A stretch of DNA of 64,000 bases from an uncultured bacterium. Its GTDB lineage: Bacteria > DUMJ01. The notes under the pieces are model-generated. The model worked only from the letters and a program-made list of their open reading frames with translations, was not told where the DNA came from and made no database searches. The position numbers and the translations under genes were made by a program. The DNA lies in NCBI GenBank assembly GCA_937958695.1, contig CALGNK010000010.1, forward strand, positions 1,264 to 65,263, in the 5' to 3' direction. Below are positions 1 to 64,000 of this stretch, in pieces (the first letter of the stretch is position 1; the number at the start of each line of letters is the position of its first letter).

Positions 1-38
1 GTTTCCCATTATTAGGATATTATAAGTTCTCCCTCCTT

Positions 39-116
39 TTACCACCATTTAAGATTAGCCCCACCGGCTAGTAACAGAGTAATACAACTGGCTAAGATAG
101 CGAGAATCTTTATCAT
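39..116 (-). CDS. possible small hydrophobic peptide, 25 aa (MIKILAILASCITLLLAGGANLKWW)
   Basis: Too short for the ORF track. ATG at 116 (plus-strand cat 114-116) with AGGAGGTGG 9-12 nt upstream; TAA at 39-41. Lies downstream of a near-consensus promoter at 193-221 (minus). LASC resembles a lipobox. It may instead be a non-coding leader of a gene starting near position 9 and leaving the window. Confidence 0.25.
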   Translation of the reverse strand: MIKILAILASCITLLLAGGANLKWW

Positions 117-192
117 GATAAGAGACCACCTCCTATTTTGTTGTTTTTATAATACATTCTTCCAGATACACCTCACTAAAAAATTCCAACTA

Positions 193-221
193 ATTATACA
201 ACATAAAAATACATTTTTCAA
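193..221 (-). promoter_or_regulatory. sigma70-type promoter TTGAAA-17 nt-TATAAT (minus strand)
   Basis: The reverse complement of 216-221 is TTGAAA and of 193-198 is TATAAT, with an exact 17-nt spacer. It points toward the small ORF and the left window edge. Confidence 0.5.
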
Positions 222-250
222 CTTTGTCGGGTTTCTGATTTGTAATTATT

Positions 251-280
251 TTGACAATCCCTTTCTCAGAGAGGTATGAA
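251..280 (+). promoter_or_regulatory. candidate sigma70 promoter TTGACA-18 nt-TATGAA for the hydrolase gene
   Basis: TTGACA at 251-256 and TATGAA at 275-280. The -10 is weak and this would imply a ~155-nt leader. Confidence 0.3.
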
Positions 281-443
281 ACCTATAGGTGAATATTGTG
301 TTAAAATATGTAGTATTAATTTAGGTTATTGTTAAGTTGCCTCTTAGAAGTTTTAAAAGCCTTTGGAAGGTAATACTGGTTAGAAATTATTAAGAGTAGA
401 GCTTAAGTAATATAAGATAATTTTACTTGAGGAGGTGGATAAA

Positions 444-1274
444 TTGGAGTCATTTTTTACTAGCTTTGATGGAGCAAAGATATTTTATAGATATAGTGAA
501 GAAATAGAAAGTAAAAAGGTGTTTGTTATAGTACATGGCCTTTTGGAACATAGCGGAAGATATACAGATGTGATGAAAAGAATCTCTTCTTGGGGTTTTT
601 CTGTATTTATTCCAGACCTAAGGGGACATGGAAATTCTGAAGGTCCTAGAATAGATGTAGAATCTTTTCAGCATTATCTACTGGATCTAAAAACACTCTA
701 CGATATGTTATTTACCTGTGGTTATAGAGAATTCTATCTATTAGGGCATAGTATGGGAGGACTTATAGTAGTAAGATTCATCCAAGAGTATCAGGAGTTT
801 ATAAAACAGACAAAAACTGTAATTCTATCTTCTCCATTTTTAGGTTGGAAGGATGTTTCCTTTTTAAGACTTAATCTTATAAAGATTCTCTCACTTATAG
901 CTCCTAGTTTATATCTAACTGATGTAGTTAATCCTGACTATCTTAGTCGCTCTAAAGAGATAGCAAGTAAATATAGGAATGACCCCTTAATCCATAATAA
1001 AGTCACAATTAGACTTATAGTTGAGATCGATAAGAATATGAAAATCCTCAGAGAAAAACTCAATGAACTCTTTCCACCATTATTACTCTTAGTATCTGGG
1101 AAGGATTATCTAGTAGATACAGAGTCTGCAATAGATATCTTTAAGAAAATCAACTCTCCACTTAAGAAACAACACATCTTCCCTGAAAGTTACCATGAGA
1201 TATTTAACGAAGAAGACGATATAAAAGAGACTGCCTATAAGATAATTAGAGGGTGGATAGAAGAGGTGAGGTAG
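444..1274 (+). CDS. alpha/beta hydrolase, lysophospholipase / monoacylglycerol lipase-like
   Basis: ORF track 435..1274. TTG at 444 is preferred (GGAGG 431-435, 8-nt spacing) because GTG 435 overlaps the SD. Motifs: VHGLLEHSGRY (HG oxyanion), GHSMGG nucleophile elbow, C-terminal SYHEIF catalytic His context. Confidence 0.8.
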   Translation: MESFFTSFDGAKIFYRYSEEIESKKVFVIVHGLLEHSGRYTDVMKRISSWGFSVFIPDLRGHGNSEGPRIDVESFQHYLLDLKTLYDMLFTCGYREFYLLGHSMGGLIVVRFIQEYQEFIKQTKTVILSSPFLGWKDVSFLRLNLIKILSLIAPSLYLTDVVNPDYLSRSKEIASKYRNDPLIHNKVTIRLIVEIDKNMKILREKLNELFPPLLLLVSGKDYLVDTESAIDIFKKINSPLKKQHIFPESYHEIFNEEDDIKETAYKIIRGWIEEVR

Positions 1275-1291
1275 AATATTGGGTGGAATTT

Positions 1292-1684
1292 TTATTTAAT
1301 ATTGAGCTCTTCTCTTAATATTCTCTCGGCTGGGATAATTTTAGTCTCATAAGCTTCTATCTTTGCATTAAGTCTTTCTAATGCTTTTTTCATTTCTTCT
1401 ATACGCTTTATAAGCTGGTCTCTCTGCTCAATTAAAATCTGTTTTCTAGCCTCGATAGTCGTATCTCCTTGCTGGAAAAGTTTAACATACTTTATTAGAG
1501 CATCAATTTGAACCCCTGCACTCCTCATACACTTAATAAATTCAATCCACCTACAATCCTCTTCAGTATAATCCCGGATACCACTTCCATTACGATGAAT
1601 CCTAGGAATCAAGCCAATTTTCTCGTAATAACGTAATGTATCCTGAGAGATTCCATACTTTTCACTTATCTCTCTGATTGTCAT
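1292..1684 (-). CDS. MerR-family transcriptional regulator, NmlR/AdhR-like (conserved Cys52)
   Basis: N-terminal wHTH (ISEKYGISQDTLRYYEKIGLI), a long C-terminal coiled-coil dimerisation helix, and Cys at residue 52 (FIKCMRSAG) by my count. Confidence 0.85.
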   Translation of the reverse strand: MTIREISEKYGISQDTLRYYEKIGLIPRIHRNGSGIRDYTEEDCRWIEFIKCMRSAGVQIDALIKYVKLFQQGDTTIEARKQILIEQRDQLIKRIEEMKKALERLNAKIEAYETKIIPAERILREELNIK

Positions 1685-1766
1685 ATCTTCCCTCCTTGAA
1701 CTATCTTAAAAAGCCTATTTTACGTAACCACTCAGAGATTTTAGCTTGAATATTTTGGACATCTCC

Positions 1767-2789
1767 TCACTCTCCTAGATATTCTCTTACTAGCCGAACA
1801 TTTTTCTCTATCATATCAGGGATGGGAAGTTTATAGGGGCATCTAGGAAGGCAAGTTCCGCACTTTGTGCAGTTTTGAGCTTTCAGATATGCATCATAAA
1901 ACCATCCACTGCTAATCCCTTCTTTAGGCAATCTCTTTATAAACGAATCCGCTCTAATAATTACAGAGATGGGGATTCCTTCAGGACATGGCTGACAATA
2001 GTCACATCTCCTACAGAATGTTGGTCCCATCTCTTCTCTCATCCTCTCAATCTCCTTCCACTCTTCTTCTGTTAGAGGAGAAAGTTCCATAGCAACTTTT
2101 ACATTTTCTTCTACCTCTTCAATAGTTTCCATGCCAGGGTCTGGGACTATAAACTCTTTCTGAAGGGCAAACTTTAGCGCAAGTCTTGAATTTGTAAACA
2201 CTCCCCCTCCCATAGGCTTCATAGCAATAATTCCAATATCTCTTTCAAGAGCCATCGGAAAAACCCTTTCTTCTACCTTTGTTTCTATAAAATTATAGCA
2301 TAATTGAATGACATCAAACTTATCGGTGGCAATTAATTCTTCCAAAAGATCAGAGCTGTGACTAGATACCGCTATAAAATCAATAAGTCCCTCCTCTTTT
2401 GCTTTCAAAAGGCCATAATAAGCTCCGTCAGAGGAAAGAACCTTATTAAAAGATTCTTTATCATTTACCCCATGCAGATGATAGATATCTATCTTCTCTA
2501 CCCCTAGATTCTTTAAACTAGTCTTTACGTCTTGATATATTCCATCCTTAGTCCTGTTTGAGGATTTTGAGGAGAGATAAATCTTCTTTTCAAAACCCTT
2601 TATTGCCTTTCCAATCTTTATTTCGCTATCTCTATAACCCCTTGCCGTATCTATAAAATTGATTCCAAGTTCAATGGCTCTTCTTATCACCCTTATGGCA
2701 TCCTCTTCCTTTACCCTCTGTATAGGGATTCCACCAAATCCTATGGGAAAGACTTCTATATTTGTTCTCCCAAGCCTTCTATACTTCAT
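1767..2789 (-). CDS. aldo/keto reductase with C-terminal 4Fe-4S cluster-binding extension
   Basis: AKR motifs (GINFIDTARGY, IDIYHLHG) plus C-terminal Cys clusters CRRCDYCQPCP and CTKCGTCLPRCP. Confidence 0.85.
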   Translation of the reverse strand: MKYRRLGRTNIEVFPIGFGGIPIQRVKEEDAIRVIRRAIELGINFIDTARGYRDSEIKIGKAIKGFEKKIYLSSKSSNRTKDGIYQDVKTSLKNLGVEKIDIYHLHGVNDKESFNKVLSSDGAYYGLLKAKEEGLIDFIAVSSHSSDLLEELIATDKFDVIQLCYNFIETKVEERVFPMALERDIGIIAMKPMGGGVFTNSRLALKFALQKEFIVPDPGMETIEEVEENVKVAMELSPLTEEEWKEIERMREEMGPTFCRRCDYCQPCPEGIPISVIIRADSFIKRLPKEGISSGWFYDAYLKAQNCTKCGTCLPRCPYKLPIPDMIEKNVRLVREYLGE

Positions 2790-2850
2790 TCAAGACCCTC
2801 CTTTTAAGTTATCGCAATATTTATTGATTAGCCTATTGAAAAATAGACTT

Positions 2851-3957
2851 CTACATCTTCTCTAAAACATATCTTCTCGTTCCTAATCCCAATCTCTCAG
2901 CGTATTCTAACTGAACACTCCAGTCAATCTCTGGATGTATAGCCCTAAACTTGTCTTCGCCTGGATTAAAGTTACTCTTTAATGCTGTTTCCCTAAGCCC
3001 TATGCTCTGATTAACTAAGTCTACTGAAGCCTGATCTATTGCTACTATATCTGAGCTTCCAAGTATACCAATGTCAGGAACAATATTCGCATCGTGCCAT
3101 CCTGCACAGTCGCAATCTGGACTTATATCCATAACAAAGTTTATAAATGCAACCTTCGGTTCTTTAGGTTTTACCATACCATATGTAAATTCAACCATCT
3201 TTTCTTGTAGACCTATAGCAGACTCATTCCAAGATATCTCTATAGCTGAAGTAGGGCATACAACAGCACATTCTCCACACCCTATACATAATTCCGGAGT
3301 AAGTACAGCTTTTCCATTTACAAGTCTTAAAGCTCCTTGAGGGCAGTGATTTACACACCTAGCACAACCTATACAGATTTCTGGTTTTGGATCAGGTTTA
3401 AACTGTGCATGTTGCATTTGTTTACCTGATCTTGGCGCGCCCCCCATGCCCACATTCTTTATAGCTCCTCCAAATCCTGCTGCCATATGACCCTTAAAGT
3501 GTGTCAGGGCAAGGAGAAAGTCTGCATCATATATTCCTCCTGCTACTTTTACTTTTTTGAAATTCTTAAGATTTACTTCTACCTCTTTATAGTATTCTCC
3601 ACTTATCCCATCTGCTATTATAAGAGGAGCCCCAACAGAGGAGTAATCAAAGCCATTATATATTGCTGCTTCTAGATGGTCTATTGCATTAGCTCTTTCT
3701 CCTTTATAAAGCGTGTTTGCATCTGTAAGGAATGGTTTCCCGCCCATCTCTTTAACTACTTCTACAACTTGCCTTACAAAAATAGGTCTTATATAGGCGT
3801 GGTTGCCAGGCTCTCCAAAATGAATCTTTATAGCAACAAGATCTCCTTCTTTCATCCTATTTTCTAAAAGTCTTCTGGTCAAATTTTTTAATCTTTTGAG
3901 TAAAGAATGATTCTCATCATGAGCCCTTAAAGAGAGAAAATATACTTTACTTGCCAT
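2851..3957 (-). CDS. DUF362 domain protein with 2x[4Fe-4S] ferredoxin insert
   Basis: DUF362-type N-terminus (VAIKIHFGEPGNHAYIRP) and two CxxCxxCxxxCP motifs (CIGCARCVNHCP, CIGCGECAVVCP). Confidence 0.75.
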   Translation of the reverse strand: MASKVYFLSLRAHDENHSLLKRLKNLTRRLLENRMKEGDLVAIKIHFGEPGNHAYIRPIFVRQVVEVVKEMGGKPFLTDANTLYKGERANAIDHLEAAIYNGFDYSSVGAPLIIADGISGEYYKEVEVNLKNFKKVKVAGGIYDADFLLALTHFKGHMAAGFGGAIKNVGMGGAPRSGKQMQHAQFKPDPKPEICIGCARCVNHCPQGALRLVNGKAVLTPELCIGCGECAVVCPTSAIEISWNESAIGLQEKMVEFTYGMVKPKEPKVAFINFVMDISPDCDCAGWHDANIVPDIGILGSSDIVAIDQASVDLVNQSIGLRETALKSNFNPGEDKFRAIHPEIDWSVQLEYAERLGLGTRRYVLEKM

Positions 3958-3994
3958 CTGTATTTACCTCCTTATCCATTCATCTTTAATAAGA

Positions 3995-4025
3995 AGTATA
4001 CTTATTGGAGTTAGCTCCAAGTCAA
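3995..4025 (-). promoter_or_regulatory. MerR-type promoter: TTGACT-19 nt-TATACT with dyad TTGGAG-N4-CTCCAA in the spacer
   Basis: On the minus strand, -35 is the reverse complement of 4020-4025 and -10 is the reverse complement of 3995-4000. The spacer 4001-4019 is 19 nt (suboptimal, typical of MerR activation). A perfect 6+6 inverted repeat lies at 4005-4020. The SD AAGGAGG and ATG 3957 follow about 30 nt downstream. Confidence 0.6.
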
Positions 4026-4076
4026 TATACTATATAGTATAATAGATCTAAAGTAATTAAATACTGGGGGAGAAGA

Positions 4077-6695
4077 ATGATAGACTTAAATGGATATTGG
4101 GATTTTCAGATAACACCGATAGGAAAATTCCACACTAAAGTGATAGGCACATCTTGGGAAAAGATTCTTGTGCCAGCTTCTTGGGAGAGTCAGGGGGTAG
4201 ATGTAAATATTGAAGGGGTAGGGACCTACAGAAAGATATTTACATTACGAAAAGAGGAAGTAGAAGAGATAAATAGTAAAAGGGCTTTTATTAGGTTTAA
4301 CGGAGTAAGCGCATATTGCAAAGTATGGCTTAATGGTATCCATTTGAAGGAGCATATCGGTATATGGGATCCGTTTACTATAGAAATTGAGAAACCTCTG
4401 AAGGAGGAAAATGAGCTACTAGTAAAAGTCGTAAAACCAGGGAAGTATCTCCCACTAAGAGAAAGTCTGGCAGGATTTTTACCAGATGTATATGCACCTT
4501 TTGGGGGTATATGGCAACCTGTAGAGTTTTTGATAAAAGAAGAGGTATTTATAGAAGATGTTGTTATTAGAACTGAAAAGGGCGGTAGATTAGATGTACT
4601 CGTAATGGTTAATACTAATAATAGGCATATAAAGGCAGATTTAGTCCTAGAGGTCATATATGGAGAAGAAGTTGTAGCAACTCAAGAATGCTCTACCAAC
4701 TCTTTAGCTCGGTTTAATCTATCCATAAAAGATCCAAAACTCTGGTCACCAGAAGAGCCAAATCTTTATAACATTCGCTTAAGATTATACAGGGATAATA
4801 TATTAAAAGATGAGTATAAAACAACATTTGGATTTAGAGATGTAACTTATAATGGATATAAAATTCTTCTAAACAATTTCCCTATCTATCCTAGAGGTAT
4901 ACTCCACTGGGGATGGTATCCAGAGAGTATAAGTCCAAATCCAGACAAAGAAACAATTGTAAAAGAGATAAGAGAGCTTAAAAGTCTTGGATTCAATCTT
5001 ATAAAGTTCTGTCTATTTGTTCCATCTAAAGATTACTTTGAGACTGCAGATAGAGAGGGAATGCTTATATGGCAAGAGCTTCCCATGTGGCTACCAAGGG
5101 TCAATTATGATTTTAAAATGAGTGTGTTAAGGCAATATAAAGCTATAGCTAGAATGCTTCACTATCATCCATCTATAGTTATATGGACGTTGGGTTGTGA
5201 GTTGAATAGAGAAGTAGACGAAGAATTTATAGAGAAGCTATTCTACACTGTAAAAGATAACATTAATGGAGGGCTTATAAAAGATAATAGCGGTTCTGGA
5301 GAATGCTATGGAGGATTACTAAAAGAATATGGAGATTTCTATGATTATCATTTCTATACAGACCCTCAATTCTATAGAGATTTAATAGACAGATTTGGCG
5401 TTTCTTGGAGAGATAAAAAACCATGGCTCTTTGGTGAATTTTGTGACCTCGATACGGTTAGAGATATTGCTAAGCTAAGAGAGAAGTATGGGAAGGATCC
5501 TTTTTATTTGGATAAACCTAAGATTGGTATTGACTGGCAAGTAGATTATAAAAACCAGTATGAGAAGTTAAAAGGGGAGGGACTTCTAGATAGACTTAAT
5601 GAGCTGGTAGAATCTTCAAAAGAGAAGGCATTCTCTTACAGAAAGATGGTCCTTGAGCTAGTAAGAAGTTATGAGAGAATATCTGGATATGTGATTACAG
5701 GTATGAGGGATACGCCGATAACTACTAGCGGAATATTTGATGATTTTATGGAGAAAAAATTTAGTAGTGATGATTTTTTAAAGATAAATAGTGATACGAT
5801 TTTATCTCTGGGGTGGGATAATAAGAGAAGCTGGATAAATGGAGGAGATAGACTTATCGAGTGGGATAGATTTAATTATTTAGGAGGTTCCTTAGTAAGG
5901 GCGCATCTTATATTGAGCCATTATGGAAATAAGAAGATAAAGAGACCAAAACTTAGATGTCTAGTAAGAGATCGTAACAATACAGTCTTATACTCTAAAG
6001 AAGAGATCATCAAGAAAACTATTCGTCCTGGGGATGCTTCAGAGATAGGTATAATAGAGTTTACAGCTCCAACTGTAAGGGCACCAAAGAGGCTTAAATT
6101 AGAGGCTTCCTTAGAATTTGATGGTAAACTAATAGAAAACTATTGGTTTATCTGGGTCTATCCTAAAGTCAATATGGATAAGCTAAAGATCTTTGATCCA
6201 AAGGGAATTATTAAGTTTAATGTAGAAGAGCCAAAAGAAGATGTATTTGTCTCTACAGAGTTAAATAAAGATATCTTAGAATCTATATATAAAGGGGCTA
6301 AGGTTTTATACATACAGCCAGAAGAAGGCGGACTAAAAGTAAACCGTAAGCCATTCTTTAGAGAATCTATCCAGGTATTATCTGATCATCCAATTATACA
6401 ACGTTTTTGTCCGTATGGACTATCGATAGAACAGTGGTACTCCCTTGCCACAGACAGTGTTTTCCCAAAAGAGGTTTTAGAGGAATATGATGCTAAGGGT
6501 ATATTCTCAAGACTAGATACAAGAACATACATATTAGACTACTATCTTATAGAGGCGAATCTAGAAAAGGGGATATTGATGGCAACCACATTAAGATTTA
6601 ATGGAGGATTAGGAGATCAAGCAGAAGGAATTGACTATAGTCCTTCAGGGAAATATTTGCTCTGGATTATAATGAGATATCTTAGTAGAAGATAG
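4077..6695 (+). CDS. glycoside hydrolase family 2-like protein (beta-galactosidase/mannosidase/glucuronidase fold), cytoplasmic
   Basis: 872 aa with no signal peptide. It has a GH2 sugar-binding N-domain pattern (WDFQ..VPASWE, FNGVSAYCKVWLNG) and a TIM-barrel acid/base region HPSIVIWTLGCE (GNE-like). Substrate cannot be assigned. Confidence 0.7.
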   Translation: MIDLNGYWDFQITPIGKFHTKVIGTSWEKILVPASWESQGVDVNIEGVGTYRKIFTLRKEEVEEINSKRAFIRFNGVSAYCKVWLNGIHLKEHIGIWDPFTIEIEKPLKEENELLVKVVKPGKYLPLRESLAGFLPDVYAPFGGIWQPVEFLIKEEVFIEDVVIRTEKGGRLDVLVMVNTNNRHIKADLVLEVIYGEEVVATQECSTNSLARFNLSIKDPKLWSPEEPNLYNIRLRLYRDNILKDEYKTTFGFRDVTYNGYKILLNNFPIYPRGILHWGWYPESISPNPDKETIVKEIRELKSLGFNLIKFCLFVPSKDYFETADREGMLIWQELPMWLPRVNYDFKMSVLRQYKAIARMLHYHPSIVIWTLGCELNREVDEEFIEKLFYTVKDNINGGLIKDNSGSGECYGGLLKEYGDFYDYHFYTDPQFYRDLIDRFGVSWRDKKPWLFGEFCDLDTVRDIAKLREKYGKDPFYLDKPKIGIDWQVDYKNQYEKLKGEGLLDRLNELVESSKEKAFSYRKMVLELVRSYERISGYVITGMRDTPITTSGIFDDFMEKKFSSDDFLKINSDTILSLGWDNKRSWINGGDRLIEWDRFNYLGGSLVRAHLILSHYGNKKIKRPKLRCLVRDRNNTVLYSKEEIIKKTIRPGDASEIGIIEFTAPTVRAPKRLKLEASLEFDGKLIENYWFIWVYPKVNMDKLKIFDPKGIIKFNVEEPKEDVFVSTELNKDILESIYKGAKVLYIQPEEGGLKVNRKPFFRESIQVLSDHPIIQRFCPYGLSIEQWYSLATDSVFPKEVLEEYDAKGIFSRLDTRTYILDYYLIEANLEKGILMATTLRFNGGLGDQAEGIDYSPSGKYLLWIIMRYLSRR

Positions 6696-6717
6696 AATCT
6701 TTTTCGCATTTTAGAAA

Positions 6718-6738
6718 GGGGATGGCATTGCCATCCCC
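6718..6738. terminator. bidirectional stem-loop between convergent genes (GGGGATGGC-ATT-GCCATCCCC)
   Basis: A perfect 9-bp GC-rich stem, flanked by A-rich sequence on the plus side and T-rich sequence (TTTCT) on the minus side. Confidence 0.6.
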
Positions 6739-6751
6739 TATAATAAAAAAT

Positions 6752-8731
6752 CTATCTAGACTCTTTGATAAAGAATTGTTCTAGATTTAGATAACCAGGT
6801 GAAAGAAGCGGATATGCGTATATTGCACTCTTAGGGACATTTTTGAAGTTATTTTTCACTACGCAAGGAGCAGGATATCCAGCTATAGTAGGAATAGCAA
6901 AGAGATTTTTGGCGCATAATACTAATGCATCCTCACTTAACTTAGCCCTTTGTTTTTCATCGGTGGTAACTTTTATCTTATCAAAGATAGCTATTAATTT
7001 AAGGGCATCGCCTGTGGGTTTCTCAGCGCCCTCTGCCTTACCACCAGAAGCGTACCAGAGACCCCATAATGGAGCCCAATAGGTAGAACTGGCATTTGGT
7101 ATAAAGCTACGGGAATATGTTAAGAAATACCTTCCAGTAGTATAGTCAACCTCATAGGCTGCTATTTGATATTCACTTGCACTAATCCTAGGCCACCAAA
7201 GTGCACCACTTACGGTATCTATAGCAGTCTTTATACCTATTGCGTCCCAATATTTCTGAACTAATTCTGCAACATCCGGATGAATAGGATAAGCCAAATT
7301 CACTATTACTGTAAGATTAAGTGGTTTTCCGTCTGGCCTAATTCTATAGCCAGTCTTATCTCTTTTTAAGCCAAGTTCATCTAGGATTTGATTTGCCTTT
7401 GTTGGGTTATACTCGTATAAACTCCTTAGCTCTTTATCATCCCAGTAAGCTTCTGGTAATAATTTATATGCAGGATCTCCTAGACCTAGATAGATAAGAT
7501 TATTTATCTCATCTCTGTTTATAGCTAGAGATAGAGCAAGTCTAAATTTGTAATTTCTAAATAGCTTCTGCAATACACTATCTCCCTTTAGATTCTGATT
7601 TATAAAGAAGGCTGTCCCTGATGCACCTGAAGTCCATCTATAAACATCGTAGCCTCCTTTAGCTCTATTCTCCATCAAAAGTGTATAGTTAGGGAATGCT
7701 ATATTTCTACACTGCATATCGATTTCTCCAGCAACTGCTTTCATATTTATTAACTCTATATTCTGCACCATATCAAAGGCTATCCTATCTATATATGGTA
7801 ATTGATTTCCTTCTGTATCTATCTTCCAGTAGTATGGATTTCTTTCTGCTATTATCCTTGTAGCGGTAGGTTCTGATCTTAAAACCCAAGGTCTTAGTGA
7901 TGGTAGTTCCTTGTTAAGATGTGCTGAAGCTTTGTTGGAGAATAACTGATACCAAAATTGGAATTTAGCTTCTTTTGTCATTTCTTCAAGCTTCTTTGGA
8001 TCGGTATATTTGGGATGGAATTGTCTTAGATAATGCTTAGGAAAGTCAAATAGATTAGGACCCGGACCCTCAGGTCCTGCAAGGTAATCTAAAAATAGAG
8101 AATGCGGTCTAACAAATCTGAACCTAACTGTATATGTATCTACTCTTTCTACTTTACCAGGAGTGCCCTCTACTACAAACCAACTTGGTATTGTAGGCGA
8201 AATCTCTTTATTTAAAAGGACATCTTCATACCAAAACATAATATCATCTGCAGTAAAAGGCTGGCCATCGGACCACTTAACACCTTTTCTTAGGTAAAAT
8301 GTATAGACCCTTCCTCCCTCTGTTACCTTCCAAGAAGTGCAGAGATTTGGAATTAATGTCTTCCCATCTCTAGCCCACCTTACTAATGGCTCATAACCTA
8401 GACGTTGATGTATCATAGTGTCAGCCGGAGATAGTGCTGCCCTTCTCCAGGTTCCTCCATACTGACCTATCTCTTCAGCTGGTTCTACCACCGCAGGCTC
8501 TTCAGGTAGTCTCTTTTCTACTGGTGGAAGTTTTCCCTGTTTTACCAACTCTGCTAACATTGGAGCTTCATTAAACTTGGCAATCTTTTTCCCTGTAGCC
8601 TTCTCGTACTCTTTTATCGTTGTATACTGTCCTAAAGGATTCTTTTGTTGAGAAAAGACTAAAGAGAAGCTACCTAAGAGTAAAAAAGCACACAAGGTTA
8701 AAACTAGTAAACTTTTAAAAATTCCTCTCAT
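6752..8731 (-). CDS. ABC transporter substrate-binding protein, family 5 (peptide/oligosaccharide type), paralogue A
   Basis: ORF track 6752..8770. The start is moved to ATG 8731 (MRGIFKSLLVL.. signal peptide, GGAGG 9 nt upstream), which removes the overlap with the upstream gene. Family-5 SBP length and motifs (GGTWRRA, ERNPYYWK). Confidence 0.85.
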   Translation of the reverse strand: MRGIFKSLLVLTLCAFLLLGSFSLVFSQQKNPLGQYTTIKEYEKATGKKIAKFNEAPMLAELVKQGKLPPVEKRLPEEPAVVEPAEEIGQYGGTWRRAALSPADTMIHQRLGYEPLVRWARDGKTLIPNLCTSWKVTEGGRVYTFYLRKGVKWSDGQPFTADDIMFWYEDVLLNKEISPTIPSWFVVEGTPGKVERVDTYTVRFRFVRPHSLFLDYLAGPEGPGPNLFDFPKHYLRQFHPKYTDPKKLEEMTKEAKFQFWYQLFSNKASAHLNKELPSLRPWVLRSEPTATRIIAERNPYYWKIDTEGNQLPYIDRIAFDMVQNIELINMKAVAGEIDMQCRNIAFPNYTLLMENRAKGGYDVYRWTSGASGTAFFINQNLKGDSVLQKLFRNYKFRLALSLAINRDEINNLIYLGLGDPAYKLLPEAYWDDKELRSLYEYNPTKANQILDELGLKRDKTGYRIRPDGKPLNLTVIVNLAYPIHPDVAELVQKYWDAIGIKTAIDTVSGALWWPRISASEYQIAAYEVDYTTGRYFLTYSRSFIPNASSTYWAPLWGLWYASGGKAEGAEKPTGDALKLIAIFDKIKVTTDEKQRAKLSEDALVLCAKNLFAIPTIAGYPAPCVVKNNFKNVPKSAIYAYPLLSPGYLNLEQFFIKESR

Positions 8732-8751
8732 TTTAGAACACCTCCACCTTT

Positions 8752-9852
8752 TTAGGCACCTATACACCAATTCACATTATTTACTAACTCCATCTTTCCG
8801 CTCTTTGCAGAGCGTATCCCTGCATCTAGGATAGCCATTGCATCAAGATTTATCGGTATATCTAGAGTAGGGTGCAATGGCTCTCCTGTCTCTAGATGAT
8901 GCATCACCTCCCTCGCCAAAGTCTCTCTACCCTGAGGAAGTGTTAGATTTTCAAAGACAGTAGTAGGTTCTTTACTCTTTCTGTCTTTAAAGACCAGCAC
9001 CTTTCCATAATCGACAACAATAGTCCCAGTTGTTCCATAAATTATCGGTCCACTAGGCACACCTGTATTGACTGTACTCCAAGTAGCCTCTAAGATTGCC
9101 ATGCTAGAAGGAAATCTTACCAGTATAACTGCATTATCGTCCGCATCTCCATAGTGGCTAGTGAAATTTGCCTTAATACCAAAGGCAGAAGTTGCAGGTT
9201 CGCCTAAGAACCATCTGGCTAAACATGCACCATAACAGCAGTAGTCTAAAAGTGCTCCTCCCCCTGTCTTCTCCTGATGCCACCACTCTTGACCTTTCTC
9301 CCAATCAGTTATCTTCTGTCCATATGCCAAAGGACCCATCGAAGCTCCATTTCGCCATTTAATCTGCCATACTGCACCAATCTCATCGGTATCTATAAGT
9401 TCCTTTACCTTTCTTATAGCTGGTGACCAGGTTGTAGGCCAATTAACTACCAACTCTACACCATTATAATAGGCAGAACGGACCATCCTAAGGGCTTCTG
9501 AGAGGCTACTTGCCATAGGCTTTTCTGTTATCATCATTAATACCTTTTTCTTAGCAATAGCCTCTGCCACTTCGCCATGTCTAGCGTTCTCCGGACAAAA
9601 GAGGATAATATCAAAATTTTCCCTCTCTAACATCTCTCTATAGTCTTCATATGCCTTCATCCCTGTCTTTTCTACTGCGTACTTTAAATTAGCCCTACGA
9701 GTCCCTGGTTCTAAAGATATAGATGGAACTTCCGGTATAGTATCTGCACAGGCTACCCACTCGATATTTGATAGTTCTAAGAAATAATCGATTAGTGAGG
9801 TTATATGCATATGGGCAAAACCTATTACTCCTAATCTATAAGTTTTATTCAT
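8752..9852 (-). CDS. Gfo/Idh/MocA-family oxidoreductase
   Basis: N-terminal Rossmann fold (RLGVIGFAHMH), EKP motif (ITEKPMA), and a C-terminal alpha/beta domain. Confidence 0.8.
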   Translation of the reverse strand: MNKTYRLGVIGFAHMHITSLIDYFLELSNIEWVACADTIPEVPSISLEPGTRRANLKYAVEKTGMKAYEDYREMLERENFDIILFCPENARHGEVAEAIAKKKVLMMITEKPMASSLSEALRMVRSAYYNGVELVVNWPTTWSPAIRKVKELIDTDEIGAVWQIKWRNGASMGPLAYGQKITDWEKGQEWWHQEKTGGGALLDYCCYGACLARWFLGEPATSAFGIKANFTSHYGDADDNAVILVRFPSSMAILEATWSTVNTGVPSGPIIYGTTGTIVVDYGKVLVFKDRKSKEPTTVFENLTLPQGRETLAREVMHHLETGEPLHPTLDIPINLDAMAILDAGIRSAKSGKMELVNNVNWCIGA

Positions 9853-9866
9853 CCTATAAACCTCCT

Positions 9867-10937
9867 CTAAAAAGTGGTCTCTAAATCTATAGCTCTACCT
9901 TCCCTAGCAGACATATATGCCTTTTCCATTATCTCAATAACATGAAGTGCATGTTGAGGAGTAAGAACAGGTTCTCGATTCTCTTCTAACGCCTCTATTA
10001 AATCTCTTACTCCACAGGACTGTTGAATCTTCTGCCAGTGGTATATAGGTTCTATCCAACCTCTAATACCTTTTTCTCTTTCATCTAAGAATAGCAACAT
10101 TGGCTTTTCTGGATCCCGCATAAAGGTTATTGTCCCTTTTGAACCATAGACTTCCATATATGGAGCCTTTGTAGATTTTACACAGTATGTAGCATCTACA
10201 AAGGCAAATTCTGCTTCACCAAAGTCCAATAGCATCAGAGTATTATCATCTACTAGGGTTTCTATCTCTTTACCATCGAAAGCTCCTGTGCGGACGATAC
10301 GCTTTTTCTCAGAGATACCTGAGAAACAGCTAACCCTTTTGGCCGGACCCAAAAGTCCAGTTACCTGATGTAATCCATGAACCCCTAGATCTAAAAGAGG
10401 ACCTGCATTAGGTTTATAAAACCAACTCGGATCTACATCACGAAACTGAAAATACTCCGGTCCACCGTGAGAAACAGAACATCTGATAAATGATACCTTT
10501 CCTATAATGCCTTCCTTTATAATTCTTCTAGCTTCCTGTATATCAGGACGTAACATATGTATGGGAGATGCGCTTATTTTAAGGTTTCTCTTTTTCGCCT
10601 CTTCAATAAGAGTCTTCGCCTCTTCTACAGTTGTAGTAATAGGTTTCTGGGAATATAAATGTTTTCCAGCCTGAAGAGCCTTAAGATTAATTTCAAAATG
10701 GGCATCTATGGAAGCTAGATCTAAGAGGATTTCAAACTCGCAATCTCTTAATAGTTCATCTATATGCTTATACCATTTAGGTATGCCAAAACGTTCCGCA
10801 CTTCTTTCTGCCCTTTCAGGTATGATGTCACAGACTGCAACAATCTCTGCATTAGGCATATTCTTAACTTCAGGTAAATAATTAGAGTTTGCTATAAGTC
10901 CACAACCTACAACAGCTATACGCCATTTTTTATTCAT
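9867..10937 (-). CDS. Gfo/Idh/MocA-family oxidoreductase
   Basis: ORF track 9867..10943. ATG at 10937 sits 5-6 nt after GGGAGGTG. Motifs: RIAVVGCGLIA Rossmann motif, SQKPI (EKP-like). Confidence 0.8.
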   Translation of the reverse strand: MNKKWRIAVVGCGLIANSNYLPEVKNMPNAEIVAVCDIIPERAERSAERFGIPKWYKHIDELLRDCEFEILLDLASIDAHFEINLKALQAGKHLYSQKPITTTVEEAKTLIEEAKKRNLKISASPIHMLRPDIQEARRIIKEGIIGKVSFIRCSVSHGGPEYFQFRDVDPSWFYKPNAGPLLDLGVHGLHQVTGLLGPAKRVSCFSGISEKKRIVRTGAFDGKEIETLVDDNTLMLLDFGEAEFAFVDATYCVKSTKAPYMEVYGSKGTITFMRDPEKPMLLFLDEREKGIRGWIEPIYHWQKIQQSCGVRDLIEALEENREPVLTPQHALHVIEIMEKAYMSAREGRAIDLETTF

Positions 10938-10948
10938 AAGCACCTCCC

Positions 10949-11926
10949 TTATTCGTAAAGGAAACAGTTAACTTCTTGATTATTAATCCTCTTTACTGAA
11001 GGAAAATTCTTTTCACATATGTCCATAGCGAACTGGCATCTATTATAGAATGGACAACCACTTACTAGTTCTTTACTAGATAACTTCTGCAATTTTGCTA
11101 CATCTATCACTACCCTATCCTGCCACCTTTTATTTGGATCTGGAACCGGGATAGAGTTTATCAACATCTTAGTATATGGATGTAATGGATTCTTTATTAC
11201 GTCTTCAGTAGGCCCTCTTTCTAAGATCCTTCCAGAATATATGATCATTATCCTATCCGCTATGTAATATGCGGTGTTCAGATCGTGCGTTATATAAAGG
11301 GTACTGATACCTAAATCTTTAAAATTCCTAAGATGGTCTAGAAATATAGCCCTTAAAGATGCATCTAACATAGACACAGGTTCGTCTGCTACTAGTAACT
11401 TAGGTTTTATAAGATATATTCTAGAGAGCATAATTCTTTGTCTCTCTCCACCACTTAACTGATGGGGATATCTGCCTAGAATCTCTCTCGGTCTTAGTCC
11501 TACTGCTTCAAGACTCTCATAAATAAGTTTACTAGCTTCATCGCCAGAAGCAATATTAAATTTTTGGATAGCCATCCATAGAACTCTGTCTACCCTATAA
11601 AAGGGATTATAGACCTCATACGGATCTTGAAAGATTATCTGTACCTCTCTTATATAATCCTTTTTATTATTCTTAAGCCACTCGGATATGCTTTTCCCTT
11701 TATAAAGTATTTCTCCAGAGGTTGGTTCTTCTAAACCTAGTATAAGCCTACATATTGTGCTTTTCCCACTTCCACTCTCTCCTACCAATGCCAAAACCTC
11801 TGGTTCAGAGCTTAGAGAAAAGGAGACATCTTTAAGTGCTTGAACTACCGCCTTACCTAAAAAACCAAAACCTACCCTTCTAAATATCTTGGAAACATTT
11901 TGAAATGTCAGTAGATTTCCGTCCAT
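10949..11926 (-). CDS. ABC transporter ATP-binding protein (OppF/DppF-like)
   Basis: Walker A GESGSGKST, signature LSGGERQR, Walker B LLVADEP, and an oligopeptide-type C-terminal Cys motif. Confidence 0.9.
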   Translation of the reverse strand: MDGNLLTFQNVSKIFRRVGFGFLGKAVVQALKDVSFSLSSEPEVLALVGESGSGKSTICRLILGLEEPTSGEILYKGKSISEWLKNNKKDYIREVQIIFQDPYEVYNPFYRVDRVLWMAIQKFNIASGDEASKLIYESLEAVGLRPREILGRYPHQLSGGERQRIMLSRIYLIKPKLLVADEPVSMLDASLRAIFLDHLRNFKDLGISTLYITHDLNTAYYIADRIMIIYSGRILERGPTEDVIKNPLHPYTKMLINSIPVPDPNKRWQDRVVIDVAKLQKLSSKELVSGCPFYNRCQFAMDICEKNFPSVKRINNQEVNCFLYE

Positions 11927-12883
11927 CTATTTACCTCCGTAGAGAAAGCAGGCTACAGAACGACCAGGTTGAACCTCTTCCAATACTGGTTCTTCCTCTT
12001 CGCATATCTTCATTCTATATGAACATCTAGGGTGAAATCTACAACCGCTAGGCCATTCTAAAGGGCTTGGAGCAAGACCAGGGATGCCTTTTAAGTTTCG
12101 CTTCTCTAAAGAAGGCACTGCAGATAAAAGTCCCTTGGTGTAAGGATGAAGAGGATCAGAAAATATATCGACAGTAGATCCAACTTCTAAGATCTTCCCC
12201 GCATACATAATACATATCCTATCACATATCTCAGCATGACAAGCCATATCGTGTGCTACCATAACGACTGTAATGCCATACCTATCCCTTAGGTCTCCAA
12301 GTGTCTGTAGATTTAATTTCTGCATTACAACATCTAGACCAGTTATAGGTTCATCCGCAAATACAATCTTAGGGTTTAGACATAGGCTCATAGCAATGCA
12401 GACCCTCTGTCTCATACCGCCGCTTAACTCATGGGGATACATATCTAATACGTCAGGTGGCATCCCTACAGAATTAAGAGCAGACAGTGCCAATTCTTTC
12501 GCCTCATGATACGACATATCCGCATGAGATAAGATACCATCAACCATCTGTTCTTCTATCTTTATAACAGGATTTAGAGAATTCATAGAACCTTGCGGAA
12601 CATATGATAATTCCTTCCATCTAAGTTTTCTAAATTCCTCTTCAGGAAGACTTAATAGCTCTATCCCTTTATAGTAGACTTTACCTTCAGGAATATAACA
12701 TGGAGGTTTATAGATCTTTAAAACTCCTTCTACCAGAGTAGATTTACCGCAACCAGATTCCCCAGCTATCCCTAAGATCTCGCCTTCAAATACCTTTAAA
12801 GATACCCCATCAACCGATTTAGCGTCCCCTAGAATTGTTTTGAAGTATACCTTTAAATTTTCTACTTCAAGTATAGTATTCAT
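11927..12883 (-). CDS. ABC transporter ATP-binding protein (OppD/DppD-like)
   Basis: Walker A GESGCGKST, signature LSGGMRQR, Walker B VFADEP. Confidence 0.9.
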   Translation of the reverse strand: MNTILEVENLKVYFKTILGDAKSVDGVSLKVFEGEILGIAGESGCGKSTLVEGVLKIYKPPCYIPEGKVYYKGIELLSLPEEEFRKLRWKELSYVPQGSMNSLNPVIKIEEQMVDGILSHADMSYHEAKELALSALNSVGMPPDVLDMYPHELSGGMRQRVCIAMSLCLNPKIVFADEPITGLDVVMQKLNLQTLGDLRDRYGITVVMVAHDMACHAEICDRICIMYAGKILEVGSTVDIFSDPLHPYTKGLLSAVPSLEKRNLKGIPGLAPSPLEWPSGCRFHPRCSYRMKICEEEEPVLEEVQPGRSVACFLYGGK

Positions 12884-12885
12884 CT

Positions 12886-13752
12886 TTATACTCCTGTAAC
12901 CTGTCTAAGTCTAGGATTGAATACTTCATCTAGTCCAACATTTATAAGATTTAAAGAGACAAATGTAAGTATGAGAAACGTTATAGGGGAGATAACGATT
13001 AAGTAATGCCCCTGTGCTAGCGTCCCTGAGTATATGGCCCAATTTATAAACTGTCCTAAGGAAGGAATATCTCCTGGTCCTAAGCCAACTAATCTTAATG
13101 CTGTCTCAGCCATAATCGTTCCGGTTACCGCATAAGAAAAACCAACAAATATATAGGGTAAAAAGTTAGGTAGTATCTCTTTGAACATAATTTCTAAATC
13201 GCTAAAACCGGTAACCCTAGCTAAGTCTATATAAGGTCTCTCCCTTAGACTTGCTATCTGCGCCTTTATCTGTCTAGATGACCCAGCCCAACTAAAGAAG
13301 GCTATTATTGCAGAAAGTAAAAGGAGGTCAACTTTTCTAACAAAAAGAACTATTATTGCAAGTATAGGCCAAGAAGGAATAATTAATATAGCATTGGCTA
13401 TAGTAGTTATGAAAGCCTCTATTCTACCCCCCTTGTAGCCGGCTATCGATGCCAAAACTACTGCAATAAACGTGGCTAAAGCCCCTGCGGTAAAACCAAT
13501 AAGAAGAGAATATTTAAGTCCTGTTAAAAGTAAAGATAGCACATCTCTACCATAAGCCTCTGTTCCAAATGGATGCTCTCGACTTGGTGGAAGAAAAGTA
13601 TCGAATAGCCCTATCTCAGTAGAAGACCTTCCATTAAGTCTATAGTAGTTAATAGTGGGTTCTAAAACTGCTAGTACTATTAAAGATAGTAATATAACTA
13701 CACCTACGGTAAGTTTTGGAGAATATTTGAAAATCAATAAGATTCTCTTCAT
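12886..13752 (-). CDS. ABC transporter permease (OppC/DppC-like)
   Basis: Six predicted TM segments and a BPD_transp_1-type EAA region (YIDLARVTGFSDLEIMFKEILPN). Confidence 0.85.
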   Translation of the reverse strand: MKRILLIFKYSPKLTVGVVILLSLIVLAVLEPTINYYRLNGRSSTEIGLFDTFLPPSREHPFGTEAYGRDVLSLLLTGLKYSLLIGFTAGALATFIAVVLASIAGYKGGRIEAFITTIANAILIIPSWPILAIIVLFVRKVDLLLLSAIIAFFSWAGSSRQIKAQIASLRERPYIDLARVTGFSDLEIMFKEILPNFLPYIFVGFSYAVTGTIMAETALRLVGLGPGDIPSLGQFINWAIYSGTLAQGHYLIVISPITFLILTFVSLNLINVGLDEVFNPRLRQVTGV

Positions 13753-13753
13753 C

Positions 13754-14764
13754 TTATCCTCTCCTTATTCTTGGATCAATTAATGGGTATAAGAATTCTA
13801 TAATGAGATTTGCGGTAAGAACACAAAACATAGTAGTTATCGTAATACCCATCAAGACATTATAATCCATCTCTCTTATTGCCATCATAAAGAGTCTTCC
13901 AATACCAGGATAGTTAAATATCCATTCTATTAGGAAGAATCCGTTTACAATAAAGCCTAAACTTAGAGCAAGGCCAGTAGTTTGAGGTAATAATGTATTC
14001 CTTAATATGTATCTATTTACTAGACGAAAACTTTTTAGTCCTTTAGCCTCTGCTAATTTTATATAGTCTTCTCCTAAGACGCTTATCACTAATGCCCTTT
14101 GAGAGATCATTGTGCCAAAGACATAGACAAAAACTAGAGAAAGAGAGGGTAAGAATGCATGTTTAATAAGACTAATTATAAAGCGCAAACTAAAACTACG
14201 CTGTAACATAGCGGAGTAAGCTCCACCCATAGGGAATAGATTCAACCAGAAGGTAAAGACCATAACTAAAATTATAGCCAATAGATAAGTTGGTATCTGA
14301 GATATCACCAAACCAGTAGTAAAAATTGTAGAACTTATTTTTGATTCTCTGGTCCACCCTATTATAGTTCCTAATATCACCCCCAGAACCCAAGCTATAA
14401 TTACAGATGTCCCTAAAAGTCCTACTGACCAAGGTAATGACTCCAATATAAGTTCTATAGCAGGCTTGGGGAATGCTACAAATGAAGGACCAAAATCTTG
14501 GTAAAAGAGAAGTCTCTTTATATAGGAGATATATCTCTCAAATAAGCCCTTATCAAGTCCAAAGACTTCTTTATATTTTTGTATTACTATTTCAGATGCA
14601 GGGGTTGATAGACCGTACCTTTGCTCTAACATTTGGATATATCTAGTAACTGGATCTCCTGGCACAAGATTAATAAAGAAGAAGAATGCGCTTAGAGAGA
14701 TGACGAAAATTAATGCGTAGAGAAGAATTCTATTTATAAAATAACTAAAAATCGACTTTTTCAT
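13754..14764 (-). CDS. ABC transporter permease (OppB/DppB-like)
   Basis: Polytopic protein with EAA-like region DYIKLAEAKGLKSFRLVNRYILRN and a C-terminal IDPRIR motif. Confidence 0.85.
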   Translation of the reverse strand: MKKSIFSYFINRILLYALIFVISLSAFFFFINLVPGDPVTRYIQMLEQRYGLSTPASEIVIQKYKEVFGLDKGLFERYISYIKRLLFYQDFGPSFVAFPKPAIELILESLPWSVGLLGTSVIIAWVLGVILGTIIGWTRESKISSTIFTTGLVISQIPTYLLAIILVMVFTFWLNLFPMGGAYSAMLQRSFSLRFIISLIKHAFLPSLSLVFVYVFGTMISQRALVISVLGEDYIKLAEAKGLKSFRLVNRYILRNTLLPQTTGLALSLGFIVNGFFLIEWIFNYPGIGRLFMMAIREMDYNVLMGITITTMFCVLTANLIIEFLYPLIDPRIRRG

Positions 14765-14798
14765 CTCTTATCCTTCTCCTAACCTGATAGATTTTAAT

Positions 14799-14839
14799 AG
14801 AGCCACCCAGCTTAACCTATAGCTAAACTGGGTGGCTCT
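14799..14839 (-). terminator. intra-operon stem-loop after the SBP gene (AGAGCCACCCAG ... CTGGGTGGCTCT)
   Basis: A perfect 12-bp inverted repeat in the 82-nt gap between the SBP and permease genes. This is the usual position for partial termination or mRNA stabilisation that raises SBP stoichiometry. Confidence 0.55.
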
Positions 14840-14846
14840 TAATAGA

Positions 14847-16568
14847 CTAACTAGCTGGTTTTAGTTTAAAGAGGATAAAGATAAAGCTGGGCCACCATTG
14901 ATAGGGAACATGATACATGTTACCCTCGGTAGGCCAACCTTTCCAATATTTATCAGAAAAGACTTGGACAAACATCTTTTCTACAAGAGGAACAGAAGGT
15001 AGCTCTCTAAACCACAGATCCAATCCTCTTCTAGCATATAGAGAATATTTTGAACTATCTGGATCCATAGTAGCAAGAGTCTCTGTAATCTTATCTAATT
15101 CTTTAGATTTTAACCTGGACTTCATTCTATCCCCAGTGGTCTGATACTCTCCAAGTGGCTTTGCATGTCTACTATGATACGTATCTAGGAAAGGATATAT
15201 GTCATTTGGAAAAGATACTGCTACATCTAGGACGTCAAAGGCAATATCATAATTTCCTGTATTGACCAGCTCTCCAAACATTCCGGGATCGACTACCTTT
15301 ATTATGCCTTCTATTCCTATCTTTGCCAATTCATCAGAAAGATGTTTTGCATGGACATAACCTAAGTCTGGAGCAGGTCTTGTGAGTAGAACTAAGCTTA
15401 GAGGTTCACCTTTAGGGGTCCTTCTCTTGCCATCAGGCCCTTTCTTGAATCCTAGTCTATCTAAGATTGCTTCAGCCCTCTTTGGATCATACTTCAGCAT
15501 TTCTCCATACTTAGTTTTAATCTCAGGAAATTCCCACTTATCAAGTGCTTTCCAGTCTGGCCAGGGCCACATTGTAGGATAGGACTTCTCAGCCATGGGA
15601 TACGTCTTTGCAAGGAGTTCTCTATTAGCAAGATATTGTATTGCCCATCTGAAGTCTCTCAAACTTGTTGGATATTTAGCGCAGTTGTAAGTGAATCCTT
15701 GAGATACTGCATCCATATAAGGAGCAAGGACCACATTTTCAGTTCTCTTCTGGGCTGCCTTAATCATCTCCCAAGTAAAGATATGGGGTAAAGGTGCATC
15801 TACTCCTCCTCTTATAAAGTCTGCAAGATCAATATCGGGAGGCGGAGCCATTCTACAGATTACATACTTTGGACCTGGAGAAACTCCAAATACTTTCTTT
15901 GCCCAATAATTCTCATCTCTTTCCCAGATAAACAGGTTTAGGTCTTTGTTATAGCTGTGGAACTTATACGGACCTGTTTCAACCGGAGGCCAGTTAGCAT
16001 AATCTCTTGGATCTTTTCCTTCCCACTTATGTTTTGCTACTACTGTAATCCCTCCCCACATCCTCAACTTATGGTGGAATCTGTATTCAGGATTCTTAAA
16101 CTTTATACTGACAGTATAGTCGTCAACTGCAGTTACAGATTTTACATTGGCTACATGCACTGTTCCAAGTAAGTCTGGATTCTTCATAAGGGTTTCTATA
16201 GTAAACACAATATCATGTGCAGTATAAGGAGTTCCATCATTCCATGTTACCCCTTTTCTTACAAACCATCTCAGCTCAAGGCGATCTCTTGAATACTTCC
16301 AACCGGTTATTCTCCAGTAGATATTCTCTCCTGTAGCATAATTTATATACCAGTCCCACTCATTTGCAACCTGATGCCAGCCAGAACCCCATTGAGTTCC
16401 TCTGGGAACAAAAACATTAGCTTTATCAAACACTGTATACTTGGTATCTGTCTCATAGACATAAGCCTGATTTCTAGGTACAGGATACTCTTGAGCCATT
16501 ATTGGCAGAGATATAGTAAGTAATGAAAGAATCAAGCTAAAGATTAAAAATATTCTCAAAATTTTCAT
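14847..16568 (-). CDS. ABC transporter substrate-binding protein, family 5 (cognate SBP of the adjacent translocator)
   Basis: Signal peptide MKILRIFLIFSLILSLLTISLPIMA/QE, 573 aa, family-5 SBP organisation, first gene of the permease/ATPase operon. Confidence 0.8.
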   Translation of the reverse strand: MKILRIFLIFSLILSLLTISLPIMAQEYPVPRNQAYVYETDTKYTVFDKANVFVPRGTQWGSGWHQVANEWDWYINYATGENIYWRITGWKYSRDRLELRWFVRKGVTWNDGTPYTAHDIVFTIETLMKNPDLLGTVHVANVKSVTAVDDYTVSIKFKNPEYRFHHKLRMWGGITVVAKHKWEGKDPRDYANWPPVETGPYKFHSYNKDLNLFIWERDENYWAKKVFGVSPGPKYVICRMAPPPDIDLADFIRGGVDAPLPHIFTWEMIKAAQKRTENVVLAPYMDAVSQGFTYNCAKYPTSLRDFRWAIQYLANRELLAKTYPMAEKSYPTMWPWPDWKALDKWEFPEIKTKYGEMLKYDPKRAEAILDRLGFKKGPDGKRRTPKGEPLSLVLLTRPAPDLGYVHAKHLSDELAKIGIEGIIKVVDPGMFGELVNTGNYDIAFDVLDVAVSFPNDIYPFLDTYHSRHAKPLGEYQTTGDRMKSRLKSKELDKITETLATMDPDSSKYSLYARRGLDLWFRELPSVPLVEKMFVQVFSDKYWKGWPTEGNMYHVPYQWWPSFIFILFKLKPAS

Positions 16569-16722
16569 ATACTTTTACACCTCCGTTACTAAGTTTTTGA
16601 CATAAATCATTAAATATAAATACCTTTACAGGTTAACTGGACTAGTCTATTTCTTTTATTTTATAATTATTCTTCTCTCATATATCACCACCTTTCTATA
16701 ATGGTCTTACCATCTTACCAAG

Positions 16723-16731
16723 ATTATACCA
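16723..16731 (-). promoter_or_regulatory. candidate extended -10 element TGGTATAAT (minus strand) upstream of the SBP operon
   Basis: The reverse complement of 16723-16731 is TGGTATAAT. A weak -35 TTGCTC lies 17 nt upstream. This implies a ~150-nt leader. Confidence 0.3.
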
Positions 16732-16763
16732 TAATATAGCAATAAGAGCAACACCTGAGGATT

Positions 16764-17036
16764 TCACTTTTTTCTTCTTTTTATTCTCTCCCAAATGGGT
16801 TTCCAGTCTTCCTCTTCGACTAGCCCAATATCCTGAAGTATATGAAGAGTGGCTTCTAGTTTTCCTCTTTCTCCGAGAAAGGATTCAGCTGCTCTTATAA
16901 GATCCATATTATGACCTGTGAAACCATGACCTAAGCCTTTTACTTGAGAACTGGCATCTATAAGACTATGCAAGGCTGGTGTAGACCAGCCTAAAAGAGA
17001 CTTTGATGCCCTTATATGGTCTATATTTTTAGGCAT
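16764..17036 (-). CDS. hypothetical protein, 90 aa
   Basis: ORF only. It lies 5 nt downstream of the preceding ORF on the same strand and has no family motif I recognise. C-terminal basic tail KRRKK. Confidence 0.45.
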   Translation of the reverse strand: MPKNIDHIRASKSLLGWSTPALHSLIDASSQVKGLGHGFTGHNMDLIRAAESFLGERGKLEATLHILQDIGLVEEEDWKPIWERIKRRKK

Positions 17037-17041
17037 TTATA

Positions 17042-17350
17042 TTATTTCTTCTCTTCACCTTTAGCAAAAAGTTTTATAACATCATCTAACATAAGACCAG
17101 GAACTTGATTTGCCTTTTCTAAAACATCCGCCACTGTTCCAATCCATCTTTGCCAAAGCGCTTGCATCTGGGCATCACTTATAGGTGGAGTAACCGCTCC
17201 CTTTCCTTTTGTTCCTGTCTCTTCCTCTCCAGTTCCTGCGACAAATAGATTTGAAGGTTTAGTGTCTCTTATATACCTAACAACTGCATCTAAGGTCTGC
17301 ATAGCAGCAATTCTTCTTTCTTCCATCTCCCTTATCGTCTCTCTGTCCAT
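17042..17350 (-). CDS. hypothetical protein, 102 aa
   Basis: ORF with SD (GGAGAGAG) upstream of ATG 17350. Helical and charged, with a central G/T/E-rich linker. No recognisable family. Confidence 0.45.
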   Translation of the reverse strand: MDRETIREMEERRIAAMQTLDAVVRYIRDTKPSNLFVAGTGEEETGTKGKGAVTPPISDAQMQALWQRWIGTVADVLEKANQVPGLMLDDVIKLFAKGEEKK

Positions 17351-17410
17351 CTAACTCTCTCCTTTCATAATGAGTTTTTTATATTATAGCATAACTTATA
17401 GTCATTCTGC

Positions 17411-17440
17411 TTGACAGTACAGATAAAAATGATTTATAAT
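17411..17440 (+). promoter_or_regulatory. sigma70 promoter TTGACA-18 nt-TATAAT for the sugar kinase/SBP transcription unit
   Basis: Consensus hexamers at 17411-17416 and 17435-17440. Confidence 0.6.
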
Positions 17441-17492
17441 TTAAACAGTTCTTACTAACTGTGTTTTGCTAAATAAAACTATAGGAGGTAGT

Positions 17493-18440
17493 ATGCCTGA
17501 GGTCTTAGGATTAGGAGAAATAATGGTAGTAATGGATCCATTAAGAAATGGTCCTTTAAGTAGTGTAGAGTTATTTAGAAAGACTATGGGTGGAGCAGAG
17601 GGAAATGTCTGTGTAGGTGTTTCAAGATTAGGTCATTCTGCTGGTTGGATAGGGAGATTAGGTAATGATGAATTTGGAAGGTTTGTACTTTCTTCCTTAA
17701 GAGCAGAAAATATTGACGTCTCTTGTGTGAAGATTGTAGAAGGATTTACTGGGGTTTACTTTAAAGAGAGAAGAGGCTTAGGAGATACTAAGGCATTCTA
17801 CTATAGAAAAGGCTCTGCTGGAAGTACCCTATCGCCCGAGGATATATCAGAAGAGTATCTGGCAAGTGCTAAATTTTTCCATACTACAGGTATTACTCTT
17901 GCGTTAAGCGAAACTGCTCGAAATACTGTAGTATATGGCATAGAGTTAGCTAAGAACCTAAATGTTCAAGTGTCTTTTGATGTTAATCTTAGGCTTAAAC
18001 TCTGGTCTAAAGAAGAGGCTAAAGAAGAGATAAATAGGATTATTCCGAAAACAGATATATTCTTTCTTACCCTAGATGAAGGTAAGATTCTTTGGAATTT
18101 AGATTCTCCAGAAAAGATTATAGATTATACTCTTTCGCATGGTCCTCATACTGTATGTGTAAAACTTGGCAGGGAAGGTTCAGTGATTGGAAATATTAAA
18201 GAATTATACTCCGTTCCTGCATTTAACAATTTCTCTTCGGTAGATACTGTAGGAGCAGGGGATGGCTTTGTTGCTGGGTTCTTGGTAGGGCAATTAAAGG
18301 GATGGTCTTTAAAAGATTCTGCCTTACTTGGCAATATAGTTGGTGCCTATGCCACAACTACTACTGGTGATAACGATGGATATCCAACATGGAACGAAAT
18401 AGAGGAGTTTTTAGGAAAGAGGGAGGTAGTAAGGAGGTGA
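17493..18440 (+). CDS. kdgK: PfkB-family sugar kinase, 2-dehydro-3-deoxygluconokinase-like
   Basis: ORF track 17466..18440. ATG at 17493 follows AGGAGG. Motifs: GGAEGNV and C-terminal DTVGAGDGFVAGFL (PfkB signature 2). The KdgK assignment rests on overall resemblance only. Confidence 0.7.
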   Translation: MPEVLGLGEIMVVMDPLRNGPLSSVELFRKTMGGAEGNVCVGVSRLGHSAGWIGRLGNDEFGRFVLSSLRAENIDVSCVKIVEGFTGVYFKERRGLGDTKAFYYRKGSAGSTLSPEDISEEYLASAKFFHTTGITLALSETARNTVVYGIELAKNLNVQVSFDVNLRLKLWSKEEAKEEINRIIPKTDIFFLTLDEGKILWNLDSPEKIIDYTLSHGPHTVCVKLGREGSVIGNIKELYSVPAFNNFSSVDTVGAGDGFVAGFLVGQLKGWSLKDSALLGNIVGAYATTTTGDNDGYPTWNEIEEFLGKREVVRR

Positions 18441-18514
18441 GAAATGAGGAGTATTAGTGAAGGTGTACGGGGCTATAAAGGGTTAAAAAATATTAAAATC
18501 TAGGGGGTGTTTTT

Positions 18515-20467
18515 ATGAAAATTTTTAGAAGTTTTATAGTAACTATCTTATGCCTAGGTCTACTAACTAGTCTATTCTCAATGAGTCTAGCTGCAGAAAG
18601 GGTTGTAAAGGGAGAACAGTATAATTTATCAGATTATGAGAAACTTACTGGCAAGAAGATTACCAAGTTTAGTGAAGCTCCAATGCTAGTTGATTTAGTA
18701 AAACAGGGTAAGCTTCCTCCTATAGAAAAGAGACTTCCTGAAGAACCAGTAGTGATAGAGCCATGGGAAGAGATTGGTCAATATGGAGGAACTTGGAGAA
18801 GAGCATGGCTAGGTCTTGCAGATGGTGCAGGTCCATTTAAGATTGCTTATGAACATCTTGTTCGTTGGAATGCAGATGGATCAGATGTGGTACCCAATAT
18901 AGTAAAGAAATTTGAGGTCTCGAAAGATGGAAGAACATTTACGTTCTATCTAAGAGAAGGCTTAAAGTGGTCTGATGGAACACCGTTTACAACAGAAGAT
19001 ATAAGATTCTGGTTTGAAGATATTATACTTAATAAGGATCTTACACCTACATTCCCTAGTTGGTTGACTATTGAGGGTAAACCTTGCTCATTTAGAGTAA
19101 GGGATAAGTATACCTTTACTGTTAGCTTTAGTAAGCCCAATGCTGTGTTCCCAATGCAATTGGCATACTTTGGTGGTTTTGTTGCACCATCTCACTATCT
19201 AAAGCAATTCCATCCTAAATATACTGATCCAAAGAAGTTAGAAGAGATGGCAAAAGAGGCTAAATTCCAATTCTGGTATCAACTATTTGGCTTCAAGAAT
19301 CATTGGCTCCAGAACCCAGAATTACCATCTCTTTGGGCTTGGAAATTGGCAAGTTCTCCTACTGCTACCTTAATGGTCCTTGAGAGGAATCCTTACTATT
19401 GGAAGATAGATCCCGCTGGTAATCAGTTACCTTATATAGATAGGATTACCCATGAGCTTGTTCAGGATGCAGAGATTATTAATATGAAAGCTGTAGCTGG
19501 CGAAATAGATATGCAGATGAGGCATATAAGACTTCAAAACTATACATTACTTATGGAGAATAGAGAGAAAGGTAATTATAGGGTTATAAGATGGACAACT
19601 GCGAGTGGGGCAGACTTTATGCTTATGCCAAATCAAAATGTAAAGGATCCTGTATTGAAGAAACTATTCCAAGATAGAAGATTTAGATTTGCCCTTTCTC
19701 TTGCTATCAATCGTCAAGAAATTAATCAGCTAGTATTTATGGGCTTGGGTAAACCTCGTCAGGCATCTCTTATAAGCGCTTCTCCTTATTATGACCCGCT
19801 TTGGGAGAAGGCTTATGCTGAATATAATCCGAAGAGATCTAATCAATTATTAGATGAAATAGGCCTTACTAAGAGAGATAAGGATGGTTATAGACTTAGA
19901 CCTGATGGTAAAACACTCGCTTTAACTATCGAGTTTGCTATCAGTCCAGTAGCGTCAGATGCCTCTGAGTTAGTAAAGAAATACTGGGAGGCTATAGGTA
20001 TAAAGGTAGATATAAAACAGCATGAAAGAGCTTTAATGTATACAAAGACACTCGCTGGAGAATTTGAGGTTACTACTTGGGGAATGGATAGGGCTTTCCA
20101 ACCTTTAGCTGACCCTCTATATCTAGTACCCTACAGGCAAGAGATTGGAACATGGCATCCACTATATGCGCTCTGGTATATGACTGGTGGAAAATCTGGT
20201 GAAGAGCCTCCAGGTATTATAAGACAGTTACAGAAGGTATGGGATGTAATTAAGGTAACTCCAAGTGCTGAGGAAAGAAAGAGATTAGTATCTCAGATAA
20301 CGAAGATTCATAGAGAGAATATCTGGATGATAGGTACTGTAGGTGAAAGTCCTGCCTTAGTTGTTGTAAAGAATAACTTTAGAAATGTTCCAGAGAAACT
20401 TGTAAGTGATGATATTCTAAGAAGTCCGGGTAATGCTTACCCACAGGTATTCTTCTTTAAGAAGTAG
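18515..20467 (+). CDS. ABC transporter substrate-binding protein, family 5, paralogue B (orphan)
   Basis: Signal peptide ...SMSLA/AE. It shares long near-identical blocks with the SBP at 6752-8731 (LPEEP.V.EP.EEIGQYGGTWRRA; FHPKYTDPKKLEEM.KEAKFQFWYQLF). Confidence 0.85.
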   Translation: MKIFRSFIVTILCLGLLTSLFSMSLAAERVVKGEQYNLSDYEKLTGKKITKFSEAPMLVDLVKQGKLPPIEKRLPEEPVVIEPWEEIGQYGGTWRRAWLGLADGAGPFKIAYEHLVRWNADGSDVVPNIVKKFEVSKDGRTFTFYLREGLKWSDGTPFTTEDIRFWFEDIILNKDLTPTFPSWLTIEGKPCSFRVRDKYTFTVSFSKPNAVFPMQLAYFGGFVAPSHYLKQFHPKYTDPKKLEEMAKEAKFQFWYQLFGFKNHWLQNPELPSLWAWKLASSPTATLMVLERNPYYWKIDPAGNQLPYIDRITHELVQDAEIINMKAVAGEIDMQMRHIRLQNYTLLMENREKGNYRVIRWTTASGADFMLMPNQNVKDPVLKKLFQDRRFRFALSLAINRQEINQLVFMGLGKPRQASLISASPYYDPLWEKAYAEYNPKRSNQLLDEIGLTKRDKDGYRLRPDGKTLALTIEFAISPVASDASELVKKYWEAIGIKVDIKQHERALMYTKTLAGEFEVTTWGMDRAFQPLADPLYLVPYRQEIGTWHPLYALWYMTGGKSGEEPPGIIRQLQKVWDVIKVTPSAEERKRLVSQITKIHRENIWMIGTVGESPALVVVKNNFRNVPEKLVSDDILRSPGNAYPQVFFFKK

Positions 20468-20484
20468 AAAAGTATATTAAATAC

Positions 20485-20516
20485 AGGGGAGGCGTTATAA
20501 TCTCCCCTATTTTTTA
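20485..20516 (+). terminator. rho-independent terminator/attenuator (GGGGAG-loop-CTCCCC + TATTTTTT)
   Basis: A 6-7 bp GC stem at 20485-20508 followed by a T-run, 15 nt before the next start codon. Confidence 0.6.
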
Positions 20517-20530
20517 GAAGGAGGAAATTT

Positions 20531-22342
20531 ATGTTACAGATGACTGATAAGGAATACTCAAGGTTTATGAAGGCTCTTGATAGGTGGAATGAGAGGTATG
20601 ATCCTGAGGTTTGTATGATCAAAGAACCATTTCATTCTCCTGGATATCATACTACTCTTAAGGGTGGTTGGGTACATCCGACAAGGAGCTCTTTGACTTA
20701 TGCGGTAGCACTTTTAGATAGCGGTATAGAGGAGTATAGACTGAGGGCTATGGATATCCTTAGAAAAGTAATTTCTTTACAGGACCAAAATCCTGACAGC
20801 CCAACTTATGGTATATGGTCTTGGTTTTATGAGGAGCCTTTAGAGAAGATGTCTCCTCCTGATTGGAATTGGGCAAATTTTTGCGGAAAGGAGCTCCTAC
20901 AGGTAGCTCTAGATCATTTTGATAGAATCCCTGAAGAGCTAAGAGAAAAAGTTAAAGAGGCTATTTATCATGCATGTAGGTCTATCATAAGACGTAATGT
21001 AGGTCCATCTTATACTAACATTGCAATTATGGGAGCCTATGTAACTCTTCTTGCGGGAGAGTTATTTGAATGGAAGGATGTCTTTAGCTATGGGAAAGAC
21101 CTTCTTGAAAGAATCCATAAATATACAAGATATCATGGTGCTTTTACTGAGTATAATAGTCCAACATATACTATGGTTGCTATAGAGGATATTTCAAGGA
21201 TACTTTCTCATATAAAGGACAGGGAATGTTTAGAGATTGCGGAATATCTAAATGACGTTGCCTGGAAGTGTGTAGCCTTACATTTCCATCCTCCTACTGG
21301 TCAATGGGCTGGACCGCATAGTAGGTGTTATAACAATATCCAAGGGATTAACCTTTGGTCTAGGATACAATTAGCAACTAGCGGAAAGGTAAAATTCCTA
21401 GAGGAGGATGAATTGTATACTGATATAAATTGGCATAGGATAAAGATAGGATGTCCTGATAATTATATAGATTACTTTATTACCTTAGATAAACCAAGAG
21501 GGATTAGAGAGGTCTTTTATAAAGGAGAGGAATCATTAAGTCCAGAGCTTAGGTCAATAGTAGGTGTTCCGTTTTATCCTGCACTTACAGCAACAACATA
21601 TCTTACCCATTTTTACTGTTTAGGGACATTTTCTAAATCGGACTTTTGGAACCAGAGGAGAGGTTTTATAGGATACCTGGGAGATAAGAATAATCCTATC
21701 TATTTCCAACTAAGATTTTTACATGATGGCTATGATTATTCTTCTGCTCTATTACATACTGTGCAATTAGAAAATAGAGTCTTGGGTGCAATAAATTTTG
21801 CCACAGACTATGGTGATGCACATATAAGTCTTGATAGAGTAAAGGATGCTACTATAGTTGCAAAGGATTTAAGACTTAGACTAGAGTTTGGGGGATATAT
21901 AGCTACTATTAGATTGCCAAACTCATCTAAGCTGGATAATATCCTAATTACCAATATTGATAGTGTGAATCTTGGAATAATGTTTCCAAAAATCTCTTTT
22001 GGAGATTATAAGATAAGTTTAGAAGTTGGTGAGAATGATAAAAATAAGTGGATAGACATTATTTTTTATAGCGGAAAAGAGAAGGCTATATGCTTTAAAG
22101 ACCTAGAGAAGGCTTTTACTGTTTTTGCTTTTTATATTACTGAAGATAATACCGATCTATTAGATAAATTTTCAAATATAAGGATTGATGAACAAGAGGA
22201 AAAGATTTTTTCAAAATGGACTGTAGATGGTAATATTCTAGAGTTGGAGGCTGATCTAAAACCTGGTTCTATAGCGGAGCTTCTTAAGGGTAGTAAGGGT
22301 TTCATAAATGGAATACCCATAGAGAAGGAGGGATTACTTTGA
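20531..22342 (+). CDS. hypothetical cytoplasmic protein, 603 aa (helical N-half, beta-rich C-half); possible novel glycan-active enzyme
   Basis: Strong SD (AGAAGGAGGAAATTTATG) and no signal peptide. Its stop overlaps the start of the next gene (TTGA at 22339-22342). I recognise no family motifs. Confidence 0.6.
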   Translation: MLQMTDKEYSRFMKALDRWNERYDPEVCMIKEPFHSPGYHTTLKGGWVHPTRSSLTYAVALLDSGIEEYRLRAMDILRKVISLQDQNPDSPTYGIWSWFYEEPLEKMSPPDWNWANFCGKELLQVALDHFDRIPEELREKVKEAIYHACRSIIRRNVGPSYTNIAIMGAYVTLLAGELFEWKDVFSYGKDLLERIHKYTRYHGAFTEYNSPTYTMVAIEDISRILSHIKDRECLEIAEYLNDVAWKCVALHFHPPTGQWAGPHSRCYNNIQGINLWSRIQLATSGKVKFLEEDELYTDINWHRIKIGCPDNYIDYFITLDKPRGIREVFYKGEESLSPELRSIVGVPFYPALTATTYLTHFYCLGTFSKSDFWNQRRGFIGYLGDKNNPIYFQLRFLHDGYDYSSALLHTVQLENRVLGAINFATDYGDAHISLDRVKDATIVAKDLRLRLEFGGYIATIRLPNSSKLDNILITNIDSVNLGIMFPKISFGDYKISLEVGENDKNKWIDIIFYSGKEKAICFKDLEKAFTVFAFYITEDNTDLLDKFSNIRIDEQEEKIFSKWTVDGNILELEADLKPGSIAELLKGSKGFINGIPIEKEGLL

Positions 22343-23112
22343 AGGCTGGATTCTGCACGAATGTATTTAAATTTGATGAAATGGAATATGCTATAAAGAG
22401 ATTAGCTGAACTTGAATACGATGGCTTAGAGTTCTGGCAGCAGTACTTGGATAATATTGATATAAAATGGTTAAAGAATTTTATGGATGAGCTAGGACTT
22501 GAGACTGCTCAGGTTTGTCCTTACTTTAACTTTACAGGGACAGAAGAAGAATGGAAAGAAAGTGTTGATCTTGCTAAGAGATACATAGATATAGCTCTTT
22601 CCTTAAACTGTAAAAGGATTAGGATATTTACCGGGTATATATCTGGTAGTTCTGCTACAGATATTCAGTGGGATATGGGGATAAAAGGGGTTAGAGAGAT
22701 ATGTGATCTTGGATTTGAATATAATCTAGATTTTATACTGGAGATGCACTATGATTCTCTTATGGATACATCAGATAATGCCTTAAGGCTTATTGAAGGG
22801 GTAAATAGACCAAATCTAAAGGTAAACTTACAGGTTCCTATAGATAACGAGGACGTTTTCTACAGTGCCAGAAAGCTTGGAAGATATACTGCACATCTAC
22901 ATGCCCACAACTGGGTTACTAGAGATGGAAGGATAAATTATACATTCTTGGATTCTGGAGAGATAGATTTTGAAGAATTCATAAAAATACTTCAAAAAGA
23001 AGGCTTTGATGGATATATATCTATAGAACACGCCTTACACCATCCTGTCTGGGAAACAGCAGAACATGAGATAAAATACCTGAAGGATCTTATAAGTAGA
23101 TTGAGTAAATAG
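22339..23112 (+). CDS. xylose isomerase-like TIM-barrel protein (sugar phosphate isomerase/epimerase family)
   Basis: AP_endonuc_2-type pattern: YDGLEFW, RIRIFTG, ILEMH, HLHAHN, ISIEH metal-ligand contexts. Confidence 0.8.
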   Translation: MKAGFCTNVFKFDEMEYAIKRLAELEYDGLEFWQQYLDNIDIKWLKNFMDELGLETAQVCPYFNFTGTEEEWKESVDLAKRYIDIALSLNCKRIRIFTGYISGSSATDIQWDMGIKGVREICDLGFEYNLDFILEMHYDSLMDTSDNALRLIEGVNRPNLKVNLQVPIDNEDVFYSARKLGRYTAHLHAHNWVTRDGRINYTFLDSGEIDFEEFIKILQKEGFDGYISIEHALHHPVWETAEHEIKYLKDLISRLSK

Positions 23113-23133
23113 TTCCGTACAGAATCTTTCCTA

Positions 23134-23162
23134 TTGTCTATATACTTATTCTGGGCTATACT
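23134..23162 (+). promoter_or_regulatory. candidate sigma70 promoter TTGTCT-17 nt-TATACT for the nine-gene operon
   Basis: Hexamers at 23134-23139 and 23157-23162 with a 17-nt spacer, about 28 nt upstream of the first ORF. Confidence 0.4.
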
Positions 23163-23189
23163 TATTTTAAGAAATAATATTGAAAGGGG

Positions 23190-23885
23190 TTGGAGAGATT
23201 GAACGATAAGAAATTCTATAGGGTTATATCTAGGATGGATGGTTTCCCATATGGGGGAAGATATTTTGATGATATAGAGATAGTATGGTTTTATTCTGAG
23301 AGAAGAGAGTTTCCTCTAGTGAAATATGAAGAGGTGATACAAGACTACAACGAGAAGAAAAAGAGAAATTCTACTGAGAAATTGGAGAGTTATATAGACG
23401 AGTTCTTTGCCCTTCATGAGGCAACAAGATTAAAGAAATTTTTAGATCAGCACTTTAAGGATATCTTTACAGAGATTAGAGAAGTCGATTCTATCCCTAC
23501 CGATCCTGATATTACACCATTAAAGGAGATTCCAGTTGGAGGAGGGGTTGATTTTTATCTTTTATGGAAGGAGGACAAATACCCCCTCTCTTTCAGGGTA
23601 GAGGGAATATTTGATATAAGGCCAGTATGGAGAAGAACCACTCAAAAAAGATGGAAGATAGAGCTTGCTCTTAATGAATTAGACCTATACGAGATTCCTT
23701 CTCTTACCGTAGCAGACAGGGGTATATGTATTATTGATGCTGGAAAGCTTGGTGGGGATTTTTTGGTGGTTTCTCGTGATGAGGAGTTTGAGAGAGTCTT
23801 AAGGGAGAAAGGGTTTGAGCTAGAAGAGATTCCTGGGAAGCTCTACAAGCTTTCCTTTAGGGGTAATGATAAGAAAGAAGCTTAA
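23190..23885 (+). CDS. hypothetical cytoplasmic protein, 231 aa (first gene of envelope operon)
   Basis: ORF (TTG start as given; the start is uncertain). No TM segment or signal peptide. The 3' end overlaps the next gene by 20 nt. Confidence 0.5.
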   Translation: MERLNDKKFYRVISRMDGFPYGGRYFDDIEIVWFYSERREFPLVKYEEVIQDYNEKKKRNSTEKLESYIDEFFALHEATRLKKFLDQHFKDIFTEIREVDSIPTDPDITPLKEIPVGGGVDFYLLWKEDKYPLSFRVEGIFDIRPVWRRTTQKRWKIELALNELDLYEIPSLTVADRGICIIDAGKLGGDFLVVSRDEEFERVLREKGFELEEIPGKLYKLSFRGNDKKEA

Positions 23886-25692
23886 TATACTTCTACTTAC
23901 ACTGTTATTAATCCTACTACCTGAGTTTGCTAAGGCGGATTATTTTCTTACTGGAAATTTTTTCTCTTCCGAGACTGATATAAAGAAACTTCCTCTAGAG
24001 GTATCCTCTATAGTCTTTGGGATTAATGATAGGCTATATCTTTTAGATAGGAGGGAGGGGAAGATACAGATATATTCGCCAGAAGGAGTTCTTGAAAGAG
24101 AAATTTACTCTAAAGCTGAGGTTATCACTTTAGACCCATGGGGCTATATCTATGCGATCTCTAAGGGAAGATTTGTAGACATACTTGATCCTTTAGGAAA
24201 TCTAGTCAAGAGTATTACTCTTGAATCTCGAGATCCTATTTATGATTTTATCTCTTATTTTGGGTTTGTCTCTGTAGATGAGAGGGGTTACATATATATT
24301 GTTAATACTAGTTCTGGTAAAGTTTCTATATACTCTCCTTCTGGAGTTTATGTTGGAGACCTTATAAAGAGTGGATATGGATCTTCAGACCTTACTATGG
24401 TGAATGCAGTAGCTATAGACTCTAGAGGGAACATCTATGTAGCTGGAAGCCTGCCTAGATCAGCTGCTAGTAGGTTTGAGCCAAACTATATTGTAGCAAA
24501 GAGAATGAACTACCAGGGGTATACAAATATGACCTTTGGACCAATTATAAATGCATTTATAGGTGGAATAGTTGTGGACCAACTTGGCAATCTATATATT
24601 TTGGATACGTCTTCTTCTTATATCTATAAGTTCGATAAGAGAGGAGCTCTTGTTACTAGATTTTTTGTCGGTAGAGGCGCTACTTGTATTGCTATACGTA
24701 GCGATGGCTATATAGCCATAGGATACGGTGGAGAAGTAAAACTTTTTCATCCTTCTAGGTTGATGAAGATTATAGATAAGGCTAATGAAGCATTGCTAGA
24801 TGGTAATTATGACCTTTCTGTAAAGTATTGGAACGAGGCATTAAGATTGAATAATTATATGAAATTTATCCATTCAGGTCTTGGAGAGACCTATTTATAT
24901 ATGAAAGATTATAGAAATGCTCTTAGGGAGTTTAAATTGGCAGAGGATAAGTTTAGATATTCTGGAACTGTTATCCTTTATAGGAGAGAACTCTTCTATA
25001 GATATATAATCCTTTGGGGAATATTATTTCTAGTCATAGCAAATATCGTTATTCTTTGGGGTAAAAGGTTCTCATTTATATTTAATAATATAATAGGTCG
25101 TATGATTTATGCCCCTGTAAAGACCCTAGTAGAGGTTAGAGAGAAGCCTATATACTGGGGCTTTATCCTACTAATTGCTCTTGCCCTTATAGATGCACTG
25201 AACAGAAGATATACCAATTATATCTTTCAGCCTAATTTAGAGGCTATAGATTATCTGTTCTTTCGTAGATTACTTATGTTTTCAGGTCTGTGGTTTGTAA
25301 GTGGGACTGTTTTTTATAGCGTTGGGGAGATATTTGATGGAATGGGAACTTGGAAGCAGTGTATGCTTACTGCGATCTTCTGTATAGTGCCGTATATACT
25401 ATTCTCATTTCCACTTTCTCTTATTAGTAACCTTCTTACATTTCAAGAGAAGATTTACTACGACTATGCTAGACAGGGTTTAATACTTTGGTGCGGAATC
25501 CTCTTTTTCGTAAATGTCTATACCACACAACAGTTATCTTCGACTAAGAATCTTTTAATATTTTTATTAACTGGGGTGGGATTGGCTTTTGCTATTTCTA
25601 TAATTTTATTCCTACAAGGTGTTAATAGAGAATTATGGTCCTTTATAAAAGATATCTATCTTGAGGCATGGTATAGGTTGGTAGGATACTGA
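23866..25692 (+). CDS. exported NHL-like beta-propeller + TPR + C-terminal Yip1-like 5-TM domain fusion protein
   Basis: Signal peptide MIRKKLNILLLTLLLILLPEFAKA. About six repeats of the type D..G.IY(V/I).D....I.I(Y/F)(S/D)P.G (e.g. VDERGYIYIVNTSSGKVSIYSPSGV, VDQLGNLYILDTSSSYIYKFDKRG). TPR-like helices (YWNEALRLNNYM..GETYLYMKDYRNALREFKLAE). A C-terminal polytopic region has the Yip1-type entry motif (APVKTLVEVREKPIYWGFILLIAL). Confidence 0.65.
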   Translation: MIRKKLNILLLTLLLILLPEFAKADYFLTGNFFSSETDIKKLPLEVSSIVFGINDRLYLLDRREGKIQIYSPEGVLEREIYSKAEVITLDPWGYIYAISKGRFVDILDPLGNLVKSITLESRDPIYDFISYFGFVSVDERGYIYIVNTSSGKVSIYSPSGVYVGDLIKSGYGSSDLTMVNAVAIDSRGNIYVAGSLPRSAASRFEPNYIVAKRMNYQGYTNMTFGPIINAFIGGIVVDQLGNLYILDTSSSYIYKFDKRGALVTRFFVGRGATCIAIRSDGYIAIGYGGEVKLFHPSRLMKIIDKANEALLDGNYDLSVKYWNEALRLNNYMKFIHSGLGETYLYMKDYRNALREFKLAEDKFRYSGTVILYRRELFYRYIILWGILFLVIANIVILWGKRFSFIFNNIIGRMIYAPVKTLVEVREKPIYWGFILLIALALIDALNRRYTNYIFQPNLEAIDYLFFRRLLMFSGLWFVSGTVFYSVGEIFDGMGTWKQCMLTAIFCIVPYILFSFPLSLISNLLTFQEKIYYDYARQGLILWCGILFFVNVYTTQQLSSTKNLLIFLLTGVGLAFAISIILFLQGVNRELWSFIKDIYLEAWYRLVGY

Positions 25693-27692
25693 TGCGAAAG
25701 AGTATCTTATTTGTGTTTATTCTTCTATTAATAGCCTCTAAAGTTTATGCCAAGCTAGATATTACCTATGAAGTGAGTAAAGACCTTCTTATTGTTAGGA
25801 ATGATAGTTATACTATGACCAGTTCTCCTCTAGACTGGAGGTCTGTAAATGATTATTGGGATTCTAAGATAAGGTCAATGTTTATTGTTGAATATTGGGA
25901 TAAGGAATTGGGTAATTCTAGACTTTTATTCTCTTACGATGCAAAAAGGACTTCTGTTTCTAATAAAGAATCAATAGATATAAATTACAAGTTTTCATCT
26001 ATAAACCTTAGTTTTACCGCTAAGTTATATAACAAAGGAGAATATATTGAGGTTACGATACCTTATAAGACTTTTAAGGAGGACCTTTCTTTTCCAGTAA
26101 TTAGTGTTACCTTTTTACCATACCTAAACTCTGGTAGGGTTGGAGAAAGTGGATACCTAGTTATACCTGATGGTTGTGGGACTATCGTCAAATTTACAAA
26201 ATTCTTTGGGGTAACCACACTTGAAAAACAGGTCTACGGTGATTTAACCCCATCTAGTTATGATATAAACCAGATACCTATCACTCTACCTGTATTTGGT
26301 TGTATAAAGGGTAATTTAGGTTTTGCTGGTATAATAACAGAAGGGGATGCCTTTAGCAGTTTAGTAATGGATATGGCACCTGGTAATGGATATTATTCTA
26401 TAGGAGCTAAGTTTTATTTTAGAAGAATATTTGAAGATATATACCGTAAGAAGAGGATAACTCCTAGAAGAGATAATAGGGATAGGACTATTCGCTTCTA
26501 TGTACTCAAAGATGAATCTGCCAACTATGTTGGAGTTGGTAAGAGCTACAGGGAATTCCTCTTAAAAGAAAGAGGTGCCAAGACTCTAAAAGAAAAAATA
26601 CCTACCTATAGTTATCTAGATCCAAATATTATCGATATAGGGATATTTATGGGTGTTAAGAAAGGCTTTCAACTTTTTGATCCGGTGATTAGTTTAACAT
26701 CCTTTAGAGAGATAAGTTTGATACTTGATAGATTAAGGGACCTTGGTATAAGGGCAAACATCATACTCGCTGGTTGGGAGAAATCTGGATTTGAGGGTGA
26801 GAATCCTACCACCTTTCCTCCGTTTGATGGTTCTAGAGGCCTTAAGTTGATATTAGAAAGGGCCAAGAATTTGGGACACTTTATAAGTCTTTCGGTTAAT
26901 TTTTTTGATATCTATCAGAATTCTAGAGATTTTTATAGAAGGTTAACATTGAAGAGTCCTGTAAAATTACCATTAGAGCAGAATACGTATAGGAGAGGAT
27001 ATATTATATGTCCACAAGTAGCATTGACTAAATTTCAGAGGTTCTACAGTGAGGCAAAAAAGATCGGAGTAGCTGGGATTGAACTTAGACGTTTAGGTAG
27101 AGGTCTTATAGAATGTTTTGATGATGACCATCCCGTAGATAGATTTGATTGTGCAGGAATCTATACAAAAATGATAAGTTCAGCTGGTATAGTTGAGGGA
27201 GGCTGTGGTTATGGTGTATATTCGGTAAATAATTTTGTCTCTGTACCATCTAAGAGCTCAGGTTTTTTTGGTGGAGATTCTGTCCCTTTGTGGCAGATAG
27301 TGTTACATGGTATAGTAAGATACTCCTTTGAACCAATAAATCTTAGGAGGGACTTTGATTACGAATTCCTCAAGACTCTAGAGTACGGGGCATTACCAAC
27401 CGCTATACTGACTTATAGATCTCCGATATTGATAAGGGATACCTTTTACAAAGACCTCTTTAGCTCTAGATTCTTGGATTGGCAGAACGATCTAAAGCGT
27501 GAGTATGAACTTCTTAATAGAATACTTGGATATCTCCAGTATCATTTTATTACCGACCACAGAGAATTATCTAGGTATGTATATCAAACGACTTATAGTG
27601 ATGGCACTAGGGTTATAGTGAATTATTCAAACAAAGAATTTAATGGTATAAAGCCGCTTGGGTATAGAATAATTAAAGGAGATAATCAATAG
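25692..27692 (+). CDS. secreted 666-aa protein, DUF5696-like (putative glycan-processing TIM-barrel; unverified)
   Basis: Signal peptide MRKSILFVFILLLIASKVYA. Start ATG overlaps the previous stop (TGATG). The DUF5696 assignment comes from my recollection of size, architecture and genomic company (Yip1 + CUT1 permeases), not from a search. Confidence 0.4.
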   Translation: MRKSILFVFILLLIASKVYAKLDITYEVSKDLLIVRNDSYTMTSSPLDWRSVNDYWDSKIRSMFIVEYWDKELGNSRLLFSYDAKRTSVSNKESIDINYKFSSINLSFTAKLYNKGEYIEVTIPYKTFKEDLSFPVISVTFLPYLNSGRVGESGYLVIPDGCGTIVKFTKFFGVTTLEKQVYGDLTPSSYDINQIPITLPVFGCIKGNLGFAGIITEGDAFSSLVMDMAPGNGYYSIGAKFYFRRIFEDIYRKKRITPRRDNRDRTIRFYVLKDESANYVGVGKSYREFLLKERGAKTLKEKIPTYSYLDPNIIDIGIFMGVKKGFQLFDPVISLTSFREISLILDRLRDLGIRANIILAGWEKSGFEGENPTTFPPFDGSRGLKLILERAKNLGHFISLSVNFFDIYQNSRDFYRRLTLKSPVKLPLEQNTYRRGYIICPQVALTKFQRFYSEAKKIGVAGIELRRLGRGLIECFDDDHPVDRFDCAGIYTKMISSAGIVEGGCGYGVYSVNNFVSVPSKSSGFFGGDSVPLWQIVLHGIVRYSFEPINLRRDFDYEFLKTLEYGALPTAILTYRSPILIRDTFYKDLFSSRFLDWQNDLKREYELLNRILGYLQYHFITDHRELSRYVYQTTYSDGTRVIVNYSNKEFNGIKPLGYRIIKGDNQ

Positions 27693-28393
27693 TGAGGTGG
27701 CTTATTTTACTTGTCTCTCCATCTGAAGCTTGGGAATATGTTAAGAATACCAACTGGCTCATTATTCCCATTTTGGTGGGAATCTTATCAGCACTCTGTA
27801 GTTTTTACATTACTATAGATCCCAATGTTATGTATCTTAAGGCTGAGACGATTGTAAGATTATCTCGTAATAGCTTTTTCTCACTACCAGAAGGGGAAGG
27901 GATTATAAAACTATCTATCACTCTAGGGTTTATTATGCTACCATTATGGTATATCTTTAGAACTATAGTTTCTAGTATGATTGCAAAAAGGATACTTAAG
28001 TATATAGAGTATAAGAAACTTTTAATTATCTTTTCTTTATCTCTTTTACCAATTATTCCTTTAAGATTCATTATTCTGTACTTTATTAAGGTTAAAGGCT
28101 TAAAAGACCTAGTTGACCTTAGAGACCTTTATATAACACTGAGCCCTGTTCTATTCTATGCATTAAATAGAGATATACTTAAGAACGATATGCTCTATAT
28201 GTTTCTTAGAGAGATAAGCTTGCAGAATATCTGGACTATGGTTATATTTGCAGGTCTTTCTTCTAAAGAAGGTATAGATACTAGAAGAGGTATATTGGCT
28301 TTTCTTATCGTTCTAGCAGTTATGAGAATTATAGAGATACTTTGGGAGAATTATAGCTATAATATAATCTGGTTTCTTCTTGTTGGAGGTTGA
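27692..28393 (+). CDS. Yip1-family integral membrane protein (5 TM)
   Basis: N-terminal motif LVSPSEAWEYVKNTNWLIIPILVGIL, typical of bacterial YIP1 proteins, and five hydrophobic segments. GTG start overlaps the previous TAG by 1 nt. Confidence 0.6.
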   Translation: MRWLILLVSPSEAWEYVKNTNWLIIPILVGILSALCSFYITIDPNVMYLKAETIVRLSRNSFFSLPEGEGIIKLSITLGFIMLPLWYIFRTIVSSMIAKRILKYIEYKKLLIIFSLSLLPIIPLRFIILYFIKVKGLKDLVDLRDLYITLSPVLFYALNRDILKNDMLYMFLREISLQNIWTMVIFAGLSSKEGIDTRRGILAFLIVLAVMRIIEILWENYSYNIIWFLLVGG

Positions 28394-28395
28394 GT

Positions 28396-29760
28396 ATGAG
28401 AAAGAAGTTAGGTATTACTGCGCTTATTGTAAGTATTTTATGGGTTATGTATCTTGGTTTTATATATAATAGAACTTATTTCGAACATTACCCTAAGGTT
28501 ACTGTTACCGTTGCCGAGAGAAAACCTTTTATTCAGGATATATCTACAATTGGTTATATAGAGCCTGCTGTTAGGTCTACTATAAGGAGTACTGTATCAG
28601 GAAAGGTCTTAGAAATAATGGTTAATGTTGGAGACTATGTAAGGAAAGGGGATCCTCTATTTCGTATAGAATCCCCAGATTTAGAACTTCAGATAGAGCA
28701 GGCTAAGTTAAATATAGAAAAGCTCAAGATAGAAGAAGAAAAGCTAAAAAGTGAAGTTTATGATATATCTCAGCATGAGGTAAATCTAAAAAGAGAGGAG
28801 GAAAATCTTAATAGAGCTCAAAAGGAGTTAGAAAAGGCAGAGTTTCTCTTTAAGAATGGGATTATTACCCTCTCAGAATACAGTAACTATAAAAATCTAT
28901 ATACCCAGGCAAAGCTTACCTATGAACTGGCAGAGAAGAATTATAGAATTAGTAAAAGACAGTATGAAATACAAGAAAAACTTAAGACCGATAACCTTTT
29001 GGTTTTGCACAAGAGTATAAAAAATGCCAAGGCACAATTAAAAAATTTGGAAGATCAGAGGTTGGTTAAAGCTAGTATAGAAGGTAGGATAGTTTCTATC
29101 TTTGTAAAGAAGGGAGAATATGTTACAGTTGGAACCCCTATTGTCTATATGGCTGACGAGAGAAAATTAATGGTATCCTCTGTAGTAGATCCAAAATATA
29201 TAGATAGGGTCAAAATTGGTCAGGAGATAAGATTTAAGGTTGACCCACTCTCTACCAAGGAGTATAAGGGAGAAGTAGATTCTATATCAGAGGGAACAGA
29301 GGAATTGATGGGTAAGACTGGTATAAAGGTTACTGGAAGAATAAAGGATAAGATACCGGGTATCAAGGTTAATATGCCTGTGTATTCAAGGATTTTAGTA
29401 CGGAGTAAGGAACTTAGTGTAGTTGTTCCTGTAGCAAGTATATATCAGGAGACCCCTAAAGGTGAGGAAAATCCCCTGTATTATTTGAGTCCACCCAGCC
29501 CAAAAGATGTTGAATATTACGTTTTTGTGCTTGAAAGAACACCTATAACTACTGATGACAGAGAACTTAGAAGATTGATAAGAGATAACGTTCAAGTTGT
29601 GAGAAAGAGAAAAGTTGAGGTAGGCGGGGTTAGTGAAGGCGAAGCGGAGATTATTAGCGGTTTGAATCAATTTGAAAAAGTAGTTACATATAGTAGCAGA
29701 TCGCTTAACGATTATGATAGGGTTATAGTTATAGAGAGAGAAAAATGGGCAAAGGATTAG
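28396..29760 (+). CDS. HlyD-family periplasmic adaptor (membrane fusion protein)
   Basis: ORF track 28390..29760. ATG at 28396 lies 6 nt after GGAGG. N-terminal TM anchor, lipoyl-like motif (GKVLEIMVNVGDYVRKGDPLFRIESPDL), a ~150-aa coiled-coil hairpin, then a beta-barrel domain. Confidence 0.85.
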   Translation: MRKKLGITALIVSILWVMYLGFIYNRTYFEHYPKVTVTVAERKPFIQDISTIGYIEPAVRSTIRSTVSGKVLEIMVNVGDYVRKGDPLFRIESPDLELQIEQAKLNIEKLKIEEEKLKSEVYDISQHEVNLKREEENLNRAQKELEKAEFLFKNGIITLSEYSNYKNLYTQAKLTYELAEKNYRISKRQYEIQEKLKTDNLLVLHKSIKNAKAQLKNLEDQRLVKASIEGRIVSIFVKKGEYVTVGTPIVYMADERKLMVSSVVDPKYIDRVKIGQEIRFKVDPLSTKEYKGEVDSISEGTEELMGKTGIKVTGRIKDKIPGIKVNMPVYSRILVRSKELSVVVPVASIYQETPKGEENPLYYLSPPSPKDVEYYVFVLERTPITTDDRELRRLIRDNVQVVRKRKVEVGGVSEGEAEIISGLNQFEKVVTYSSRSLNDYDRVIVIEREKWAKD

Positions 29761-30803
29761 AGGGAGTAAAGATAGGGATAGCTGTTATGCTTGTTTCTCT
29801 TGTATTAGGTTCACTAGAGTCTATTAGATTTGGCTTAGGGTATAATATCTTTACCTATGGGATGGATATATTTGCAGTTTCTCCATATCTAACAGAGGAG
29901 ATGAAATTAGAACCTCTTACCTGGGAAGATGCTAAGGCTATAGCAGACATACCTGGTGTGAAGTCAGTAGATAGTGTAAAAAAGGGTACCGCTAAGGTTT
30001 TATTAAGAGCCGAAGAGACAAATATGAATATCACCCTAATTACTCCAAATTTTGTAGACATTATTGGGAGAAGGCTAATAGATGGAAGAAATTTCACAAG
30101 TACTGATTTTTCTAGGTCTTATAAGGTTGTTCTTCTTCCAGAGAACACTAAGGACATACTCTTTAGTAAAGATGTAAATCCTCTTGGGAGCGAGATATAT
30201 ATAAACAGGGAGAGATTTATTGTAGTTGGTATCCTGGGTCAGGCATTTATGGAGAAGATAATAAATAGGTTTAAGATACTGAGGGATTATCTGCCTATGA
30301 TATCACAATTGGCAGAACTTATATATCCAAAAAGAGAGCTTTTAATACCTTTATACTACGATCCTTATGATAGATTAGATGCTTTAATAATAACTGTTTA
30401 TCCAAAGTATTCTTGGGGAACCTTTAAGGCAGTCTTAAAGGATGAGATAGTAAGGACATTAAGATTTAGACATATAGGGGAAAGTGATTATGAGGTATTC
30501 AATCTACACGAAAGGCTTTTAGCATTTAAGGTTTATCTATTGATCTTTCTCTCAGTAATGTTTGTTATATCTGTAATACTTATAGCATCTGCTTTTCTAA
30601 GAACTAGAGGTATTCTTTTCAGAGATAAGATACTTCTATTTTTAATTTGGATAACTGTAGGAGAACTTTCAGGATTATTGTTATCTAGAGTTGTTACAAT
30701 TAGGTTAGATATACCTCCATCACCGGTTTGGTGTTTCTTAGTAGGATTTTTCATACCATTCTTTATTTGGTGTAGATATGAGATTAAGAAGATTAAACTA
30801 TAG
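29745..30803 (+). CDS. MacB/FtsX-type permease with periplasmic MacB_PCD-like domain and short, degenerate FtsX C-terminal domain
   Basis: TM1, then a ~230-aa extracytoplasmic domain with MacB-like strings (LTWEDAKAIADIPGVKSV; PLGSEIYINRERFIVVGIL), then three C-terminal TMs. The usual (R/K)xxEIGxxKAxGA loop is only vaguely present (LRTRGILFRDK). No adjacent ATPase. Confidence 0.6.
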   Translation: MGKGLEGVKIGIAVMLVSLVLGSLESIRFGLGYNIFTYGMDIFAVSPYLTEEMKLEPLTWEDAKAIADIPGVKSVDSVKKGTAKVLLRAEETNMNITLITPNFVDIIGRRLIDGRNFTSTDFSRSYKVVLLPENTKDILFSKDVNPLGSEIYINRERFIVVGILGQAFMEKIINRFKILRDYLPMISQLAELIYPKRELLIPLYYDPYDRLDALIITVYPKYSWGTFKAVLKDEIVRTLRFRHIGESDYEVFNLHERLLAFKVYLLIFLSVMFVISVILIASAFLRTRGILFRDKILLFLIWITVGELSGLLLSRVVTIRLDIPPSPVWCFLVGFFIPFFIWCRYEIKKIKL

Positions 30804-31662
30804 ACAAAAGAATATACTGATGAGTTATATAGCCATATCTCCATGGCTTATAGGGTTTGCTGTCTTTTTTGTATTCCCTCTATTATTCTCCATCGTCTTA
30901 AGTTTTCTAAAATGGAGCTTTAATGGAAGCACATTTGTATGGCTTGATAACTATAAGGAAGCACTTTTTAACGATAGGGATTTCTGGTATAGCCTAGGTG
31001 TAACATTAGGTTATGGTGTTATAAGTATTCCATTTACAATACTATTCTCGCTTATACTTGCCCTTCTCATAAATCAAAAGGTAAAAGGGATAGGTTTTTT
31101 TAGAATGGTGTATTTCTTACCAGTAGTAGCTGCTTCAGATGTTGTCGTAGCCAAGATAGGTCCTGAAATATTTAGTAAAATGGTCAGTGTAAATGTAACA
31201 TTGGAGACATTTGGCATTCAGGTCAATCCAGATGTCCAAAACTTTATAGGGCTCTTTTCTACCCTAATTACTCTAGGACTATGGCGTGTAGGTATTCAGA
31301 TGCTTATATTTTTAGCTGGTCTTCAGAGTATAGACCCTCAGATATATGAGGCGGTAGAATTAGATGGTGCCAGCTGGTGGAAGAGCCTCTGGGCAATAAC
31401 TATTCCTCTTTTAGGTCCCTTTATAGTTATTAATGTCGTCTTTACTGTAATTGAGTCTTTTACTAATGTCTTTACAATAGCAAGGGTACTAGCAGGGGGA
31501 AGAAGTGTAACTCCTTTCTTTATGGACTATGTATATAGACTCAGTTTTGAACAGTATAGGCTTGGATATGGATCTGCGGTAAGCTGGATATTTCTTATTA
31601 TTGTTATCTCATTAGTGCTATTAGCTTACTATTACTCTCAGAAGTATCTAGTTGAGAGGTAA
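30778..31662 (+). CDS. carbohydrate ABC transporter permease (CUT1, MalF/UgpA-like)
   Basis: Six TM segments and EAA loop YEAVELDGASWWKSLWAITIPLL. Confidence 0.85.
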   Translation: MRLRRLNYRQKNILMSYIAISPWLIGFAVFFVFPLLFSIVLSFLKWSFNGSTFVWLDNYKEALFNDRDFWYSLGVTLGYGVISIPFTILFSLILALLINQKVKGIGFFRMVYFLPVVAASDVVVAKIGPEIFSKMVSVNVTLETFGIQVNPDVQNFIGLFSTLITLGLWRVGIQMLIFLAGLQSIDPQIYEAVELDGASWWKSLWAITIPLLGPFIVINVVFTVIESFTNVFTIARVLAGGRSVTPFFMDYVYRLSFEQYRLGYGSAVSWIFLIIVISLVLLAYYYSQKYLVER

Positions 31663-31668
31663 GAGAAG

Positions 31669-32571
31669 ATGAAGTACAAGACTAACATCCTCTATAAGAT
31701 TAAAAGGATAATACCAAAGCTTATAATCTACTTTTTACTTATTGATGGGGCTTTTATATTCCTCTATCCCATTGGGAGGACGGTAGTCATATCCCTTATG
31801 ACTATAGAGGACTATATGGATCCTTCGGTGAATTGGATCCCAAATAGGTTAAACTTTAGAAATTATATAGATGTATTAAAACCTATGGAATTCTTTACCG
31901 CCTTTTCTAATACTGTAAAACTGACAGTGTTCTGCATCTTAGGACAGGTCTTATCCTCTGCTCTTGTTGGATATGGCCTTGCTAGAGGTAAGATTCCTGG
32001 AAAAGAGGTTATTATGATGATAATACTTGCTACCCTTGTTGTTCCTCCTCAGACTCTCCTCATACCTTACTACATCCTATATCACAGATTAAACCTCTTA
32101 GATTCACTTAATGTATTTATTATTCCTTCTTTCTTTGGCTTTGGAATATATGCACCTCTATGCATATTTGTCTTCAGACAAGTATTTAATACACTTCCGA
32201 CTGAACTAGAAGATGCAGCCATAATAGATGGTGCAGATTTCTTTAGGTGTTTCTGGTATGTCTATCTTCCACTATCTAGGTCTGCCTTTGTAACGGTAGG
32301 ACTCTTCACCTTTGTCTGGTATTGGAACGAGTATGCCAGGAGCATCATCTTCTTTAATAATATAAGGACTATTCCTATAGCTCTATCTCTACTATTCTCT
32401 GCCGATCCTGCATATGTAGGTACAGGCTTTGGTGGTATGAATATTAGTGTTGTGACCTATCCTATGATGATGTCTGCGGTTATGCTGACTATACTTCCCT
32501 GTCTAATTTTATACCTCTTTACACAGAAATACTATTTAACTGCTATAGAACAAGTTGGGATAAAGGGATAA
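31669..32571 (+). CDS. carbohydrate ABC transporter permease (CUT1, MalG/UgpE-like)
   Basis: Six TM segments and EAA loop LEDAAIIDGADFFRCFWYVYLPL. Confidence 0.85.
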   Translation: MKYKTNILYKIKRIIPKLIIYFLLIDGAFIFLYPIGRTVVISLMTIEDYMDPSVNWIPNRLNFRNYIDVLKPMEFFTAFSNTVKLTVFCILGQVLSSALVGYGLARGKIPGKEVIMMIILATLVVPPQTLLIPYYILYHRLNLLDSLNVFIIPSFFGFGIYAPLCIFVFRQVFNTLPTELEDAAIIDGADFFRCFWYVYLPLSRSAFVTVGLFTFVWYWNEYARSIIFFNNIRTIPIALSLLFSADPAYVGTGFGGMNISVVTYPMMMSAVMLTILPCLILYLFTQKYYLTAIEQVGIKG

Positions 32572-32587
32572 AACTATGCTTATCCTA

Positions 32588-32616
32588 TTGACATTTAGGT
32601 CAATTTGACCCATAAT
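32588..32616 (+). promoter_or_regulatory. sigma70 promoter TTGACA-17 nt-CATAAT upstream of speH
   Basis: TTGACA at 32588-32593 and CATAAT at 32611-32616 with a 17-nt spacer. Confidence 0.55.
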
Positions 32617-32662
32617 AATGTAGCTAATAATCAGGAAAGAAAGGGAGTGTGAATAGGAAGAA

Positions 32663-33046
32663 GTGTATGGGCCACATTTAATGTTAGATTGTTATGGCAG
32701 TCCGAAGAGTATATTGGCAGATGTGAGTTTTCTATATGAGGTTTTAGATGAACTGCCAAGTATAATTGGTATGCATAAGATTATGCCACCATATGTCTTT
32801 AAGTATGATAGCAAAGATATTCCAGAAGACTGGGGACTCTCAGGGATAGTTTTGATAGCTGAGAGCCATATAGCTATACATACGTATCCAGAGAAGGAAT
32901 ACTTTACAGTGGATATCTTCTCCTGTAAAGAGTTTGATCTAGAGATTGCTAAGAGGTACTTAACGGAGAAGTTTAAGGTTAAAAGATATGAGTTTCATCA
33001 TATAGATAGGGGATTAGAATTCCCAAGGAGCACTCCTAAGGTGTGA
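32663..33046 (+). CDS. speH: S-adenosylmethionine decarboxylase proenzyme, small (SpeH/class 1) type
   Basis: 127 aa with self-processing site context LIAESHIAIHTYPE (cleavage E/S gives pyruvoyl) and FSC motif (DIFSCKEF). Confidence 0.9.
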   Translation: MYGPHLMLDCYGSPKSILADVSFLYEVLDELPSIIGMHKIMPPYVFKYDSKDIPEDWGLSGIVLIAESHIAIHTYPEKEYFTVDIFSCKEFDLEIAKRYLTEKFKVKRYEFHHIDRGLEFPRSTPKV

Positions 33047-33927
33047 TGTCTTTTTATACTCATTACATCACCTTTGGTGACTTTCCAGAAGAATATAAGG
33101 ATATAGAGAAGGCTAAAGCGATTATAGTTCCTGTCCCCCTAGAGGAAACAGGAACGTATCTCTCTGGTACTCGTTTTGCTCCCGATGAAATAATATTAGC
33201 TTCTAGGGCACTTGAATGGTTTGATGAGTCTTTAGATTTTGAACCTTTTAGGAAGGGTATAGCTACTATAGCCTCTCCACTCTGGGAAAGGGGGAATGTG
33301 ATGTCCTGCTTATCTCAGGTTGAAGAGGTTGTGAAAGAAATAGTCAACCAAGGTAAGTTCCCTATAATAATTGGAGGAGAACATACGGTTACTATAGCTG
33401 ATATAAAGGGTGTCCTACAAAATTATGATAACCTTTCATGTCTTATATTTGATGCACATGCTGACCTTAGAAATATCTATGATAGATCTTCTTTTAGCCA
33501 TGCCTGTGTAACAAGAAGGATTGCAGAACTTGATGTTGAGAGTATTGTAGAGGTTGGGATAAGAAGTCTTTCCTTAGAAGAGAATGAATATATAAACTCA
33601 GTTGATAATATTAGAGGGATAAAAGCTAGAGATTTTCTAAGGGATCCAAAATTCTTTATAGACCATATATCTAGCATGCTAAGTGATAATGTGTTTATCT
33701 CTATAGATATGGATGTATTTGATCCTTCCCTTGTTCCTGCCGTTGGGACCCCTGAGCCTGGAGGACTTCTATGGTATAATGTAATTGATATCTTAGAGGA
33801 GGTTTTTGCCCATAAAAATGTAGTAGGATGTGATGTTGTAGAGCTTTTAGGGATTAATAAGACGTCCTGTTTTATAACTGCTAAACTTATCTATAAACTT
33901 ATTGCGTACAAGTTTTTCTATGAGTAG
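33043..33927 (+). CDS. speB: agmatinase-family ureohydrolase (agmatinase or N1-aminopropylagmatine ureohydrolase)
   Basis: Arginase-fold Mn ligands: [27 protein letters not shown]. Start overlaps the speH stop (GTGATG). Confidence 0.85.
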
Positions 33928-34321
33928 AAGAAAGCTTCGCAGAAAGATATTTCAGTGGCTATTTGAACTTGAATTTAGGCCTGAAGCTATAGAAGAGATA
34001 GAGAAAAAATTGGATTTTGAATTCTTAGTTGGAGAGGATAGGGAATTTGCCCTTGATATTATTAAGGGGGTTTGGACTAAAAGAGAGGAGATAGATGAGA
34101 TAATTAAGTCCCACCTGAAAGGATGGGACTTTGAAAGGATATCTCCTGTGGACAAGAGTATACTGCGTATAGGTATATATGAACTCTGTTTCTATAAAAA
34201 TACTCCTCCCAAAGTAGCTATAAACGAAGCTGTAGAGTTATCTAAGTTATTTGGGAAAGATAGCTCTCCAGAGTTTATAAATGGCTTATTAGGGAAAGTT
34301 TTTAGAGGGAATGGAGTATAA
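33920..34321 (+). CDS. nusB: transcription antitermination factor NusB
   Basis: ORF track 33902..34321. ATG at 33920 ([12 protein letters not shown]..) is preferred. Conserved C-terminal [22 protein letters not shown]. Confidence 0.9.
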
Positions 34322-34586
34322 AAGGATGGTAGTAACCCTTGGGGGAAGAGTCCAAGGGGTAGGATTTAGAAGCTTTGCTAGATATAAGGCATTTATGCTT
34401 GGAATAAAAGGATATGCAAGGAATACTTTTGACGGTAAGGTTGAGGTTGTTGCGGAGGGACCTTTAGAAAAACTTGATGAATTTTTGAAAGAGCTTAAAA
34501 GAGGTCCTACATCTGCTAGGGTAAGGGAAGTTGATGTCAGGTTTGAACCTCCAACATATGAATTCTACGACTTCTCAATCTACTAA
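34311..34586 (+). CDS. acyP: acylphosphatase
   Basis: 91 aa with motifs GRVQGVGFR and GYARN. Confidence 0.9.
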
Positions 34587-35394
34587 AGAGAGACTTGATG
34601 CCCTTTTATTAAATTTAGGGCTTGTTTCTACTAGAAGTCAAGCTCAAGCACTTATTATGGCTGGAGAGGTCTTGGTAGATGGTAAGGTTGTTACTAAAAG
34701 TGGAACCTTGGTTAGAAAAGATGCAGAGATAGAAATAAAGAGACCTCCTGAGTATGTAAGTAGAGGAGGTTTTAAGTTAGAGAAGGCTATAAGAGAGTTT
34801 TCTATTGATGTAAAGGATAGGGTATGTGTAGATATAGGTGCTTCTACAGGTGGATTTACTCACTGTCTATTAAAGTTTGGAGCAAGACTTGTTTATGCTA
34901 TAGATGTTGGTAAGGGGCTTTTGCATTCTATCCTTGCTAATGATCCTAGAGTTAGGGTTATTGAGGGTTATAATGCAAGATATCTAGAACAAAGTCTATT
35001 CCCAATAAGACCTACTCTTTCAACTATAGATGTATCTTTTATCTCCGTTAGAAAGATTCTTCCTGCACTCGTTGATTGCCTTGAAGGGGAAAAGGAAATA
35101 ATAATACTTGTCAAGCCTCAATTTGAGGCTGAGTATAAGAGGGTAAGTAGAGGAGGAGTTGTTGTAAAGCCTGAGTTTCACATAGAGGTGATCAAAAAGG
35201 TTATGGAGTTTTCCGAAAGACTTTATCTATACCCTCATAATCTTACCTTTTCTCCTATAAAAGGGAAAGCTGGGAATATAGAATATTTACTGTATCTCTC
35301 TAGTGTAATGTCTACAAGAGAGATTGATATAGCAAAAATCGTAGAGGAGGCTTTTAGATATTTTGAAAATAATAGTATTACCACATCCACATAG
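34558..35394 (+). CDS. tlyA: TlyA-family 16S/23S rRNA (cytidine-2'-O)-methyltransferase
   Basis: ORF track 34531..35394. ATG at 34558 gives the usual N-terminus just before [13 protein letters not shown] (S4 domain). SAM motif VCVDIGASTGGFT. The start is uncertain. Confidence 0.85.
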   Translation: MNSTTSQSTKERLDALLLNLGLVSTRSQAQALIMAGEVLVDGKVVTKSGTLVRKDAEIEIKRPPEYVSRGGFKLEKAIREFSIDVKDRVCVDIGASTGGFTHCLLKFGARLVYAIDVGKGLLHSILANDPRVRVIEGYNARYLEQSLFPIRPTLSTIDVSFISVRKILPALVDCLEGEKEIIILVKPQFEAEYKRVSRGGVVVKPEFHIEVIKKVMEFSERLYLYPHNLTFSPIKGKAGNIEYLLYLSSVMSTREIDIAKIVEEAFRYFENNSITTST

Positions 35395-36211
35395 AAGAGA
35401 GGCTCGTGATGTAGGGAAAAGAATATTAGAGTATGCTTTCACTAAAGGGATCGAAGGAAGACTTTGTGAAGATTGGCCAGAAGATATTACTGAAAATTTC
35501 GATGTGGGGATTGTGATAGGTGGAGATGGGACCCTACTTAGTGCATCAAGGCTATTAAGCCCACTTGGAATTCCTATTCTTGGAGTAAAAGTAGGAGGTT
35601 TAGGTTTTCTTTTAGATGTAGAACCTGAAGACTATAAGCTTGCTATGGATAAACTAATGAATGGAGAATATTTTGTTGAGAAGAGGGGAACCTTAGAAGT
35701 GATCGTAGAGAGTGAAAATGTAATCAAAGGCAAATTCTTAGCTATCAATGATGCAGTTGTAAGCAAAGGGACATTCGCTAGGATGCTAGAGATAACTCTT
35801 TTTGTGAACAATAACTTAGTTGCTAGATATCCGGCAGATGGGATTATCGTTTCTACTCCAACAGGTTCTACTGCCTATTCTCTTTCTGCTGGTGGACCTA
35901 TAGTTTCTCCAAACTTAGATTGTATACTAGTGACACCTATATGTCCTCATTCTCTATTCTTAAGACCGTTACTCTTAAATCCAAAGGATACAATTGAAAT
36001 AGTAGTGGGAGAAAAGCATGAAGAGGTTATGCTTACTATAGATGGACAGCTAGGTTTACATCTTGATACAAAAGATAAGATTAGAGTGAATTTTAGTAAT
36101 GTTCACTGTAAACTTATTAGACTTAGTGAGAATTCCAATTTCTTTGCTGCCCTTAGAGAAAAGTTGCATTGGGGAGAGGGTATTGGAGATGCTCAGAGAG
36201 ATCTCCGTTAA
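35363..36211 (+). CDS. nadK: NAD+ kinase
   Basis: Motifs GGDGTLL, NDAVV and TPTGSTAYSLSAGGPIV. Confidence 0.9.
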   Translation: MKIIVLPHPHRREARDVGKRILEYAFTKGIEGRLCEDWPEDITENFDVGIVIGGDGTLLSASRLLSPLGIPILGVKVGGLGFLLDVEPEDYKLAMDKLMNGEYFVEKRGTLEVIVESENVIKGKFLAINDAVVSKGTFARMLEITLFVNNNLVARYPADGIIVSTPTGSTAYSLSAGGPIVSPNLDCILVTPICPHSLFLRPLLLNPKDTIEIVVGEKHEEVMLTIDGQLGLHLDTKDKIRVNFSNVHCKLIRLSENSNFFAALREKLHWGEGIGDAQRDLR

Positions 36212-37886
36212 AGGCTTTGATATTATAGATAGTATAAGTGTAACCTTTTCTCCTGGGCTTAATATTATTACTGGAGAAACTGGAGCAGGTAAGTCTCTTA
36301 TAGTTGAGGCTATTCAACAGTTACTCGGAGCTAGATCAAGCTCTTCTATGGTAAAGTCTGGATATTCTAAAGCTCAGATAGTAGGGGTTTTTAGCCTGCC
36401 AGAAAAGGAAGAATTGATAAGACTTTTAGAAGATAATGGTGTAGAGGTAGGGGATGAGATTATAATCCTTAAGGAGATATCTAACACTGGTAAGAGCAGT
36501 TTGAGAATAAATGGCACTATAGTTCCTGCCTCTGTGGTGAGGGATATAGGAAGATATCTTGTTAATGTCTTTTCCCAACTAGAGAACAGTGAGATACTCT
36601 CCCCTGAATATCAGTTAGATATTATAGATTCTTTTGGCAGATTATATGATCTTAGGAAGATATTTAATGACATATTTTTAGAGTGGAAGTCCTTAAAAGA
36701 GAAGAAAGCGGAGATAGAATCTAGGATTCAAAATAGATTTCAGGAACTAGACTTTTTAAACTATCAGATAGATGAATTAAAGAGAGCTAGACTTACAGAA
36801 AATGAGGATGAGATCTTAAAAGAAGAGGAGGGTAGATTACTGAATCTAGAAAGATTGAAAAGAGATGTAGAAGAATCGTATATGCTCCTTTACGAGGATG
36901 AAGACTCTGCTGTCTCTAGACTATCTAAGGCATCTCAGTTGTTAATAAGTTTAGAGGGTATAGACAGTCAATTGGGTAGTCTTGGAAGAGAGCTTGAAAA
37001 TCAAGAGATTTTAATCAGTGAGTTATCTAGAACTTTGAGAAGTTATATAAGTAAGTTACGAGAGATAGATAGCTCCGCTTTAGAAGACCTAGAGGCAAGG
37101 TTACACTTCTTAAATGATTTAAAGAGGAAGTATAGAGTAAAATCGGTAAATGATTTGATAGAGGCACTAAAAGCCTTAGAGGCTAGAAGAGAAGAGCTAG
37201 AAAAGATTGAGGAAGAGAGTGGGAATCTAGATACTCTTATAGAAGATGCTTATAGTAGACTAAAAGAGGTAGGGAAAGAACTATCTGAGAAGAGAATAGA
37301 TACTGCAGAAAGACTATCACGTTATCTAGAAGAAGAGCTAAGGGAGCTTGGAATGCCAAATGTTAGAATAAAGTTAAAAGTTTCTCAGATAGAAGAGCCT
37401 ATGTTTAATGGCTTTGATAGTGTTACGTTTCTTATAGCTACAGTACCAGATGAACCACTCAAAAAGATTGAAGATGTGGTTTCTGGCGGTGAGTTGTCTA
37501 GGATATCACTAGCTGTAAAAAGTTTACTGAGAGACGTAGAGTTATTTCCCACACTTATTTTTGATGAGATAGATATAGGTTTAGGAGGTAAGACCGCCAT
37601 AGCTGTGGGAGAAAAGATATATGAACTCTCTAAGAAGACCCAAGTAATAAATATAACACACCTACCTCAGGTTGCATCCTTTGCCGATGTCCATATGTGT
37701 GTTCAGAAGTCTGTAGATGAGAATGGAAAAGTAGATGTAGCTATTAAGATCCTTGGTGGGGAAGAAAGGGTTATGGAGATATCTAGGATGTTGACTGGCC
37801 AGATAATGGAATCTACGGTGATAAATGCGAAAGAACTGATTAATTATGTTGAGAGATTAAAGGAAGGGATTAATAGTGAGATATAA
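36189..37886 (+). CDS. recN: DNA repair protein RecN
   Basis: ORF track 36099..37886. ATG at 36189 (MLREISVKGFDII) gives the canonical N-terminus. Walker A GETGAGKS, long coiled coil, signature SGGELSR, Walker B LIFDEID. Confidence 0.9.
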   Translation: MLREISVKGFDIIDSISVTFSPGLNIITGETGAGKSLIVEAIQQLLGARSSSSMVKSGYSKAQIVGVFSLPEKEELIRLLEDNGVEVGDEIIILKEISNTGKSSLRINGTIVPASVVRDIGRYLVNVFSQLENSEILSPEYQLDIIDSFGRLYDLRKIFNDIFLEWKSLKEKKAEIESRIQNRFQELDFLNYQIDELKRARLTENEDEILKEEEGRLLNLERLKRDVEESYMLLYEDEDSAVSRLSKASQLLISLEGIDSQLGSLGRELENQEILISELSRTLRSYISKLREIDSSALEDLEARLHFLNDLKRKYRVKSVNDLIEALKALEARREELEKIEEESGNLDTLIEDAYSRLKEVGKELSEKRIDTAERLSRYLEEELRELGMPNVRIKLKVSQIEEPMFNGFDSVTFLIATVPDEPLKKIEDVVSGGELSRISLAVKSLLRDVELFPTLIFDEIDIGLGGKTAIAVGEKIYELSKKTQVINITHLPQVASFADVHMCVQKSVDENGKVDVAIKILGGEERVMEISRMLTGQIMESTVINAKELINYVERLKEGINSEI

Positions 37887-38115
37887 ATATACTATTATTA
37901 TAGATAAAGAAAGATGTAAAGGTTGTGGAATATGCATCTCTTTCTGTCCTAGGAATGTCTTAGAATTTGAAGATTACCTCAATGAGGGAGGGCATCATCC
38001 TGTTAGGCTTACTGGGAATGAGTGTGTAGGATGTAGAGCCTGTGTTATTATGTGCCCTGATATTGCATTAGAACTCATTAGGGAGGAGATCGATGAAAGT
38101 ACTTATGCGAGGTAA
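37876..38115 (+). CDS. 2x[4Fe-4S] ferredoxin, delta subunit of 2-oxoacid:ferredoxin oxidoreductase
   Basis: 79 aa with CKGCGICISFCP and CVGCRACVIMCP. It overlaps both flanking genes. Confidence 0.8.
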   Translation: MRYKYTIIIDKERCKGCGICISFCPRNVLEFEDYLNEGGHHPVRLTGNECVGCRACVIMCPDIALELIREEIDESTYAR

Positions 38116-39148
38116 TGAGGCTATAGCCGAGGGAGCTATATATTCAGGTTGTAAATACTTCTTCAGTTATCCTATAACTCCTCAGAGCGAAATACTCCAC
38201 TATATGGCTAAACGTCTGCCAGAGGTTGGAGGTGTATTTTTACAGGCAGATAGTGAGACGTCCGCTATAAATATGGTCTTTGGCGCTTCTGCCTGTGGGG
38301 TTAGGGTAATGACCGCTTCTTCTGGTCCTGGTTTGAGCTTGAAGCAGGAAGGTATATCATATCTATCTGCTGGTGAACTACCTTGTGTGATAGTAAATGT
38401 TATGAGGGGGGGACCAGGATTAGGTGGTGTACAACCAGCTCAGAGTGATTATTTCCAAGCGACAAGGGGTGGCGGGCATGGAGATTATAGGAATATAGTA
38501 CTAGCCCCCTCCACTGTCCAAGAGTGTTTTGATTTTACTAGATTAGCCTTTGACCTTGCGGATAAATATAGAATACCTGTAATGATACTTATAGATGGTG
38601 CGCTAGGCCAAATGATGGAAGATATCGAGATACCAGAGTATAAAGAATCTATGCTTCCAGAAAAACCTTGGGCTTTAGGTAAGGGAAAATTTGGTAATCC
38701 TAATCATATAACGACTATGCACCTTGATCCTGATGAGCTAGAATCGCATAATCTTCACCTTTTAATGGTATATGAAGGTATATCTTTCAACGAGCAGAGA
38801 TGGAGAAGTCTCTTCTTAGATGATGCTGAGATAGTTCTTGTTGGCTATGGAACTGTAGGCAGGATATTAGAAGGTGTAACATTTATTGCTAGGGATAAGG
38901 GGATTAAGGTGGGATGTATTAGACCTATAACCTTATGGCCATTTCCATCATACGCATTTGTTACATTACCGAAATCGGTTAAGTCTATCCTTGTAGTAGA
39001 GATGAGCCTTGGACAGATGTTAGAGGACGTTAAGTTGATCGCTAATGGTAAATATCATGTATACTTCTATGGTAGAGTGGGGATTATCCCTACAGCGGAA
39101 GAGATATTAGATCAGTTAGAATTAATTCTTCAAGAGGTGAAAGTATGA
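38093..39148 (+). CDS. 2-oxoacid:ferredoxin oxidoreductase, alpha subunit
   Basis: N-terminal GNEAIAEGA..FFSYPITPQSEI and the domain I/II pattern of the POR/KOR/VOR alpha subunit. Substrate not assignable. Confidence 0.85.
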   Translation: MKVLMRGNEAIAEGAIYSGCKYFFSYPITPQSEILHYMAKRLPEVGGVFLQADSETSAINMVFGASACGVRVMTASSGPGLSLKQEGISYLSAGELPCVIVNVMRGGPGLGGVQPAQSDYFQATRGGGHGDYRNIVLAPSTVQECFDFTRLAFDLADKYRIPVMILIDGALGQMMEDIEIPEYKESMLPEKPWALGKGKFGNPNHITTMHLDPDELESHNLHLLMVYEGISFNEQRWRSLFLDDAEIVLVGYGTVGRILEGVTFIARDKGIKVGCIRPITLWPFPSYAFVTLPKSVKSILVVEMSLGQMLEDVKLIANGKYHVYFYGRVGIIPTAEEILDQLELILQEVKV

Positions 39149-39873
39149 ATGTCTTTAGCTATCCAAAGGCATTAAACGAGTTGAAGTTTCATTACTGTCC
39201 AGGATGTACGCATGGAATAGCACATAGAATTCTAGCAGAAGTCTTAGAAGAGATGGATTTACTGGATAGGACTATAGGTGTAGGTTCTGTTGGTTGTTCT
39301 GCCTATATATATGAACATTACAACTTTGATTTTATACAGGCAGCGCATGGAAGAGCTTCTTCTGTGGCTACAGGTATAAAGAGGGTCTATCCTGATAGGG
39401 TAGTCTTTGCCTATCAGGGAGATGGAGATATGGCAGGTTTAGGATTAGGCGAGGCTATTCACACTGCTGGAAGAGGAGAACGAATAACGGTGATATTTAT
39501 AAACAATGCTGTATATGGGATGACTGGAGGACAAATGGCACCTACCACATTAATCTCCCAGAAAACCTCAACGACTCCCACTGGTAGGGATCCGGATTCT
39601 GCTGGTTATCCTCTAAAGCTTTTAGATATGATGGCTGTTTTGGACGGTTGTGTATTTGCTGCTAGGGCTTCTCTTACATCCCCTAAAAATGTCTTAAAGG
39701 CTAAAGAGTATTTGAAACAGGCATTTCAGTATCAGTTGGAGAATAAGGGATATTCTATAGTAGAGCTCCTATCAGCCTGTCCTACTAACTGGGGTTTAGA
39801 ACCCGTTAAGGCTTTAAAGTATATAGATGAGGTGATGAGTAAGTATTATCCTCCTGGTATTATAAAGCAGTGA
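39145..39873 (+). CDS. 2-oxoacid:ferredoxin oxidoreductase, beta (TPP-binding) subunit
   Basis: N-terminal Cys ligands (CPGCTHG), TPP motif GDGDMAGLG..NNAVYGMTGGQ. Confidence 0.85.
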   Translation: MNVFSYPKALNELKFHYCPGCTHGIAHRILAEVLEEMDLLDRTIGVGSVGCSAYIYEHYNFDFIQAAHGRASSVATGIKRVYPDRVVFAYQGDGDMAGLGLGEAIHTAGRGERITVIFINNAVYGMTGGQMAPTTLISQKTSTTPTGRDPDSAGYPLKLLDMMAVLDGCVFAARASLTSPKNVLKAKEYLKQAFQYQLENKGYSIVELLSACPTNWGLEPVKALKYIDEVMSKYYPPGIIKQ

Positions 39874-39955
39874 GTCCTTTACAAAGGTTATTGGTTTTGA
39901 TATTATATTATTGTTTGATAAGAATCTGCTATTCTTAAAATAATTAGGAGGAATA

Positions 39956-40165
39956 ATGCAGTTAACTTTATTGAATAAGATATGGCAGAGAATAAGACAG
40001 TTTTTTAGAGAGATTAGGGCAGAAGTAAGAAAGGTCACTTGGCCTACTAAGGAAGAGGTCAAGGTTTTGACCTTAGTGGTAGTTTTGTTTGTATTTATAT
40101 TTACTGCGTTTATAGGGATAGTAGACCTTATACTGGCTAGAGTATTTGCTTTTATAGCTAAATAG
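39956..40165 (+). CDS. secE: preprotein translocase subunit SecE
   Basis: 69 aa with motif EVRKVTWPTKEE followed by a single TM. Position immediately upstream of nusG. Confidence 0.9.
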   Translation: MQLTLLNKIWQRIRQFFREIRAEVRKVTWPTKEEVKVLTLVVVLFVFIFTAFIGIVDLILARVFAFIAK

Positions 40166-40172
40166 GTGAATT

Positions 40173-40721
40173 ATGTCTGAAAATAAGGTAGATACAAAGA
40201 AGGGTAAATGGTATGTAATACATACCTTTACTGGATATGAAGAAAAGGTAAAGGCTAACCTGGAGATGAAGATCCGTTCTCTGGGGGCAGAGGATAAGAT
40301 TTTTCAAATCCTTGTCCCTATAGAGAATGAAATAAAGCTTGATGATCTCCAAAAAAAGGTTGTAAAGAGGAAGATCTTTCCAGGTTATCTTCTTATTAAT
40401 ATGGAGATGGATGATGACACCTGGATGATAGTAAGAAGTACTCCAGGTGTTACCGGATTTGTTGGTATAGGTGGGAAACCTACCCCTATACCAGAGGATG
40501 AACTGGAGACTATACTAAGAAGAATTAAATGGGAAGATACGCAATATAAGTCTTCTCTTCAGGTTGGGGATGTGGTTAGGATAAAGTACGGACCCTTTGA
40601 GGATTTTGCAGGGACTGTTGAAGAGATAATTCCTGAAAGAAAGAAGGTAAAGGTGACAGTCTCTATCTTTGGTAGAGAGACGCCTTTAGAATTGAGAATG
40701 GATCAAGTAGAGAAGGTATAA
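40173..40721 (+). CDS. nusG: transcription termination/antitermination factor NusG
   Basis: NGN domain (WYVIHTFTGYEEKV) and KOW motif (GDVVRIKYGPFEDFAGTV). Confidence 0.95.
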   Translation: MSENKVDTKKGKWYVIHTFTGYEEKVKANLEMKIRSLGAEDKIFQILVPIENEIKLDDLQKKVVKRKIFPGYLLINMEMDDDTWMIVRSTPGVTGFVGIGGKPTPIPEDELETILRRIKWEDTQYKSSLQVGDVVRIKYGPFEDFAGTVEEIIPERKKVKVTVSIFGRETPLELRMDQVEKV

Positions 40722-40736
40722 GGAGGTAGTATTTAG

Positions 40737-41162
40737 ATGCCTAAAAAGGTAATAGGTATAGTAAAACTTCAGCTTCCAGCAGGTAAAGCAACCCCAGCTC
40801 CACCAGTAGGTCCTGCATTAGGACAGTATGGGGTTAATATAATGGAGTTTTGTAAGTCTTATAATGCTCAGACGTCTGGTCAGGCCGGAGAGGTAATACC
40901 GGTTGAGATAACTATATATGAAGATAGAAGCTTTACCTTTGTCCTTAAGACCCCTCCAGCATCTGAGCTTATAAAGAAGGCTCTTGGATTAGAGAAAGGT
41001 TCTGGAGAGCCAAATAAGAATAAGGTGGGTAAACTTACAACAGCCCAGCTTAGAGAGATTGCGCAGAAGAAATTACCAGACCTTAATACTGATAACTTAG
41101 AAGCAGCTATGAGGATCATAGCTGGAACAGCCAGAAGTATGGGAGTAACTATAGAGGATTAA
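40737..41162 (+). CDS. rplK: 50S ribosomal protein L11
   Basis: Motif [21 protein letters not shown]. Confidence 0.97.
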
Positions 41163-41175
41163 AGGGGAGATAAAG

Positions 41176-41883
41176 ATGCCAAAACACGGTAAAAAATATT
41201 TAGAAGTACTTAAACTTATAGATAGACGTAAGAGATATGATATAGATGAGGCTATTGCTCTTGTGAAGAAGATAGGTTATGCAAATTTTGATGAATCTGT
41301 TGAGGTTTCTATAAGATTGGGGGTAGATCCGAGACATGCCGAGCAGAACGTAAGAGGAACTGTTGTTCTGCCCCATGGAATTGGTAAGGAGAGAAGAGTA
41401 TTAGTCTTTGCTAGAGGAGATAAAGCACAAGAGGCTATAGATGCTGGAGCAGATTATGTAGGAGCAGAAGACCTAGTAGCAAAGATTAGTGAAGGATGGA
41501 CGGATTTTGACGTGGCGATAGCTACTCCAGATATGATGGGTTTAGTTGGACGTCTTGGTAAGATTCTAGGACCTAGGGGACTTATGCCAAACCCTAAGGT
41601 TGGAACTGTTACTAATGATATAGCCAATACAGTAAAGGAACTAAAGCAGGGTAGGGTAGAATTTAGAGTTGACAGGTTTGGTATAATTCATACTGTTATA
41701 GGTAAAAAATCCTTTGATGAAACTAGATTAAAGGAAAACTTCAATGCCTTGATGAATGCTGTCCTTAGAGCAAAACCCTCAGGGGTTAAGGGACAGTATG
41801 TTAGAAGCGTAGCTCTTGCTACCTCTATGAGTCCTGGTATAAAGGTTGATCCACTTAAGGCAACAAGGGTAAGTGCACTTTAG
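41176..41883 (+). CDS. rplA: 50S ribosomal protein L1
   Basis: Motifs [14 protein letters not shown] and [11 protein letters not shown]. Confidence 0.97.
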
Positions 41884-41914
41884 TTTTATAACAGTTGAAT
41901 ATAGAATTTTAAAT

Positions 41915-42003
41915 AGAGCTTCCTAAGAAGGTAGGTGCCGAAAGGCTTAATATCCTACTGAGGAAGGATAACCCTTCCAAAGGATTAGGAAGGGTTATTT
42001 TAT
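41915..42003 (+). promoter_or_regulatory. ribosomal protein L10 leader (nested helices plus intrinsic terminator/attenuator)
   Basis: The 133-nt rplA-rplJ gap folds as nested helices: P1 CTTCCT(41919-24)/AGGAAG(41961-66), P2 GTAGG(41931-35)/CCTAC(41954-58), P3 GCC-GAAA-GGC(41937-46). An 11-bp hairpin follows, ATAACCCTTCC(41968-78)/GGAAGGGTTAT(41988-98), then TTTAT. The location matches the known L10(L12)4-binding leader. Confidence 0.6.
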
Positions 42004-42016
42004 AGAAGGAGGAATT

Positions 42017-42541
42017 ATGGCGCTGAGGCAAGAAAAAGTAGCAGTAATAGAAAGCACTTTAGAAAGGCTTAATAAAGCTAAAGGTTTTATAATAGCTGAA
42101 AACAGAGGGCTTATTATAAAAGACTTTGAGAGTTTGAGGAAGAATGTAAAACAGAAGGGTGGGGAAGCTAAGGTCATAAAGAATACTCTATTTAACATAG
42201 CCCTCAAACAGAAAGGTGTTAAGTTTGATGGAAGCAAGTCTCTCCTTGAAGGACCTAATATATTCATCTTTTCCTACGGGGATGAGATAGAGCTTTTAAA
42301 AGAAATAATAAACTTCTCTAAGGGTAACGATAAGTTTGTCCCAAAAGGGATCTTTTTAGAGGGCCGTGTATACGAAGGTCCTCAACTTGAAGCATTGAGC
42401 AAACTTCCGCCTAAAGAGGTCCTTATAGCGAGAGTCGTAGGTGGAATAGCTGGTCCTCTTGTGAGCCTAGTTAATGTCTTACAGGCGCCGATAAGGGACC
42501 TTTTATATGTCCTAAAGAATATAAAGGAGAAGAAATCTTAA
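42017..42541 (+). CDS. rplJ: 50S ribosomal protein L10
   Basis: 174 aa, located between rplA and rplL, with the typical L10 N-terminal domain. Confidence 0.95.
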   Translation: MALRQEKVAVIESTLERLNKAKGFIIAENRGLIIKDFESLRKNVKQKGGEAKVIKNTLFNIALKQKGVKFDGSKSLLEGPNIFIFSYGDEIELLKEIINFSKGNDKFVPKGIFLEGRVYEGPQLEALSKLPPKEVLIARVVGGIAGPLVSLVNVLQAPIRDLLYVLKNIKEKKS

Positions 42542-42558
42542 GAAGGAGGTAAAATAAG

Positions 42559-42933
42559 GTGACAAAGGAAGAAATTATTGAAGCCATTTCTCAGATGAGC
42601 GTATTAGAACTATCAGAGCTTGTTAAGGCTCTAGAGGAGAAATTTGGGGTTCAGGCTGCTCCTGCTATGGCAATGGCACCTATAGCTACCGCTCCAGTTG
42701 CAGAGGAGAAACCAAAGGAGCAGACAGAATTTGATGTAATACTCACCTCTGCTGGAGACAAGAAGATACAGGTTATAAAGGTAGTAAGAGAGCTTACAGG
42801 ATTAGGACTTAAAGAGGCAAAGGATCTTGTAGACGCTGCCCCGAAGCCTATTAAAGAAAAGGTCTCTAGAGAAGAAGCTGAGCAGATTAAAGCCAAGCTT
42901 GAAGAGGCTGGGGCTATCGTAGAGATAAAGTAG
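42559..42933 (+). CDS. rplL: 50S ribosomal protein L7/L12
   Basis: Ala/Pro hinge and C-terminal domain [29 protein letters not shown]. Confidence 0.97.
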
Positions 42934-42950
42934 GGGAAACCCTACTTTAT
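42930..42950 (+). terminator. short GNRA-capped hairpin GTAGGG-GAAA-CCCTAC + TTTAT overlapping the rplL stop codon
   Basis: A 6-bp stem at 42930-42945 with a short T-tract. At most a weak or partial terminator. Confidence 0.35.
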
Positions 42951-42979
42951 CCTTAATATTATAGGAGGAGCAACCGAAG

Positions 42980-43264
42980 TTGAGAGAGTACGAGTTAATG
43001 TGTATTTTAAATCCTGATTTAGAAGAATCTAAGATAGAGGAGATTCTTAATAGGTTTCAGGATATTGTTAAGAATAATGGAGGAGAGATACAAGGGGTAG
43101 ATAAGTGGGGTAAGAGAAGATTGGCTTATCCTATAAGGAAGTTTTATGATGGATACTATGTAGTTATGAATTTCAAGGGTAATAATGAGCTTCTTAAAGA
43201 GCTGGATAGGGTAGCAAAGATTACAGAAGAGAATCTGAGACATATGATAGTCAGGAGAGACTAA
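42980..43264 (+). CDS. rpsF: 30S ribosomal protein S6
   Basis: Motifs YELMCILNPDL and WGKRRLAYPI. Confidence 0.95.
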   Translation: MREYELMCILNPDLEESKIEEILNRFQDIVKNNGGEIQGVDKWGKRRLAYPIRKFYDGYYVVMNFKGNNELLKELDRVAKITEENLRHMIVRRD

Positions 43265-43266
43265 TT

Positions 43267-43689
43267 ATGAATTATATAATATTAACGGGTAGGTTGACAG
43301 CAGATCCTATACTGAGATATACCCCTACCGGGGTTCCTGTGTTAGGTTTTACTCTAGCAGTAGATAGGAGATCTAAGACTCCAGAGGGAGAAAGAGAAGC
43401 TGATTTTATAGATATAGTTGTATGGAGAAAACAGGCGGAGATATGCGCTAACTATCTTAAGAAAGGTAGATTGGTTGGTGTAGAGGGTAGATTAGAGATA
43501 AGCAAGTTTCAGGGCTCAGACGGACAAGTTCATAGAAAACCAAGAGTAATAGCCTATAGAGTCGAATTTTTGGATAGTAAGCCTAGAGAAGGGGAAGAGG
43601 TTCCAGAAGAGGTTCCTACCTTTGATGAGGATGCCTTTATTGAGGATATTTCGCAGAAGATTGACATAGATTTAGGAGGAGATGTTTAA
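43267..43689 (+). CDS. ssb: single-stranded DNA-binding protein
   Basis: OB fold (NYIILTGRLTADPILRYTPTGVPV..F.LAV) and an acidic C-terminal tail. Located between rpsF and rpsR. Confidence 0.9.
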   Translation: MNYIILTGRLTADPILRYTPTGVPVLGFTLAVDRRSKTPEGEREADFIDIVVWRKQAEICANYLKKGRLVGVEGRLEISKFQGSDGQVHRKPRVIAYRVEFLDSKPREGEEVPEEVPTFDEDAFIEDISQKIDIDLGGDV

Positions 43690-43756
43690 CTATCGCCTAG
43701 GGTGAAGGCGAATATTAAGTTTTCACCCACCCTTTGGAAGGGTTCCAAGGAGAGAT

Positions 43757-44005
43757 ATGGCTCAGGATAAAAGAAGAGAGGGAGTAAGACGTTTTAGGAG
43801 TCAGAGGAAAAAGGTTTGCGCATTTTGTACTGAAAAGATTGCTATAGACTATAAAGATATAGATAGATTGAGACATTTTATATCAGATAGGGGAAAAATT
43901 CTTCCTAGAAGAACTACTGGTACTTGTGCTAGACATCAGAGAAAATTATCGAAAGCTATTAAGATGGCTAGAATAATGGCACTCTTGCCATTTACAAGTG
44001 ATTAA
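43757..44005 (+). CDS. rpsR: 30S ribosomal protein S18
   Basis: Motifs [25 protein letters not shown] and [11 protein letters not shown]. Confidence 0.95.
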
Positions 44006-44007
44006 TT

Positions 44008-44454
44008 ATGGAAGTAATCCTTCTCAAGGATGTTCCAGGTTTAGGTAGGTCTGGAGATATAAAAGAGGTCCCAGAGGGTTATGCTAGGAATTATCTAATA
44101 CCTAAAGGTCTTGCCGTAAAGTCTACCAAGGGGAGAGTAAAGGACATAGAACTACGTAAGAGTGCTTTAGAGACAAAAGAGGCAAGAGAAAAAGAGTCTG
44201 CTATGAAGCTAGCAGAGAGGTTAAAAGGGGTTTCATTGAGCTTTAAGGTGAAGGTCGGAGAAGAGAACAAACTCTTTGGTTCTATCACGTCTATTGATAT
44301 AGCGGAAGGATTAAAGAAAAAGGGTTTTAATATAGATAAACATCAGATAGTTCTAAAGGAACCGATAAAATATTTAGGGACCTATGAGGTTACAGTAAAG
44401 CTTGGGTTTGGGATAAGTGCACCCATAAATATTTTGGTAGAAAAAGAAGAATAA
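44008..44454 (+). CDS. rplI: 50S ribosomal protein L9
   Basis: Motif MEVILLKDVPGLGRSGDIKEV.EGYARNYLIPKGLA. Confidence 0.95.
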   Translation: MEVILLKDVPGLGRSGDIKEVPEGYARNYLIPKGLAVKSTKGRVKDIELRKSALETKEAREKESAMKLAERLKGVSLSFKVKVGEENKLFGSITSIDIAEGLKKKGFNIDKHQIVLKEPIKYLGTYEVTVKLGFGISAPINILVEKEE

Positions 44455-44456
44455 TT

Positions 44457-45803
44457 ATGGGTATTGAAGAGGTTGTAAAGGCAAATGTTCCTCCTCATAA
44501 TCTAGAGGCTGAAGAATCTGTGCTAGGAGCAATGCTCCTATCTAGGGATGCTATTGCCCAAGTAATAGAGATACTAGACTCAAGAAGCTTTTATAGGAAG
44601 GCGCATAGAGATATATATGAAGCAATTATAGAGCTCTTTGAAAGTGGAGAGCCGGTTGATATTATAAGTGTTTCTGATCATCTTTCTAAGAAGGGATTAT
44701 TAGAATCTGTAGGAGGGTATACATATCTTTCTAGTCTTCTGAATAAGATTCCTACCCCTTCTAATGCTGCCTACCATGCAAAGATAGTTCAAGAGAAGGC
44801 TATATTGAGAGAACTTATCGAAGCAGGGATAAAGATAAAAGAAATTGCAGAGGAAGAGAGCGATGAAGTCCCTGTTATTATGGATAAGGCGGAACAGCTT
44901 ATCTTTGCAGTAACTCAGCGTAAGGTCTTTCAGTATTTTATTCCTCTAAAAGAAGAACTATTTAATGTATTTGAGTTAATAGAGGTCAGGTCTAGAAGAC
45001 ATAGTTATTTAAGTGGTATACCTACAGGATTTGAGGAGTTTGATAAGCTGACAGGGGGACTCCAGTACTCCGACTTCATAGTGATAGCTGGACGTCCGTC
45101 TATGGGAAAGACTGCATTCTGTCTAAATATAGCCCATCATGTAGGTGTCAATCTTAAGTTACCAGTAGCTGTTTTTAGTCTAGAGATGTCATCAGAGCAG
45201 GTAGCTATGAGAATGCTCTCTGCAGAGGCTGGGATCCCGTACTATAAGCTTAGGGTTGGTGACCTTTCAGAACCAGAATGGAGAAAGATAACTACAAGTA
45301 TAAATGCCCTGGCGGAGGCTCCTATATACATAGATGATTCTCCTAACATTAGTGTATTGGAGATGAGAGCCAAGGCTAGAAGGCTCAAATCAGAAGTTGG
45401 GTTATCTATGATCATAATAGATTATCTACAACTTATGAGTTCTGGGGCAAGGATGGAGAATAGAGTCCAAGAGATTTCAAAGATATCAAGGGACCTGAAA
45501 GCTATGGCTAGAGAATTAAATGTCCCTGTAGTTACCCTTTCCCAGCTCTCTAGGGCGGTAGAGCAGAGACAGGATAAAAGACCTCAACTATCTGACCTGC
45601 GTGAGAGCGGTGCAATAGAACAAGAAGCTGACCTTGTCTTATTCTTATACAGAGAAGAGTATTATAATAAAGAAACTCCACAGAAGGGTACCTGCGAGGT
45701 TATAGTTGCAAAACATAGGAATGGTCCTACAGGCACAATAAAACTTGGATTTAATAAGGAGATTATGAAGTTTGAAGACCTAAGAGGAGGGTTGGTTCAG
45801 TAA
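44457..45803 (+). CDS. dnaB: replicative DNA helicase DnaB
   Basis: N-terminal PPHNLEAEESVLGAML, Walker A GRPSMGKTAF, Walker B IIIDYLQLM, QLSR and RESGAIEQEAD motifs. No intein. Confidence 0.95.
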   Translation: MGIEEVVKANVPPHNLEAEESVLGAMLLSRDAIAQVIEILDSRSFYRKAHRDIYEAIIELFESGEPVDIISVSDHLSKKGLLESVGGYTYLSSLLNKIPTPSNAAYHAKIVQEKAILRELIEAGIKIKEIAEEESDEVPVIMDKAEQLIFAVTQRKVFQYFIPLKEELFNVFELIEVRSRRHSYLSGIPTGFEEFDKLTGGLQYSDFIVIAGRPSMGKTAFCLNIAHHVGVNLKLPVAVFSLEMSSEQVAMRMLSAEAGIPYYKLRVGDLSEPEWRKITTSINALAEAPIYIDDSPNISVLEMRAKARRLKSEVGLSMIIIDYLQLMSSGARMENRVQEISKISRDLKAMARELNVPVVTLSQLSRAVEQRQDKRPQLSDLRESGAIEQEADLVLFLYREEYYNKETPQKGTCEVIVAKHRNGPTGTIKLGFNKEIMKFEDLRGGLVQ

Positions 45804-45804
45804 G

Positions 45805-46323
45805 ATGGCTTCTGCATTACTTATTATAGATATGTTAAATGACTTTGTCCATCCTAATGGTGTTTTATACTCACCTCTTTCTGCTAGAACGATTCCTTAC
45901 ATAAAGGAAAGGTTAGAGTCTGCAAGAAAAGACCGCTTAGATATCTTTTTTATATGCGATTCTCATCTAAGAAACGATAAAGAATTTGATAGATTTCCCC
46001 CTCACTGTGTAGAAGGGACTTGGGGTGCGCAGATTATAGATGAATTGGCACCTAGAGATGGCGAGAGGATAATAAAAAAGAGAAGATATAGTGGATTTTT
46101 GGGGACAGACTTGAATTTATCTCTTAAAGAGCTTGGCGTCGATGAGCTTATTATAACTGGAGTTGTAACCAATATCTGTATTTTATACACCTCTTATGAT
46201 GCTAGGATGCTTGGATATAGAGTAATCATCCCTAGAAATTGTGTGGCATCATTCTCTGAAGAGCTACATAAGTTTGCTCTAAATGAGCTAGAGAATACAC
46301 TAGGTGTAGAGATAATAGATTGA
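45805..46323 (+). CDS. isochorismatase-family cysteine hydrolase (nicotinamidase-like)
   Basis: Motifs ALLIIDMLNDF (Asp), KRRYSGF (Lys) and GVVTNICILYT (nucleophilic Cys). Confidence 0.75.
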   Translation: MASALLIIDMLNDFVHPNGVLYSPLSARTIPYIKERLESARKDRLDIFFICDSHLRNDKEFDRFPPHCVEGTWGAQIIDELAPRDGERIIKKRRYSGFLGTDLNLSLKELGVDELIITGVVTNICILYTSYDARMLGYRVIIPRNCVASFSEELHKFALNELENTLGVEIID

Positions 46324-47087
46324 CAGCAGAATATGATAGTTTTGCCTGGCTCTACGATATAGAATACAGAAATATTGTTGAAGATATTCCTTTCTACGTA
46401 GAATCGTTTAAAGATATCTCATCTCCTATACTTGAACTTGGTTGCGGTACAGGGAGATTATTATTTCCTCTAGCTTCTAACGGCCACAGCGTTGTAGGGT
46501 TAGACATATCTAGTGAGATGCTAAAGATAGCTAGGAGAAAGCTAAGAAAAGATTTCCCTGATTTAAAAGGGATGGTTAAATTAGTTAAAGGGGATATGAG
46601 AGATTTTTCTCTTAAGATGTCATTTGGCGGAGTATTAATAGCCTTTAATACCTTTATGCACCTTATCTCTATAAAGGAGCAGGACAATTGTCTTTCCTGT
46701 ATCTATAAACATCTAGAGCCTAATGGTAGACTCATAGTCAGTGTTACCAATATAACCCCAGAGTTGATATTTTCTAGAGATTTCTACCATCATAATGCGC
46801 TATTCTCTATAGATGAGATTGGGGGGTATCTACAAAAATATGAAACAAGGCTCTTTGATACCGTTCATCAGCTTATAAAGCTTAACATATTCTACGATAT
46901 AGTAGATAATAAGGGCACTGTTACTAGGTATGTTAGGGAAATGCTGCTTAGATACTTTCATAGATATGAGATGGAAAGACTATTTCTCTCTTATAACTTT
47001 AAAGTTTCTGCCCTTTACGGAGATTATGACTTTTCTTCATTTAAAGAGGATAGTCCATATATGATTTGGTTATTGGAGAAGAGATGA
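46320..47087 (+). CDS. class I SAM-dependent methyltransferase
   Basis: Motif I ILELGCGTGRL, followed by VVGLDIS and GDMRDF. Confidence 0.8.
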   Translation: MTAEYDSFAWLYDIEYRNIVEDIPFYVESFKDISSPILELGCGTGRLLFPLASNGHSVVGLDISSEMLKIARRKLRKDFPDLKGMVKLVKGDMRDFSLKMSFGGVLIAFNTFMHLISIKEQDNCLSCIYKHLEPNGRLIVSVTNITPELIFSRDFYHHNALFSIDEIGGYLQKYETRLFDTVHQLIKLNIFYDIVDNKGTVTRYVREMLLRYFHRYEMERLFLSYNFKVSALYGDYDFSSFKEDSPYMIWLLEKR

Positions 47088-47926
47088 TGGAGATTATTCT
47101 AGCAAAAGAGTTAGGATTTTGTTTTGGTGTAAGAAGGGCTATAGGCTTGGCAGAAGAGGCTTTAAGGCTTAAAAAGCTTGTAGCATCTCTAGGCCCAATA
47201 ATACATAATCCATTAGAGGTTTCTAGATTGGAGACTATGGGACTTAGGGTAATAGATAATATTAATGAATTAAAAGATGGAGAATCGATACTAATAAGGT
47301 CCCACGGCGCTCCGTTTGATGTCATTCAAGAATTAAAAAATAAAGGTATAGATATCATCGATGCTACCTGCCCTTTAGTGGCTAGAGCTCAGCGAATGGT
47401 AGAATTTCTATCTTCAGAAGGGTATAAAGTGATAATAGTTGGAGAACAGGGACATCCAGAGGTAAGGGGACTAGTCAGTTATGGAAAGGGTGATACCTTT
47501 GTTGTCTCTTCCTTAGAGGAGGTTCCAGAACTATCTAAAGAAAAGATAGGGATAGTAGGACAGACTACCTTTTCTTTAGAAAGGTTTAAGGAGATTGTAA
47601 GTGAAATAGTCAGTAGGTCATGGGAGATAAGGATATTTAATACCCTCTGCGATGCCTCTAGAAAGAGACAAAGAGCAGTTGAAGAACTGGTAGATAAAGC
47701 AGATGTTATAATAGTTATTGGTGGTAAAAATAGTGCTAATACTAGGAGATTAGTTGATATTGCAAAATCCAAAGGATCAATTGTATACCATATAGAATCT
47801 TGGGATGAGGTCTTGCCTGAGTGGTTTGTAGGTAAAGATAAAATTGGGATTACTGCAGGTGCTTCTACTCCTGATTGGGTTATAGATAAAGTCTTAGAAA
47901 AGATTAAAGAACTATGTTACCAGTAG
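47084..47926 (+). CDS. ispH: 4-hydroxy-3-methylbut-2-enyl diphosphate reductase (IspH/LytB)
   Basis: ORF track 47066..47926. ATG at 47084 overlaps the upstream stop (ATGA). Motifs GFCFGVRRA (Cys1), DATCPLV (Cys2), NTLCDAS (Cys3), SANTRRL. Confidence 0.92.
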   Translation: MMEIILAKELGFCFGVRRAIGLAEEALRLKKLVASLGPIIHNPLEVSRLETMGLRVIDNINELKDGESILIRSHGAPFDVIQELKNKGIDIIDATCPLVARAQRMVEFLSSEGYKVIIVGEQGHPEVRGLVSYGKGDTFVVSSLEEVPELSKEKIGIVGQTTFSLERFKEIVSEIVSRSWEIRIFNTLCDASRKRQRAVEELVDKADVIIVIGGKNSANTRRLVDIAKSKGSIVYHIESWDEVLPEWFVGKDKIGITAGASTPDWVIDKVLEKIKELCYQ

Positions 47927-49188
47927 TGGCTATTATAGGCAAACCCAATGTTGGGAAATCAACACTATTTAATAGAATACTTGGCAAAAGAAAAGCTGTA
48001 ACCAGTCCTATACCCCATACTACTAGGGATAGGTTGTATGAGGTGGGAGACTGGAATGGTATCCCTTTTGTCCTTGTTGATACGGGAGGATTCACTACAA
48101 AGAACGAAGATCCTTTTCAAGAGGATATAAATCTTGAGCTTAAAAAGACATTAGAAGAAGCGGATAAGATTATCTTTGTTGTAGATGCCAAGACCTCTAT
48201 AACTAGTGATGACTTAGAGCTTGCCCAATTGATAAGAGATTATGGTAAAAAGGTAATACTTGTAGTAAACAAGATAGATAACTTTTCTCAGAAAGACCTG
48301 ATTTTATCAGAATTTTTTTCACTAGGTTTTCCTGACATAGTCCCCATCTCTGCCTATCATGGGATAAATATAGATGAACTTTTAGATAAGATTGTAGAAT
48401 CATTTAGTCCGTCAGAAGAGTTAAAAGATGAGACTAGTTATTTGAAAGTAATCCTAGTTGGCAATGTAAACGTTGGTAAATCTTCGCTCTTTAATAGACT
48501 TATTGGTAAGGAAAGGTCTATAGTAAAAGAAATAGCAGGGACCACTAGGGATACTATAGAGGAAGAGTTAGCCCTAGATGGAGAAAAGATTCTACTTATA
48601 GATTCAGCTGGTATAAGGAGGAGATGGCGGGAAGGTTCTATAGTAGAGAAGGTTGCTGTATCAAATACACTGAGGGCTGTGAATAGGGCAGATGTAGCTA
48701 TCTTGGTGTTGGATATAGGGGAAGGTCTTACCAATTTTGATAAGAGAATTACTCAGAGTATAGTGGAGATGGAAAAGCCAATCATTGTTGTTTGGAATAA
48801 GGTAGACCTTTTGAAGAATATTGCAAATCCTCCTTCAGTTTTTCCCTTAGTTCCATATGCTCCTGTATGTTATACATCTTGCCTTACGGGAAAAGGTATA
48901 AAAAGACTGAAGAGCACAATACTTTCGGTTATAAATTCAGGCAGGAAAGAACTAAAAAAGCGTGAGTTGGACAGTGCTATTGCAGGTTTGGCATTCCCTG
49001 GAGAGGAGGGTAAGATGGTAAAGGTCTACTATGGAAAGCAGGTAGAGACTTTACCTCCTAAATTCTTAGTTTTTGTTAATAGTATTGAAGGGGTAAATGA
49101 AAGGACATATCAAGAGGTAGTAAAAAAGATAAGGAGTGTTTATCCATTTTTGGGAAATCCTATAAAAATAGAATGGAGGGAAAGTTGA
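47914..49188 (+). CDS. der: ribosome biogenesis GTPase Der (EngA)
   Basis: Two G domains (GKPNVGKST..DTGG..NKID and GNVNVGKSS..DSAG..NKVD) plus a KH-like C-terminus. Confidence 0.92.
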   Translation: MLPVVAIIGKPNVGKSTLFNRILGKRKAVTSPIPHTTRDRLYEVGDWNGIPFVLVDTGGFTTKNEDPFQEDINLELKKTLEEADKIIFVVDAKTSITSDDLELAQLIRDYGKKVILVVNKIDNFSQKDLILSEFFSLGFPDIVPISAYHGINIDELLDKIVESFSPSEELKDETSYLKVILVGNVNVGKSSLFNRLIGKERSIVKEIAGTTRDTIEEELALDGEKILLIDSAGIRRRWREGSIVEKVAVSNTLRAVNRADVAILVLDIGEGLTNFDKRITQSIVEMEKPIIVVWNKVDLLKNIANPPSVFPLVPYAPVCYTSCLTGKGIKRLKSTILSVINSGRKELKKRELDSAIAGLAFPGEEGKMVKVYYGKQVETLPPKFLVFVNSIEGVNERTYQEVVKKIRSVYPFLGNPIKIEWRES

Positions 49189-49778
49189 GAGTAATACTTC
49201 TCTATATCTTTAGTTTTTTACTTGGTGGTGTGCCTTTTGGGTATCTTATAGGAAAGCATATCTATAATGTGGATATAAGGAGTAAGGGTAGTGGTAACAT
49301 AGGGGCTACCAATGTCTTTAGGACTCTTGGAACCGTTCCAGGTTTAATTGTCTTTGCTACCGATCTCCTAAAAGGGGCAGTGCCTGTCTTTATAGGTAGA
49401 GCGATAGGGCTACCCAGAGAACTCTTCTTGCTTGCTGGAGCACTATCCGTATTGGGTCACTGCTTTTCTCCCTTTTTGGGCTTTAAAGGAGGAAAGGGGG
49501 TAAGCTCTACCTATGGGATGATGTTAGCATTTGACCCTGTTGTAGCAATCCTTTCTTTTTTAGTTGAGGGAGGATTCATAGTTATCTGGGGCTATGTATC
49601 TTTAGGCTCCATAGCTAGCGTTATATGCATGGTACTGTTTCTTATAATAAGGGGACATAACTTTTTCTCCATACTTATAATGGCTCTTACCTCTTTACTG
49701 ATCATCATTCGTCATAAAGATAATATAAAGAGACTCCTAGAGGGAAAAGAGAATAAGTTCGTGCTAAGGACTCGTTAA
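49173..49778 (+). CDS. plsY: glycerol-3-phosphate acyltransferase PlsY
   Basis: Polytopic protein with motifs GSGNIGATN and FKGGKGV. Confidence 0.9.
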   Translation: MEGKLRVILLYIFSFLLGGVPFGYLIGKHIYNVDIRSKGSGNIGATNVFRTLGTVPGLIVFATDLLKGAVPVFIGRAIGLPRELFLLAGALSVLGHCFSPFLGFKGGKGVSSTYGMMLAFDPVVAILSFLVEGGFIVIWGYVSLGSIASVICMVLFLIIRGHNFFSILIMALTSLLIIIRHKDNIKRLLEGKENKFVLRTR

Positions 49779-50545
49779 TGGCAATACCTAAAGCGCTGAA
49801 ATCTAGAATAAATGCCTTAAAACTTAGTATAGGAGATGCCCAAGAGAGATATTTCCTCGCTGAGGGATGGAATGTAGTTAGAGAGGGGCTAAATTCTGGT
49901 TGGCTTCCTAAATGGCTTATAATAAGTGAAGAGAATGTAGAAAGGTATACTTCAACTATATCCCAAGTTAGTAATGAAGTAGAGATATACATAGTAGATA
50001 GGAAGGAAATGAGAGATCTTTCTACGTTAGAAACCCCTCCCGGAATAATTGGGATATTCCCTAGAAGAGAGTTATCTCTTCCTGATAGTAATATCTTAGT
50101 GATTGTAGATGGACTTCAAGATCCAGGTAATCTAGGGACTATTATAAGGACAGCTGATGCTGTTGGGTCTGGTGGGGTAGCGGTTTTAAAAGGAAGTATA
50201 GACCCGTATAATCATAAGGTAGTCCGTGGTAGTATGGGATCTATCTTTCATATCCCTGTTATCAAGATAGAAGATGTGGAGAATTTTTTGAATAGAATAA
50301 AGGATAGGTATCTTATAGTTGGAACAAGTTCTTATGGAGAAGAACTCTATTATAATTTCCCTTGGAGTTTTCCGGTAGCTCTAATATTTGGAAGTGAGGC
50401 TAGGGGACTATCGAAAGAAGTCGAACGATTCTGCAATGTCATAGTAAAAATTCCAATATTCGGAAGATCTGAGTCTCTAAATGTAGCAGTAGCTTGTGGG
50501 ATTATTCTGTACGAAGTGGTAAGAAAGTTATCCATTAATAAATAG
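49778..50545 (+). CDS. TrmH/SpoU-family RNA 2'-O-methyltransferase
   Basis: SpoU motifs DGLQDPGNLGTIIRTA, LIFGSEARGLS and IPIFGRSESLNVAVACGIILYE. Confidence 0.85.
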   Translation: MAIPKALKSRINALKLSIGDAQERYFLAEGWNVVREGLNSGWLPKWLIISEENVERYTSTISQVSNEVEIYIVDRKEMRDLSTLETPPGIIGIFPRRELSLPDSNILVIVDGLQDPGNLGTIIRTADAVGSGGVAVLKGSIDPYNHKVVRGSMGSIFHIPVIKIEDVENFLNRIKDRYLIVGTSSYGEELYYNFPWSFPVALIFGSEARGLSKEVERFCNVIVKIPIFGRSESLNVAVACGIILYEVVRKLSINK

Positions 50546-50613
50546 CCAATTAAGAATGAGAGTATGATAAAATATTAACTGTCCTATTATTTTTTATTAA
50601 GGAGGGATATATT

Positions 50614-50841
50614 ATGGCTACTAAGATTCGTTATGTTAGTAGGGGGGCTAAAGATCTACCAGAGTTATATTCGGTAATACCGAGTAATTATCAATATGTA
50701 TTTGATAGTCCTTCTCAGGCTAGGCAAAAGGCTAAGTCTTTGACGTTAGAAACAGGTGAAAGCCATATAGTGGTAAAACATCTAGGATATATGGAGGTTG
50801 TCCCTGAGACAAAGAAAAGAGGAAGAAGGAGTACAAAGTAG
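50614..50841 (+). CDS. hypothetical protein, 75 aa, basic C-terminal tail
   Basis: ORF with a strong SD (AAGGAGGGATATATTATG). No recognisable family. Confidence 0.5.
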   Translation: MATKIRYVSRGAKDLPELYSVIPSNYQYVFDSPSQARQKAKSLTLETGESHIVVKHLGYMEVVPETKKRGRRSTK

Positions 50842-51238
50842 TAGATTCCCATACTGTTTTGCCTGTGGAGAGTTAAATCCGATAGGGCTTCATCTAAGAT
50901 TTATTAAGAACGATACTTATATAGAAACAGAGTTTTCTCCTAGCGAATTCCATCAGGGATATCCAAATATTGTTCATGGGGGAATTGTGACTACACTGCT
51001 AGATGAGGCTATGGCTTATGCGCTAGAGCTTAATAGTTATAGAGGTCTTACTGTTAAACTCTATGTGAGATTCTTAAAGCCTCTTAAGCCCCAAGATAAC
51101 TATAAGATAAGGGGTTATATAGATAAGATTAGAGGTAGATTGGCTAGAGTTCATTCCGAGATTATAGATCAGAATGATAATATTATGGCTAAGGCTTATG
51201 GGCTATTCTTTATAGATAATAAGATAGGAGGCGAGTGA
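50798..51238 (+). CDS. PaaI/YbgC-like hotdog-fold thioesterase
   Basis: N-terminal CFACG..NP.GL and core VHGGIVTTLLDEAM. The TTG start abuts GGAGG (poor spacing), so the true start is uncertain. Confidence 0.75.
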   Translation: MSLRQRKEEEGVQSSRFPYCFACGELNPIGLHLRFIKNDTYIETEFSPSEFHQGYPNIVHGGIVTTLLDEAMAYALELNSYRGLTVKLYVRFLKPLKPQDNYKIRGYIDKIRGRLARVHSEIIDQNDNIMAKAYGLFFIDNKIGGE

Positions 51239-52170
51239 TTTTGACTAAGAGAGAAAGGGTTTTATCTGCAGTAAAGGGAGAGCTTGTTGATAGGATACCA
51301 TTTAGTTTTTGGTATCATTTTAGATGGTTAGAATTCCCTTCAGGAGAACCTTTAGCTAGAGAAGAACTTAATTTTTATAAGATGTACGATCCAGATTTCC
51401 TAAAGGTTATGCATGATATACCATATGAACTACCAGGTGGGATTTCTGTTATAGATAATCCTGAGGACTGGTATAAACTAGATATACTTAGCCCAGATAC
51501 GAAGAACTTTATAGCCCAGCGTAAAGCATTAGAAATAATAATTAAAAATCTACCTGACGATGGATTTGTTATAGATACCATATTTAGCACGTTTGCCTAT
51601 GCAGAAAAATTAACCAATAAAAAGACTTTGGAGCATCTAAAGGCTAACCCCAAAGCACTACATTATGGCTTAGAAACTATAGCCAGGTCTTTAGCTAATT
51701 TTATAAAATCCTGCAAAGATATAAAACTCTCAGGCATATATATGGCTCTCCAGGGTGCTAATAGAGACATAATGGACTCTTCAACCTATAGAGAACACTT
51801 TATGCCATACGATATGATTATATGGGAATCTGCAAGAGGCTTAGATTTTAATATCCTACATCTGCATGGCTATGAGTTAATGTTTGATGTTATCAGGGTT
51901 TTTAACCCTGAGGTTATTACTTGGAGTAACAGACTCACACCTCCATCTCTAGAGACAGCTAGAAGCCTATATGATGGTTGTATAGCGGCTGGATTGAACG
52001 AAGAGGCTATTATAAATTACTCACTTAATGAGGTTAGAAAAGAGGTACTTAAGAGCATAGTTGAAGCTGGAGCCAAGAAGCTTATAATAGCACCAGGTTG
52101 TGCTGTCCCTACCGAGACACCTAAAGAGAAACTCTTGGCTATTAGAGAGACGCTAGAGGAACTAAGATGA
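51235..52170 (+). CDS. uroporphyrinogen decarboxylase (URO-D) family protein, MtaA/CmuA-like rather than HemE
   Basis: 311 aa with a URO-D-fold pattern (G..VDRIPFSFW.., LHLHG, IIAPGCAVP). It lacks the HemE PVWxMRQAGR N-terminal motif. Confidence 0.6.
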   Translation: MILTKRERVLSAVKGELVDRIPFSFWYHFRWLEFPSGEPLAREELNFYKMYDPDFLKVMHDIPYELPGGISVIDNPEDWYKLDILSPDTKNFIAQRKALEIIIKNLPDDGFVIDTIFSTFAYAEKLTNKKTLEHLKANPKALHYGLETIARSLANFIKSCKDIKLSGIYMALQGANRDIMDSSTYREHFMPYDMIIWESARGLDFNILHLHGYELMFDVIRVFNPEVITWSNRLTPPSLETARSLYDGCIAAGLNEEAIINYSLNEVRKEVLKSIVEAGAKKLIIAPGCAVPTETPKEKLLAIRETLEELR

Positions 52171-52964
52171 TGCAACAGGAAACGCTATCAGAATTAACTA
52201 GGCTTGTAGAGGCAAGAACAAAAAAGATTGCTGTTATTGCCTGTGAAGTATTGTGTAGAGAGGTCTGTTATGCAATTCTAAATAGTAAAAATATTATCCA
52301 CCCTGTATTCAAGATTAAAGGACTCCATGATAATCCTGAGAAGATGAAGATAGAATTGCAGAAGGAGATAGATAGGATATCTTACTCTTCTTATGTAGAC
52401 TATCAGGCTATTGTCTTGATATATGGTCTTTGTAGTAATGGGACTATGGGGATTACTGCTAGAAATATTCCAATTATAATTCCAAAGGCTCATGACTGTA
52501 TAACGCTCTTTTTAGGCTCTAAAGAGAGATATAACAGAGAGTTCTCTAGAAATCCTGGAACTTATTATTTTACCACTGGCTGGGTTGAAAGAGGTGGGGA
52601 GACTATAGACAGGTCTCCTGCAAGTGGATATGGTTTGGGAAGGACTTACGAAGAGTATGTAGAAAAGTATGGGGAGGAAAATGCCAAATATCTTTTTGAG
52701 TTAGAGAGGTCTTGGCTTTCTAGATATAACCGGGCGGTCTATATAGATATGAGGCTTCCTATTCCTTTTTCCTATGAGGAGGATGTAAAGAGAGAGGCTG
52801 AGAGTAGAAATTGGAGCTATAGTAAGATAGATGGTGATATGAGATTAATTATTAGTGCTGTTGATGGTTCTTGGAATCCAAACGATTTTCTTATAGTCCC
52901 TCCTGGATACTCTATACAGCCAAGTTATGATAGAGAGGTTTTAAAGATAGAACCTGAAGGATGA
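52167..52964 (+). CDS. DUF1638 domain protein
   Basis: Motifs IAVIACEVLCREV, GLHDNPEKM, IVLIYGLCSNG and KAHDCITLFLGS match my memory of the DUF1638 pattern. The start overlaps the upstream stop. Confidence 0.55.
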   Translation: MMQQETLSELTRLVEARTKKIAVIACEVLCREVCYAILNSKNIIHPVFKIKGLHDNPEKMKIELQKEIDRISYSSYVDYQAIVLIYGLCSNGTMGITARNIPIIIPKAHDCITLFLGSKERYNREFSRNPGTYYFTTGWVERGGETIDRSPASGYGLGRTYEEYVEKYGEENAKYLFELERSWLSRYNRAVYIDMRLPIPFSYEEDVKREAESRNWSYSKIDGDMRLIISAVDGSWNPNDFLIVPPGYSIQPSYDREVLKIEPEG

Positions 52965-54211
52965 ATGACACAATAGGACTTTCACCTAAACAATACAGGA
53001 GGAACTTTATACTTGGGGCGACCCAGTCAGGTCTATGGGGATTAGCATTGACCTTTGCATCTACAGCAACTGTAATCCCTATGTTCTTAAAGAAGCTTGG
53101 GGCTTCTGATGTAGAGATAGGTCTTATTCCAACATTAGTTAATCTTGGTTTTACCTTTCCAAGCATCTTTTCTGCTCCTATTGTAGAGAGAGTAAAATCT
53201 GTTAAGAGTTTTATTATAACTGTTACCTGGATTGAGAGGAGTCCATATCCTTTCCTTTCTCTTTTAGCCTTTACTCTAGCAAAGACAAATCCTGCCTTGA
53301 CTATTTACTTATCACTTATGTTTTTGGCCATAGGATACTTTGGTGTAGGTTTTATAATGCCAGGTTGGATGGATTTTGTTGCTAGGATTATTCCTGTAAC
53401 CAGCAGGGGTAAGTTTATCGCTTTGGGTAACGGACTTGGAGGTGTTCTAGGGATAGGCGGTTCTATACTAGTAGGTAAGATCTTGAGTACTTATCCCTTT
53501 CCCAAAAACTTTGGTATCTGTTTTGTTATTACAATGGCTATTCTTCTTATAGCCTATGTTATTCTTCTATTTATAAAAGAGCCGGAGATAGAGAAAAAAG
53601 AGAATAACGAAAAGACAAGTTATATTAAAGAAATACCCAATATCTTGAAGATTAATAAGCACTTTAGAAATTATGTATTGGCAAGATTCCTTGTTAGTTT
53701 TGGTGTGATGGGATTAGCTTTCTATACTGTGCATGCGGTTAGTAAGTTTTCTCTTCCTGATAGATATATAGGGACATTTACTATGTTTTTTGTTGGCGCT
53801 CAGCCTCTGGCTAATCTGCTCTGGGGTCCCTTAGCAGATAGGACAGGTCATAAGAATGTCCTGCTTGGTGGTGTTACCTGTAATCTTATAGGGAATCTTA
53901 TAGCCCTTGTTACCCCTATAGTCAGTCCATACTATATTGCCTTTGCCCTCTCTGGTGCTATGAATAGCGCGTTTATGATCTCTAGTCTTCCAATAATACT
54001 TGAGTTTGCTCCTCCTGAGAGAAGACCAACCTATATAGGAATAAACAACATCTTAATATCTCCAGCATTAGCTCTTAGCCCGCTGATTGGTGGATTTATA
54101 GCAAAGAACTTTGGTTATCCAACAGTATTTTTTGTCTCTTTAATAGCAAATGTTATAGGTTTAATTATTCTCTACTTTGGAGTAGTAGATCCAAGAAAGA
54201 ATGAGTTATAG
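52961..54211 (+). CDS. MFS transporter (12 TM)
   Basis: 416 aa with about 12 hydrophobic segments in 6+6 arrangement and a central charged loop (KEPEIEKKENNEK). The start overlaps the upstream stop. Confidence 0.8.
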   Translation: MNDTIGLSPKQYRRNFILGATQSGLWGLALTFASTATVIPMFLKKLGASDVEIGLIPTLVNLGFTFPSIFSAPIVERVKSVKSFIITVTWIERSPYPFLSLLAFTLAKTNPALTIYLSLMFLAIGYFGVGFIMPGWMDFVARIIPVTSRGKFIALGNGLGGVLGIGGSILVGKILSTYPFPKNFGICFVITMAILLIAYVILLFIKEPEIEKKENNEKTSYIKEIPNILKINKHFRNYVLARFLVSFGVMGLAFYTVHAVSKFSLPDRYIGTFTMFFVGAQPLANLLWGPLADRTGHKNVLLGGVTCNLIGNLIALVTPIVSPYYIAFALSGAMNSAFMISSLPIILEFAPPERRPTYIGINNILISPALALSPLIGGFIAKNFGYPTVFFVSLIANVIGLIILYFGVVDPRKNEL

Positions 54212-54366
54212 GTATTTTCATTACAAATATTCAATATAAATATCAGCTAATGACTAATTTTAAAGTGGGTTGAAGGTTATTTAAAGCTTGACAATTGTTT
54301 TATAGTATAAATAGCATAATTAGAACAATTTATTAATTAACAATATTTTAAATGGAAGTACATATT

Positions 54367-54572
54367 ATGGATATAAATTGAATCAGAAATTTTGAGACAG
54401 GAATTCAGAATATAGATTATCAACACAGATCTTTTATGGATAAGCTTAATCAATTCTTTGAATCTTGTATCCAGAAGAGTTGTAAAGATGAGCTAAGGAT
54501 AAGTTTGAGAATGAAAATGCAACTTTGGAGTTTTTAAATGACACTGAAAAGTTTTTGACAAATTGCTTTTAA
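54367..54572 (+). pseudogene. degraded N-terminal remnant of a bacteriohemerythrin gene
   Basis: Translation from ATG 54367 gives MDIN*IRNFETGIQNIDYQHRSFMDKLNQFFES... This aligns with the intact hemerythrin at 55869 (MPLVWNDSLLTGINIIDNQHKELFKRINELLDS). TGA at 54379-81 sits where the conserved Trp (TGG) should be. A shift to another frame near 54495 continues as ..ATLEFLNDTEKFLTNCF* (compare ELTGFLQNYIINHF). Only about half the normal length remains. Confidence 0.55.
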
Positions 54573-54599
54573 AATATAAAGAAGGTTAGGTGAATTAAA

Positions 54600-55865
54600 G
54601 TGATAGAAAAAATGTCTATAGACCTAATAAAGATAGTTAAAGGGATTTCTGAATGTGTGGATTTGGTAAATTCTATCTTTTCTAAGCACCATAGTATGGT
54701 AGCTTGTATTGCTCTAAATATAGCTGAAGAAATGAATTTATCTTTGGGGGAGAAAAGAGATATTTTAATAGCTAGCCTTCTGCATGATGTAAGTGCGATG
54801 TCTATCAAGGAAAGACTCAAATATTTAAAGTTTGAAGCTGATTTTGAAGTTGTAGATACGTATGGACATGCAGAAATTGGGTATCGCCTTTTTAGAGATT
54901 TTGAGCCATTTCTAAATCCAGCCCTATTTATAAAATATCATCATACATATTATAAAGATATAGAAAAAGATAAGATTCCTATTGGAGCCCATATCCTTCA
55001 TCTAGCTGATAGAGTAGCTATATCTGTAAGAAGAGATGACAACATATTATCTCAAAGTCAGGATATAAGGAAGAAAGTATATGCGCAAAAAAATATAATG
55101 TTTAATCCAGATGTTGTAGAAGCTTTTTTAGATGCATCTAAAAAAGATAGTTTCTGGTTTGATACGGTATATATGCCATTAGATGCACTTATAGAGGAGA
55201 ATAGTTTAGATAAAGGAATAGATATGAATTTGGAAAAGTTATATTCGTTAGCCCTTATATTCCATATAATTATAGACTTTAGAAGTAGATTTACCGCCTT
55301 CCACTCTTGTGGAGTAGCTGGGGTTGCGGTAGAACTTGCAAAAGACCTCGGTTTTTTAGAAGAAAAGATAAAACTTATTGAAATATCAGGATATCTCCAT
55401 GACCTTGGTAAGATAGCTATACCAGTAGAGATCTTAGAAAAACCCGACAAATTGACAGAGGAAGAATTTAATTTAGTTAAGAGTCATGCGTATTATACTT
55501 ATAGGGTCTTAGAAAATATAAAAGGATTAGAGACGATAAAAATTTGGGCTTCTTTTCACCATGAGAAACTTGATGGAAGTGGGTACCCCTTTGGCTTAAA
55601 AGAGGAAGATCTCTCTCTAGGATCCAGAATTATGGCAATATCAGATATATTTACTGCATTAACTGAAGATAGACCGTATAGGAGAGGGTTAAGCATATAT
55701 GATGCTCTTGAGTACATCAAAACTCTTGTAGGAGATAAAAAACTAGATAAAGATGTCTTCTCCTCCTTGGAGAGGAATATAGATCTAATAGTAGAGAAGT
55801 TATATTATATAAAGAAAAGTGGAATAGAAAGATTTAATAACTTTTATTCTGATACGGAGGTGTAA
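54600..55865 (+). CDS. tandem HD-domain protein: degenerate N-terminal HD domain + canonical C-terminal HD-GYP c-di-GMP phosphodiesterase domain
   Basis: N-half: H..(LLHDVS)..HAEIGY..KYHH..HLADRV without GYP. C-half: FHSCGVA..GYLHDLGKIAIP..SHAYYT..FHHEKLDGSGYPFGL..ISDIFTALTEDRPYR. Confidence 0.85.
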   Translation: MIEKMSIDLIKIVKGISECVDLVNSIFSKHHSMVACIALNIAEEMNLSLGEKRDILIASLLHDVSAMSIKERLKYLKFEADFEVVDTYGHAEIGYRLFRDFEPFLNPALFIKYHHTYYKDIEKDKIPIGAHILHLADRVAISVRRDDNILSQSQDIRKKVYAQKNIMFNPDVVEAFLDASKKDSFWFDTVYMPLDALIEENSLDKGIDMNLEKLYSLALIFHIIIDFRSRFTAFHSCGVAGVAVELAKDLGFLEEKIKLIEISGYLHDLGKIAIPVEILEKPDKLTEEEFNLVKSHAYYTYRVLENIKGLETIKIWASFHHEKLDGSGYPFGLKEEDLSLGSRIMAISDIFTALTEDRPYRRGLSIYDALEYIKTLVGDKKLDKDVFSSLERNIDLIVEKLYYIKKSGIERFNNFYSDTEV

Positions 55866-55868
55866 TTT

Positions 55869-56267
55869 ATGCCATTAGTATGGAACGATTCATTATTAAC
55901 AGGGATAAATATTATTGATAATCAGCATAAGGAACTTTTCAAAAGGATAAATGAGCTTTTAGATTCTGCAGGGCAAAGTAAAGAAAGGGTAAAAGAACTT
56001 ACTGGTTTTTTGCAGAATTATATAATTAATCATTTTGGGACAGAAGAAAGGCTTATGGCAAAAACCAACTATCCTGAATATTTAGCCCATAAAGATTCTC
56101 ATGATAAATATTCTCAAGAATTTAAAGGATTAAAGGACAGCATAGATAGAGAAGGTGTAAATATTAGTCTTACTGTTAAGATGAACAATTTATTGATAGA
56201 CTGGTGGATAAATCATATAAATAAAGTGGATAAAAAGATGGCTGAGTTTATAAGAGATAAAATATAA
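55869..56267 (+). CDS. bacteriohemerythrin (hemerythrin-like di-iron protein)
   Basis: 132 aa with motifs W.D.LLTGI..ID.QHK.LF, NHFGTEE, HKDSH and WWINHI..VD (H-HxxxE-HxxxH-HxxxxD ligand pattern). It starts 3 nt after the HD-GYP stop. Confidence 0.9.
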   Translation: MPLVWNDSLLTGINIIDNQHKELFKRINELLDSAGQSKERVKELTGFLQNYIINHFGTEERLMAKTNYPEYLAHKDSHDKYSQEFKGLKDSIDREGVNISLTVKMNNLLIDWWINHINKVDKKMAEFIRDKI

Positions 56268-56418
56268 AGCGAGAGTAAGTTTGATAGGTAAAGTCAAAAA
56301 TTATTCATTTACGTTAAGAATAGTTTAGGGCTATACTTTTAATTAGGAGATAGTAGAAAATTTGCATGAATCTCCTAATGTAACTTGCGTCTACTCCTTA
56401 GGCCTGAAAATTAAGATA

Positions 56419-56441
56419 ACCCGCTAGCCATGCGGGTTTTT
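56419..56441. terminator. stem-loop ACCCGC-TAGCCAT-GCGGGT + TTTT, between convergent transcription units
   Basis: A 6-bp GC stem at 56419-56437 with a T-run on the plus strand. It could also serve the minus-strand flagellar operon, which ends at 56478. Confidence 0.5.
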
Positions 56442-56477
56442 AAATTTTAGGGTGTCAAACTTGCGTTAAGAGCCTTT

Positions 56478-56792
56478 CTATATCTCTTCGTTCACCAAGT
56501 TATCCTTTAATTTATGAGAAGACATATAATAGCTAGAGTATATGTTAGAATAAGCCTTTATATCACCCAGTCTTCTCTTAAGGTCTAGCTCTATCTTTCT
56601 AAGATGGAGCATAATCTTATCGTTGTTTTCTCTTATCTCATAGGCTTCTTCAAGTCCTAGTTTTACCTCTGGGATTAAACCTAACAATTCCTCTCTCTCT
56701 AGGATAAGTCTTGATATCTCCAGAGGATCAAGAAGGGATAGGATCCTTGTATCAAGATCTATTATCTTATCCATTAATTCTTTCTTGTTCAT
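56478..56792 (-). CDS. hypothetical 104-aa helical protein in the FliT position (putative flagellar export chaperone)
   Basis: Position directly after fliS, as in the Bacillus flaG-fliD-fliS-fliT arrangement. Small, helical and acidic. No sequence motif proof. Confidence 0.4.
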   Translation of the reverse strand: MNKKELMDKIIDLDTRILSLLDPLEISRLILEREELLGLIPEVKLGLEEAYEIRENNDKIMLHLRKIELDLKRRLGDIKAYSNIYSSYYMSSHKLKDNLVNEEI

Positions 56793-57159
56793 ACTCCCTT
56801 ATTGCCTCCCATGCTTCTAATAGTCCTGCCAATATGTGTCTTACCCTAATTAATCCGTCTTTATCTTTACCTGTGTTACTTCTTGTTAATGTGTATAGAG
56901 AAAAGTCATATATATCTGCTAGGTTTTTTGCTATATCACCGCCATTTTCCATATCCAGAACACTTAGTAGATATTCAATTATCTTACAGGATTTCTTTAT
57001 ATCTTCACTAAATTCAACGAAATTTTCAGAATCGAACTCTTTTATCGCTTTATCTATTAGCTCTATACTCTTTTTGTAGAGTAGTATTACCCTCTCTAGA
57101 GGGCTACAGGTTAATATGCTTGCAGTTCTATACTGTTCGTAAGGGCTTGCTATAGCCAT
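56767..57159 (-). CDS. fliS: flagellar export chaperone FliS
   Basis: N-terminal motif YEQYRTASILTCSPLERVILLYKKSIELIDKA, four-helix size (130 aa), downstream of fliD. Confidence 0.9.
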   Translation of the reverse strand: MAIASPYEQYRTASILTCSPLERVILLYKKSIELIDKAIKEFDSENFVEFSEDIKKSCKIIEYLLSVLDMENGGDIAKNLADIYDFSLYTLTRSNTGKDKDGLIRVRHILAGLLEAWEAIREYEQERING

Positions 57160-59222
57160 TATTTCCCTCCTTGTTTTTGTAATCCTGTTATATAAGTGGA
57201 TAAATAACTACTCTGAGACTGTAGACTTGCAATAGCACTCTCAAGGGCAGTAAATTTTCTTATAAGGCTCTCCTCGTAAAGAGATAACCTTGCATTTGTA
57301 TCACTTATGAGTTCACTAAGTGCTTTATACTCACTGGTAAGGTTATTTATCGTATATGGAATAACTCCAGTAACCTCTTCAGTGTACCTTTTCAATACGT
57401 TATTCAGCCTTACCGCTATCCCAGCCATACTATCTGTTGTTGATCTATATCCGTAAGACACCCTTAGACTAGTAGTTGGAGCTTGTCCTAGTATAAGTGT
57501 CCCAGTATTATAATCTATCTTGAACTGCCCAGCCCCGGGGTTTGTATTACCAAAAACTTGCGTAAGTAAAACCCCATCTGCATAGACCATAGGTCTTACA
57601 TCGTAAGATATTGGAGCATACTTCAGCTTGAATGTGGTATTTGATCCATCTATGCTTCCATCTGGGGTCTCATCTTGAATAAATGTATATGACTTAGAGA
57701 ATATTTCTGCCACTAATTCCGGAGATTCAGTTAATGCCTCATTTAGAGCTTCATAGTCTATAGTAAGCTTACCAGCTATTATATCTTCTATAGAAACATA
57801 ACCCACTCTTCCAGTAGAGATACCTATATCTGCTAGAGATCTTATAGTTGAAGATATTGGTGTATTTTGAGCTTTGTGAACTACTCCTGAAACTATGCTT
57901 CTAAGCTGTTCCTCTATCTCCCTTAATGTAGAATCATTCCTTAACAGTCCTACCTTCAACTTTTCATTGTGCTGTTGAATCTCAAAATACGTCATATTTG
58001 CTTTCTCATTTTCAGTTAAGAAGTCTATCCCTTCTTCTCTCTCTTCTGTTAGCTTGGTTCTTATATATGTTATCGTCTCGTTGTAAACATTAACAAACCT
58101 TTCTATATTTGATACCGCCTTAGAGGTATCATAATTTATTGTAACTATAGATGTACCAGTAGAGTTGATATTTAGAGTAACCCCATCAAAGAGATCTGTA
58201 ACCTTATTTGATTGCCTTACAACTGTTCCTGATATGCCAGATATAGAAAATTTAAGGTCGGTAGCGAGCTGAGTCTTTACTCCAGTACCGTTTGGGTATT
58301 TTACAGTACTATCTTCATTTAAAACACCTAGTGTAATTAATGCATCGTTATTTCCAGAGAAGTCTATGGTATCTATACTTCCTATTAGAGATGTTATGGC
58401 AAGCCTATAACCTGAACCTGTATCTACTATACTTGCCTTTACCTTAGAACTTATATCGATATCACTATTTATTGCATCTACTATGTCTTCTAAGGATGCT
58501 GATGTCCCTATATTTATCGTCTTTCCATTTATTGTTATATTGCCAGTAGTAAACGTTATAGGATCAGTTGTTGATATAAATGTATCACTCTGGGCTTGGC
58601 CAACTATTCCAAGAGAGATTAATATATCATTATTCTCAGCACTAAATGTAATGGAGTTAGTCGTCCCCGTCTGCTTGGCTGTCAATACAAGTTTATATTC
58701 ATTTGAGGATAGACTTATAACACTTGCTGAAACATACTGCCCTATATCTGCATCCTGATTTATAGCCTGAGCTATATCTAATAGAGAAGCTTGATTTCCT
58801 ACCGATATGGTCTTCCCACTTATTGTTATATATCCTTGGGAGAATGTGAGTTTTTCAGACCTACTTGCATAGCTATTACCTGTAACTGTATGGGCTCTGG
58901 CTATATCTAAGACTTCGAATATATAAGTCCCTAAGGGAGCTGAACCAGTAGTAGATATTGAAAGGACAGATTCATTTGAAGAGACACCCTTCTTAGTAAC
59001 AATCCCTTCTTTATCTGTAAGAATAGATATGGCATCTTGAAGGGTCTTGAGCTTCTCCTTTACTGTGTTCAAAGCTTCCTGTTTCCACTTTATCTCTAGC
59101 TGTTGATTCTCATATCTAGTAACAGGTGCCTTAGCTGATAACATCAAAGCCTTTATAACGTTACCTGTATCTACACCTGAGGCAAGTCCCCAGATATTAA
59201 ATATACTAGCCATATATATCAC
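57159..59222 (-). CDS. fliD: flagellar filament capping protein FliD (enlarged, 687 aa)
   Basis: FliD_N (GLASGVDTGNVIKALMLSAKAPV..YENQ) and FliD_C (LADIGIST..G.LTIDYEALNEAL...VAEIF; C-terminal coiled coil RKFTALESAIASLQSQ). Confidence 0.92.
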   Translation of the reverse strand: MIYMASIFNIWGLASGVDTGNVIKALMLSAKAPVTRYENQQLEIKWKQEALNTVKEKLKTLQDAISILTDKEGIVTKKGVSSNESVLSISTTGSAPLGTYIFEVLDIARAHTVTGNSYASRSEKLTFSQGYITISGKTISVGNQASLLDIAQAINQDADIGQYVSASVISLSSNEYKLVLTAKQTGTTNSITFSAENNDILISLGIVGQAQSDTFISTTDPITFTTGNITINGKTINIGTSASLEDIVDAINSDIDISSKVKASIVDTGSGYRLAITSLIGSIDTIDFSGNNDALITLGVLNEDSTVKYPNGTGVKTQLATDLKFSISGISGTVVRQSNKVTDLFDGVTLNINSTGTSIVTINYDTSKAVSNIERFVNVYNETITYIRTKLTEEREEGIDFLTENEKANMTYFEIQQHNEKLKVGLLRNDSTLREIEEQLRSIVSGVVHKAQNTPISSTIRSLADIGISTGRVGYVSIEDIIAGKLTIDYEALNEALTESPELVAEIFSKSYTFIQDETPDGSIDGSNTTFKLKYAPISYDVRPMVYADGVLLTQVFGNTNPGAGQFKIDYNTGTLILGQAPTTSLRVSYGYRSTTDSMAGIAVRLNNVLKRYTEEVTGVIPYTINNLTSEYKALSELISDTNARLSLYEESLIRKFTALESAIASLQSQSSYLSTYITGLQKQGGK

Positions 59223-59519
59223 CTACACCCTTTCATCTATAATAAGACCGGACATCTTGAGGAACTCCGAGATCATATTTAAGATCTTCTCTGGGGGAAA
59301 CTCCCTTATGACTTCGCCTGTCTGTGAATTTATAATCTGGACAACTATCTCATTGGTGGGTTTATGGATCTTAAACCTAAAGTGCATATCTATAAGCTCA
59401 AAGTCTTTCTTCTCTTCATTCTTTTCTGTATTTATCTCCAAAGGCTTTACCTTTGGTTTTGGATTTATAACTAATGCCTTTAAATTTTCTTTTACGCTCT
59501 CTATAGGCTTACTCTCCAT
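59223..59519 (-). CDS. flaG: flagellar protein FlaG
   Basis: C-terminal motif VVQIINSQTGEVIREFPPEKILNM, 98 aa, upstream of fliD. Confidence 0.85.
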   Translation of the reverse strand: MESKPIESVKENLKALVINPKPKVKPLEINTEKNEEKKDFELIDMHFRFKIHKPTNEIVVQIINSQTGEVIREFPPEKILNMISEFLKMSGLIIDERV

Positions 59520-59551
59520 TCCTAACCTCCAAAATACTTCTCTAATTTTTT

Positions 59552-59578
59552 ATATCGGTAGTAGATACTAGAACTTTA
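59552..59578 (-). promoter_or_regulatory. sigma28 (FliA/SigD)-type promoter TAAA-15 nt-ACCGATAT
   Basis: On the minus strand, the reverse complement of 59575-59578 is TAAA and of 59552-59559 is ACCGATAT, with an exact 15-nt spacer. This matches TAAA-N15-GCCGATAA/T and lies about 33 nt upstream of the flaG ATG. Confidence 0.65.
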
Positions 59579-59610
59579 TATTTATAATTTAAGAAGAGTT
59601 ATAATTAAAT

Positions 59611-60507
59611 ATGATGATAGAGATTGGAGTCCTAAGAGAGAGAAGAAATATAGCTTATTCTTATCTAGATTCCTGTAGGCTATGTCCTAGGGAATGTGGG
59701 GTAAATAGACTCAAAGGGGAGAAAGGATTCTGTGGTGTAGATGCAAGGCTTTGGGTCTCTAGTTATGGTCCACATTATGGAGAGGAGCCTCCATTAAGTG
59801 GAAATAACGGTTCTGGAACTATATTTTTTACCTATTGTAACCTCAAGTGTGTATACTGTCAGAATTATACTATAAGTCAGCTTGGTGATGGTGATACAGT
59901 TTCCGAAGAAGATCTCGCTAATATGATGCTATATCTACAGAGATTGGGCTGTCATAATATAAATCTAGTTACTCCAACACACTTTCTTCCCCAGATACTA
60001 TCAGCCCTCACTATAGCATTAGAAAGAGGATTTAATCTTCCAGTAGTTTATAACACCAGTGGCTATGAGAGGGTTGAGATTCTTAAACTTCTCGATGGTA
60101 TTGTAGATATATACCTTCCCGATATGAGATACAGCTCAGACGAGTATGCTGTAAGGTATTCTAGTGCCCCAAGATATCCTGAAGTTAATAGGCTTGCGGT
60201 AAAGGAGATGTATAGACAGGTTGGAAATCTGATCTTAGATGAAAGAGGCATAGCAAAGAGGGGCATCATTATAAGACATCTAGTAATGCCAGAAGATATT
60301 AGTGGTACAGAAGATGTCCTTAAATTTATAGCTGAAGAGATATCAAAAGATACCTATATAAGCCTTATGGCACAGTATAGACCTGAGTATAAGGCAAGAA
60401 ATATCTATCCATTAAATAGGAGAATAACTAGAGAAGAGTATAAGAGGGCTTTAGAGATAGCCAAAAATCTGGGACTTAGAAATGTATGGACTCAGATGGT
60501 TCTGTAA
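59611..60507 (+). CDS. radical SAM protein, PflX-like (COG1313-type activase-like)
   Basis: N-terminal Cys cluster CRLCPRECGVNR..GFCG and radical SAM motif CNLKCVYCQN. Confidence 0.75.
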   Translation: MMIEIGVLRERRNIAYSYLDSCRLCPRECGVNRLKGEKGFCGVDARLWVSSYGPHYGEEPPLSGNNGSGTIFFTYCNLKCVYCQNYTISQLGDGDTVSEEDLANMMLYLQRLGCHNINLVTPTHFLPQILSALTIALERGFNLPVVYNTSGYERVEILKLLDGIVDIYLPDMRYSSDEYAVRYSSAPRYPEVNRLAVKEMYRQVGNLILDERGIAKRGIIIRHLVMPEDISGTEDVLKFIAEEISKDTYISLMAQYRPEYKARNIYPLNRRITREEYKRALEIAKNLGLRNVWTQMVL

Positions 60508-62524
60508 AGATAACTACACGATTTCTTCCCGAAGATTTTGCCTGATAAAGTGCCTGGTCAGCTTTTCTTAACAGATCTATTGCTTCTTCTCCGTCGGTAG
60601 GAAAACATGAGATCCCAAAGCTTATAGTGATCCTTTCTAGAACACCTATCTCTTTAAAAGAAGTTTCTTCTACTTCTATTCTTATCCTTTCAGCAATCTT
60701 ATATGCGTCATACTTACTTACATTATGTAGGAGTATAACAAACTCCTCGCCACCATACCTAGCAACAACGTCTTCTTCCCTTACATTAGCCTTGAGTATA
60801 ATTCCTAACATCTTAAGAACCTCATCTCCTACCTTATGTCCATAGGTGTCATTAATTCTTTTAAAGTGGTCTATATCAGCCATAACAATCGATAGGTAAT
60901 TTTTAAATGCCTTAACTCTTATCAACTCATTTGCCAATTTTTCCTCTAAGAATCTTCTGTTGAATAGACCTGTTAGTGAGTCTGTTATCGCTAATTTCTC
61001 TGCCTCTTCTTTAGCCCTTTCTGTTTCAAACAATTTCATATCTAAACTTGCTAAGGCAATCTCTAACTGTTGACTTCTCCTATTAAGTTCTTCGTTTAAA
61101 GTTTTTATCTCTTCTAAAGCATCTTCTAGCTCCTTTTCCTTCTTTTCTATCTCTGTAAGGTCAGAAAATACTATCAGGTATTCTAATGCCTCTTCATTTA
61201 CCCTTAATACCTTTATAGAAGAAAGGGTAGGTATCAATCTTTTGTCTTTGGCAATTATACTTATTCTCCCTTTACACTCCTCATTCTTTATACATTCTTC
61301 TAGTTTATTTTTTATTGATTCTCTTTCATTAGGATCAAAAATTTCTAATAGTTCTATTCCTCTAATCTCTTTTTCAGAGTATCCTGTCATCTCTAAGAAT
61401 CTTTTATTTGCAAATTTGACCCTCTTACTATTATCTAACACAATAACCCCCTCGCCCATCTCTAGAAGAAGTGTCTCTAGATATGTCTGTTCTTCTTTTA
61501 GCCTTTTTTCTCGCTCTTTTATAGTATTACGCATCTCTTGAAATGCATTAAGTATGTCGCCTATTTCTTTATAATTAGATATAGAAAGATTCTTAGGAGG
61601 GTCTCCTAAGACATATTCCATTGCTGTTTTTCTTAGTAAGTTAATAGAAGTTGTTAATCTCCTTAGAGGGATGATTATCACCAAGAATAATGTTAATAAA
61701 AGAATAGCAGAAAGAATCGTTATGTTTCTCAGGCTTCTATAAGAGTGATAAAGTATATCTTCCTTTTCTACAGTAGCTAAAATCCTCCAATTTGTTCCAG
61801 GAATTATACTTGTTCCTACTACATAATCTTTACCATTAATCTTCTCAATACGAATACTCCTGTAACTGTAATCTATCGGGAATTTATTCCATATCTTCCC
61901 TATCTCGGTAGGATCTTCACTAAAAAGTATTATCCCTTTACCATCTAATATCTTTATAACTCCACTGCGATGGAATCTAATAGAAGAAAGAAGATAATTA
62001 ACCCTTTTTTCTCCAATTAGTATCCCTCCTAATACTAGTCCATTGAAAGAGTTATTCTTTACTATAGGCACTGTTAGTGCAACCCCATAATTACCAACTA
62101 TATTTTTAAAGCTATCACTTATATAAGGTCTTAGGGTTTCTTTTGTCCTAATGAAGTATTCCCTGTAACTTATGTTTGTTTGCTTTATCTTTTCAGATTT
62201 TGACCAGTATTTAATTATATTACCCTCTTTATCAGCATAAAGTATGGCGTCAAAATCTTCGAGTAGACTATTAATCAGAGCTGTATGCACACCTTTTTGA
62301 AGTAACTCTTCTTTTAATATTGCTAATAGCTTTAATTTTTCATCTAGCGTATTTTCTATTCCTTGAGAAATTAGATCAATAATAGTTTCCATATGTTCAT
62401 AAGACTGAAGCAACGCATGTTTCTTGCTTTGAGAAAATGATAAGTAAACAACTAGAGATCCAATGATAGAAATACCAACAACTATTATAACTATGGTAAG
62501 TCTTATAAGAGAGACCTTTTTCAC
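60476..62524 (-). CDS. sensor diguanylate cyclase: TM-dCache-like periplasmic domain-TM-HAMP-PAS-coiled coil-GGDEF (GGEEF)
   Basis: N-terminal TM, a ~250-aa extracytoplasmic domain, a second TM, HAMP-like region ([11 protein letters not shown]..), PAS ([28 protein letters not shown]), then GGDEF with [12 protein letters not shown] and RYGGEEF. No RxxD I-site noted immediately upstream (not rigorously checked). Confidence 0.88.
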
Positions 62525-62952
62525 GCCTTTGGAGTTAGCCTCCTATACGTGTCATTCATAAATGGTGAAGAGATGAGAAAATCTGCCGATGCAAGGTTAG
62601 TTGCTATTGGTATATTCCAAACCGTTGCTATCCTAAGGAGAGCCTTTATATCTGGATCATGTGGAAGTGGTTCTAACGGATCCCAGAAGAATACAAGGAC
62701 ATCTATCTTTCCTTCTGCAATCATCGCTCCAATCTGTTGGTCTCCGCCTAATGGACCACTTTTGACTTTAGTTATCTGAAAACCTAAGCCTTCTAAGAGC
62801 CTTCCCGTAGTAGCAGTAGCATAGAGTTCATGATGTATAAGTAAATCCCTATTATTCTTAGCCCAGTTTAATAGCTCATCCTTTTTATTATCGTGCGCTA
62901 TTAAGGCTATTCTCTTTCTCTTACTCATTTCAATGGCTGTATATTCCATCAT
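62521..62952 (-). CDS. mgsA: methylglyoxal synthase
   Basis: Motifs [31 protein letters not shown] and VFFWDPL. Start ATG overlaps the macro-domain stop (ATGA). Its own stop overlaps the DGC GTG start (GTGA). Confidence 0.9.
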
Positions 62953-63503
62953 TCTTTCCTCTCAAGATGTCCTTTAAATAATTCTGGTATCTCCCTCCCT
63001 ATACCTATAAGGTGCAGCTCAGTAAATGAGGTCTTATTGTTTCTTATAAAGTCTAGTATAGTTTCTATTATAACACCTGTGCCAAGTTCTGGAGGATAGC
63101 CAAATATTCCACAGCTTACAGCTGGTATACTTATACTTCTTATACCTTTTTCAGTTGCTAATTCTAAAACACTTATAATAGCAGATCTAAGTTTTCTCTC
63201 TTCGTCACCCTCTCCCCATCTGGGTCCAACTGTGTGTATAACATATTTAGCTTTTAATGAGCCTGCAGAGGTTATCGTGGCTTTACCTACAGGAAGAGGA
63301 CCACAAGTTTTTATATATTCATCGCTTTCTTCCTGAATGATTCTTCCTCCCTTTCTTACAATAGCACCCGCTACTCCTCCTCCATGTTGTAGATAACTAT
63401 TTGCAGGATTTACAATACACTCGGTATCTTCTTCTGTTATATCCCCTTCGATGACTTTAATATTTATGCCATTTATTTCCCTTTCAAAGATTACTCTACT
63501 CAT
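62949..63503 (-). CDS. macro domain protein (ADP-ribose binding / O-acetyl-ADP-ribose deacetylase-like)
   Basis: Motifs [34 protein letters not shown] and [13 protein letters not shown]. Confidence 0.88.
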
Positions 63504-63514
63504 CTTCTCCTCCC

Positions 63515-64000
63515 CTAGAAGAATAGAGATAGTCTCCTTAATGCACTAAGTTCTTCTTTTTGCCCTAGCTTAGCCCTCTTTATAGCCTTTTCTAATATTT
63601 CAATAGATGTATCGTAAAGTCTTCTATCAACAGGATAGGGATGTCCATCCTTGCCACCATGGGCAAAACTGAACCTTGCCGGATCTTTAAAGCTTGGCAT
63701 TTGTCCATATACAAGCTCACTTATGAGAGATAGAGCCCTCAACGTCTTTGCTCCTACCCCTTGATATAGTATTAGACTTTGAAAGTCTTGAGGCGGATTC
63801 TGATATGTCTCTAGAAGGATACTCTTTAGATTCTGAGGCTTTATCTCGTTAGCACTTACTGGATGATGTTCTGGTAGATGAAGGATTACCTTCTCCCAAT
63901 CTTTTACAACCTTATCTGGGGGCTCTTTGCTAAGCTCAGTTATGACCTGCCTTGCCCCTTCGCTCTCTTTAGCTACAAGGTTTAATACTAGACTTTCAAA
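63515..64000 (-). CDS. C-terminal part of a DUF763-like protein (partial; N-terminus outside window)
   Basis: The ORF track lists only 63515..63742 from an internal TTG. I translated further upstream and the frame stays open to position 64000 (..[68 protein letters not shown]..). It has an HhH-like [10 protein letters not shown]. The DUF763 name is from memory of the [13 protein letters not shown] motif and is unverified. Confidence 0.5.

Follow-up and report, generated by a model that had tools for sequence, protein, structure and literature searches.

A conserved gene block of an uncultured bacterial lineage combines a CUT1-type permease pair with Yip1, GH129-like, HlyD-type and MacB-like proteins

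What kind of machine is encoded by a run of genes that places the permeases of a sugar importer next to an HlyD-type adaptor, a MacB-like membrane protein, Yip1-type proteins and a secreted protein, and that holds neither an ATPase gene nor a gene for a solute-binding protein (SBP)? We analysed such a block within a 64-kb (64,000-nt) stretch of DNA from an uncultured bacterium, here called the window. The block comprises eight plus-strand ORFs (O1–O8, Table 1), and not nine as in the title of an earlier note on this DNA, each overlapping the next or lying no more than 6 nt from it. The ORF listing and the junction sequences reproduced each junction coordinate given in that note. Specifically, O1/O2, O5/O6 and O6/O7 overlap by 20, 16 and 26 nt, respectively, O2/O3 meet in a TGATG at 25692, O3/O4 meet in a TAGTG at 27692, and O7/O8 are separated by 6 nt. 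O4 ends at 28393 and the O5 ORF starts at 28390 or 28396, of which the ATG at 28396 is likelier to be the start, as the L001 gene call begins at ATG. Purine-rich, RBS-like runs lie upstream of most of the starts. Pfam and NCBIfam profile searches supported nearly all domain calls of the earlier inventory.

Table 1. Coordinates of the ORFs and promoter-like sites of the block, numbered from the first letter of the window.
Feature	Coordinates	Strand	Description
Sigma-70-like promoter match, weak (9/12)	23134..23162	+	Within the 77-nt gap 5′ of O1
O1	23190..23885	+	231-aa soluble protein, function unassigned; no Pfam, NCBIfam or PDB match
O2	23866..25692	+	Signal peptide, NHL/SBBP six-blade-type beta-propeller, TPR, C-terminal multi-pass Yip1 membrane domain
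O3	25692..27692	+	Secreted DUF5696 protein; predicted GH129-like fold (N-terminal beta-sandwich and TIM barrel)
O4	27692..28393	+	233-aa polytopic membrane protein, putative divergent Yip1 family member; YknW-like position
O5	28390..29760	+	Membrane-anchored HlyD/MFP adaptor with long coiled-coil hairpin; YknX/MacA-like
O6	29745..30803	+	MacB/FtsX-superfamily (type VII ABC) membrane protein, 352 aa
O7	30778..31662	+	MalF/UgpA-type CUT1 permease; EAA motif intact
O8	31669..32571	+	MalG/UgpE-type CUT1 permease; EAA motif intact
Promoter-like site, strong (11/12)	32588..32616	+	Directly 3′ of O8, 5′ of speD

The promoter match closest to O1 does not exceed shuffle background, and a perfect sigma-70-like match (12/12) lies farther upstream, at 17411–17440. 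At the other end, the unit is bounded on its 3′ side by the strong promoter-like site, beyond which lie unrelated housekeeping genes, among them those for AdoMet decarboxylase (speD), agmatinase and NusB. The proposal that the block forms one transcript accords with the overlapping and adjoining ORFs, but a single transcript is not obligatory, since unrelated opposite-strand genes interrupt the O3|O4 junction in two relatives (L026 and L028).

The block is conserved in relatives of the same uncultured lineage, which is probably the GTDB phylum DUMJ01. O2–O8 are collinear in about 20 contigs, with 57–100% identity in tblastn comparisons, and this core was found in two unrelated flanking contexts; the genes are kept together regardless of what flanks them, which answers the question of co-conservation raised in the earlier note. 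Contigs of the lineage include DUMJ01000084, JACIXS010000027, JAOACC010000153, JBMFOH010000001 and JBMFMV010000013. A scan of a genome collection took in seven loci. O4–O8 are contiguous even in L026 and L028 and are never split in any contig inspected; O1–O3 are separable from O4–O8 in these two relatives, which allows them an independent function. O7 and O8 are 76–96% identical among lineage orthologues (O7, 78–96%), and O4 is the least conserved core gene (42–76%). O1, which had been counted as a member like the others, is lineage-restricted and lies outside the conserved core: it occurs solely where the DUF5696 orthologue of a relative reaches 69% identity or more, and is missing from the 58% clade. 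Profile searches with O1 returned no relative in Pfam, NCBIfam or the PDB, and no TM segment is predicted in it.

O7 and O8 are recognisable as a divergent importer pair. Both match BPD_transp_1 (39.4 bits for the UgpA-like O7, 38 bits for O8), and O8 is UgpE-like with 70 bits. In a cross-phylum alignment, the EAA motif residues Y190, E191, A192, G197 and P210 of O7 are invariant across phyla, and A183, D187, G188 and P201 of O8 are invariant from the window lineage to Clostridia. BPD_transp_1 pairs with EAA motifs are the transmembrane domains of type I importers. A six-frame scan of O1–O8 for Walker A and ABC-signature motifs revealed no ATPase, and an SBP_bac_1 search revealed no SBP, confirming what the earlier note had said of the operon. 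The sole ABC ATPases of the window are an OppD/F-like pair (10949–12883, minus strand); furthermore, no ABC ATPase is encoded within 10 kb at any of 36 related loci, and two standard CUT1 operons of the window lineage also lack one. The absence is real, but it is not the oddity it was taken for: it is ordinary for a CUT1 pair, the EAA motifs are intact, and multitask ATPases encoded away from their importers are established (PMC7658222). In carrying two EAA-bearing BPD_transp_1 permeases with no ATPase gene alongside, O7/O8 resemble CUT1 importers such as MalFGK2-E and the MsmX-dependent importers of B. subtilis (PMC7658222). The result at the 36 loci leads us to expect an unlinked, shared ATPase of the MsmX type, and O7/O8 would be powered by such a MalK/MsmX-type ATPase from another locus of the genome.

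Type I importers normally require an SBP, and here the block departs from known CUT1 importers: it comes with additional membrane-bound and extracytoplasmic subunits, and a cognate SBP is missing from O1–O8 and from the window. No window ORF of 150 aa or more encodes an SBP_bac_1 protein, the only SBP family present being SBP_bac_5, alongside the Opp-type system. The SBP_bac_5 gene at 18515–20467 is unlikely to supply the missing SBP, as its product belongs to the Opp/Dpp family and is the partner of the divergent Opp-type transporter; a terminator-like hairpin lies 3′ of the gene, and the gene is absent from several orthologous contexts. The neighbourhood of the block in the window is sugar-catabolic, with a KDG-kinase-like PfkB protein, a sugar epimerase-like TIM barrel, Gfo/Idh/MocA oxidoreductases, a GH2 protein and the Opp-type transporter.

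A four-gene module with the order NHL/TPR-Yip1, DUF5696, permease, permease is present in 8 of 8 Clostridia-type loci inspected and in a third lineage, always amid glycoside hydrolases and sugar regulators; in the Clostridial loci the hydrolases are catabolic and the regulators are of the LacI, AraC and ROK types. The Clostridia-type cluster as a whole encodes a giant SBP_bac_1 protein (925–1078 aa), a permease pair, the NHL/TPR-Yip1 protein, the DUF5696 protein and a second permease pair. O2, O3 and O7/O8 have their orthologues, in the same order, in its NHL/TPR-Yip1 protein, its DUF5696 protein and its downstream pair of divergent CUT1 permeases, and the cluster shares with the block its glycan-utilisation setting and its lack of an ATPase. 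In contrast, neither the window nor any lineage orthologue has the giant SBP or a first permease pair, and the window lineage carries Yip1–HlyD–MacB-like genes inserted behind DUF5696 and ahead of the permeases. The HlyD- and FtsX-like genes are an add-on restricted to the window lineage, one of the possibilities raised in the earlier note. Derivation of O5/O6 or O1 from the N-terminal extension of the giant SBP was rejected, as this extension has no similarity to the window.

The two extracytoplasmic proteins shared with Clostridia are O2 and O3. O2 matches Yip1 (PF04893) with 33.3 bits (cut-off 28.6) in addition to the SBBP, NHL and TPR models of Pfam, its propeller matches NHL domains in the PDB (E 4e-12), and its TM segments are predicted at residues 381–581; the same domain order recurs in the orthologues of the Clostridia-type loci. 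O3 matches DUF5696 (PF18952) with 353.6 bits (cut-off 25.6) over profile positions 7–601 of 612, and its profile is similar to the PDB structure of NagBb, a GH129 alpha-N-acetylgalactosaminidase, across the barrel (E 5e-13). With an AF2 model of O3 of moderate confidence (pLDDT 64), Foldseek placed the 3,6-anhydro-D-galactosidase ZgGH129 on top (E 6e-24, TM 0.65) and also retrieved NagBb (E 7e-23), with full-length TM scores of 0.57–0.65. DUF5696 is thus predicted to have a GH129-like glycosidase fold, and O3 resembles GH129 both in full-length fold and in barrel profile, but it differs at the catalytic nucleophile. The nucleophile of NagBb, which we take to be Asp435 at the end of beta-4, is not conserved in the family: HMM alignment places the Asp of NagBb YLDVF opposite an Arg of O3 IELRRLG, and the column holds Asp in at most 16 of 45 DUF5696 members, in an alignment too diverse for a pattern scan. 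An alternative register, LYSDF, is possible in this region of O3, where AF2 confidence is below 50. DUF5696 carries an invariant motif of its own, GY[LI]x[IV]PDG[CS]G. Because O3 does not conserve the GH129 nucleophile, its enzymatic role is uncertain. A search of the searchable literature found no mention of DUF5696, and it may represent a new glycosidase-like family.

The presence of type I importer permeases near sugar-catabolic genes tips the choice between import and export, on which the earlier note was ambiguous, towards import. The opposite reading, that the block assembles, secretes or remodels an exopolysaccharide or another glycan of the cell surface, DUF5696 serving as transglycosylase or trimming enzyme and the HlyD- and MacB-like proteins as an outward conduit, draws on the classically outward action of HlyD adaptors and MacB-type proteins (PMC5985334), on the unconserved nucleophile, which leaves non-hydrolytic roles to DUF5696, and on the missing SBP. 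We consider it very unlikely, in view of the importer-type EAA motifs, of the giant SBPs, catabolic glycoside hydrolases and LacI/AraC/ROK-type regulators of the Clostridial relatives, and of the annotated genes of the examined loci, which were not seen to include any for glycosyltransferases, Wzx/Wzy or polysaccharide synthesis.

What distinguishes the window lineage is the trio O4–O6. O4 has at least four predicted TM segments, and its description as a free-standing Yip1 protein agrees with four of seven orthologues, which match Pfam Yip1 (best E 3.5e-9), but not with the window copy, which does not match. An hhalign comparison of the O4 family with the Yip1 domain of O2 is not significant (E 0.19), so the Yip1 membership of O4 comes solely from the Pfam matches of its orthologues. 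O5 matches TIGR01730 (RND_mfp) with 125 bits (cut-off 94.9) as well as HlyD_3, HlyD_D23 and Biotin_lipoyl_2, has MacA and EmrA as PDB relatives, and carries one N-terminal TM segment (residues 7–25). O6 matches MacB_PCD (59.8 bits), the FtsX model gives no match, and its periplasmic domain is similar to the extracellular domain of YknZ (5f9q, E 9e-7) and to MacB in the PDB. An AF2 model of O6 of low confidence (pLDDT 52.7) retrieved MacB, Spr0694/5, YknZ and LolCDE in Foldseek. What is said here of single active-site residues or of loops does not depend solely on the two AF2 models.

The earlier statement that no characterised system has this make-up overlooked YknWXYZ of Bacillus subtilis and B. 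amyloliquefaciens, which consists of four components, a Yip1 protein, an MFP, an ATPase and an FtsX-type permease, and whose assembly is modulated by the Yip1 protein YknW (PMC4887032). The gene order O4–O5–O6 matches W–X–(Y)–Z, with a putative Yip1 protein and an N-terminally anchored HlyD-type MFP, and O6 and YknZ are both MacB/FtsX-type permeases with an extracytoplasmic core domain. However, O1–O8 have no counterpart of the YknY ATPase gene, O6 has no TM2–TM3 coupling-helix motif, the trio is set between a GH129-like protein and a CUT1 pair, and no link ties O4–O6 to protection from the SDP peptide toxin, the role of YknWXYZ. The pairing of a long-hairpin HlyD-family adaptor with a MacB-fold membrane protein also recalls MacAB–TolC, but O6 has neither a fused nor a separate NBD and no coupling helix, and the window holds no TolC-type gene, the sole OEP-family match in it being a weak coiled-coil one inside O5. 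A DevBCA-type glycolipid exporter was set aside (DevB 55.7 bits, cut-off 129; no ATPase). The literature searched yielded no pertinent description of YIP1 family proteins alongside ABC permeases.

O6 itself retains four hydrophobic segments, arranged as TM1, a periplasmic core domain and TM2–4. Aligned with 20 canonical permeases by hhalign (probability 99.75%, E 2.4e-27, spanning TM1 to TM3), it shows a deletion of 25 residues that includes the ERTREIGxxKAxGA motif between TM2 and TM3, which in MacB-type permeases forms the major coupling helix for ATPase docking (PMC5985334). In addition, O6 has a short, variable cytoplasmic loop and a tail of the same kind, with no conserved cytoplasmic surface for an NBD. 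The periplasmic domain is strongly conserved and carries an invariant lineage-specific insertion, and the sequence of TM2–4 is poorly conserved. Lacking the ATPase-docking helix, O6 is probably a passive extracytoplasmic scaffold, and O4–O6 are unlikely to form an independent ATP-driven pump.

These features of O6 bear on whether the operon might simply hold three independent systems: a CUT1 importer O7/O8, a YknWXYZ-like efflux pump O4–O6 and a surface enzyme pair O2/O3. O7/O8 would then work with an orphan SBP and a shared ATPase, and O4–O6 would export a peptide, toxin or drug with an ATPase, all of these being encoded elsewhere. Separate precedents exist in YknWXYZ and the Clostridial DUF5696 module, ATPase and SBP genes can be unlinked, and in L026 and L028 the block is interrupted at O3|O4. 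Against this stand the missing coupling helix and NBD surface of O6, and the finding that the full-length relatives of O6 form one 50%-identity cluster among 1.84 billion representatives, with none outside the operon, hence no generic pump recruited by chance. Furthermore, O4–O8 overlap or adjoin and are unseparated in all contigs inspected, and Clostridial DUF5696 always lies directly 5′ of the permease pair orthologous to O7/O8. On balance, we regard three independent systems as rather unlikely.

The reading that we favour, with a probability of roughly 45%, is that O1–O8 encode a glycan capture-and-uptake apparatus built around the divergent CUT1 pair, with the trio as a passive scaffold; what we infer is that transport is inward, that the parts associate physically, and what O2 and O3 do. 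O7/O8 would form a type I ABC importer driven by the MalK/MsmX-type ATPase encoded elsewhere. O2, tethered through its own Yip1 domain, and the secreted O3 would bind the substrate, trim it, or both. In place of the giant SBP and first permease pair of Clostridia, which this lineage lacks, a YknWXZ-derived trio lies between O3 and O7/O8. It would serve the importer as a scaffold or chamber outside the cytoplasm, and the Yip1 proteins would be subunits that act in assembly. That no SBP for O7/O8 was found in the operon or the window counts against this reading.

The missing SBP also enters a proposal in which O6 is energised indirectly: its TM helices would pack on O7/O8 and pass the ATP-driven motion of the CUT1 transporter to the periplasmic domain of O6 and to O5, giving a hybrid type I/type VII machine, for example for threading or releasing long glycan chains or for controlling O3. 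O6 has lost its own NBD coupling and still has a strongly conserved periplasmic domain, and O4–O8 are strictly contiguous with permeases 76–96% identical. Nevertheless, the proposal is wholly inferential, the poor conservation of TM2–4 in O6 speaks against a precise TM–TM interface, and we know of no precedent for a MacB-like protein energised through a CUT1 transporter; we consider it quite improbable. A related and also unlikely, if less remote, idea is that O4–O8 are one hybrid machine, in which O7/O8 with an unlinked MsmX-like ATPase are capped by the NBD-less MacB-fold subunit and a hexameric HlyD-type adaptor, assembled by Yip1 proteins, and in which the chamber of MFP and periplasmic domain, joined by the GH129-like protein and the NHL propeller, would take the place of the SBP and feed long glycans into the importer. 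If true, such a machine would be an ABC importer that needs no SBP and is assisted by an adaptor, and its membrane-fusion protein would be the first to act inwards.

O2–O8 is a real, conserved and uncharacterised variant of a glycan-uptake system, in which the combination is undescribed and the parts have clear precedents. If the parts cooperate as the capture-and-uptake reading has it, they would constitute a new build of ABC sugar importer that works without a classical binding protein and borrows an efflux-pump adaptor and a motor-less MacB-fold protein. Cooperation would also make bacterial Yip1 proteins general assembly subunits of ABC-type machines; to our knowledge, YknW is the only bacterial Yip1 protein studied so far. 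Glycan loci of gut and rumen Clostridia commonly carry the arrangement with a giant SBP, two permease pairs, NHL-Yip1 and DUF5696. This arrangement appears to be entirely uncharacterised, which points to Gram-positive polysaccharide-utilisation machinery of a class so far overlooked.

The ORF listing resolves eight + strand genes at 23190–32571 (O1–O8), rather than the nine counted in the earlier note, and with the junction sequences it reproduces that note's junctions exactly. In order, the genes overlap by 20, 1, 1, 4, 16 and 26 nt, followed by one 6-nt gap; should ATG 28396 be the start of O5, the O4/O5 overlap gives way to a 2-nt gap. Most starts have a purine-rich, RBS-like run just 5′. 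A scan inside the operon reveals no promoter-like site above shuffle background, and with the perfect promoter match lying far upstream, where the transcript begins is uncertain. Nearly all domain calls made earlier hold, except that O4 itself has no Yip1 match; four of seven O4 orthologues do. The O2 propeller matches PDB NHL domains (E 4e-12), and the topologies of O1–O8 are consistent with hydropathy.

Features of the window and of related loci (L handles); assignments of O1–O3 and O5–O8 are from Pfam/NCBIfam
Feature	Location	Strand	Description
O1	23190–23885	+	soluble protein, orphan
O2	23866–25692	+	signal peptide, NHL/SBBP propeller, TPR repeats, C-terminal Yip1 domain
O3	25692–27692	+	DUF5696, 353.6 bits
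O4	27692–28393	+	
O5	28390 or 28396–29760	+	HlyD/RND_mfp adaptor, anchored N-terminally
O6	29745–30803	+	MacB_PCD, only match
O7	30778–31662	+	BPD_transp_1 permease, UgpA/UgpE-like
O8	31669–32571	+	BPD_transp_1 permease, UgpA/UgpE-like
Promoter match, perfect	17411–17440		far upstream of operon
Promoter match, 11/12	32588–32616		directly 3′ of O8
Opp-type transporter, divergent	10949–16568		holds the window's only ABC ATPases
Opp-type permease/ATPase set	10949–14764		single set in region 6752–20467
SBP_bac_5 (Opp/Dpp-type)	6752–8770	−	
SBP_bac_5 (Opp/Dpp-type)	14847–16568	−	
SBP_bac_5 (Opp/Dpp-type)	18515–20467	+	orphan
603-aa soluble protein	20531–22342	+	no Pfam or NCBIfam match
L10 leader	41904–42009	+	Rfam RF00557, 55.2 bits
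RuBisCO large-subunit-like gene	L002 6748–8172; L004 6737–8167		in O1's place
Insert	L026 12236–15214	−	992-aa protein
Insert	L028 12089–21490		CUT1 operon, ROK-family gene
Giant SBPs	L012 18131–20983; L014 3281–6058; L015 3201–6119; L017 1789–5025		~500-aa N-terminal extension

Only unclassified 'bacterium' MAGs and metagenome contigs carry the exact protein set. One relative, L009, lies on contig DUMJ01000084, whose WGS prefix is identical to the placeholder name of GTDB phylum DUMJ01, 'Ca. Macifiota', a phylum of three waste-digester and oilfield genomes with 37.7–39.8% GC (PMC11382960). The window has ~37% GC and is a probable member of this phylum. By tblastn, O2–O8 are collinear at 57–100% identity in ~20 contigs, with identity highest in O7/O8 (76–96%) and lowest in O4 (42–76%). 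The block lies either between a xylose-isomerase-like TIM-barrel gene and speD or, in relatives whose DUF5696 orthologue is ~58% identical, between a RuBisCO-like gene and dciA-recF-dnaN-dnaA, and thus moves as a unit across two unrelated contexts. O1 is limited to the clade closer to the window. In the 58% clade, a gap of 18 nt separates the RuBisCO-like gene from the O2 orthologue, which it precedes on the same strand. L002 and L003 also have a gene of the PRK family (phosphoribulokinase/uridine kinase) nearby, and the chromosomal replication genes dciA-recF-dnaN-dnaA follow the block directly.

A rival reading holds that three independent systems are merely co-located. In two close relatives, opposite-strand DNA breaks the O3|O4 junction, so O1–O3 and O4–O8 can be separate transcription units; O4–O8 are never split, even there. 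The L026 insert codes for a protein that combines a clostripain C11 peptidase domain with six Big_7 repeats. In L028 the insert is a standard CUT1 operon on the opposite strand, which encodes an SBP, two permeases and two unknown proteins (778 and 703 aa) but no ATPase, together with a ROK-family gene.

A six-frame scan for Walker A and ABC-signature motifs bears out the absence of an ATPase from the operon. EAA motifs are invariant across phyla in both O7 and O8, indicating that both still dock a nucleotide-binding subunit (NBD). None of 36 loci has an ABC ATPase within ~10 kb of DUF5696, nor is one encoded in two ordinary CUT1 operons from this lineage. Multitask ATPases that are shared, MsmX for one, are established (PMC7658222), and on the CUT1 side the gap is therefore ordinary; the MacB-like half is a different case. 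The sole feature that no conventional model accounts for is the lack of an SBP.

Distant DUF5696 homologues (23–30% identity) occur on Clostridia-type contigs from gut, rumen and digester, with a uniform layout in all eight loci inspected: giant SBP_bac_1 (925–1078 aa), two permeases, NHL/TPR-Yip1 (~700 aa, sometimes split), DUF5696, and two further permeases, the last pair being the closest counterpart of O7/O8. Nearby are GH31, GH78, GH27/36, GH35, GH3, GH20, GH123 and GH13 genes and AraC, LacI, GntR or two-component regulators. A third lineage (L031, L032, L036) has the same layout. No HlyD or MacB genes occur in the Clostridia-type or third-lineage loci inspected, and the O4–O6 trio is therefore a lineage-specific insertion. 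The N-terminal extension of four giant SBPs has no clear family (a faint Golvesin_C match in some) and resembles nothing in the window. DUF5696 is not mentioned in the searchable literature library.

The earlier note knew of no characterised system with this make-up, overlooking Bacillus YknWXYZ, in which the Yip1 protein YknW modulates assembly of the complex with YknX (membrane-fusion protein, MFP), YknY (ATPase) and YknZ (FtsX-type permease) (PMC4887032). O4-O5-O6 correspond to YknW-X-Z in the same order, but lack YknY. Profile–profile alignment of O6 with 20 canonical stand-alone MacB/YknZ-type permeases gives 99.75% probability (E 2.4e-27), and PDB matches of the O6 periplasmic domain include MacB and the extracellular domain of YknZ. 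Among 1.84 billion representatives, just one 50%-identity cluster matches O6 full-length; the remaining matches cover only TM1 and the periplasmic domain's first half. In the profile–profile alignment, O6 is 25 residues short between TM2 and TM3, and the family-wide ERTREIGxxKAxGA..DI..QFL.EA motif is part of what is missing. What is left of its cytoplasmic loop and tail is short and variable, whereas its periplasmic domain is strongly conserved. Judged by these sequence features, O6 looks like a MacB-fold protein that has lost its ATPase coupling. Its most conserved segment, an invariant 29-residue periplasmic insertion (residues 170–198, EKIINRFKILRDYLPMISQLAELIYPKRE), has no counterpart in canonical permeases and is a candidate new interaction surface.

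The DUF5696 profile matches the GH129 enzyme NagBb (E 5e-13), and full-length comparison of the AF2 model of O3 (pLDDT 64) ranks ZgGH129 and NagBb as nearest (TM 0.57–0.65), followed by GH101, GH36, GH97 and GH31. HMM alignment places an Arg of O3 opposite the nucleophile of NagBb, in a column that is not conserved among 45 family members; what the family shares instead is an invariant GY[LI]x[IV]PDG[CS]G motif, along with conserved W362, H539 and E564.

The 5′ flank is sugar-catabolic (KDG-kinase-like PfkB protein, orphan SBP_bac_5, epimerase-like TIM barrel, Gfo/Idh/MocA oxidoreductases, GH2 protein) and the 3′ flank housekeeping (speD, speB, nusB, tlyA, nadK, recN). The three SBP_bac_5 genes and the single Opp-type permease/ATPase set lie among the GH2, Gfo/Idh/MocA and KDG-kinase-like genes, which suggests that one Opp-type transporter is served by several oligosaccharide-binding proteins. 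The 603-aa protein, whose gene adjoins the orphan SBP_bac_5 also in L008 and L026, matches nothing in the PDB beyond, weakly, the HP0242 knot domain (at residues 496–564) and may be an uncharacterised sugar-processing enzyme. The L10 leader upstream of rplJ (nusG, rplA, rplJ region) marks the window as ordinary chromosomal DNA.

The best-supported reading, to which we give a probability slightly below one half (about 0.45), is that O2–O8 form a glycan capture-and-uptake apparatus. The O7/O8 importer would be its core, powered by an unlinked MsmX-type ATPase encoded elsewhere; O2 and O3 would serve for capture and processing outside the cytoplasm; and O4–O6 may form an ATPase-independent scaffold or chamber, standing in this lineage where the Clostridial version has its giant SBP and extra permease pair. 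Besides the three co-located systems, the rival readings are an export or surface-remodelling machine and a mechanically coupled hybrid. Every part comes from a known family and the architecture is accounted for by two precedents; what is undescribed is the joining of type I importer permeases with an MFP, a type VII subunit that has no NBD, two Yip1 proteins and a GH129-like protein. Within a candidate phylum this combination shows strong conservation, and the sister system of Clostridia is both widespread and uncharacterised.
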